A DNA stretch of 37,990 nucleotides from an uncultured Spirochaetia bacterium (lineage in GTDB: Bacteria > Spirochaetota > JAHITG01 > JAFGFC01). Location: positions 1 through 37,990 of the forward strand of contig CAZSCZ010000002.1 in NCBI GenBank assembly GCA_964605455.1, read 5' to 3'. Below are positions 1 to 37,990 of the stretch, piece by piece. Within the stretch, counting starts at the first letter, position 1; every line of letters starts with the position of its first letter. The notes under the pieces are model-generated. The model was not told the origin of the DNA. It saw nothing but the letters and a program-made list of their open reading frames with translations, and searched no databases. The position numbers were made by a program, and so were the translations under genes.

Positions 1-804
1 TTATTTTTATCCTGTAAAGTAATAGGTCGCACAGAATTAATTCTTGATATTTTTGCTCAGCATGCAAGAACAAGCGAAGCAAAGATTCAGGTAGAACTCG
101 CACAATTAAAATACCTTCTGCCGCGTCTTACTGGTTATGGTGTTTTACTTTCTCGGCTTGGAGGTGGTATTGGAACACGGGGACCTGGTGAAACAAAACT
201 TGAATATGATAGAAGACATATAATGCGAAGAATATCTGTTCTTCAAAAAAAATTAAAAAAAATAGAAAAACATAGAGAAGTTCTATGGAAAAATAGAAAA
301 TTTAAAGTTGTAACACTTGTTGGTTACACAAATGCAGGAAAAACAACACTTCTTAATACATTAGCGCAAGAAAAACTTAAAACAGAAAACAGACTCTTTG
401 TAACACTTGACCCTACTATAAGAAAAGTTTATCTGGAAGAGAATAATAAGTATGTGCTTATTTCTGATACAGTTGGATTCATAAAAAATATACCCCATTC
501 ACTTGTAGCTTCGTTTAAAGCAACTCTTTCTGAAGTAAAAAATTCAGATTTGATTTTACATATAGTTGATATATGTGATAGAAATATAGATGAGAAAATA
601 AATACAGTAAATGAAGTTCTTTCTGAAATTGGGGTTAATTCGCAGAATTTTTTGATTGTATTCAATAAAATTGATAGGCTAAATGACAATGGGAAAATTA
701 ACCGTTTTTCATCGCTTTTTCCAGACTCTGTTTTTATTTCAGCAAAAGAAAAAATAAATATTGACAAATTAAAAAAAATTATTTTAATTAAGGTAGGGAT
801 ATAG
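1..804 (+). CDS. hflX: GTPase HflX, C-terminal ~267 aa (5' end outside window)
   Basis: Frame 1 is open from nt 1 (...GRTELILDIFAQHARTSEAKIQVELAQLKYLLPRL...GGGIGTRGPGETKLEYDRR). GTPase motifs follow: GYTNAGKTTLLN (G1), DTVGF (G3), NKID (G4). TAG stop at 802-804. Confidence 0.9.
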   Translation, partial: LFLSCKVIGRTELILDIFAQHARTSEAKIQVELAQLKYLLPRLTGYGVLLSRLGGGIGTRGPGETKLEYDRRHIMRRISVLQKKLKKIEKHREVLWKNRKFKVVTLVGYTNAGKTTLLNTLAQEKLKTENRLFVTLDPTIRKVYLEENNKYVLISDTVGFIKNIPHSLVASFKATLSEVKNSDLILHIVDICDRNIDEKINTVNEVLSEIGVNSQNFLIVFNKIDRLNDNGKINRFSSLFPDSVFISAKEKINIDKLKKIILIKVGI

Positions 805-806
805 AA

Positions 807-2612
807 ATGAATTACGATATAGATACAATTAAGAAAAAGATAGGTATTGAAACACTTAATGAGGCTGAACGGAAGAGAATATTTGAAAAATTTGTAAAAG
901 CAGGTGGAAAAATAATTGATGAAAGTTCCAAAAGCAGAGCACTTCATTTTGATAGAGAAAAGCAAAAGGAACTTGTAAAAAAAATAGAAGAGAAAAGAAA
1001 AAAAGCTTTAAAAAAGTATATTGATTGGGAAAAGTATGATATAGCAGAAGAGTATGATGAGCATGAAGAACAAAAGAAGATATCATTCTGGGACAGATTG
1101 TCAATATATTTACGCGGTCTTACAAATGGCACAATAACATTAAGTGGAAAGTTTGTAAATAAAAAGTTTTTTATCTTTATAAAAAAGAATGTAGTGCCAG
1201 CTCTTCAGAGACTTCATTTAGTTGTAAAAGATATTTTTAGCTCAGATGAAGATGTATTAAAAGAGATTAAAAGAGTTTTATACTCTAAAGAAAGATATTA
1301 TTATGAATTACTTCAAAGATATGCTGTGTTTTATAATGAAGATGAATTTAATGGTCTATTATATTTTTTTAGACGAAGTCCATCCAGAAAAGTTACTCCT
1401 AAACATATAGAAGAATCATTAAAAACTATTTTTAAGAAAATTTATCTTTTAAAAGATTTCATTGCAGGTTCATTTATTACATTAAAAACTGCACTTACAA
1501 TTGCATATACAGAGAGAGGCGTAGAAAAGGATGTGCTTGCGCGAAGGATATATTATATTAAACAGGGCTTAAATGTTATATTTTTTCAGCTTTTACCCAA
1601 AATATATTCCTTATCTCTTTTTATTCTTAGGGAAAATGTTCCACTAAATTCAAGAAAATTTGAAAATTACCTTGAAATACGAGAAGAAGAAAAGGTTGGA
1701 TATAAGTCATATAAAGAACTGTTTAAAGAAAAAGAGGAAAAAAAAGAGATAAAAAAATTTAAACCCAAGCAATTAAAAATAGAATATATAAAAAAGCGAT
1801 TTGAAGAACTTACTGATGAAGATATGGAAGTTCTTGAACTTGATGATTTAACTAAATATGGAATTAAATTAATACAAGCTGTAAACTTAAAAGAAATAAA
1901 AGAATTAAGTTCAACAATGATTCCTGTAAATGCCTGTGATGATAGTGATAAAGTTTTAATAACTTATCTTTTACTTAAAGAATTTGAGAAGGAGTATTCG
2001 TTTATGTTGACTTCATACAAAATAAGTATAAATCAGGAATATGTTGAAAATAAACGTATGAATTATAAAGAAATTTTGAGTTCTCTTTATCCCAAATTGA
2101 CGCCTATAAACGAAAGTTTTAGAGAATATTTTGAAACTGTAAGAGCATTAAATGAAATAAAGAAAGATAGTATGATGAATGAAATTGAAAAATATAATAG
2201 AACAAATGTTCTTGAAGGTAAAAGAAGCAAAGTAGGATTTGAAGCCAGAAAAGATACAAAAGAATTTTTAGAAGAGATTAAAAAATATTTTGATAGATTT
2301 ATAATTGATTACAATGGTGAACAAAATTTAATTGATAATCCAGAAGAGGAATTACACTTTGATACAGAAGTTGAAGGCATTAAAAAAGTTGAAGGAAAAA
2401 AAGTAATAGATGCTATTGTGGACGCTGATGCATTTATTTCTGCATTTATTTTTAGGCTTGAAGAAGGTGGAGATCTAAGTGGGATTTCTCCTGATGTAAA
2501 GGAAATAGAAATTCCAAAAACTATCCAAACACATGAGGAAAAGCAAGAGACACAAGAAAGCAATTTCCTTGACGAGCTTTCACAGGTTATTGAACAGAAT
2601 GAGGGTAAATAA
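807..2612 (+). CDS. hypothetical Lys/Glu-rich protein, 601 aa, no recognisable domain
   Basis: Long uninterrupted ORF. ATG lies 2 nt after the hflX stop, with AAGGTAGGG upstream. Its stop abuts the next gene's GTG. I recognise no motif. Confidence 0.7.
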   Translation: MNYDIDTIKKKIGIETLNEAERKRIFEKFVKAGGKIIDESSKSRALHFDREKQKELVKKIEEKRKKALKKYIDWEKYDIAEEYDEHEEQKKISFWDRLSIYLRGLTNGTITLSGKFVNKKFFIFIKKNVVPALQRLHLVVKDIFSSDEDVLKEIKRVLYSKERYYYELLQRYAVFYNEDEFNGLLYFFRRSPSRKVTPKHIEESLKTIFKKIYLLKDFIAGSFITLKTALTIAYTERGVEKDVLARRIYYIKQGLNVIFFQLLPKIYSLSLFILRENVPLNSRKFENYLEIREEEKVGYKSYKELFKEKEEKKEIKKFKPKQLKIEYIKKRFEELTDEDMEVLELDDLTKYGIKLIQAVNLKEIKELSSTMIPVNACDDSDKVLITYLLLKEFEKEYSFMLTSYKISINQEYVENKRMNYKEILSSLYPKLTPINESFREYFETVRALNEIKKDSMMNEIEKYNRTNVLEGKRSKVGFEARKDTKEFLEEIKKYFDRFIIDYNGEQNLIDNPEEELHFDTEVEGIKKVEGKKVIDAIVDADAFISAFIFRLEEGGDLSGISPDVKEIEIPKTIQTHEEKQETQESNFLDELSQVIEQNEGK

Positions 2613-3602
2613 GTGAAAGAGGCTTTGTTCTATAGAAAAATAGATAATGAAAAAGTTCAGTGTATTTTATGTCCACATAACTGTATAATTAGTGAAGGAA
2701 AAACAGGAATTTGTGGTATAAGAAAAAATATAAATAATAAACTTATTGCTACCTCTTATGGTAAAGTTTCTGCAATAGCAGTTGACCCTATTGAGAAAAA
2801 GCCCCTTTATCATTTCTTCCCTTCAAAAAGTGCGCTTTCATTTGGTACAATTGGATGTAATTTTAAATGTCCATATTGTCAAAATTGGCATATCTCTCAA
2901 AATATAAATTATCCTACTGAATATTTATCTCCTGAAGAAGCTGTTGATATAGCATTAAAAAAGAATGTGAAAATAATATCTTATACTTATTCAGAACCTT
3001 TAATCTGGTATGAATGGGTTCTGGAAACTTCCAAAATTGCTTTCAAAAAAGGATTAAAAAATACACTCGTGACCAATGGGTATATTAATCAACAACCGCT
3101 TGAAAAGCTTGTAAAATATATTTATGCTGCAAATATTGATGTTAAAGCATTTAATGAAAAGTTTTATACAGCATTATGTAAAGGTAGACTTGAGTATGTT
3201 AAAAAAAATGTAGAATATCTTTATGATAAAATCCATATTGAACTTACAATGCTTCTAATTCCTAACTGGAATGATAATCCTGAAGAAATAAAAGCATTTG
3301 CTGAATGGGTTGCGTCACTTTCTAAAGATATACCTGTGCACTTCTCACGATATTTCCCTCAGTATAATTTTGATGTTCCACCCACTCCTATTGAAACCTT
3401 AAAAAATGCTTACAATATAGCTAAGAAAGTATTAAATTTTGTTTATATTGGAAATGCAAGAATAGAAGATGCTGATAATACTTACTGTCCATATTGCAAT
3501 AATTTGCTCATTAAAAGAGCAGGTTACTGGGTGGAAATTGTTGGACTTGAAAAAAATATATGTAAAAAATGTAAAAATAAAGTCCCTATAGTTATTGAAT
3601 AA
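2613..3602 (+). CDS. amrS: AmmeMemoRadiSam system radical SAM enzyme (PflA-like activase fold)
   Basis: GTG start directly after TAA 2610-2612. N-terminal Cys cluster QCILCPHNC...GICGIR, radical SAM CX3CX2C in GCNFKCPYCQNW, C-terminal CPYC...CKKC. Overall resemblance to the TIGR04337-type family, judged from memory. Confidence 0.8.
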   Translation: MKEALFYRKIDNEKVQCILCPHNCIISEGKTGICGIRKNINNKLIATSYGKVSAIAVDPIEKKPLYHFFPSKSALSFGTIGCNFKCPYCQNWHISQNINYPTEYLSPEEAVDIALKKNVKIISYTYSEPLIWYEWVLETSKIAFKKGLKNTLVTNGYINQQPLEKLVKYIYAANIDVKAFNEKFYTALCKGRLEYVKKNVEYLYDKIHIELTMLLIPNWNDNPEEIKAFAEWVASLSKDIPVHFSRYFPQYNFDVPPTPIETLKNAYNIAKKVLNFVYIGNARIEDADNTYCPYCNNLLIKRAGYWVEIVGLEKNICKKCKNKVPIVIE

Positions 3603-3608
3603 AAAATT

Positions 3609-4553
3609 ATGAAAATATTTCTTACATCACTTTTTGCAATAATAAAAATATTTTTAATAACTGTTGCAGGATATTTTTTCTTTAAAATAAAAATTTTTAA
3701 AAAATTATATAAACCTTTGCTCTTTTATACAATAAATATATCTATACCTATACTAATTTTGTATCGCCTAATTACTAAATTTAATTTTAATTTATTCATT
3801 GAAACAATTTCTCTGCCATTATATGGACTTCTTCTTATATGGCTTGGATATTTTTTAGGTAAAAAATTTGCTCCATTTTTGAATATTCCTGCTCAAAAAA
3901 GAAATGTATTTGTTTCAATAATGATGTTCAGTAATTGTGGCTATCTTCCTTTACCTTTATTTGAAAGTATATTTAAAGGCGATGATATCGCACTTTCACA
4001 AATTTATGTGTTTTTTATTGGGTTGGTCTATACATCTCTTATATGGTCTATTGGTGTAAATATGCTAACACATTCTGATAAGATATTACAAAAAACAAGA
4101 TTTAAATTAACAGTTCCTTTTTGCGCTGTTATTGCAGGAATCTTTTTATCTTTTTTAAATGTAAAAAATTTACTTGTGCCTGAACTTGAATCATTAATTA
4201 AAATTATAACCAAAAGTGGTGTATTATTAGTAATGTTCATAATGGGCGGTGGATTATCATCAGTAAATCTGAGCCATATTAAAATTGATAATTCTGTAAT
4301 TTTTATTACTCTCTTTAAATTAATTGTATTGCCGCTTTTAGTAGTGCCTGTAATATTTATTATTAAAATGAATCCTGTATTAAAGACAGTATTTATAGTA
4401 GAAGCTGGCGTTCCACCAGCTGTAAATCTCGTAATCATTACTTTAAAATATGGAAAAAGTAAAAATATAGATTTTCTACTTTCAAGTATGATTTCTACAT
4501 ATATAGTTTCTATCTTTACTCTTTCTTTTCTTATATTTATCTCACACTTATAG
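3609..4553 (+). CDS. AEC (auxin efflux carrier) family permease
   Basis: 314 aa with about 10 hydrophobic spans in two halves, typical AEC/Mem_trans size and layout. TAG stop 4551-4553. Confidence 0.65.
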   Translation: MKIFLTSLFAIIKIFLITVAGYFFFKIKIFKKLYKPLLFYTINISIPILILYRLITKFNFNLFIETISLPLYGLLLIWLGYFLGKKFAPFLNIPAQKRNVFVSIMMFSNCGYLPLPLFESIFKGDDIALSQIYVFFIGLVYTSLIWSIGVNMLTHSDKILQKTRFKLTVPFCAVIAGIFLSFLNVKNLLVPELESLIKIITKSGVLLVMFIMGGGLSSVNLSHIKIDNSVIFITLFKLIVLPLLVVPVIFIIKMNPVLKTVFIVEAGVPPAVNLVIITLKYGKSKNIDFLLSSMISTYIVSIFTLSFLIFISHL

Positions 4554-4692
4554 CTCAAGCCTGATATTTATTTCCAGTGGTAGTAATTGTTACTTATTTA
4601 TGAATTTAGTGTTAGACAGAAAACACACAAACTCATATAATTTGAATTTCTGTAAAAGTTTGGTAAAATATAGTAATACTTTGCGAAAATTA

Positions 4693-6039
4693 TTAATATC
4701 TAAAACGTGTAGCAGCATTCCATATTATATCTCTTGAAGGTGAAAATGGGGGAGTATATGCAAAATCTATATTATATAAATCATCAATTTTAAGTCCAGC
4801 ATAAATTGCTGTTCCAATTATATCAATCCTTTTAGCAACTCCTTCTCCACCAATCATTTCTGCGCCAAGTATTTTTTTATTATTTTTATTAACAAATACC
4901 TTTAAAAAAATATTTTTTACATCTGGGAAATAAGATGCTTTAGATTTTCCCTTGATTTTTGTTGAAATATAATTATATCCCTCTTCTATAATTTGTTTTT
5001 CTGTAAGTCCTGTTCGTGCAACTTCCAAATCAAATACTTTTTCAATTATTGTTCCAATTGTCCCATTATAGATTCGTGGTATCCCTGTCATATTATCAGC
5101 TGCAATTTGCGCCTGCTTATCAGTAATTGTAGCAAGTGGAAAATACATCTCTTTCCCTGTGATGATATTATAAGTATGTGTACAATCTCCTGCAGCATAA
5201 ATATGCGGAATAGAGGTTTGCATTCTTTTATTAGTTTTTATTGCACCAATTGAATTAATCTCTATACCAGCAGATTGAGCAAGCTCAATGTCAGGTTTAA
5301 CACCTATACTTAAAACAACAAAATCAACAGGAATTATTTTGCCATCAATAGAAATTTTTTCAACATTTTCTTTTCCAATAAATGCATCAAGTGTTACCCC
5401 TTTAAGTATTTCAACACCATTTTTCTTTAACTCATTTTCAACAAGAGATGCCATATCATTAGAGAAATTGATAAGTATTTGAGGTTCTTTTTCTATTATA
5501 TAAGTTTTAATTCCATTTGAAACAAATGCTTCAGCAAGCGAAAGCCCTATAAGTCCACTACCAATTATTGCGCATTTTTTTGGCTTTTTTTCTTTTATAA
5601 AATTTTTCAACTTAATTGCAGATTTTAAATCCCTAAATGTAAAAATATTTTTAAGGTGTGAACCTTCAATATTGAGTGCCCGTGCTTTTGCACCAGTAGC
5701 AATTAATAATTTGTCATAATGAATAGATTTTCTATTACCAAAGTTTTCAAGCTCTTTTACTATAATTTGTTTTTTTTCAACATCAATTTTTTCCACATAA
5801 TGATTTATAAAAACATCAATATTACGGTTGTTCTTAAAATAAGAAGGTGAATATATCATAAAATCTTCAATCTGCTTCAATGTGCCTTTAATAAAAAAAG
5901 GCATAGCACACAGTCCATAAGAAATAAATGGTGTCTTTTCAAATACAAGGATATCACTATCAGGATTATTTCTTCTTACCTGAGTAGCTGCTCCTAATCC
6001 AGCAGCAACACCACCAATTATTACGAACCGCTCTTTCAT
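4693..6039 (-). CDS. FAD-dependent pyridine nucleotide-disulfide oxidoreductase (CoA-disulfide reductase / NADH oxidase family)
   Basis: N-terminal FAD fold IIGGVAAGLGAA. Redox Cys in SYGLCAMPFF. Second Rossmann motif AIIGSGLIGLSLAE, and AAGDC. ATGA overlap with the upstream CBM48 gene stop. Confidence 0.85.
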   Translation of the reverse strand: MKERFVIIGGVAAGLGAATQVRRNNPDSDILVFEKTPFISYGLCAMPFFIKGTLKQIEDFMIYSPSYFKNNRNIDVFINHYVEKIDVEKKQIIVKELENFGNRKSIHYDKLLIATGAKARALNIEGSHLKNIFTFRDLKSAIKLKNFIKEKKPKKCAIIGSGLIGLSLAEAFVSNGIKTYIIEKEPQILINFSNDMASLVENELKKNGVEILKGVTLDAFIGKENVEKISIDGKIIPVDFVVLSIGVKPDIELAQSAGIEINSIGAIKTNKRMQTSIPHIYAAGDCTHTYNIITGKEMYFPLATITDKQAQIAADNMTGIPRIYNGTIGTIIEKVFDLEVARTGLTEKQIIEEGYNYISTKIKGKSKASYFPDVKNIFLKVFVNKNNKKILGAEMIGGEGVAKRIDIIGTAIYAGLKIDDLYNIDFAYTPPFSPSRDIIWNAATRFRY

Positions 6040-6656
6040 TGTTTTCCTTCAACTATATGGAGAGAATTTAAATCACCATTCATATCTATACCAGTTAAGG
6101 GATTAGCAGGGTCAAGTATCCATTTCCCATCAACAACAAATTGATAAGCATACTCGCCAGGTGAAAGAAATTTTGTTATATACCATATTCCATTTTGATC
6201 TTTTTGCATTTTATCAATCTCAGGATTCCAATTATTAAAATCTCCCACAAGATAAACTTCTTTAGCTTTATCATTGTCATAAGAAAATTTTATATTATAT
6301 TTATGAGGAGGGAATATAACTTTAAGATATGATGCTTCTTTGCCATCAGGAGTTAATTTTTTTATGGGATTTTGCGGGTCAGGAAATTCTTTCCCTTCTA
6401 TCCTAAATCTATAATAATATTCTCCTTCAGTTAACCGAACAGTAGTAAACCAGACTTTATCATAATCTGTATCTGTCATTATATTTATTCCCTCACGCCA
6501 ATCATTGAAATCACCTACTACAGAAATATTTATATAAGATGGCAATTCTTTATTATAATATTCAAACCTAACAATTTCATAATTAATACTAAATGGTTTT
6601 GTGGGTCTATCTTCTATATCGTATTTTTCTTCTAATACAGATTTATACCCCCCCAA
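6036..6656 (-). CDS. CBM48/E-set (glycogen-binding type) tandem-domain protein, distal half of a split gene
   Basis: Two repeats of the pattern VVGDFNDW...YYYRF...DPQNP / LVGDFNNW...YAYQF..DGKWILDPANP. The track start is a TTG with no RBS. The frame stays open upstream to the TAG at 6690-6692. Confidence 0.6.
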   Translation of the reverse strand: MGGYKSVLEEKYDIEDRPTKPFSINYEIVRFEYYNKELPSYINISVVGDFNDWREGINIMTDTDYDKVWFTTVRLTEGEYYYRFRIEGKEFPDPQNPIKKLTPDGKEASYLKVIFPPHKYNIKFSYDNDKAKEVYLVGDFNNWNPEIDKMQKDQNGIWYITKFLSPGEYAYQFVVDGKWILDPANPLTGIDMNGDLNSLHIVEGKQ

Positions 6657-6689
6657 CTGGTCATCAACTTTTTGAGGATTTGCTGGGTC

Positions 6690-7361
6690 CTATTTCCATA
6701 TTCCAACAACTTTAAATTTATAATAATATTTACCACGTGGCAATTGAATTATTCTGCTCCATATGCCATTTTGATTTTTGCTCATAAAATATTGGTCCTT
6801 TTCCCAATTATTAAAAGTGCCAGCAACAGATACATATCGTGCAAATTTATCATTATAAGTAAAAAGCACTCCTTCTTTTGTAACAACAGGTGGAAAAGCA
6901 TTTGTGTATCCAGCATAAATTGATTTTTTATAAAATTTCACTCCTTTTTTTACTACAATAACAGAACGCAAATCCCCAAATTTATCTTTTACAGTATTAG
7001 GATTTTTAGAGTCAATTATCCATACACCATCAATATTAAATTTATATGAATACGTTCCCTCTTTTAGAGGAATTGTTATTGACCATACACCATATTTGTT
7101 TCTTTTCATTATATGGCGATTATCAATCCAATTATTAAAGTCTCCCACAATAGAAACATATTTAGCTTTAGGTGCGTAAACAGAAAAATTGACACCATTA
7201 TCAGTTTCAACTGGTGAAGTAGCATCTCTTCTTAAATCTTCAGGAGGCTCAAATCGGAGAATCCTTCGCTCCTCATCTTCTTCTATACCACCACAAGTGA
7301 TAAAAAGTAAATTTGATGTAATAAATAGTAAAATAATAATAAGAAAATACTTAGTTCTCAT
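6690..7361 (-). CDS. CBM48/E-set tandem-domain lipoprotein, proximal half of a split gene
   Basis: Signal peptide with a probable lipobox (LLFITC|GG). Two CBM48-like repeats (IVGDFNNW...YSYKF..DGVWIIDSKNP; VAGTFNNW...YYYKFKVVGIWK*). The second repeat is cut by TAG just before its DPxNP motif. Confidence 0.75.
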   Translation of the reverse strand: MRTKYFLIIILLFITSNLLFITCGGIEEDEERRILRFEPPEDLRRDATSPVETDNGVNFSVYAPKAKYVSIVGDFNNWIDNRHIMKRNKYGVWSITIPLKEGTYSYKFNIDGVWIIDSKNPNTVKDKFGDLRSVIVVKKGVKFYKKSIYAGYTNAFPPVVTKEGVLFTYNDKFARYVSVAGTFNNWEKDQYFMSKNQNGIWSRIIQLPRGKYYYKFKVVGIWK

Positions 7362-7368
7362 AAAGAAA

Positions 7369-7397
7369 ATATTATTTAATTAACAATTTATTGTCAA
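7369..7397 (-). promoter_or_regulatory. sigma-70-type promoter TTGACA-N17-TAATAT abutting the CBM48 start codon
   Basis: Reverse strand: cttcTTGACAataaattgttaattaaaTAATATtttctttATG. Only 7 nt lie between the -10 box and ATG 7361, and there is no SD. Confidence 0.55.
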
Positions 7398-7454
7398 GAA
7401 GTTTATTTGTTGTAGTAAATGTAATTGTAACTGAGATAATAGATATTATTACCG

Positions 7455-7530
7455 AGACTATTCGGTAATTCAGGAAATAGGAAACACAAAATTTTACAGT
7501 TTTCAGAGCCCTTACTCAAAGGATGTGAGT
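7455..7530. repeat. two-block conserved element, copy A (AGACTATTCGGTAATT ... CCCTTACTCAAAGGATGTGAGT)
   Basis: Block 1 is 7455-7470 and block 2 is 7509-7530. Block 2 forms the hairpin TACTCA/TGAGTA with loop AAGGATG. Both blocks recur at 33004-33060. Confidence 0.5.
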
Positions 7531-7579
7531 AGAATAAATTTTACAAATGATGGACCTGTTATTAATTATAATTAAAAGA

Positions 7580-7611
7580 TAAAAAAATACCCCGCTCAGT
7601 AGGCGGGGTAT
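7580..7611 (-). terminator. rho-independent terminator of the OMP gene
   Basis: 9-bp stem ATACCCCGC (7587-7595) / GCGGGGTAT (7603-7611). On the minus strand it is followed by a run of about 7 U (plus-strand A-run 7581-7587). Confidence 0.8.
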
Positions 7612-7653
7612 TTAGAAATTGTTTTAAATAAAAAAATTTAATCTTATTAAAAA

Positions 7654-8469
7654 TTAAAATCCAATTGCTACACCTAATTTAATATCCAGACTGCTGAATG
7701 GGATCACTTCAGTTCTCTCAATTTTAGGAGCATTGAGGTCTGTAGGGTCATCTGAAGAATCGTCTTCTTTATATTCAGTCTCTTTGTCACGTGTTGTCAA
7801 TGTGTTCATCATATCTGTTCCATTAATAGTATATTTGGTCACTTTCTTTTTAGATGGTTTTAAACCTACTGTATGTAAAAATAGAGATAAAGATAAGCTC
7901 ATTGAATCACTTATTTTATAATCGGCTCCTAATACAGCATTCCAGCCAAAGCCTATATTATATGTGGTTTCATATTCCGCTTCATACGTAACAACACCTT
8001 TTCCAGAATAAGTTTTAATAGTTTTTCCACCAACCGCGATAGTAGGTCCAAATCCTACATAAGGAGTAATTTGTCCAGAGTTCCCTTTTACTTTTAATGT
8101 AATATCAATAGGAATATAGGATGATTTATTTTTGAGAACATCAGTTGTAACAGGTGAAGTTGAATTGTCTGTTTCTTTATCAATATCTTTTTCAGAGCCT
8201 AATACATATCCACCACCAAGTTCAACCCCAAGATTTTCGGTTAAACCAATCAATACACCTAAGCCAAAGTTTAATCCAGCACCACCGGAATAATATATAT
8301 TTTCATTTTTTGTGGTTTTGCCAGAAGTATCAATTTCCTTATCCGTGCCCATTTCTTTTTGATGTATACCGAATCCGTATCCAATCATTGGGCGTAGCTG
8401 AATTTCACCAGCTATAATAAAGCTGGCGCTGAACATAATGATAGTCAAAGTGATAAGTATTCTCTTCAT
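7654..8469 (-). CDS. outer-membrane beta-barrel protein (small porin/OmpW-like class)
   Basis: Signal peptide MKRILITLTIIMFSASFIIA. Alternating Gly/aromatic beta-strand pattern. C-terminal ...LGVAIGF ends in Phe. Strong SD GGAAGGAGGAAAAGT before the ATG. Confidence 0.65.
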   Translation of the reverse strand: MKRILITLTIIMFSASFIIAGEIQLRPMIGYGFGIHQKEMGTDKEIDTSGKTTKNENIYYSGGAGLNFGLGVLIGLTENLGVELGGGYVLGSEKDIDKETDNSTSPVTTDVLKNKSSYIPIDITLKVKGNSGQITPYVGFGPTIAVGGKTIKTYSGKGVVTYEAEYETTYNIGFGWNAVLGADYKISDSMSLSLSLFLHTVGLKPSKKKVTKYTINGTDMMNTLTTRDKETEYKEDDSSDDPTDLNAPKIERTEVIPFSSLDIKLGVAIGF

Positions 8470-8582
8470 ACTTTTCCTCCTTCCTTTGTTTTATTATTTT
8501 TAATTGATTTACTCCCAAGGATATCAGATTATCCTTGTCACCTCCTTTCCTCCTCTAATTTGGGAGTTAAATTTTTTGTCTG

Positions 8583-8670
8583 TTTGAAAAAATAACAATA
8601 TAAAAATTGAATGTCAACAAAAATTTTTTGAAAAAATAACAATATAAAAATTAAATGTCAACAAAAATCT
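8583..8670 (-). promoter_or_regulatory. tandemly duplicated 44-bp unit, each carrying TTGACA-N17-TATTTT
   Basis: Units 8583-8626 and 8627-8670 differ at 3 positions. The -35 boxes (plus-strand TGTCAA) are at 8612-8617 and 8656-8661. They are oriented toward the OMP gene, giving leaders of about 110 and about 155 nt. Confidence 0.55.
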
Positions 8671-8908
8671 TCTCTCGCACTTGAATTTAAATACAAAATG
8701 TTACACTTTATTACTAATACAAAAAAAGGGGGAAGATATATCGCCGAAAAGATAAGCCGTTTTAAAACAACCCAATATGAAGGATTACATCACCCTACAA
8801 ATAATCAATATGGAGAAACAAACATTGGAAAAAACCTTAAAATAGTTAGGAATAACACAAATTTTTCCTTCTATAATTCCTAACTGTTTATTTTAGCACA
8901 TTAAATTT

Positions 8909-9955
8909 TTAAAGGATTTCATAATATTTTAAATTTAGGAGTGAAACAAGATTTTTTATCTCTATTCGTTTTAGTAAAAGATATGCTATTACTATACCTA
9001 TAGTAAATGGATATCCAACAAGTGTATTTTTCACTTCTATCATAAGTATCTGATTTAACATATCTTCTATTAAAGTCATTTTATTTTTAAAGTTTAATTC
9101 TTTTTCTATTTTTTGTAAAATTTGCTGTGTAAGATAATTAGGCATTCCAGAAAAAAGTTTCAAATAATCTGTCTCAAATTTTTCTGACATATAAAAATTT
9201 ATAAGAAATTCCTTAGAAAATTTCCAGCCCGATGATATTATATTTTCTATTGCACTATCTGCTTTAAGATTATAATAATTTTTATATCGGATAAGCCAAA
9301 TTAAATTTTGAATATCAATTTCAAATCCTATAAATTTTTGAACAATTTTTTGGTCTCTTTTTGCTAAAAGTGAAATAGAAGAAAATACTTCAAAGAAATA
9401 TCCCTTATCAAGTGAAATTTCAAGATAAAATAATGAGCCTGTTTTTTTAAAATCATCAAGTCCTGAGCACATATAATTAAAAAAAGGGGTGTTTATAATA
9501 TATTTTCTGAACTCATCTATATCTTGAGATGCAATCAATTTTTCAACAGGTATTTCATAACATATTTTTTCTTTGTATATATATCCATCAATATTTGAAG
9601 TATTTTCTCGTTTAAACCAGGCTCGTAAAATATTTTTAAGGTTTTCTATTTCCAGCTTCTCCATAAGCTTAAATATAAATCTTTTTAAATTTCGTTCAGA
9701 AATATAATTGTAGATTTCTTGATATATTCTTATAAGATATTTAAATAGCTCAAATTCAATATTTGTTATATCTTTTAATTTATTTTCTTTTGAGATATAT
9801 CCTTTTTCAATGAGAGAATTTATAATTTCGTAACAATTTTTATGTAAGCGCATATCTTCAAATTCTTTATCTGAAATTATATTTCCTATTTTACTTCTTA
9901 TTTTGGCGTTAAGAAAGCCATATTTAGACAGGTCTTTAAACATTTTTTCATTCAA
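8909..9955 (-). CDS. V-type ATP synthase subunit C (AC39 / V0-d family)
   Basis: 348 aa. N-terminus ...YGFLNAKIRSKIGNIIS matches the YxYLNARVR start of AC39 proteins. The C-terminus ...GYPFTIGIVIAYLLLKRIEIKNLVSLLNLKYY matches the family's conserved end, judged from memory of Thermus subunit C. Confidence 0.7.
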   Translation of the reverse strand: MNEKMFKDLSKYGFLNAKIRSKIGNIISDKEFEDMRLHKNCYEIINSLIEKGYISKENKLKDITNIEFELFKYLIRIYQEIYNYISERNLKRFIFKLMEKLEIENLKNILRAWFKRENTSNIDGYIYKEKICYEIPVEKLIASQDIDEFRKYIINTPFFNYMCSGLDDFKKTGSLFYLEISLDKGYFFEVFSSISLLAKRDQKIVQKFIGFEIDIQNLIWLIRYKNYYNLKADSAIENIISSGWKFSKEFLINFYMSEKFETDYLKLFSGMPNYLTQQILQKIEKELNFKNKMTLIEDMLNQILMIEVKNTLVGYPFTIGIVIAYLLLKRIEIKNLVSLLNLKYYEIL

Positions 9956-10256
9956 CCGTGATAAAGGTCTTAAATAAATTTTCAGTTAAGGAATCTAATT
10001 TGTCATCTGGGATTTTATATTTTCCAGAACTTTCAAATTCTTCTAATTTATTTTTGCGTTCTTTTTCTGCGTCTGTTATTGTAGACTTTATAAGTTCCTC
10101 TGATTGCTGACGAGCAAGTTTTATTGCCTCATTTATAATCTGTGAGGCTTTTTCATCTGCCTCTTTTTTTATCTGTTCAGCTTTTTTCTTAGCTTCTTCT
10201 ATTGAGTTCTGAACATTCTCTTCTTCTTTTAAAATTCTTTTTATTGCTTCTTGCAT
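9948..10256 (-). CDS. V-type ATP synthase subunit H/G-like coiled-coil protein
   Basis: 102 aa with an uninterrupted E/K/A-rich helix (EEAKKKAEQIKKEADEKASQIINEAIKLARQQSEE). Overlaps the subunit C gene by 8 nt. The call rests on composition and context only. Confidence 0.5.
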   Translation of the reverse strand: MQEAIKRILKEEENVQNSIEEAKKKAEQIKKEADEKASQIINEAIKLARQQSEELIKSTITDAEKERKNKLEEFESSGKYKIPDDKLDSLTENLFKTFITVE

Positions 10257-10346
10257 AGTAATTATTTCTAAAATTAAAAAATAAAATTACTAATTCTGCT
10301 ACCTAAGTCTCTAATATTATACTTAATATCAATATCTCTCAATTTC

Positions 10347-10374
10347 AAAATACAAAATTAAAATTTGTGGTCAA
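10347..10374 (-). promoter_or_regulatory. sigma-70-type promoter TTGACC-N16-TATTTT for the V-ATPase H/C pair
   Basis: Reverse strand: tttttgTTGACCacaaattttaattttgTATTTTg. Same architecture as the other promoters in the window. Confidence 0.4.
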
Positions 10375-10385
10375 CAAAAAAACTT

Positions 10386-11567
10386 TTATCTCGTTACAAC
10401 ACCCATTACATTTTTCTCTTTCCAGTAAGCAATATCATTTATTTCTATAGATTTATCTGTTTTAAATTCTTCATCTATTTTACAATAACAATAGCTATCA
10501 TAAACAGTAATTACTTTTAACACTCCCTTAAATTTATTTACATCCATTCCAATAACTTCTCCTGTAAAAGGATTTTTACGCTCTTCGTAAACCTCTATGG
10601 ATGTGCCTATAGTAATGCCCTGTGATGCTCCCATATTTACTTTAAAAATTTTATCAAAATTAAAGGCTTTTATATAGTTTGAAATCTCTTTTATATAAAT
10701 CTGATTTTCTTTTTCATAAGAGCAATATTTATTATTCTTTGAAATTTTGGGAGTAAATATGCCATATTCATTTAGAATTTTTATTTTAAGGTGCGTAGGA
10801 ATATGAACAAGATAAAGCCCACCATTCTTAAGGATATATATTAGGAAATTATTATCTGGTGAAACAGAAAAATCAATTATTTCATCATTTTCATCCACAA
10901 TTATAATTTCTTTATAAACATTCAAGTCCAGATCAAACAATTTTATCTTAGAACTATCTGTATCCTGAAATACGATTTTATTGGAAGTTTTAAATGGAAA
11001 TACATTTTTAATAAAGTTTGTTGTAATTACTTTCATTTGAAGATTTTTATCAAAAGCAGACAGAAAGAATTCCTCATTAAAAAATATTATTGCTTTATCT
11101 TTATTAATAAATGCAGGCTTTTTGCCTTTGCCCAAGAGTGAATTCTCACCTGTTTCTAAGTCTAATAGATAGATTTCTGTTCCATCAGAATATACGATTT
11201 TTTTACCATTATAGCTTAAATCTATATCCACTACTTCATCTGCAGCTAAAGTATAAGATTTTTTTGAGTCTGGGCTAAAGTAAATATCAACTTTATCCTT
11301 GCGTGCTGTAACTATTTTCTTTCCATCAAATGACCATACAGGAACTACACCTGTATCATAGAATAATGTTATACCAGTTTTTTCTTTTATATTATATATT
11401 TTCCATATTTTTTTACCAGTGCTTTTCCCATACACAGAATAAAGGAACTCATTTTCATCTTCTGTGGACCAGATAATGTGATTTCCTTTAATAATGATAG
11501 GATAAACTGAATTTAAATTTACATAAAATATACAGGCTATGATTAAAAAAATTATTTTTTTAATCAT
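10386..11567 (-). CDS. secreted TolB-like (PD40/WD40-like) beta-propeller protein with a small C-terminal beta domain
   Basis: Preferred start is ATG 11567, preceded by GGGAGGG plus 5 nt; the track start 11600 has no RBS. Signal peptide MIKKIIFLIIACIF. Repeats of the type FDGKKIVTA / YNGKKIVYSDGTEIYLLDLETGE. Confidence 0.5.
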   Translation of the reverse strand: MIKKIIFLIIACIFYVNLNSVYPIIIKGNHIIWSTEDENEFLYSVYGKSTGKKIWKIYNIKEKTGITLFYDTGVVPVWSFDGKKIVTARKDKVDIYFSPDSKKSYTLAADEVVDIDLSYNGKKIVYSDGTEIYLLDLETGENSLLGKGKKPAFINKDKAIIFFNEEFFLSAFDKNLQMKVITTNFIKNVFPFKTSNKIVFQDTDSSKIKLFDLDLNVYKEIIIVDENDEIIDFSVSPDNNFLIYILKNGGLYLVHIPTHLKIKILNEYGIFTPKISKNNKYCSYEKENQIYIKEISNYIKAFNFDKIFKVNMGASQGITIGTSIEVYEERKNPFTGEVIGMDVNKFKGVLKVITVYDSYCYCKIDEEFKTDKSIEINDIAYWKEKNVMGVVTR

Positions 11568-11602
11568 AAAATCCCTCCCGAAATAAGATTTTAATATCAA
11601 TA

Positions 11603-12763
11603 CTAATATGCAGTAAGCATTATATTTAAAATATCCTCTTTTGAAATAGGCGTAGGCGTATAATTTAAAAAGCTATATCTTCTTGCCACACTTGAAATGA
11701 GAGGAAGGTCTTCTTTGTTAACTTTGTAATCACTTAATTTTTGAGGAACTTTTAAATCAAAAAGTAGCTTTCTTACTCCTTCAATAGCTTTTATTGCAGC
11801 TTCAACCACTGTTATGTTTGAAATATCTTCACCAAGTGCTTTTGCAATTTGCACGTATTTATTAGGAGCAGTAGTAAGATTAAATTCCATTACATGAGGG
11901 AGTATAATTGCGTGTGCTATATTCTGATAAATACCTGATTTAGCAGAGAGTGCCAAAGCCATTGCTTCACAGCTCCCTGGCTTTGATGTTAAAAGAGAAA
12001 ATCCTACTAAAACAGATGCCATCATAAGATTTGACCGGGTTGTCAAATCTTCCCTATTCAAAAAAACTGTTCTTAAATTTTTCCCTATAAATTCAATAGC
12101 TCTTAAAGCAAGTGCATCTGAAACAGGATTAGATGCAGCTGAAATATAAGATTCAACTGCATTTGACAAAATAGCAAATCCAGACCCAACGGTATAATTT
12201 ACAGGAAGTGATATAGTAATCTTAGGGTCTATTAATGAAATTAAAGGGAAAAGGGATTTATTTTTAAACTCTTTTTTAATGTTATCATTGCTATCTTTTA
12301 ATATAAAATTATCTGTAAATGCTTGAGCAACACCCGGGATTGTCGGAATTGTTATTACAGGGACAGATTCATCTTTTCCAATTTTACCATTAATATATTC
12401 AACTATAGACCCTTCATTTTTAGCAAGATATGCAGCAGCTTTTGCAGCATTTATTACACTTCTTCCACCTAAAGCAATTACAAGTTTTGCTCTTGATTCT
12501 TCAAGCAAAGTTCCAGCCTCATCTATAACTTCATTTGAAGGGTCGCGAGTAATATTATCATATAAAATGTATTCTACCCCACTTTTTTCAAGCAACAATT
12601 CTATTTTTGGTAAAAGCCCTATCTTCCTCATTACATCCCCATCGGTAATTATAAAAACTTTGTTGGTATATTCAACTGCAGTCTCGCCAATTCTATTTAT
12701 CACATCAACACCAAATATTATTCTTGTAGGAAGAGTAAATTCAATTGAGCTTAAAATAGGCAT
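11603..12763 (-). CDS. iron-containing alcohol dehydrogenase family homologue, probably lacking the metal site
   Basis: Length and overall pattern fit Fe-ADH (PF00465): ...LVIALGGRSVINAAKAAA..., ...ITIPTIPG..., ...ILPHVMEFN.... The canonical Asp/His ligand positions appear substituted (see finding). Confidence 0.7.
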   Translation of the reverse strand: MPILSSIEFTLPTRIIFGVDVINRIGETAVEYTNKVFIITDGDVMRKIGLLPKIELLLEKSGVEYILYDNITRDPSNEVIDEAGTLLEESRAKLVIALGGRSVINAAKAAAYLAKNEGSIVEYINGKIGKDESVPVITIPTIPGVAQAFTDNFILKDSNDNIKKEFKNKSLFPLISLIDPKITISLPVNYTVGSGFAILSNAVESYISAASNPVSDALALRAIEFIGKNLRTVFLNREDLTTRSNLMMASVLVGFSLLTSKPGSCEAMALALSAKSGIYQNIAHAIILPHVMEFNLTTAPNKYVQIAKALGEDISNITVVEAAIKAIEGVRKLLFDLKVPQKLSDYKVNKEDLPLISSVARRYSFLNYTPTPISKEDILNIMLTAY

Positions 12764-12791
12764 AATTTTATCTCTAACATTTTAATAAAAT

Positions 12792-12832
12792 AAAAGACGG
12801 TGGTAGAAACAGTCGCTCTACCACCGTCTTTT
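12792..12832 (-). terminator. strong hairpin terminator after flgM (could act in both directions)
   Basis: 16-bp perfect stem AAAAGACGGTGGTAGA (12792-12807) / TCTACCACCGTCTTTT (12817-12832) with a 9-nt loop. A/U-rich flanks on both sides. Confidence 0.8.
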
Positions 12833-12881
12833 AAAATCTATGTTATCATATTACTTGCCAACCTTTCCTAATTTCTAAATT

Positions 12882-13211
12882 TTATTCTGGCTCATCTGCA
12901 CCTAACTTATCCAGTATTTTATCTCCTATTAGAAATTTCTCTGATAACCTCTCTGCTACAGCTTCTATTATCTCCTTTGTAATAAGCTTTCCTTGCGCCA
13001 ATTTCTCTTTTGCAATTCTTACTTTATCTTCTCTTATATCAGATACACCCTTCACAATCTCTTTATACTTCTCGAATTCCGCCATTCGTTTTGCTTCTTC
13101 TGAAAGTGAAACCTCATCCTTTCTCTTTATATCTTTTAAATTTTTAATCTTTCTTGTCTTCTGTGAATGAATTATTTGTTTTATACCTTCTATACCTTTT
13201 ATATCCATCAT
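12882..13211 (-). CDS. flgM: anti-sigma-28 factor FlgM
   Basis: 109 aa. ...EVSLSEEAKR... then a C-terminal helix DIREDKVRIAKEKLAQGKLITKEIIEAVAERL, typical of the FlgM sigma-28-binding region. SD AAGGTGG. Confidence 0.7.
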   Translation of the reverse strand: MMDIKGIEGIKQIIHSQKTRKIKNLKDIKRKDEVSLSEEAKRMAEFEKYKEIVKGVSDIREDKVRIAKEKLAQGKLITKEIIEAVAERLSEKFLIGDKILDKLGADEPE

Positions 13212-13233
13212 ATTTTACCACCTTTCAATTGAT

Positions 13234-13261
13234 TTATCGTCATTTTAGAATCTTTTCTTTA
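13234..13261 (-). promoter_or_regulatory. sigma-28 (FliA)-type promoter TAAAG-N-GACGATAA upstream of flgM
   Basis: Reverse strand: tTAAAGaaaagattctaaaatGACGATAAatc. Consensus is TAAA-N15-GCCGATAA; here the spacer is 16 nt with one mismatch in the -10 element. It lies about 20 nt before the flgM SD. Confidence 0.45.
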
Positions 13262-13948
13262 ATAAATTTTTGGATTGAATATAATTACATATTCTCCTTT
13301 AATATTATCGTCAGTTTTACTTAATATATTATCTATATTAGATATTTTAATACATTCAAAAGCTTTTGTCAACTCTTTAAATAAAAAAATTTTTAAATTT
13401 CCAAAATAATCTTTTAATAAATTAAGTGTTTTTTTGACTCTATGTGGAGATTCGTATAAAATAACATTCCACTCTAAATTTTCAATTTTTTTCAAAATCT
13501 TATTTCGTTTTTTGGCACTCCGTGGGAGAAATCCAATGAATAGAAATGGAACTGATGCAATACCTGAAACAGAAAGCGCAGCAACAAAAGCTGAAGGACC
13601 AGGAACAGGAATAACAGGTATTCTATTTTTATGACATTCTGATACAAGATAGTTCCCCGGATCAGAAATACACGGAGTCCCACTTTCACTTATAAGTGCT
13701 ATGTTTTTACCATTCAAAAGCTTATTTATTACTCTTGGGGTCTTTTTATATTCATTCCCTACAAAAAAACTTTCAATATGTTTCTTTATATTATAATAAT
13801 TTAGTAACTTGAGAGCTCTTCTTGTATCTTCAGCTAAAATTATATCAACTTTATTTAATATTTCAATTGCACGAAAAGTTATATCTTTAAGATTACCAAT
13901 GGGGGTAGCTACAACAAATAATTTACCTAAAGTAATATTATCTTCCAT
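13259..13948 (-). CDS. rsmI: 16S rRNA (cytidine1402-2'-O)-methyltransferase
   Basis: LFVVATPIGNLKDITFRAIEILNKVDIILAEDTR..., ...SESGTPCISDPG.... Tetrapyrrole-methylase fold typical of RsmI. Confidence 0.85.
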   Translation of the reverse strand: MEDNITLGKLFVVATPIGNLKDITFRAIEILNKVDIILAEDTRRALKLLNYYNIKKHIESFFVGNEYKKTPRVINKLLNGKNIALISESGTPCISDPGNYLVSECHKNRIPVIPVPGPSAFVAALSVSGIASVPFLFIGFLPRSAKKRNKILKKIENLEWNVILYESPHRVKKTLNLLKDYFGNLKIFLFKELTKAFECIKISNIDNILSKTDDNIKGEYVIIFNPKIY

Positions 13949-14340
13949 TAATATATATTTTTTCTACGCTGATATACATTATTCCTAATAATATCAGAAT
14001 GAAGTTCCTTCGGATTTATACCTGTAACTTTATTTATTTCCTTTAATATTTTTTCATAATTCTTTATCCTGAAAAATTTAAAGAAAGCAAGAATTTTATT
14101 AATTTCTTCTTCATTCAATTCTATTTTTGTAAGTGATATTGATTTTGAGGTATTATGTGTATAAATTCTCCCCACAACAATATTATTAGTTGTTTTTATT
14201 GTAAGATATTTATGAGTATCAAAATTTGGCTCATATTTTTTATACTTTTTCAATTCTGTATCTGCATGAATTTTATCAAAAACAAATTTATACCCATATT
14301 TTTTTAATATAGTATTTATAATACTAGCTTTTACCTTCAC
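13948..14340 (-). CDS. hypothetical protein, 130 aa, GTG start
   Basis: ORF preceded by AAGGAGAA. Its stop overlaps the rsmI start. No motif recognised. Confidence 0.45.
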   Translation of the reverse strand: MKVKASIINTILKKYGYKFVFDKIHADTELKKYKKYEPNFDTHKYLTIKTTNNIVVGRIYTHNTSKSISLTKIELNEEEINKILAFFKFFRIKNYEKILKEINKVTGINPKELHSDIIRNNVYQRRKNIY

Positions 14341-14380
14341 TTAATTCTCCTTAAATAATTTTAAAAAAATTCAATATTAA

Positions 14381-14408
14381 ATATCGGCAATGAGAATTGA
14401 AAAATTTA
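14381..14408 (-). promoter_or_regulatory. sigma-28-type promoter TAAA-N16-GCCGATAT upstream of the 130-aa ORF / rsmI / flgM
   Basis: Reverse strand: gTAAAtataaatttttcaattctcattGCCGATATtta. GCCGATAT is a G+C-rich 8-mer, rare in this AT-rich DNA, and sits 40 nt before GTG 14340. Confidence 0.4.
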
Positions 14409-14411
14409 TAT

Positions 14412-16160
14412 TTACTTTACTTTGTATTTTTTCTCTAAATATAGATATCGCTTTATTTTTCTTGTTGAAGTTTTTGCAAGTTCTTCAGGATGAATTTTGA
14501 AATCTGTTACACGTTTATATGGTGGAAATTTAGCGCAGGCTTTTCGAATCTCATTATTTATAAGATGTTGAATCTTTTCGTTAGTAAATTTTATGCCCAA
14601 TTTTCGGCTATGTTCATCAATTGCCTGATAATCTGGAACAATCAAAGCTGAAATTGTTTCGCTTTTGTCCTTTTCAGAAATCTGCTCTCCATATACCATT
14701 GATTCAAGTATAAATGGAGATGCATTAAGTTTTTCTTCTATCTCTTCTGGAAATACATTTTTTCCACCTGCTGTCACAATTACATTCTTTTTTCTCCCAG
14801 TAATATAAATAAAACCATCTTTATCAATATATCCTAAATCACCTGTATAAAACCACTTATTTTTTAATACTTTTTTAGTCTCTTTTCTGTCTCTATAATA
14901 TCCTTTCATAACAATATCACCTTTAACAAGGATTTCGCCTATTCCATTTTCATCAGGGTTATCAATCTTAACTTCTAATTCCGGGAGAGGAAGTCCAACA
15001 GAATAATAATTCATATGCTCAAGTGTGCTTACAGACACAACAGGTGAAGTTTCTGTTAAACCATACCCCTGTAGTATTGTTAATCCCAAATCATCAAATG
15101 CCTCTGCAATATCTGGACGAAGTGGACCACCACCACTAACAAAAAATCTTATTGTAGATAATCCTGCTTTCTCACGCAGAGATTTAAAGACCTTTTGTCC
15201 TATTTTTTTACCAGTAAGCTTACGGACCGCTTTTACAATAAACATACTGAGAAAAAATATTAATTGCACATATAATGGCTTCTCTTTTATTGCCTTTACA
15301 ATCCCTTTATATAATTTTTCAAATAGAAGCGGAACTCCTAACATAAGTGTAACATTTGTCTCTTTAATATTAGCAATAATATTTGCAGATTTAAGACTTT
15401 CTGCATAAGTTATTGTTGCACCATTATAAAGAGGAGTTAAAAACCCCGCTGTGCATTCAAATGAATGATGAATTGGTAAAACTGAAAGAAAAGTATCATT
15501 CTCATCAAACAATAACATCTGAGAAGCAAGTTCAATATCAGAAATAATATTTTTATGTGTCAGCATTACACCTTTGGCAACTCCTGTAGTTCCAGATGTA
15601 TATAATATAGCAAGAAGCGTATCCTGCCTGGGCTTAGGCATAAAAATTTTTTTTATCTTTTCACCTTTATCAATTAAATCATCTAATGTTATTATATTTT
15701 TCTCTATTTTTACCTCATCAAAACATATAATCTTTTTCAGGCTTTTCACTTCTTTCCATATCTCTTTTACATTATCAATATACCGCTTGGAAGTAAAAAT
15801 AAATTTTGTTTTAGAATGATTTAAAATATATTCAAGTTCTGATGGATTAAGCTGAGCATCTAATGGAACAACAACTCCGCCTGCACGAGCAATACCAAGA
15901 TATGCTATTCCCCACTCAGGCCGATTTTCACTATAAATCCCAACCCTTTCCTTTGGAAATAAAATCATTTTTCTTAAAGCTTTAGCTACTGCATTTAATT
16001 TATTCCAGAGCTCCTCATAAGTAATTTTTTCATATATATCTTGTATCTTCATTTGAAGTGCAACTTTTTTACTATATTGCTTACAACTCTTTTCAACCAT
16101 TTCAAGCACAGTCTTATAACCCTTTCTTCCTCTAACAATATAATCTTCAGGCTTTAACAT
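14412..16160 (-). CDS. long-chain fatty acid--CoA ligase (AMP-dependent synthetase)
   Basis: AMP-binding motif YTSGTTGVAKGV, plus GYGLTE and the C-terminal ...TSTRKIKR. Preferred start is ATG 16160, preceded by GGAGGG plus 7 nt; the track start 16175 is a TTG inside that SD region. Confidence 0.85.
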   Translation of the reverse strand: MLKPEDYIVRGRKGYKTVLEMVEKSCKQYSKKVALQMKIQDIYEKITYEELWNKLNAVAKALRKMILFPKERVGIYSENRPEWGIAYLGIARAGGVVVPLDAQLNPSELEYILNHSKTKFIFTSKRYIDNVKEIWKEVKSLKKIICFDEVKIEKNIITLDDLIDKGEKIKKIFMPKPRQDTLLAILYTSGTTGVAKGVMLTHKNIISDIELASQMLLFDENDTFLSVLPIHHSFECTAGFLTPLYNGATITYAESLKSANIIANIKETNVTLMLGVPLLFEKLYKGIVKAIKEKPLYVQLIFFLSMFIVKAVRKLTGKKIGQKVFKSLREKAGLSTIRFFVSGGGPLRPDIAEAFDDLGLTILQGYGLTETSPVVSVSTLEHMNYYSVGLPLPELEVKIDNPDENGIGEILVKGDIVMKGYYRDRKETKKVLKNKWFYTGDLGYIDKDGFIYITGRKKNVIVTAGGKNVFPEEIEEKLNASPFILESMVYGEQISEKDKSETISALIVPDYQAIDEHSRKLGIKFTNEKIQHLINNEIRKACAKFPPYKRVTDFKIHPEELAKTSTRKIKRYLYLEKKYKVK

Positions 16161-16280
16161 AATGGCACCCTCCAAAATATATAGTTATTAAAGACTACAA
16201 TAATTAATCTTAAATGTCAAATCTTTATATAATAGAACATTCTATTTCTTTATGATAATGCCCCAAAATACTAAATCACC

Positions 16281-16309
16281 TTGACATAATTAAAAATATT
16301 TATTATCCT
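16281..16309 (+). promoter_or_regulatory. TTGACA-N17-TATCCT promoter 9 nt upstream of ATG 16319
   Basis: ccTTGACAtaattaaaaatatttatTATCCTatcatcaatATG. No SD is present. Confidence 0.4.
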
Positions 16310-16318
16310 ATCATCAAT

Positions 16319-17806
16319 ATGATAAAGGGATTTTTAAAATATCTATTACTTATACCCTTTTTTTATGGAGCTCCTCTTGTAATTTATAGTAATATTGATT
16401 CTGTTTATAATAGGATAAGTATAATTGAAACATACGAATGTATCTCTTTTTTCAATCCAGCATATCTTTCTTATATTGATAGAAAAATATTTATATTCAC
16501 ATCTACACTTTATAATAATTCTGATGAGTTTAGCTATATAAAGGAATGGGAATTAAGAGAAATAAATATTGATACAAATAATGCAACGGACTATCCACCA
16601 AATGAAATTAGTATGGAAAAATATCAACATCCTGAAAATGAAATATCATTTGGGGTTCCAGTTGCAGTATTTTTACCATTTAAAATTAAAACAGGAAAAT
16701 TTGTATTAGGCTTAAATTATGAATTTGAAAAAAAGCAATCCAAAGATATCAGGAAAACTAAAAAAACTGGTCGCTCCAACTATTATATTAACACTAATGG
16801 AAATATTATTATTCCAGACACCCCAACAGAATATTTATATGAAAGTGTGGAAGAATCAAGGAACGATGAATTAATTCAATTTTATAATTTTTTATTCGGA
16901 TTTAAAATTTATAGAAATTCTTTTGGGGTTTCTTATGCATTAGAAAATAATATCAATAATTCAGAACAGAACAACAAATATAGCAAAATATCTCTTGAGA
17001 AAAAGTATTCATCATCATCTTCCTCGTCCTTTGAGAAGAATAAAACTGTTCATTACATCAAAATAGGTGATATAATTGAAGTTTCTTCTAAAATAAAACT
17101 AATTTTATTATTGAATTATAATAAATCTGAATATAATAAGCATAAATCAGATAATGCAGAATATTTTTTAAGTGATATTAATTACTCTATTACAAAAGAA
17201 AAATATAATTCAGAAATTATGGGAGGGCAGATTGGAGCAAGTTATAAATATAAAAATTTTTTACTTGTGCGAGCAGGGTATTCCTGTAATTATAATGACG
17301 AAAATAAATATGGTGTTAAAAATGAAAACAAATATAAGATTTATAATCAAAAAGGATTTTTGCATCAAATTCAATTATTATTATTTATAGCACTTTCAAG
17401 GGAATCTGTTATTGGCACTACATTTATATATTATTTTGATAAAATCAAAAAAGAAAAATTTTATATGACAAATGAAGGATTAATAAAGAAAGAAGATAAT
17501 ATCCTTTATAACAAATTTTTTAAAATCAAAATAGGTTTAGAAAAGCTTGTTACACAAAAACTTATTCTGAGGATTATTCTAAACCAAAAATATACAAAGG
17601 AAGACCTTTTACGAGAATCATATTATGATGAATTTACACAAGAAAGTAAATATTATAAGTATCAATCAGATGTAAGAATAGAGGGTGAAAGTTATTTTAC
17701 AGTTGGAGCCGGATATAAAATATTGGAAAATTTTTTATTAGATGGTGGAATAACTTTTAATTCAAAAAAGTTTTATATTGATATAGGGATAAAAAATTCT
17801 TTTTAA
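16319..17806 (+). CDS. hypothetical outer-membrane beta-barrel-like protein, Asn/Tyr/Ser-rich
   Basis: N-terminal hydrophobic signal-like segment. Alternating aromatic pattern. C-terminal ...DIGIKNSF ends in Phe. Contains a Ser7 run. No family recognised. Confidence 0.45.
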   Translation: MIKGFLKYLLLIPFFYGAPLVIYSNIDSVYNRISIIETYECISFFNPAYLSYIDRKIFIFTSTLYNNSDEFSYIKEWELREINIDTNNATDYPPNEISMEKYQHPENEISFGVPVAVFLPFKIKTGKFVLGLNYEFEKKQSKDIRKTKKTGRSNYYINTNGNIIIPDTPTEYLYESVEESRNDELIQFYNFLFGFKIYRNSFGVSYALENNINNSEQNNKYSKISLEKKYSSSSSSSFEKNKTVHYIKIGDIIEVSSKIKLILLLNYNKSEYNKHKSDNAEYFLSDINYSITKEKYNSEIMGGQIGASYKYKNFLLVRAGYSCNYNDENKYGVKNENKYKIYNQKGFLHQIQLLLFIALSRESVIGTTFIYYFDKIKKEKFYMTNEGLIKKEDNILYNKFFKIKIGLEKLVTQKLILRIILNQKYTKEDLLRESYYDEFTQESKYYKYQSDVRIEGESYFTVGAGYKILENFLLDGGITFNSKKFYIDIGIKNSF

Positions 17807-17814
17807 ATAAAGAA

Positions 17815-19998
17815 ATGAAAATAATCTTTGTTATTTTTGTTATACTATATTATTGCGACCCATTATATTGTAATACAATAAAAGGGAAAATTATAGAAGA
17901 TGCGACAGGCAAACCCATTTCTGATGCACAAATTTTAATAAAGGAGAAAAAACTAATACAGGTTTCAGATAAGGATGGTTTTTTTCAATTTGAAAATCTT
18001 TCCCCATCAAATTATACAATAAAAATTTTTCATTTCAATTATGAACCTTTTATAAAAAGTGTTGTTATATCTTCTAATGAAGATGTAATACTCAATATTA
18101 AATTAAAAAAGAGAGTATTTGAGTTACCATCTATTAAAGTAATTGGGAAACGGCAGAGGCCTAAAATAAGCAGCTATAAAATAGACAAGAAAAAGTTACA
18201 GGCAATTGCTGGGAATATGGGCGATGTGCTAAAATCAGTGCAATCACTTCCAGGGGTGACGCAAGTAATAGGATTTTCAAGTATATATATTGTGCGTGGC
18301 GGCACACCATATGATAGCAAAATATATTTTGATAGATTACCAATATTGCTGCCATTTCATTTTGGTGGATTTATTAGTGTAATTAATTCAGAAATAATAA
18401 AAGAAATAAATTTTTATGCAAGTGGATTTGGAGCAGAGTATGGAGATTGTATGGGCTCTGTTCTTGAGATAACTTCTGAAAAAAATAATGGCAATTTTGA
18501 AGGAAAAATTAATTTAAACTTACTAACATTAGATAGTTATTTTAATATCCCTTTAAAATCTGGTGCATATATAATATCTTCTTATCGCCAAAGCTATTTT
18601 CATCTTATCGCAAAAGACTTTTTTCCAGATTTTACAGTGTTCCCTTATTTTTATGATTATCAAATAAAATTTAATTATAACCTTTCAGATAGAAATCAAT
18701 TATCAATACTACTTTTAGGTTCAAAAGATAAGGCTGAATTAAAAATTAGTGAAAAATTAAGTCAAAAATTGAAAAATTCACTTGCAAGATTTGAAAATTA
18801 TTTCCACACTCAAGGAATAATTCTTAAATCTATTTTTGGGAAGAAATTAATTGTTCGGTCTATTTTGTATAGAAATTTGAACTTTTTTTATAACGAAATA
18901 GAAAATTCAATGCTTTTTAAAATTAGACTTATAACATATTCAATTAGCGAAGAATTAAGTTATATTTTCAATAAATTTCATAACATAAATTTTGGAGTAG
19001 GAATAAATTATAATAAGTGCTATTTTAAAAATATCTATGGCGAAAATGCCACAATACTCTTTTATAGTGATATAGATGAATATGTAAATGAAGGGAAAGA
19101 AGAAAAATCTGAATATAATTATTATTTTACATATTTGAAACATCAAATAAATATTTTTAAATGGAATATTATATCTGGCATAAGATATGAAAAAAAAGAT
19201 TACACTAAAGAACATCTATTTTCACCCAGAATATTAATTTCTAAAAAACTGACATCACATTTAAAATTAAATTTTTCTATAAATAAATATTATCAATCTC
19301 CACAAGTTTATCATACTTCTGGTGTAATGGGAAACCCTGATTTGTCCTCAATTATTTCTTATCATTATGTATATGGAATAGAATATAAATTTATAAAATA
19401 TTTTAAATTAAAGACTGAATTATATCATAAAAAGTTTGAAAATGTTATAGCTATTAGCGCAAATGAAAATAATGAAACATTTACAAACTCTGGAAAAGGT
19501 GAAGCAAATGGAATAGAATTTTATCTTTCATATAATATAAAAGAGAAAATTTGGGGATGGATAAGTTATTCGTATTCAATTGCTGAACGGAAATGGAGCG
19601 CAAATTCTCCAACAGTTTTATATTATTTTGATAAGCCGCATATATTTAATTTGCTGTTAAGCTATAAAATAAATCCAAAATTTCAGATAGGAGCAAAATT
19701 TAATTATACCAGTGGTATCCCTATGGAAAAAATTATTGGAGTAAAAAATGGTTCTACTGTAAATGAGATTTTTGAAACAACACGATATCCTGCATATCAT
19801 AGATTAGATTTAAGATTTGATTATTTCTTTAAGATATTCCAATGTGACGCAAAAGTTTATATTGAATTTTTAAATGTATATAATAGAAAAAATATAGTAG
19901 AATATATTTACAATAGCGATTATTCAAATTATAAAAACCCTACCAAATTATATGACCTTCCATTTCTGCCATTCTTAGGAATAGAGGTTAGATTCTAA
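17815..19998 (+). CDS. TonB-dependent receptor with an N-terminal carboxypeptidase-regulatory-like domain
   Basis: IKGKIIEDATGKPISDAQILI...DGFFQFENLSPSNYTIKIF (CarboxypepD_reg-like). Plug-like region ...MGDVLKSVQSLPGV.... Long barrel ending ...LGIEVRF. Confidence 0.75.
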   Translation: MKIIFVIFVILYYCDPLYCNTIKGKIIEDATGKPISDAQILIKEKKLIQVSDKDGFFQFENLSPSNYTIKIFHFNYEPFIKSVVISSNEDVILNIKLKKRVFELPSIKVIGKRQRPKISSYKIDKKKLQAIAGNMGDVLKSVQSLPGVTQVIGFSSIYIVRGGTPYDSKIYFDRLPILLPFHFGGFISVINSEIIKEINFYASGFGAEYGDCMGSVLEITSEKNNGNFEGKINLNLLTLDSYFNIPLKSGAYIISSYRQSYFHLIAKDFFPDFTVFPYFYDYQIKFNYNLSDRNQLSILLLGSKDKAELKISEKLSQKLKNSLARFENYFHTQGIILKSIFGKKLIVRSILYRNLNFFYNEIENSMLFKIRLITYSISEELSYIFNKFHNINFGVGINYNKCYFKNIYGENATILFYSDIDEYVNEGKEEKSEYNYYFTYLKHQINIFKWNIISGIRYEKKDYTKEHLFSPRILISKKLTSHLKLNFSINKYYQSPQVYHTSGVMGNPDLSSIISYHYVYGIEYKFIKYFKLKTELYHKKFENVIAISANENNETFTNSGKGEANGIEFYLSYNIKEKIWGWISYSYSIAERKWSANSPTVLYYFDKPHIFNLLLSYKINPKFQIGAKFNYTSGIPMEKIIGVKNGSTVNEIFETTRYPAYHRLDLRFDYFFKIFQCDAKVYIEFLNVYNRKNIVEYIYNSDYSNYKNPTKLYDLPFLPFLGIEVRF

Positions 19999-20011
19999 AT
20001 TATTATTTTTC

Positions 20012-20836
20012 TCAATTTAACTTAAAATGTGGAGAGCCTGTCTTCAATTTCTCCGATTCTTCAACAATGTTAACTATATCGTCTATTTTAATAGATTCTC
20101 CATTATCTTTAATATGAGATAGAAACTCTATATTGCCTTTAGGTCCTTTTATTGGGGAATAGGTTAAATTTACAATTTTTAATTTAATAGAATTTATATA
20201 TTCTAAAAATCTCTGAAGCACTTTTATATGCACAGATTTATCTCTAACAACACCTTTTTTTACTTCCTTTTTTTCAGCTTCAAATTGGGGCTTTATTAAA
20301 ACAATTATATCAAAATCAGAATTTAAATAAGGAATTAAAATATGAAGAAATTTTTTAACAGAAATAAATGATACATCTACTGTTACAATATCAATCTTTT
20401 CATAAAAAGTTTTTTCGTCTATATATCGTATATTGGTTTTTTCGCACAATATAACCCTTGGGTCATTACGCAATTTCAAATCCAGCTGACCATAGCCCAC
20501 ATCTACAGCGTAAACCTTTTTTACTCCATACTGTAGAAGACAATCGGTAAAGCCACCTGTTGATGCACCTATATCAAGAGCAACCTTCCCTAAAAGTTTT
20601 ATATTAAATGTATTAAGTGCTTTTTCTAATTTATATCCACCTCTACTTACATACTTTTCAGGTTCGTAAATTTTAACATTTTTTATTTCATCAGGAGAAA
20701 AAAGTTTTCCTGGTTTGTCCTGCCTTGTATTATTGATAAATATTCTTCCTGTAGAAATATATGAAGAGGCTTTTGAACGAGATTTAAAGTAACCTTTTTC
20801 TACAAGGATAATATCAAGCCTTTTTTTATTTTTCAT
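20012..20836 (-). CDS. tlyA: TlyA family rRNA (cytidine-2'-O)-methyltransferase
   Basis: S4-like N-terminus RLDIILVEKGYFKSRSKASSYI. FtsJ-type SAM motif LDIGASTGGFTDCLLQ. Confidence 0.85.
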   Translation of the reverse strand: MKNKKRLDIILVEKGYFKSRSKASSYISTGRIFINNTRQDKPGKLFSPDEIKNVKIYEPEKYVSRGGYKLEKALNTFNIKLLGKVALDIGASTGGFTDCLLQYGVKKVYAVDVGYGQLDLKLRNDPRVILCEKTNIRYIDEKTFYEKIDIVTVDVSFISVKKFLHILIPYLNSDFDIIVLIKPQFEAEKKEVKKGVVRDKSVHIKVLQRFLEYINSIKLKIVNLTYSPIKGPKGNIEFLSHIKDNGESIKIDDIVNIVEESEKLKTGSPHFKLN

Positions 20837-22692
20837 AAATCTTTAATTTTTTTGTATATATGCTCTGCTTTCAAATAGTATTTAGCTCTTAATACATCGG
20901 GGTCACCATGTTCAATAAATTTATCAGGCAACGCAAAAACTTTTATATTTTTATAAATTTTGTGTTTATTAAGAATTGCAATAATTTCCTCATTCATTCC
21001 ACCATTTAAAGCATTTTCTTCTAAAATAACAATATTTTTTATAGGTTTTATCAGTCTTATTAGATATTTCTCATTTATTGGTTTAATTGTTCTTATATTT
21101 AAAACCATACATTTTCCTTCAGGAAACATTTTTGAAAGTTTCAATGCTTCTTCAACCATTATGCCTGTTGCAATAAGTGCAATATCATTGCCTTGCTTTA
21201 GAATTTCTATTGACCCGATTCTTATTTGTTTAAATGGATTTTTTAAATTAAGTTCCTCTTCAGGAATTACATATCTTGGATACCTTACAAAAATTGGACC
21301 ATTATTATATTGAATTGCTGTATAGATCATATTTCTAAATTCTTTTCCATTTTTAGGCACAAGAATTGTAGTATTTGGAATAAGTCTTAGATACGAAATA
21401 TCAAATGCTCCCTGATGAGTTTCACCATCTCCACCAACTATTCCTGCTCTATCAATAAAAAATTTTACAGGTAATTTTGCAATAGCCACATCATGAATAA
21501 TTTGGTCAAAAGCACGCTGAAGAAAAGTTGAATATATAGCCACAACAGGCTTAAATCCGGATGCAGCAAGTGCTGCACTAAATGTTACTGCATGTTGTTC
21601 AGCAATTCCCACATCAAAAAATCTTTCAGGGAATTCTTTTTTAAATAAATCTAAACCTGTGCCTTCAGGCATAGCAGCTGTTATTGCTATAACTTTTTTA
21701 TCTCTTTTTGCAATCTGTAAAATTGTATGGGCAAATACATCTGTATAGCTTAATTGTTTTTTCTTTGAGCCATTTCCTGTAATAATATCAAAAGAAGAAA
21801 CCCCGTGAAATTTTTCAGGTCTCTCTTCTGCATATTTATATCCTTTCCCTTTTACTGTATTAATGTGATATAATATCGGACGGCCTTTTATATTTTTTAA
21901 TCTTGTTAAAGTTTTTATTAATGATTTAATATTGTGCCCATCTTCAGGCCCAATATACATAAACCCTAACTCTTCAAACAAAATTCCTGGCACAAATAAA
22001 GATTTTATAGATTCAGCTATTTTATTTTTTAATTTATAAAGTCTTTTACCTATTTCTGGAAATGCAAGTAGAAGTTTTTCTATTTTATTTTTTATTTTGT
22101 TATAAATTGTGCCAGTAATAATCCTATTCAAATATCCGGCAATAGCACCTACATTTGGCGCAATGGACATTTCGTTTGTATTAAGTATAACAATAACATC
22201 TTTTTGAAGATGCCCTAAATTGTTAAGTCCCTCAAAAGCGACTCCACCAGTAAGTGCTCCATCCCCTATTATAGCGACTATATTAAAATCTTCTTTTTTT
22301 AAATCACGTGCAACAGCAGTTCCAGCAGCAAGTGATAAGGATGTGCTTGAGTGACCTACAATATATGTATCGTATTTACTTTCTTCTGGCTTGGGGAAAC
22401 CACTTAATCCTTTATATTGCCGTAATGTATTAAATTTATTCTTACGCCCAGTTAAAATTTTATGAACATAGCACTGATGCCCTACATCCCATATTATTTT
22501 ATCTTTTGGTGTATCAAATACATAATGTAATGCAATTGTCAATTCTACAACGCCAAGATTTGATGCAAGATGACCTCCTGTCCTTGATATATTTTTTATT
22601 AAAAAATCTCGTATCTCCTGCGCCAGAATTCTTAACTCTTTAAACGAAAGTTTTTTTATATCTCTTGGATAATTTATTTTCTCAAGTATCAT
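20833..22692 (-). CDS. dxs: 1-deoxy-D-xylulose-5-phosphate synthase
   Basis: GGHLASNLGVVELTIALHYVF, GHSSTSLSLAAG, IGDGALTGG (TPP motif). 619 aa. Confidence 0.95.
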   Translation of the reverse strand: MILEKINYPRDIKKLSFKELRILAQEIRDFLIKNISRTGGHLASNLGVVELTIALHYVFDTPKDKIIWDVGHQCYVHKILTGRKNKFNTLRQYKGLSGFPKPEESKYDTYIVGHSSTSLSLAAGTAVARDLKKEDFNIVAIIGDGALTGGVAFEGLNNLGHLQKDVIVILNTNEMSIAPNVGAIAGYLNRIITGTIYNKIKNKIEKLLLAFPEIGKRLYKLKNKIAESIKSLFVPGILFEELGFMYIGPEDGHNIKSLIKTLTRLKNIKGRPILYHINTVKGKGYKYAEERPEKFHGVSSFDIITGNGSKKKQLSYTDVFAHTILQIAKRDKKVIAITAAMPEGTGLDLFKKEFPERFFDVGIAEQHAVTFSAALAASGFKPVVAIYSTFLQRAFDQIIHDVAIAKLPVKFFIDRAGIVGGDGETHQGAFDISYLRLIPNTTILVPKNGKEFRNMIYTAIQYNNGPIFVRYPRYVIPEEELNLKNPFKQIRIGSIEILKQGNDIALIATGIMVEEALKLSKMFPEGKCMVLNIRTIKPINEKYLIRLIKPIKNIVILEENALNGGMNEEIIAILNKHKIYKNIKVFALPDKFIEHGDPDVLRAKYYLKAEHIYKKIKDL

Positions 22693-23489
22693 TAGTCTCT
22701 CACTTTATAATTAATTCTGAAAATTTTAATAGCTTTCATATTTGATTTTAAAATAGAAACAACTACGCCATTTATTCTTAAATCATCTGTTGCAACTTTA
22801 AATTTTATTGGCATCCGTGTAAGAAAATGAGATATTACATTTTCTTTTTCCATCCCAATTACAGAATCAAAAGCACCTGTCATTCCTACATCAGTAATAT
22901 AAGCTGTTCCTTTAGGTAGTATAGTTTCATCTGCTGTTTGTATATGAGTATGAGTACCAATTACTGCAGTAACTTTTCCGTCTAAAAACCATCCCATTGC
23001 TACTTTTTCAGAAGTAACCTCAGCATGAAAATCTACAATTGATATGTCATATCTTTCTCTGGCAACAGAATTTAAAATATCAGAAATTTTTTGAAATGGA
23101 CAATCAACTTCCAATAAATTTACTCTTCCCAAAAGATTTATTACAAGTATTTTAATATTTTCTTTTTTATAAATATTCCAGCCTTTACCAGGATTTGAAT
23201 CGGGATAATTCGCAGGTCTTAAAAGACGTGGTTCTATATCAATTATTTTCAAGATATCTTTATTTTTCCAAATATGATTTCCTGTAGTAATAACATCAAT
23301 TCCTTTTTCAAAAAGCTGACTAACTATTTTTGTAGTCATACCAAATCCACCAGCCGCATTTTCACCATTTGCAATTACAAAATTTATTTTATATTCATCT
23401 ATAATCTTGGAAAGTGCTGCTGTTAAACACTGTCGTCCAGATTTGCCTACAATATCACCTATCAAGAGTATATTAAAATTTTCATTCAT
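22692..23489 (-). CDS. ymdB: YmdB-like (TIGR00282) metallophosphoesterase
   Basis: ILLIGDIVGKSGR, ANGENAAGGFG, TGNHIW, GTHTHIQTAD. Lies immediately downstream of rny, as in Bacillus. Confidence 0.85.
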   Translation of the reverse strand: MNENFNILLIGDIVGKSGRQCLTAALSKIIDEYKINFVIANGENAAGGFGMTTKIVSQLFEKGIDVITTGNHIWKNKDILKIIDIEPRLLRPANYPDSNPGKGWNIYKKENIKILVINLLGRVNLLEVDCPFQKISDILNSVARERYDISIVDFHAEVTSEKVAMGWFLDGKVTAVIGTHTHIQTADETILPKGTAYITDVGMTGAFDSVIGMEKENVISHFLTRMPIKFKVATDDLRINGVVVSILKSNMKAIKIFRINYKVRD

Positions 23490-23495
23490 TTATTT

Positions 23496-25031
23496 TTACC
23501 TTGCATATTCAACTATTCTGGTCTCTCTTATAAGAGTAACTTTAACTTGGCCAGGGTAACGTAGTTCGCTTTCAATCTTTTTAGCTATTTCCTTTGCAAG
23601 GAATTTAGAATCCTCATCTGAGACCTGACTATTTGAAACTATAATTCTTATCTCACGGCCAGCCTGAATAGCATAAGACTTCTCTACTCCTTTAAATGAG
23701 TTAGCTATCTTTTCAAGCGTTTCAAGTCGTTTGATATATTCATCAACATTTTCTTTTCTTGCTCCTGGTCTTGAAGCTGAAATTGCATCTGCTGCCTGGA
23801 CCAACACAGCATATACAGATTCAGGTTCTCTATCTCCATGATGAGATGCAATTGCATTGACAACTATTGGATTTTCATTATATTTTTTAATAAATTCTGC
23901 ACCAGCAATAGCATGTGTTCCTTCGCCAGCATCAGTGGAAAGACATTTCCCAATATCGTGAAATAATCCAATTCTTTTTGCTAATTGTGAATCCAGCCCT
24001 AAATCAGATGCTATTGAACTGCATAGATAAGCTACTTCAATGCAATGATTAAGTGTATTTTGACCATAACTTAACCTGTAATTCATTTTTCCTATTAATT
24101 TAATTATATCAGGATGAATACCCTGTAATCCTAACTCAAATATTGCTTGCTCACCACGCTCTACCATATAATTTTCAATATTTTTTTTAACTGTTTCAAC
24201 CATTTCTTCTATTCTGGTTGGATGAATTCTACCGTCAAATATAAGTTTTTCTAAAGCAATTTTCGCAATTTCACGTCTCAAAGGGTCATAACCTGAAATA
24301 ATAACTGTATCTGGTGTGTCGTCTATTATAATATCAACTCCTGTAAGATTTTCAAGCGTCCGAATATTTCTACCTTCTCTTCCTATTATCTTTCCTTTTA
24401 TTTCATCATTAGGAAGATGAACAGTAGTCACAGAAAATTCAGAGGTAAATTCAGATGCATTCCTTTGAATTGCATTAATAATTATTTCTTTTGCTTTCGC
24501 TTCTGCAGACCTTCGTGCTTCTTCTTCTATCGTAGATGAAATTTTCAGTGCATCGTATCTTGCTTCCTTTTCTACATTTTCTAAAAGTAATTTCCTTGCC
24601 TCTTCTCTGCTCAGCTTTGATATCTTCTCAAGTTGCTCCTGAATCCTTTCTTGCTCCTGTTTTAAATATCCTTCTTTCTCTCTTAACTCCTTCTCTAATT
24701 GGTCAGCAAGCGATTCTTTTTTTTCTAAAATTTCGACTCTTTTATCAATAGTCTCTTCTTTCTGCCTAAGCCTCTGTTCAAGACTTTGCAGCTCTTCTCG
24801 CCGTGTCCTGAACTCTCGCTCAAATTCACTTCTTTCATTATATAACTGATCTCGTGCCTCAAGTATAAGCTCTTTCTGCTTAGATTCTGCTTCTCGTTCC
24901 GCATCTTCAAGAATCTTTTTTGCCTTAACTTCTGCACTTGTTAATTTTATCCTTCCTATTAAAAGCCTTAATCCATAACCTAATGCTATGCCGCCAATTA
25001 GAGAAGGGAGTATATATCTTAATACCTCCAT
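23496..25031 (-). CDS. rny: ribonuclease Y
   Basis: N-terminal TM helix, long E/K/R coiled coil, KH domain (IGREGRNIR), HD domain (LFHDIGK). Preferred start is ATG 25031, preceded by GAGAGGGGGTG. The 19-codon extension in the ORF track contains the predicted promoter. Confidence 0.9.
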   Translation of the reverse strand: MEVLRYILPSLIGGIALGYGLRLLIGRIKLTSAEVKAKKILEDAEREAESKQKELILEARDQLYNERSEFEREFRTRREELQSLEQRLRQKEETIDKRVEILEKKESLADQLEKELREKEGYLKQEQERIQEQLEKISKLSREEARKLLLENVEKEARYDALKISSTIEEEARRSAEAKAKEIIINAIQRNASEFTSEFSVTTVHLPNDEIKGKIIGREGRNIRTLENLTGVDIIIDDTPDTVIISGYDPLRREIAKIALEKLIFDGRIHPTRIEEMVETVKKNIENYMVERGEQAIFELGLQGIHPDIIKLIGKMNYRLSYGQNTLNHCIEVAYLCSSIASDLGLDSQLAKRIGLFHDIGKCLSTDAGEGTHAIAGAEFIKKYNENPIVVNAIASHHGDREPESVYAVLVQAADAISASRPGARKENVDEYIKRLETLEKIANSFKGVEKSYAIQAGREIRIIVSNSQVSDEDSKFLAKEIAKKIESELRYPGQVKVTLIRETRIVEYAR

Positions 25032-25066
25032 ATACACCCCCTCTCTAATTCTTTTTAAATTTATTG

Positions 25067-25095
25067 ATATTACTAATATTAAATTCATTTGTCAA
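25067..25095 (-). promoter_or_regulatory. sigma-70-type promoter TTGACA-N17-TAATAT for rny
   Basis: Reverse strand: atatTTGACAaatgaatttaatattagTAATATcaat. Leader of about 30 nt to the ATG at 25031. Confidence 0.5.
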
Positions 25096-25447
25096 TATAA
25101 ATTTAAGTGTGCTTGAAAAATAATTTATAATTTTAAATATATCAATAATTGTAAAAAAAGAAATATATCTTTTCCTAATATAATTTAAATGATAATAAAC
25201 TTTTTTTACCCATTTATGTCTTAAACATAGTTATAAACTTCTGGACTTTTGTATATAAATTTATATGTTATTCATTAAATAAATAAAGTGACAATTACTG
25301 AATAAATACCATAAAACATATAAAGATTTTATACAGGTAAAAGCTAATTTTAGTGATAAGTTTTTAATATGAAACGAAAAGTAATAATAAATATTCTGTA
25401 AATTCTGTGTCACTGTGACTAAACATAATATAACAAGGAGGCATATA

Positions 25448-25840
25448 GTGAAAAAAATATTGATAATTGATGATGATGTAGATTTTGTTAATGCTATAAA
25501 ATTGTTATTGGAATCAAAAAATTATACTGTTATTTCTGCCACTAATAGTGAGAAAGCACTGATATCTATAGAAAAAGAAAAACCTGATTTAATAATTTTA
25601 GATGTAATGATGGATAGCCCAGATGAAGGTTTTCAATTTGCATATAAGATACGTTCAAGCGAAAAATTTAAAAATATACCTATACTTATGACTACAGCAG
25701 TTTCACAGATAACTGGATTTAAATTTTCACCTAAAAATGATAACATAGATGAAAATTGGATACCAGTAGATGAGTTCATAGAAAAGCCTATTGAGAGCGA
25801 ACAATTTTTAAAGAAAGTAGAACATCTACTCCAAAAATAG
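25448..25840 (+). CDS. stand-alone response regulator receiver (CheY-like) protein
   Basis: GTG 25448 preceded by AAGGAGG plus 6 nt. KILIIDDD acidic pocket, phospho-acceptor in IILDVMM, then MTTA and EKP. No output domain. Confidence 0.8.
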   Translation: MKKILIIDDDVDFVNAIKLLLESKNYTVISATNSEKALISIEKEKPDLIILDVMMDSPDEGFQFAYKIRSSEKFKNIPILMTTAVSQITGFKFSPKNDNIDENWIPVDEFIEKPIESEQFLKKVEHLLQK

Positions 25841-25901
25841 TAAAAGATATTATACTTAACATTATAAAAAATAGGGCAATAGTTCAAATTTTTTAAAAAA
25901 T

Positions 25902-25931
25902 GTAGCAACAGGACTTTAGCCCTGTTGAAAT
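25902..25931 (+). repeat. 30-nt hairpin repeat unit GTAGCAACAGGACTTTAGCCCTGTTGAAAT
   Basis: 7-bp stem CAACAGG/CCTGTTG with loop ACTTTAGC. Related units occur at 35509-35538 (+), 35546-35572 (inverted) and, in degenerate form, at 26109-26142. Confidence 0.55.
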
Positions 25932-26181
25932 ATAGTTTGTAGATGAGAAATATATCTGTTCCCTATAAAAATCGCAAAGAAATAATAATTTTTGTTTTTT
26001 AGAAAGTCTGAAATATTACAAAATAGTTTTTTCGCAAAATGAAAGGGAAAGTCAGAACAAGTAATTTCTGACAATTTATTGGGTTAATGGAAAATTAGAT
26101 TTTTTAATGTAAAAACAAACTTTTTTCCTGTCTATTAAAAATATATTGCACAAAAAATTAATAAAGTTGTGCACCGTCCCC

Positions 26182-26658
26182 TTAACTCAACCATTTAAAA
26201 ATCCACAGCAAAATATTTGCATAAATTCCAGCAATAATATCATCCAGCATTATTCCCCAGCCACCCTTAAGATTTTCAATTTTGGGGATTGGATAAGGCT
26301 TGATTATATCAAAAATTCTAAACATTACAAATCCCAAAATTAAAATCTTATAATCTGAAAAACAAAATTGTGAAAGATTTATATTCACATTGAACCCTGA
26401 CATTGTAACAAGCATGCCAGCAATTTCATCAATAACAACCTGTTTAGGATCTTTCTTGCCAAAATAGATTTCTGCCCAAAATGAATATTTTGCCCCCAGA
26501 AAAAATATAATAATTATAGATGGATAATAAACATAAGGGAATGGATTAAAAACAAGAAATATCAAGACCCCAACAAGTGCTCCAATTGTGCCCGGAAAAA
26601 AAGGGAAATATCCTGCAAAAAAACCAGTAACAAAAAGTTTTTTTAAAAAATTTTTCAT
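26182..26658 (-). CDS. pgpA: phosphatidylglycerophosphatase A
   Basis: FFAGYFPFFPGTIGALVG...DEIAGM...FRIFDIIKPYPI..., typical PgpA. Overlaps the pgsA stop. Confidence 0.85.
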   Translation of the reverse strand: MKNFLKKLFVTGFFAGYFPFFPGTIGALVGVLIFLVFNPFPYVYYPSIIIIFFLGAKYSFWAEIYFGKKDPKQVVIDEIAGMLVTMSGFNVNINLSQFCFSDYKILILGFVMFRIFDIIKPYPIPKIENLKGGWGIMLDDIIAGIYANILLWIFKWLS

Positions 26659-27302
26659 TTAATAAATTTTCTATTTACAATTATATATACAATTCCAGAA
26701 TAGAATGTAACAAATAGAACAATAATTAAAAGAATAAGAGGTAAATAATTTAAAAAAATTCCAGGAATTTTTCCTGCTATATTTTGCCAGAAAAATTTAT
26801 TATTTTCTACATAAACAATGCGATATTCTAAAAGGAATGTTCTAATACACATTAATACTAATGTTGTAATAATAGCTATCATTTGAGTAACTGTTTTCAA
26901 TTTTCCCAGGAAAGATGTTTTAACTTCACTACCTTTGGTAATTGCAAAAATTCTCAACAAGGTAATTCCTATTTCTCTAAGCAAAATTATCAAAACAAGC
27001 CAAAAGGGGATATTATTTTCTGGTTTAAAAGAAAAACAGAAAAATGCGGTAAGCACAAGTAATTTATCAGCCAATGGGTCAAGGAATCTACCAAGTTTTG
27101 TTTCCCACCTGTATTTTCGTGCAATCTTTCCATCAATGTAATCTGTAATAGATGCAATAATAAAAACTATAAGTGACAAAAATTGATATAAAAATTCTTT
27201 TTGAAATAAGAAAAATACAAACAACGGGATAAGTGCGACTCTGAAGATGGTAAGAATATTTGGTAAGTAATTAAACTTTTTCAGCTTTAAGGTCATAGTC
27301 AA
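26655..27302 (-). CDS. pgsA: CDP-diacylglycerol--glycerol-3-phosphate 3-phosphatidyltransferase
   Basis: CDP-alcohol phosphatidyltransferase motif DYIDGKIARKYRWETKLGRFLDPLADK. The start could be 27302 or 27296; either overlaps the rimO 3' end. Confidence 0.85.
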   Translation of the reverse strand: MTMTLKLKKFNYLPNILTIFRVALIPLFVFFLFQKEFLYQFLSLIVFIIASITDYIDGKIARKYRWETKLGRFLDPLADKLLVLTAFFCFSFKPENNIPFWLVLIILLREIGITLLRIFAITKGSEVKTSFLGKLKTVTQMIAIITTLVLMCIRTFLLEYRIVYVENNKFFWQNIAGKIPGIFLNYLPLILLIIVLFVTFYSGIVYIIVNRKFIK

Positions 27303-28551
27303 AATTCTCAGTAATTTTTACTTTTAATACATCTCCTACTTTTATGTTGTTACAGGAATTTATTAAAATATTTCCATCAATTTCAGGTGCTTCAAATTGA
27401 CTTCTTGTAAAAGCTATATTCTCTTCCGACAAAACTTCGTCAACCACTACATCCTGAATTTTACCTTTTCTTGTTTCAAGCCATTCAGAGGTAATCTCTT
27501 TTTGAACTTCTATAGCTTCTTCCAACCTTTTTGACATTTCTGAATCCTTTAATTTGCAGGGCAGCTTATATGCAGATGTATTTTCTTCATCTGAATATTT
27601 ATAAAAACCAACCCAGTTAAATTTTACTTTCTTTAAAAAATCTATTATCATTTTAAAATCCTTTTTTGTTTCACCAGGAAATCCAATAATAAATGTGCTT
27701 CTAAGAACTATATCAGGAATTTCATTACGAATTTTATCAATAATTTTAAAATAAAAATTTTTATCAGATGGTCTTTTCATTTTTGAAAGTATTGACGGGC
27801 TTATATGTTGAATAGGCATCTCTATATATTTACAAAATTTTGGGGAATCTTTTATAAATTTAATAACGGATAGTAATTTTTTTTCAGGATAAAGATAAAG
27901 CAATCTTACGCGATAGATTTGGTCAAGTTTTTCAATATCTTCAAGCAAATCAACAATATTTTCGTTATTATCAGTTCCAAAATTTAAAACATCATGAGCT
28001 ACCAAAACAATCTCCTTAAATCCCATCTCAGAAAGATATTTTATTTCCTGAATAATAGATTTTTTACTTCTACTTATAAAATTGCCCCTTATAGAAGGAA
28101 TTGCGCAATAACTGCACCGCCGACTACAGCCCTCAGCAATTTTTACATAAGCATAAGACTTAGGAGTTAAAATTATTCTTTCATAAAAATTCATCTGTTT
28201 TATATTTGTATGTCCAATAAAATAATTAAATGCTTCTTTAACTGTAAAAAAATTTTTAATCTCAGGAATAGAACGTTTTAAGATTTCCTTGTATCTTGTG
28301 ACAAGACACCCTAATACATATATCTCTCTATTATTAAAATTTGTATATTCCAAAATAGTATCAATAGATTCTTCTTTTGCTGGCTCAATAAATCCACAGG
28401 TATTTATTAATATAATATCAGCATTTTGTGGTGAATCAGCAGTAATATAATTATTCTTTTTAATAAAGCTATGCAAAATCAATTCAGAATCAACAAGATT
28501 TTTAGGACATCCTAATGATTCAATATAGACTTTTTTTCTTGGAGATTCCAT
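27271..28551 (-). CDS. rimO: ribosomal protein S12 methylthiotransferase
   Basis: UPF0004 N-domain VYIESLGCPKNLVDSE, radical SAM EGCSRRCSYCAIP, C-terminal TRAM domain. Confidence 0.85.
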   Translation of the reverse strand: MESPRKKVYIESLGCPKNLVDSELILHSFIKKNNYITADSPQNADIILINTCGFIEPAKEESIDTILEYTNFNNREIYVLGCLVTRYKEILKRSIPEIKNFFTVKEAFNYFIGHTNIKQMNFYERIILTPKSYAYVKIAEGCSRRCSYCAIPSIRGNFISRSKKSIIQEIKYLSEMGFKEIVLVAHDVLNFGTDNNENIVDLLEDIEKLDQIYRVRLLYLYPEKKLLSVIKFIKDSPKFCKYIEMPIQHISPSILSKMKRPSDKNFYFKIIDKIRNEIPDIVLRSTFIIGFPGETKKDFKMIIDFLKKVKFNWVGFYKYSDEENTSAYKLPCKLKDSEMSKRLEEAIEVQKEITSEWLETRKGKIQDVVVDEVLSEENIAFTRSQFEAPEIDGNILINSCNNIKVGDVLKVKITENFDYDLKAEKV

Positions 28552-28612
28552 AATAAATTACTCATCTATTACGATATAAGCCATTTTTCAAAGGCTCATT
28601 TAGCAGCGATTT

Positions 28613-29962
28613 TTATTGCCAATCTTTTATTATTAAGTTATAAATACTATCATCGTATGGATCTTTTTCCCATTTTATCACTTTATTGGCAATTTCCCCT
28701 CTTCTCCCTAATTTCTGTATCTTACCATTTATTTTTGCAATAATACCACCAGCATTTCCTATTTTAAGTTGCATTACATCTTTAGCTTCAAAATATACCT
28801 TATCTTTGGGATAATAAATTTTTCCTTCTTGTTCTTTCCCATCAAGAAAAGCTTTTATATATGTTCTTTCACGGACAATAGCTTCAAATACTATCTTTCG
28901 CTTCTCTGGTGGAATAATCGCTTTGTTTTCTTTTTCCTCTTTTTTGGCATTATTATTGGTTACACTCGCCTGAACATTTGTCTGATTTGTATTTGTTGTC
29001 ATTGCTACAATAAAAGGATGCAATTTTTTTATAGATGCATTAAATAAATCTTTATTAATAGAATTTATTTTAACATTAATATCCTTTACACCATCAAGGT
29101 CAAAGTCAAAGCTTTGCTCTTCACCCGGAATTATTTGTAAAATAATATCATCAAAATGAAACGCTATATTTTGTTGTTCTACCTGCTGATTTGTGGCTTC
29201 TTTTGTTATATCCATTGCAGGTGTTAATTGTTCAAACATAATTGTATGAAATTTATCACCAAGTTTAATTTTGTAATATTCTGATGCAGCAAAATCATAT
29301 TTCAATACATCTCCATCAAATTCTAAATACTTAATTTCTGAAAGTTCTGTATAAATCGCCTGTTTTTCTGAAGTTGTTATTTTAATAATAATATTTCTAA
29401 TTAAATAACCTAAAAGAAAAATAATAACCAGGACAAATACACTTGTAATTATTACAATAGGATTTACAAATTTCTTACCTTTTAGAGGCACAGGAGTTAT
29501 AGGTTCTATTTCTGCTTCAGATTCTTTTTTTATCTTCTTTCTTCGCAATTTAGGTGTAGGTAATTCCTTTTCATTTATTTCCATAATTTCAACAGGTTCA
29601 CTTTCTAACTTTTTACGTGTTCTGCGACGAGGTTTTAAAACTTCCTGTGGTTTTGATACTGCTGAAATTTTTGCTTCTTTCCCTTCCTCTTCGTAAAAAG
29701 AGGGTTGGGCCTTTTCAATTATAGGTGATTGAACCTTCATTGATTTATAAAGACTCACTATTTCTAATGGATCTAATCCCAACGCCCTTGCATAATTACG
29801 AATAAATCCAACAATATAAGTTTCACCAGGAAAAATCGTATAATCATCTGCTTCTATTGCTTTCAAATACTTAATTCCAATTTTTGTTTCCTCTGATATA
29901 TTGTTTAAACTTAACTTTCTTTTCTCACGCTCTTTTTTTAAAATTGTTCCTACTGATGTCAT
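28613..29962 (-). CDS. rodZ: RodZ-like cytoskeleton protein (HTH + TM + DUF4115-like C-terminus)
   Basis: Preferred start is ATG 29962 (AAGGAG plus 7 nt). HTH region GTILKKEREKRKLSLNNISEETKIGIKYLKAIE, then FIRNYARALGLDP. Charged linker, one TM helix, C-terminal ...LKIGNAGGIIAKINGK.... Confidence 0.7.
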   Translation of the reverse strand: MTSVGTILKKEREKRKLSLNNISEETKIGIKYLKAIEADDYTIFPGETYIVGFIRNYARALGLDPLEIVSLYKSMKVQSPIIEKAQPSFYEEEGKEAKISAVSKPQEVLKPRRRTRKKLESEPVEIMEINEKELPTPKLRRKKIKKESEAEIEPITPVPLKGKKFVNPIVIITSVFVLVIIFLLGYLIRNIIIKITTSEKQAIYTELSEIKYLEFDGDVLKYDFAASEYYKIKLGDKFHTIMFEQLTPAMDITKEATNQQVEQQNIAFHFDDIILQIIPGEEQSFDFDLDGVKDINVKINSINKDLFNASIKKLHPFIVAMTTNTNQTNVQASVTNNNAKKEEKENKAIIPPEKRKIVFEAIVRERTYIKAFLDGKEQEGKIYYPKDKVYFEAKDVMQLKIGNAGGIIAKINGKIQKLGRRGEIANKVIKWEKDPYDDSIYNLIIKDWQ

Positions 29963-29966
29963 AGCT

Positions 29967-30665
29967 TTACTCCTTTCCACTATCAAACAATAAAGGATTT
30001 ATAATACTCTGTGTATTTATAGGTAAATTAAATTCAAATTCATGTTCTGTTAATTTTGTGTTTATTCTTATCCTGCTAAAACTTATAGTAATTATATTTT
30101 CATTTATTGTTTCAGCTTCAGCTTTCACTATTATCCAATATTGGGAAACCCACAATTTTATTTTCTTAAATTCAGAAAGACTTTCACGAGGCTCAAGAAG
30201 GAGCACATAGAATGGAGTATCTCCAATTATTATTGGTTTATTACTTTCAGCAAATGAAAAATTATATTTTGAACGCAAGTAATAAAGTGAAGTCTTACCA
30301 CTTATAAAGAATGTAGAACGATACTGTGTCCTGAGCCTCTGTTCTCCAACAACATTAAGTTCAGGAATATAAATTTTTAACACTTTGCCATCAGAAAATA
30401 TTATTTGGTCTTCTGGTTTTTTAAATATCATTATAAAGGTATCAGGTTTTTTATACTTTATCTCTCCATAAGATTTTTTTTCTTGTCCTTCAATAATTGT
30501 TTTTATATAAAATCTTGCAACAAATGTATTTATTTTCTCAAATTTATTCACCATATTATTTACAATTTCCTGGACAGTAGTAATTTTTGGTAGAGATGGC
30601 TTTTCAGCACTATATAAAAATGAGTAAAACAAAAAAATAAATAATATAAAAATTATCTTTTTCAT
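29967..30665 (-). CDS. lolA: LolA-like outer-membrane lipoprotein carrier protein
   Basis: Signal peptide. ...FVARFYIKTIIEGQEKKSYGEIKYKKPDTFIMIF..., a pattern typical of LolA. 4-nt overlap with the ftsK stop. Confidence 0.6.
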   Translation of the reverse strand: MKKIIFILFIFLFYSFLYSAEKPSLPKITTVQEIVNNMVNKFEKINTFVARFYIKTIIEGQEKKSYGEIKYKKPDTFIMIFKKPEDQIIFSDGKVLKIYIPELNVVGEQRLRTQYRSTFFISGKTSLYYLRSKYNFSFAESNKPIIIGDTPFYVLLLEPRESLSEFKKIKLWVSQYWIIVKAEAETINENIITISFSRIRINTKLTEHEFEFNLPINTQSIINPLLFDSGKE

Positions 30666-32869
30666 AGTTTCTCTATATAAACTTCTCTTGGTTTACTTCC
30701 AATTTGAGGGCCTATGAGCCCATCTCTTTCCATTTGGTCTATAATGCGTGCTGCACGATTAAATCCTATTTTCAATCTTCTCTGTAAATATGATGCCGAT
30801 GCTTTCTTAGTCTCTTTTACAATTTCTTTAGCCTTTTCATAAAGCACATCATGCCCTTCTGGCTCTGAAATCATATTTTCTCTTGATTCAATTTCTTTAA
30901 CAATTTCCAAAAGATTAATATACTCAATTGTTTCTGTATTTTCAACAATAAAGTTAATAATTTTTTCAATTTCTTCTTCAGAAATAAATGCACCTTGAAT
31001 TCTTATAAGTCCTGGACGTCCTCCAAATGAAAGCAACATATCCCCTTTGCCAAGTAGTTTCTCAGCACCAACTGTATCTATTATTGTTCTTGAATCAACT
31101 CGTGATGCCACCTGAAATGCTATTCTACTGGAGAAATTTGCTTTTATTATACCTGTTATAACATCAACCGATGGTCGCTGAGTTGCAAGCACAAGATGAA
31201 TACCTACTGCTCTCGCTTTCTGTGCAAGCCTTACAATTAAATCTTCTATCTCGCGTGCCACCATCATCATTAAATCAGCAAATTCATCTATTATTACCAC
31301 AATATATGGTAGAACCTCTATCCTTTCATCTCTTTTTCGCTTTCTCAATGCTTTCTCATTATATTTATCTATCTCCCTTACTCCAAACTCGTCAAGCAGA
31401 TAATACCTCCTTTCCATCTCCTCAACAAGATATTTTAATACTAATACAGCATCTTTGGGATTTGTTATTACTTCAGTTAATAAATGAGGAATGCCATTAT
31501 AAACTTTAAGTTCAACCATTTTCGGATCAATCATTATAAATCTTAATTCAGCAGGTGTTACATTATAAAGGAATGTACATATAATGCTATGTAAACAAAC
31601 ACTTTTTCCTGACCCCGTGGCACCTGCTATTAGAAGATGAGGACAATCTTTTAAATTTACTTTAATAGGATTACCGGCAATATCTTTTCCAAGTGCAATT
31701 TCAATAAGCTTATAATGTTTTCTAAATTCTGGCAAACTCAAAATATCACCAAGTGTAACAGTTGCTCTTATTTGATTTGGGATTTCTACACCAACAGCTG
31801 CTTTACCTGGAATAGGAGCAACTATTCTTACACGTTGGGCAGCAAGTGAAAGTGCAATATTATCCGCAAGCCCTACAATCTTGCTTACTTTTACACCAGC
31901 AGCAGGTTGAATCTCATACCGTGTAATTACAGGACCACGAAATATATTTACTACTTTTGCAAATATCCCAAATTCCTTTAATGTTGTCTCTAACCGCCGT
32001 GCTGTTTCATAAGTATTTTTTTCTATTGCTTTTATATCAAATGGCTCTGATTTTTTCAAAAACCCTATCGGTGGAAATGTATATTTAACTGCTCCAGAAA
32101 TCCTTCTCTCTTTTCTTACAATTGACTTATCTTTCAATAATATTATACCCTTTTGAGATTCTGGCTTAACTTTGATTTTCTTTCCTGTTCCTGTTGACTC
32201 TTTTGGTTCCTCTTCACCAATAGTTACTTTTACTATAAGTGGTGGCTTTTCATTACCATCTGTAGCAATAACCTTTGGTTTAAATAAAGTAATAAAAAAT
32301 TCTTTTATTTTTCTACAGCCTTTTAAAATATCTCTGAAAAATGTAATAATGTTCCTTAAAGAAAAATTTGTTGTTAACATTAAAGAAAAGAAAATAAAAG
32401 AGATACAAACAATATAGAGTCCTGGCAATCCAATGTAATTTTTTAAAGATACACTTAAAAAAAGTCCAACAATTCCACCATTACTAATTAAATTAAAAGG
32501 TGTGCCTTTTATCACGGATATGCTTGCTAAAGTGGAAAAAGTTAAAGTAAAAATCACCAGCCCAATAATAATAAATCCTGCATCATTTATATCTTTCTTT
32601 ATTAAAATATACCATCCAATCAGAAGTATAATAAAAGGAACTATAAAAGCGGATTTCCCAAGCCCAAGGAAAAGTAAGGACGAGAGAAATGAACCCGCAA
32701 TTCCACCCCAATTTTTGGGCGGTCGGTTAGGCGAAGTTGTGAAAAATCCTGAATCATAAGGATCAAAGCTTATTAAACTCAAAAATGTTAGTACCCCCCA
32801 CCCAATTATAAATAGTGCAATAATATCATATAATATCTTCTTCTTCTCTCTTTTATTCTTATTGCTCAT
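30662..32869 (-). CDS. ftsK: DNA translocase FtsK
   Basis: N-terminal TM helices, Walker A LLIAGATGSGKSV, Walker B VVIIDEFADL, C-terminal gamma (winged-helix) domain ...SASYLQRRLKIGFNRAARIIDQME. Confidence 0.95.
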   Translation of the reverse strand: MSNKNKREKKKILYDIIALFIIGWGVLTFLSLISFDPYDSGFFTTSPNRPPKNWGGIAGSFLSSLLFLGLGKSAFIVPFIILLIGWYILIKKDINDAGFIIIGLVIFTLTFSTLASISVIKGTPFNLISNGGIVGLFLSVSLKNYIGLPGLYIVCISFIFFSLMLTTNFSLRNIITFFRDILKGCRKIKEFFITLFKPKVIATDGNEKPPLIVKVTIGEEEPKESTGTGKKIKVKPESQKGIILLKDKSIVRKERRISGAVKYTFPPIGFLKKSEPFDIKAIEKNTYETARRLETTLKEFGIFAKVVNIFRGPVITRYEIQPAAGVKVSKIVGLADNIALSLAAQRVRIVAPIPGKAAVGVEIPNQIRATVTLGDILSLPEFRKHYKLIEIALGKDIAGNPIKVNLKDCPHLLIAGATGSGKSVCLHSIICTFLYNVTPAELRFIMIDPKMVELKVYNGIPHLLTEVITNPKDAVLVLKYLVEEMERRYYLLDEFGVREIDKYNEKALRKRKRDERIEVLPYIVVIIDEFADLMMMVAREIEDLIVRLAQKARAVGIHLVLATQRPSVDVITGIIKANFSSRIAFQVASRVDSRTIIDTVGAEKLLGKGDMLLSFGGRPGLIRIQGAFISEEEIEKIINFIVENTETIEYINLLEIVKEIESRENMISEPEGHDVLYEKAKEIVKETKKASASYLQRRLKIGFNRAARIIDQMERDGLIGPQIGSKPREVYIEKL

Positions 32870-32882
32870 AAAATGTTAAATA

Positions 32883-32911
32883 ATAATATAAATTCTATAT
32901 TTAACTGTCAA
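32883..32911 (-). promoter_or_regulatory. sigma-70-type promoter TTGACA-N17-TATTAT 13 nt upstream of the ftsK ATG
   Basis: Reverse strand: tttttgTTGACAgttaaatatagaatttaTATTATtatttaacattttATG. No SD between the -10 box and the start. Confidence 0.5.
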
Positions 32912-33003
32912 CAAAAATCTGTGTGGTTATTTAAAAAATTTAGTAATTAGAGAAAAATCATCAATTATTTATAGCTTTTGGAGCCATACAACATTTACAG
33001 CTA

Positions 33004-33065
33004 AGAGTGTTCGGTAATTTAAGTGACAAAAGGGACACCCCCCACTCACAGGATGTGAGTGGGGG
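33004..33065. repeat. two-block conserved element, copy B, with a 10-bp G+C-rich hairpin
   Basis: Block 1 AGAGTGTTCGGTAATT at 33004-33019. Block 2 hairpin CCCCCACTCA (33039-33048) / TGAGTGGGGG (33056-33065) with loop CAGGATG. Homologous to 7455-7530. Confidence 0.5.
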
Positions 33066-33126
33066 CCACACCTACAGGTGATAAGTGCGCTACTTTATCT
33101 AAAGTATAGCTTAAATAAAATAAATA

Positions 33127-33270
33127 TTGAAAATTTTTTGGAAATGTAGTAAATTATTTTATAGGGAGAGACGATAATAGGATTAGGGATATCGGACAGT
33201 ATTCCCCTCCCAATTATTGTCCAATATTCCAAGGGGGGCGCAAGCCCCCCTCTTTCTTCTCCCCCCTATA
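33127..33270 (+). promoter_or_regulatory. promoter TTGAAA-N17-TAAATT plus a ~110-nt G+C-rich three-helix leader RNA (unclassified riboswitch/attenuator or sRNA candidate)
   Basis: P1 is 33164-33170/33257-33263. P2 is 33186-33198/33218-33230. P3 is GGGGGGC-GCAA-GCCCCCC at 33233-33250. A U/C-rich tail follows, then U8 at 33296-33303. The downstream ATG is at 33392. Confidence 0.5.
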
Positions 33271-33391
33271 GTATTACTAAAAAATTTTCCTTTACTTTTT
33301 TTTATAATTCAATATATTTATTTTTTATAATTTTATATGATGCGGCTATATTGCCTTACATTTTATTAGTCTAAAATTTTAGGAGTATTTA

Positions 33392-34426
33392 ATGAAAATA
33401 CCTGTTAACATTCGTAGATTTATTATTATATTAGCTATAAGTTTTATTGTAATTGGCATTATAATTTATTTTACAGCTACCAAACAAACATTAATAGCAA
33501 TTAAAAATATAAATACAAAATTTGTTTTTTTAGCTATTTTCTTTTATTTCCTTGAATTTACTGCTGATGCTGTAAGAACAAAAATATTAATAAAAGGGAC
33601 ACAACATAAATTAGGATTATTTGAATGTTACAAGTTAGTAGCATTACAAGTTTTTTTTGATGTTATTACACCATTTAGTGTAGGTGGACAACCTTTTCAA
33701 ATATATATTTTGCATAAAAAGAAAGTTCCTGGGGGGAGTGCAACAACAGTTGTTATGACTAAACTTTTATTTGCTGCATTTTCTTTAATATTAATTGTTA
33801 TATTTGGACTGCTTTTTCATAGTGAACTTTTCGCATCTGTGCCTTTACTTGTATTATTTGTTAAAATCACAGGATTTCTTCTGCTTCTTATATTTTTTAT
33901 CTTTATCTCAGGGGTCTATAATCCTGCAATTACAACAGTAGTATTAACATTTATCTTTAAAATTTTATGGAAACTTAAGATTAGCAGACATCCTGATAAA
34001 TTTAAAAATAAAATAATGAAACATATAATACTTGCCAGAAATAGTTTTGATGGATTTGTAAGTCATAGAGTTTTATATTTTATTGCAGGATTAGTGCTTT
34101 CTTTTGTAATGATACTTTCTACTATAATGATGATAATTTCATTTATATGGGGATTTGGAATTAATCTTCCTTTAATTAGTGGGATTATCCTTACATCTTC
34201 TCTTATTTTTCTTATAACATTTATGCCAACTCCTGGTTCAAGCGGGTTAGGGGAAGGAATTTTTTATCTTCTTTATAATCAATTTGTTCCTAATCATTTA
34301 ATAGGTATATGTATATTTCTATGGAGATTCTTTACCCAATACTTTACTGCTGTATTAGGTGCTATCGTTGCTGCTAAATATTTTTCTGAATTACTTATGA
34401 ATAAAAAAATAGCTGAATCAGGATAA
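33392..34426 (+). CDS. flippase-like / LPG-synthase-TM family (UPF0104, TIGR00374-type) membrane protein
   Basis: SD AGGAG plus 7 nt. 8-9 TM helices. Family hallmark ...DAVRTKIL...FFDVITPFSVGGQPFQIYIL.... Confidence 0.65.
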   Translation: MKIPVNIRRFIIILAISFIVIGIIIYFTATKQTLIAIKNINTKFVFLAIFFYFLEFTADAVRTKILIKGTQHKLGLFECYKLVALQVFFDVITPFSVGGQPFQIYILHKKKVPGGSATTVVMTKLLFAAFSLILIVIFGLLFHSELFASVPLLVLFVKITGFLLLLIFFIFISGVYNPAITTVVLTFIFKILWKLKISRHPDKFKNKIMKHIILARNSFDGFVSHRVLYFIAGLVLSFVMILSTIMMIISFIWGFGINLPLISGIILTSSLIFLITFMPTPGSSGLGEGIFYLLYNQFVPNHLIGICIFLWRFFTQYFTAVLGAIVAAKYFSELLMNKKIAESG

Positions 34427-34430
34427 ATCT

Positions 34431-35393
34431 ATGCAACGAAAATTGATTTTAATATTTATAGACGGAATAGGAATAGGTGAAAATAATAAAAATAATCCTT
34501 TCTTTTTAGAAAAAAGCCTATATTTTTCACACTTTAAAAATGAATTTAAAAATGGAATAAAAATTTTTAAAAAAAACAATTTTATAGTATTTTCACTTAA
34601 TCCTTCATTGGATATTAATGGAATCCCTCAGAGTGCTACAGGTCAAAGCTCTATTTTTACAGGAATTAATACTGCTAAAATCTTAAATCAACACCTTACA
34701 GGCTTTCCTAATAGAGAATTAAGAAGAATAGTAATGAAAAATAATCTTTTATTAAAACTAAAACAGAGAGGTTTAAGAGTAAAATTTATAAATTCATATC
34801 CACTTTTTGCAGATGAACTTTCAAAAGGATACCTTAAAATTGATAGTTCGGGATATTTTATATTAAAGAATAAAAATAATGAATCTTTAACAAAATTTTT
34901 AAAAAAGATTTCTGTTACAACCTTACTTGCATTAAGTATAAAACAAAAGTTTTATGGACTTTCTGATTTGATAAATAAGCGAACAATTTATCACGACTTT
35001 ACAAATAATTTTCTTATTTCAAAAGGTATTAATATTCCCCAGTTTACTCCGGATATAGCAGGAGAAATTTTAGTTAAAAATTTAACTTATTATGATGTAA
35101 TCTTATACGAATATTTTCTTACAGATAAAATAGGTCATAAACCTTCAACTGATAATGCAATAACCACAGTAAAAAATCTTGATAAGTTTGTAAATAGTAT
35201 AATTAATTTAGTAAATCTTAAAAAAACAGATATTTTTATATTTAGTGACCACGGTAATTTTGAAGATTTGAGTATAAGGACTCATACAAAAAATAATGTG
35301 CCTTTTATACATATTGGAGAGAGTATAAATTTTCGTCATAAAATAAACAATATTACAGACATATATAAATATATCTTAAATCTAAAGCAATAG
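34431..35393 (+). CDS. alkaline-phosphatase-core metalloenzyme (phosphopentomutase / cofactor-independent PGM-like)
   Basis: ILIFIDGIGIG (metal Asp), PQSATGQSSIFTG (nucleophile region), DKIGH, IFSDHGN. Pattern of the PF01676-type metalloenzyme superfamily, judged from memory. Confidence 0.5.
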   Translation: MQRKLILIFIDGIGIGENNKNNPFFLEKSLYFSHFKNEFKNGIKIFKKNNFIVFSLNPSLDINGIPQSATGQSSIFTGINTAKILNQHLTGFPNRELRRIVMKNNLLLKLKQRGLRVKFINSYPLFADELSKGYLKIDSSGYFILKNKNNESLTKFLKKISVTTLLALSIKQKFYGLSDLINKRTIYHDFTNNFLISKGINIPQFTPDIAGEILVKNLTYYDVILYEYFLTDKIGHKPSTDNAITTVKNLDKFVNSIINLVNLKKTDIFIFSDHGNFEDLSIRTHTKNNVPFIHIGESINFRHKINNITDIYKYILNLKQ

Positions 35394-35508
35394 ACTTCTT
35401 CCTATGCTATCTGGTAATATACCTTATCCACTCCCAAATTTTGTGGTATATTGCAAATATATAGAACTCACAGAAATTTCACGTTTGCTCATTTTTTACT
35501 ATCAAAAT

Positions 35509-35572
35509 GTAAAAACACAACTTTAGCTGTGTTAAAATATTCATATTAACAAAGCTAAAGCCCTGTTTTTAC
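35509..35572. repeat. inverted pair of the 30-nt hairpin repeat units
   Basis: GTAAAAACACAACTTTAGCTGTGTTAAAAT at 35509-35538. Reverse complement of 35546-35572 is GTAAAAACAGGGCTTTAGCTTTGTTAA. The arms are separated by 7 nt. Confidence 0.55.
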
Positions 35573-35662
35573 AATGAAACAAAGCCTTATCAACAGGGAA
35601 AATGACATTAAATAGGATACTTTTCAGGAAACAAGAAATTTCTGTAGAAATTAATCAAAAAC

Positions 35663-35727
35663 TTGAAAAATAGATTTTATTTTATAAATTTGTTAAGTGC
35701 TAAATAATTGAAAGTGCTCAATAATTT
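35663..35727 (+). promoter_or_regulatory. promoter TTGAAA-N16-TAAATT followed by a tandem 16-nt direct repeat (candidate operator)
   Basis: -35 at 35663-35668 and -10 at 35685-35690. AAGTGCTAAATAATTG at 35695-35710 and AAGTGCTCAATAATTT at 35712-35727, period 17. Confidence 0.45.
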
Positions 35728-35770
35728 AAATGGCAAAAGGCACAAAATTTTATGGTTCTTGGGTCATATT

Positions 35771-35965
35771 ATGAGTCTAAAATCACGCTCCAGAGAGAGA
35801 CGTAAAAGAATTGTAGCAAATTATGCAAAAAGCTTTGAAGAGGCAGAAAAATGGGACTTAGAGTTCTGGCAGAAACAAACTCCACAGATGCGACTTTCAG
35901 CTCTGGTGGCAATTAGAGAGGATATTAAAAAAATCAATTCAGAGAAATTAAAAGAAGAAGTCTAA
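35771..35965 (+). CDS. small basic protein, candidate antitoxin/partner of the downstream nucleotidyltransferase
   Basis: MSLKSRSRERRKRIVANYAKSFEEAEKWDLEFWQKQTPQMRLSAL.... Its stop overlaps the downstream ATG (TAATG). The start is uncertain: the track TTG 35708 lies inside the direct repeat. Confidence 0.45.
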   Translation: MSLKSRSRERRKRIVANYAKSFEEAEKWDLEFWQKQTPQMRLSALVAIREDIKKINSEKLKEEV

Positions 35966-36426
35966 TGGAAACAATAAAAGATTTTGAGGATTTATTATTT
36001 TTATTTGAAAAATATAAGGCGAAATATCTCATTGTTGGTGGGTTAGCCTTTATATTTTATGCAAAACCACGATATACAAAAGATATGGATATCTGGATTG
36101 ATCCAACTTTACAAAATATAAAAAAAGTAAATAAAGCACTTGCTGAATTTGGTTCACCGTATTTAGTATCTATTCCAATAAAAAAAGATGAAATTCTCCA
36201 ATTGGGGCTCCCACCAAACCGAATAGATATTATGTTAAAAATTCCTGGAGCACAATTTAGTTCCTGTTGGAAGAAAAAAGTGCGAAGTAAATATGGAAAA
36301 ATAAAAGTTAACTGGATTGATATGGATACCCTGATAAAAGTAAAAAAGAAAATAAATCATCCACGACATCAAGAAGATGTTAGAATATTAATGCAAATTA
36401 AACAAACGAAAAAGAAATTTGATTAA
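35965..36426 (+). CDS. minimal nucleotidyltransferase-fold protein
   Basis: ...KAKYLIVGGLAFIFYAKPRYTKDMDIWID...LQLGLPPNRIDIM.... The G-G...D-x-D pattern and size match small NTases that pair with short upstream genes, judged from memory. Confidence 0.5.
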   Translation: METIKDFEDLLFLFEKYKAKYLIVGGLAFIFYAKPRYTKDMDIWIDPTLQNIKKVNKALAEFGSPYLVSIPIKKDEILQLGLPPNRIDIMLKIPGAQFSSCWKKKVRSKYGKIKVNWIDMDTLIKVKKKINHPRHQEDVRILMQIKQTKKKFD

Positions 36427-36605
36427 ATTATTATCTAAACAGCAGATAGTATGTTTCGGCTACATCTGCCATTAATTGAGTGAAATATTATGCAAAACAG
36501 GAAAAGACCTGAATAATTTTCAGTTTTATAAAGAACAGATTTGTATTATGTTAGATAGATGTATTGGCAAAAAAGTTATCTGTCATTGCGTGTAAGGAAT
36601 AGAGT

Positions 36606-37412
36606 ATGAACAAAATAGATTTCTCAAGAATTGCAACAGAATATGAAGGATATGCTACAGCTCAAAAATCAGCGTCAGAAATACTGCTAAAACTTCTGAG
36701 AATTGGAGATAATTATGACATTTTAGATTTAGGATGCGGAACAGGGAATTTAACGAGAAAGATAAGAAGTTTGACAAATGGAAAGGTTGTAGGAATTGAG
36801 CCTTCTGAAGGGATGATAAAAGAAGCTATCAAAAAAAGTAGAGGGTTAGACATAGTGTATGAAATTAAAAGTGCAGAAGAAATAGACTACAAGGAAAGTT
36901 TTGATGTTATTTTTTGTAATTCAGTCTTTCAGTGGTTGAAAGAGCCCGAGAAAGTAATAAAAAATTGCTACAGAGCATTAAGAACAAATGGAAGAGTTGG
37001 CATTCAGGCACCTGCAAAGAAAATATATTGTCCAAATTTTATAAAAGCTATTGAAACAGTGAAGAGAGATAAAAGGACAAAAGAGATATTTGCGCACTTT
37101 AAGGAACCATGGTTCTTCCTTGAAACCGCAGAAGAATATAAATCTCTATTTGAAAAGAATGGTTTCAAAGTTGTGTTTTCAAAAATTGCGCGCGTTATAA
37201 CAGCACATACGCCTGAAGAAATGTTTAAAATATTTTCTTCGGGCGCTATAGCTGGATATTTAAACCAAGATTACTATGATACGGAGTTGACGGAAAACTA
37301 TATCCAGGCATTCAAAGAGATTGTGAAAGAATCATTTGAACAGCAAACGAATGAAAACGGGATGGTAAAATTAAAGTTCAACAGAATATTCTTAATAGCG
37401 GTAAAAGAATAA
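36606..37412 (+). CDS. class I SAM-dependent methyltransferase
   Basis: Motif I ILDLGCGTGNLT, post-I VVGIEPS, and FDVIFCNSVFQWL (trans-aconitate/Tam-like pattern). Confidence 0.8.
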   Translation: MNKIDFSRIATEYEGYATAQKSASEILLKLLRIGDNYDILDLGCGTGNLTRKIRSLTNGKVVGIEPSEGMIKEAIKKSRGLDIVYEIKSAEEIDYKESFDVIFCNSVFQWLKEPEKVIKNCYRALRTNGRVGIQAPAKKIYCPNFIKAIETVKRDKRTKEIFAHFKEPWFFLETAEEYKSLFEKNGFKVVFSKIARVITAHTPEEMFKIFSSGAIAGYLNQDYYDTELTENYIQAFKEIVKESFEQQTNENGMVKLKFNRIFLIAVKE

Positions 37413-37416
37413 TAGC

Positions 37417-37456
37417 TTGTAGGGGTTTGATAAATCAGCCTCCTTACAATTTTTTT
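37417..37456 (+). terminator. rho-independent terminator after the methyltransferase gene
   Basis: Stem TTGTAGGGG (37417-37425) / CTCCTTACAA (37441-37449, includes G-U pairs), followed by T7 at 37450-37456. Confidence 0.55.
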
Positions 37457-37482
37457 GTTTGTTTATCAAATTATTATAATTT

Positions 37483-37770
37483 ATGCTTAAAATTAAGCTC
37501 CCATTCATTATTACCGCTTTTTTGTCATTGCAATGTAACAAAGTAACTGAAGCAATTTCAAAAAAAGTTCGCTTCGCTTTAATTGTTCAAATTGATTATC
37601 ATACACTATATATCAGGATAGACCCTAAAAAACAAGATGTTATAAATCAAAGAGTAAATGAAGATGTGGTTTTAGATATAGGAGAAGGGGATAGAATAAT
37701 TGGTATAGAAATAATGAATGCTGCAAAAAGGATCAATCTTAAAGAGATATTTCCTGTTAAGATAATATAG
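37483..37770 (+). CDS. DUF2283-like small protein (start uncertain)
   Basis: C-terminal 60 aa ...IDYHTLYIRIDPKK...VVLDIGEGDRIIGIEIMNAAKR... fits the DUF2283 pattern (YD.e.D.lyI.l...v.lD.d..G.ivGIEil.as). The N-terminal 35 aa of the ORF are not family-like. Confidence 0.45.
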   Translation: MLKIKLPFIITAFLSLQCNKVTEAISKKVRFALIVQIDYHTLYIRIDPKKQDVINQRVNEDVVLDIGEGDRIIGIEIMNAAKRINLKEIFPVKII

Positions 37771-37860
37771 TATAGAACAGTCTAAAAAAGTTACAGAAAA
37801 AAATTTGTGATGAAAGTTAATTTTTATTGATACGACCACTAACTTGCGTTTCACGAAAAG

Positions 37861-37888
37861 CCAAAGGCTTTATATACCAGCCTTTTGG
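37861..37888 (+). terminator. terminator-like stem-loop immediately upstream of the putative intron
   Basis: CCAAAGGCT (37861-37869) / AGCCTTTTGG (37879-37888), 9 bp with one bulged T and a 9-nt loop. Confidence 0.4.
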
Positions 37889-37896
37889 TGGGCGTG

Positions 37897-37990
37897 GTGT
37901 GCCTCTGACCGATAGGCTCCATCGCTGAGGCTCGGAGCCTATCGGGTGGTGGGTCGGAAAGTCGCCTATCCGCAACTAAAGGAGATGGCA
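37897..37990 (+). mobile_element. putative 5' end of a class C (IIC) group II intron, cut by the window edge
   Basis: Starts GTGTGCC, as does the Oceanobacillus iheyensis IIC intron (GUGUGCCCGG...). It then has a 12-bp G+C-rich hairpin and CUAUCGGGUGGUGGGUC, resembling CUAUAGGGUGAGAGUC of that intron. G+C rises abruptly here, and the position just after a terminator-like hairpin fits. Confidence 0.4.

Follow-up and report, generated by a model that had tools for sequence, protein, structure and literature searches.

A lineage-restricted candidate small RNA gene upstream of a flippase-like operon in an uncultivated Spirochaetes-like bacterium

Introduction

Does a compact, G+C-rich RNA structure that lies ahead of an operon, in the same orientation, regulate that operon from within its leader, or is it a gene in its own right? 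This question is raised by a 37,990-nt stretch of DNA (here called the window) from an uncultured Spirochaetia bacterium (GenBank assembly GCA_964605455.1, contig CAZSCZ010000002.1). A 522-bp gap between two divergent genes, ftsK (30662 to 32869, minus strand) and a flippase-like gene (33392 to 34426, plus strand), holds a structured element that a first-pass annotation had placed in the leader of the flippase-like operon as an unclassified three-way-junction RNA with switch-like pairings. The closest database relatives of the window's proteins are sequences from metagenome-assembled genomes (MAGs), and those that carry names are labeled Spirochaetes or Spirochaetota. To our knowledge, essentially no small RNAs (sRNAs) have been described from this uncultivated, AT-rich, Spirochaetes-like lineage.

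Results

The intergenic region folds into a stable plus-strand structure

The region ahead of the flippase-like gene stands out by composition. Positions 33001 to 33300 are 38.7% G+C, compared with about 28% for the whole window, and five of the window's seven G6/C6 runs fall within 32794 to 33266, bearing out the G+C-rich folded stretch that had been noticed there. The proposed three-way junction is exactly the minimum-free-energy fold of 33155 to 33310 on the plus strand, at -49.9 kcal/mol (z = -4.19). None of 200 dinucleotide shuffles reaches this stability, and the minus strand of the same region folds less exceptionally (z = -2.6). The motif coordinates in the first-pass annotation are all right: P2, P3, the U8 run, AGGAG, the ATG at 33392, and both registers of P1 (GGGAGAG 33164 to 33170 with UUCUCCC 33257 to 33263; UAUAGGG 33160 to 33166 with CCCUAUA 33264 to 33270). 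The comparisons below are with L003, a locus on contig JAFGFC010000009 of the Spirochaetes MAG Zod_Metabat.1289 whose flippase-like protein shares 79% amino acid identity with that of the window. The element comprises the following features.

33127 to 33155, plus strand: promoter-like site TTGAAA-N17-TAAATT, with a predicted transcription start at about 33162 to 33164 and a homologous site in L003
33167 to 33180, plus strand: conserved 5' segment AGAGACGAUAAUAG, unpaired in the P2 fold
33186 to 33230, plus strand: P2 hairpin, whose 13-nt loop contains CCCCUCCC (33204 to 33211), from the minimum-free-energy fold and identity with L003
33233 to 33260, plus strand: P3 GCAA hairpin (33233 to 33250) and then the pyrimidine tail UCUUUCUUCU, an intrinsic-terminator-like 3' end

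P2 is built of helices of 7 and 8 bp separated by a single unpaired nucleotide on each strand, and all 13 modeled pairs between its arms (33186 to 33198 and 33218 to 33230) form in both copies. Its 13-nt loop in the minimum-free-energy fold, UUCCCCUCCCAAU, is identical in L003 and includes CCUCC, which within CCCCUCCC is complementary to the GGAGG core of the Shine-Dalgarno sequence. The loop thus exposes a C-rich (UCCC) motif that is conserved, unpaired in this fold, and capable of pairing with Shine-Dalgarno sequences. In both genomes P3 forms a 7-bp stem of G:C pairs without mismatches (GGGGGGC-GCAA-GCCCCCC in the window and GGGGGGC-GAAA-GCCCCCC in L003), so that the GNRA cap described for this helix is not only present but preserved through a change of tetraloop. 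The 18-nt P3 palindrome occurs once in the window, and the hairpin (-18.9 kcal/mol) heads the list of terminator-like structures for positions 19001 to 37990. A pseudoknot pairing the P2 loop with the G run of P3 would be sterically implausible, given the 15-bp P2 and the 2-nt linker.

P1 fared less well than the other two helices. Its coordinates and its place in the fold hold, but its arm at 33160 to 33170 is not conserved, lying partly in a stretch with 45% identity to L003. The P1 shared by both copies is only a 5-bp AGAGA:UYUCU helix, the 3' strand of which is the terminator tail, and P1 is weak evidence.

The earlier suggestion of mutually exclusive pairings is supported. The invariant GACGAUAAU, in the 5' segment, can pair with AUUAUUGUC (33213 to 33221) in both copies, at the expense of P2. 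The two folds are near-isoenergetic: the P2 fold and the alternative fold have energies of -41.6 and -40.2 kcal/mol in the window and of -34.2 and -35.7 kcal/mol in L003, a gap of at most 1.5 kcal/mol in either copy. The P2 loop UUCCCCUCCCAAU is partly paired in the alternative fold. No antiterminator is evident, since P3 is retained by both folds.

Conservation begins at the promoter and ends at the terminator hairpin

blastn aligns window positions 33127 to 33250 with L003 positions 3752 to 3872 at 81% identity, and the colinear block starts exactly at 33127, the first base of the -35 hexamer. As a neutral reference, we used third positions of four-fold degenerate codons for identical residues in the flippase gene. 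These are 30% identical between the two genomes, indicating that neutral sites are saturated. Identity to L003 along the region is as follows.

80 nt upstream of the -35 hexamer: 52%
Element promoter, -35 to -10: 79%
11 nt around the predicted transcription start: 45%
RNA body, 33167 to 33250 (84 nt): 87%
Terminator tail, 12 nt: 54%
Spacer beyond the tail: 31%
Downstream (operon) promoter region: 72%
Remaining leader: 36%

Conservation thus starts at the -35 hexamer and stops at the terminator hairpin, as expected for the boundaries of a transcription unit. A scan recovered the promoter and terminator signals of the element at the homologous positions of L003. Positions 3752 to 3780 of that locus carry the same promoter hexamers with the same spacing, and a TG precedes the -10 hexamer. 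Matches to a sigma-70-like consensus are no more frequent in the AT-rich DNA of the window than in shuffles of it, and the call of a promoter at 33127 to 33155, correctly placed by the first-pass annotation and plausible, therefore leans on its 79% identity to L003 and not on the motif match. At the other end, the U-tract is broken in both copies (UCUUUCUUCU in the window and ACCUCUCUUUUU in L003), suggesting that termination at the P3 tail may leak.

Within the RNA body, AGAGACGAUAAUA of the 5' segment is identical in L003 and is followed by a 1-nt gap, and the loop and 3' strand of P2 are 100% identical. The 5' strand of P2 differs at four positions, all of them A-U to G-U exchanges that keep the pairs. 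Read from the opposite strand, each such G-U pair becomes an A·C mismatch, so pairing is preserved only if the plus strand is the RNA. The element is found in two of about 18 loci, and the changes between the two copies are one-sided only. With just two known copies compensatory covariation cannot be shown, and on two sequences the shuffle control (243 of 500) is uninformative; two cells of P3 scored as unpaired in this check reflect a 1-nt register slip of the alignment. No conserved small open reading frame crosses the element, the overlapping frames differing between the window and L003, and no tRNA or tmRNA gene was found. Together, the fold and the comparison with L003 confirm that the element is a real, conserved, structured, and selectively constrained sequence, unclassified and RNA-like on the plus strand.

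The element is present in two of about 18 orthologous loci

We ran cmscan against Rfam 15 on the whole window at the gathering threshold and, permissively, on the 701 nt from 32800 to 33500. The window contains no match at the gathering threshold, and the best scores in the permissive search (14 to 19 bits against thresholds of 58 to 155) are at chance level. With no match to a riboswitch or any other Rfam family, the label "unclassified" is upheld.

About 22 close orthologues of the flippase-like protein are known (51 to 81% identity). Their loci came from collections of genomes and metagenomes and from look-ups of exact protein matches, and about 18 distinct orthologous loci were compared. 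Only the window and L003 carry the element, which is missing ahead of about 16 other orthologous flippase-like/metalloenzyme operons. Among the loci that lack it are the closest orthologue, L058 (81% amino acid identity), L059 and L060 (72%), and also L001, L002, L004/L040, L038, L039, L041 to L044, L050, and L061 to L064. Similarly, when the intergenic region was compared with 57 loci by blastn, L003 alone matched, and the region upstream of ftsK in three relatives is devoid of the element. A covariance model consisting of P2 and P3 (R1) was run on the window, on the loci closest to the window's genes, and on six viral contigs; for the closest relatives the filters were switched off. Its scores were 119 bits for the window and 106 bits for L003, and nothing else in the loci searched was credible. 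In the viral contigs, a 27-mer had no match and a 16-mer had six, none of which (0 of 6) was confirmed by the covariance model. The 38-kb window and about 430 kb of other loci, viral contigs among them, yielded no second copy of the element apart from that in L003.

Three weaker candidates were set aside. Positions 17585 to 17677 of L067, from the same MAG as L003, gave a 17-bit model match and share GAUAAUAGGGAUA and a two-hairpin layout with the element. This match lacks the C-rich loop, lies right after the stop codon of a minus-strand LTXXQ-domain gene, and resembles the terminator region of that gene; we judged it to be due to chance. A 14.7-bit match at 25896 to 25977 of the window covers another terminator-like hairpin. 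G+C-rich sequence upstream of the genes in L038, L039, and L064 is a different block, non-homologous to the element, and in L038 it sits at the 3' end of an upstream gene.

The operon has its own promoter-like site below the element

Downstream of the element, the plus strand carries these features.

33291 to 33318, plus strand: promoter-like site TTTACT-N16-TATATT of the operon, downstream of the element
33392 to 34426, plus strand: flippase-like gene (LPG_synthase_TM / TIGR00374; Pfam and NCBIfam matches)
34431 to 35393, plus strand: Metalloenzyme-superfamily gene (Pfam and NCBIfam matches)

The two genes are as the first reading had described them, and the pair is conserved in relatives; the window also encodes ftsK, lolA, and RNase Y. 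In a four-way upstream alignment of the window, L003, L058, and L059, both CTTTACTTT and TATATATT are invariant. More widely, 10 of 14 loci (nine of them distinct, L004 and L040 being the same contig) carry TTKAYT-N16-18-TAT(A/T)TT at 9 to 95 nt ahead of the start codon, as does L061. Because this motif is conserved and is common to orthologues without the element, the operon appears to have its own promoter-like site below the element. The U8 run at 33296 to 33303 is spacer sequence of this promoter-like site and not a terminator tail.

The element accordingly lies outside the 5' untranslated region as defined by the conserved operon promoter at 33291 to 33318. It is co-oriented with the same operon, 40 to 70 nt upstream of the operon promoter, in both the window and L003. 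Complementarity between its conserved segments and the adjacent leader is not significant and does not exceed background. The upstream neighbor differs: it is ftsK in the window and, in L003, an unannotated divergent open reading frame with a signal-peptide-like N terminus, the ftsK of that MAG being located on another contig. The riboswitch proposed for the operon leader is contradicted by its absence from about 16 other orthologous operons and by the conserved operon promoter downstream of the element, and we conclude that the element is probably not a riboswitch of the flippase-like operon.

Other features of the intergenic region and its relatives

A second, unrelated G+C-rich structured block of three adjacent hairpins adjoins the element at 33000 to 33110. 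It includes an 11-bp hairpin, CCCCCACUCAC/GUGAGUGGGGG (33039 to 33065), and it folds better on the minus strand (z = -4.5) than on the plus strand (z = -3.6). On the minus strand it is terminator-like (33056 to 33035, then CCCTTTTGTC), and a weak minus-strand promoter-like site, TTCAAT-N17-TATACT (33131 to 33103), overlaps the plus-strand -35 hexamer of the element back to back. This block has no counterpart in any fetched relative and could be a divergent second small RNA.

Most of the lineages examined (the window, L003, L058, L059, L061, L062, and L001/L004) have a different neighbor ahead of the flippase-like/metalloenzyme pair, so that the junction resembles a rearrangement hot spot. It is a PALP enzyme in L058, a tRNA_anti-codon-domain protein in L059, and an unannotated protein of about 320 amino acids in L061 and L062; in L062 and L063, a Zn-peptidase gene stands in place of the metalloenzyme gene. 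L038 (575 to 740), L039 (40 to 130), and L064 (1 to 140), orthologues with 69 to 71% identity, share a different conserved upstream block, AAAATGATAGTTTTTCAAGATGCMCTTATA, which is non-homologous to the window's element and is preceded by TTGAAA-N17-TAAAAT in L039 and L064, with G+C-rich hairpin-forming sequence further upstream.

Elsewhere in the window, a 44-nt tandem duplication at 8583 to 8670 carries a minus-strand promoter-like site, TTGACA-N17-TATTTT, in each copy and shares AGATTTTTGTTGACA with the ftsK promoter (32911 to 32883; region 32870 to 32920). AGATTTTTGTTGACA may represent an upstream promoter element, or an operator, that these sites have in common. Two long stretches, 25089 to 26181 and 35394 to 35964, have no convincing gene and no Rfam match; minus-strand terminator-like hairpins lie at 25927 to 25906 in the former and at 35589 to 35556 and 35533 to 35514 in the latter.

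Discussion

What, then, is the element? Our preferred reading, to which we give about an even chance, is that it is an independently transcribed, lineage-restricted sRNA gene of about 95 to 100 nt, at approximately 33162 to 33260 on the plus strand. The sRNA would be driven by the sigma-70-type promoter at 33127 to 33155, and P3 with its pyrimidine-rich tail would act as its intrinsic terminator. The 13-nt loop of P2 would display CCCCUCCC, with CCUCC facing the GGAGG Shine-Dalgarno core, and the RNA may pair in trans, through this C-rich loop, with G-rich ribosome-binding regions of mRNAs and so repress their translation. The invariant 5' segment AGAGACGAUAAUAG is a possible second pairing region, and the two near-isoenergetic folds could tune the exposure of the loop or of this segment. 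Duplexes of the whole sRNA with 34 translation-initiation regions of the window do not rise above background, and many window genes have a weak Shine-Dalgarno sequence or none, suggesting that the pool of anti-Shine-Dalgarno targets may be small. Linkage to the same operon in both genomes counts against a stand-alone RNA, since it is also expected of an element that acts in cis. With two known copies, the element remains a candidate sRNA.

That linkage speaks for the cis-acting explanation, in which transcription from 33127 to 33155 would either stop at P3 or read on into the flippase-like operon, making the element a leader, attenuator, or riboswitch. A ligand-, protein-, or temperature-dependent switch between P2 and the alternative fold would then add a regulated input to the operon's constitutive promoter. 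Orientation and tight linkage are retained despite different upstream neighbors, two mutually exclusive folds lie about 1.5 kcal/mol apart in both copies, and the imperfect U-tract would permit read-through. Yet about 16 other orthologous operons, the closest included, do without the element, a conserved promoter-like motif intervenes between it and the gene, and neither fold disrupts the -18.9 kcal/mol P3 hairpin, leaving no evident antiterminator. Rfam offers no riboswitch match, and known riboswitch classes are typically distributed across many genomes, unlike an element known in two. We therefore regard cis action of this general kind as unlikely. A more specific version, in which a recent, lineage-specific conformational switch (P2 versus GACGAUAAU:AUUAUUGUC) senses an envelope or lipid head-group signal and gates read-through into the operon, or acts both in cis and in trans, seems to us very unlikely; if true, it would be the first regulatory RNA tied to lipid head-group translocation.

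Patchy distribution invites a different explanation, namely another kind of functional RNA or DNA element: an sRNA that binds or sequesters a protein, or the relic or cargo of a mobile insertion that carried a promoter-hairpin-terminator module into a rearrangement-prone intergenic region. The element occurs in two lineages with 72 to 79% identical proteins and is missing from others at 81% and 72%, gene order ahead of the flippase-like operon varies from lineage to lineage, and the unrelated G+C-rich hairpin block at 33000 to 33110 adjoins it. A mobile origin lacks support: neither direct nor inverted repeats flank the element, it is accompanied by no transposase or other gene for mobility, and no further copy occurs in the 38-kb window or the roughly 430 kb of loci. 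A decaying relic fits poorly with 87% identity against saturated neutral sites, which argues for a sequence-specific function, and a CsrA sponge was rejected because the GGA motifs are not conserved in L003. We consider this group of explanations quite unlikely. A functionless chance cluster of G+C-rich inverted repeats is extremely unlikely. Occasional G+C-rich hairpins do occur in AT-rich genomes, and chance would account for single-sequence fold statistics only; even there, 0 of 200 shuffles fold as well. It would not account for 87% identity over 84 nt against 30% at four-fold synonymous sites, or for conservation with sharp edges at the -35 hexamer and the terminator.

If confirmed, the candidate sRNA would be a well-delimited small regulatory RNA in a lineage of this kind and another independent case of a C-rich loop that pairs with ribosome-binding sites. 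It opens no long-standing question. The locus also carries a caution for genome scans, as a G+C-rich RNA was read as a riboswitch and comparison of orthologues then put the operon promoter downstream of it.

The element shares with riboswitches that have an intrinsic-terminator platform a structured, multi-helix, G+C-rich form, a position ahead of an operon in the same orientation, a terminator-like hairpin, and competing pairings. Unlike them, it lies outside the promoter-defined leader, is not kept across orthologous operons, has no evident antiterminator against P3, and matches no curated class. Among sub-threshold Rfam alignments, the best one that is full-length and structured is to ar14 (RF02344), an alphaproteobacterial family with the same layout, in which a hairpin bearing a CUCCUCCC-type loop precedes a G+C-rich terminator hairpin with a U-rich tail. 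The score of 17.7 bits (E = 0.6 in the 701-nt search) is far under the gathering threshold of 58.8 and the host lineage is unrelated, so the element is not a member of ar14 and the resemblance is architectural only.

The closest functional parallel is with the Rsa RNAs of Staphylococcus and with RsaE/RoxS, in which unpaired UCCC or C-rich regions lie in the most conserved parts of the RNA and pair with Shine-Dalgarno sequences to block initiation (PMC2790875, PMC4409812). A C-rich motif together with a 3' terminator characterizes sRNAs that target Shine-Dalgarno sequences (PMC2790875, PMC4409812). The element differs from RsaE/RoxS in having no sequence or structure homology to it (no Rfam match to RsaE at the gathering threshold or at E < 10), in belonging to a different phylum as part of a Spirochaetes-like MAG, and in having one C-rich loop in place of several. 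Like RsaE/RoxS of Staphylococcus and Bacillus, it is predicted to be a stand-alone RNA of about 100 nt with a C-rich motif, here UUCCCCUCCC in the P2 loop, in its most conserved part. The likeliest identity is a small RNA that is confined to its lineage but belongs to a functional type already known.
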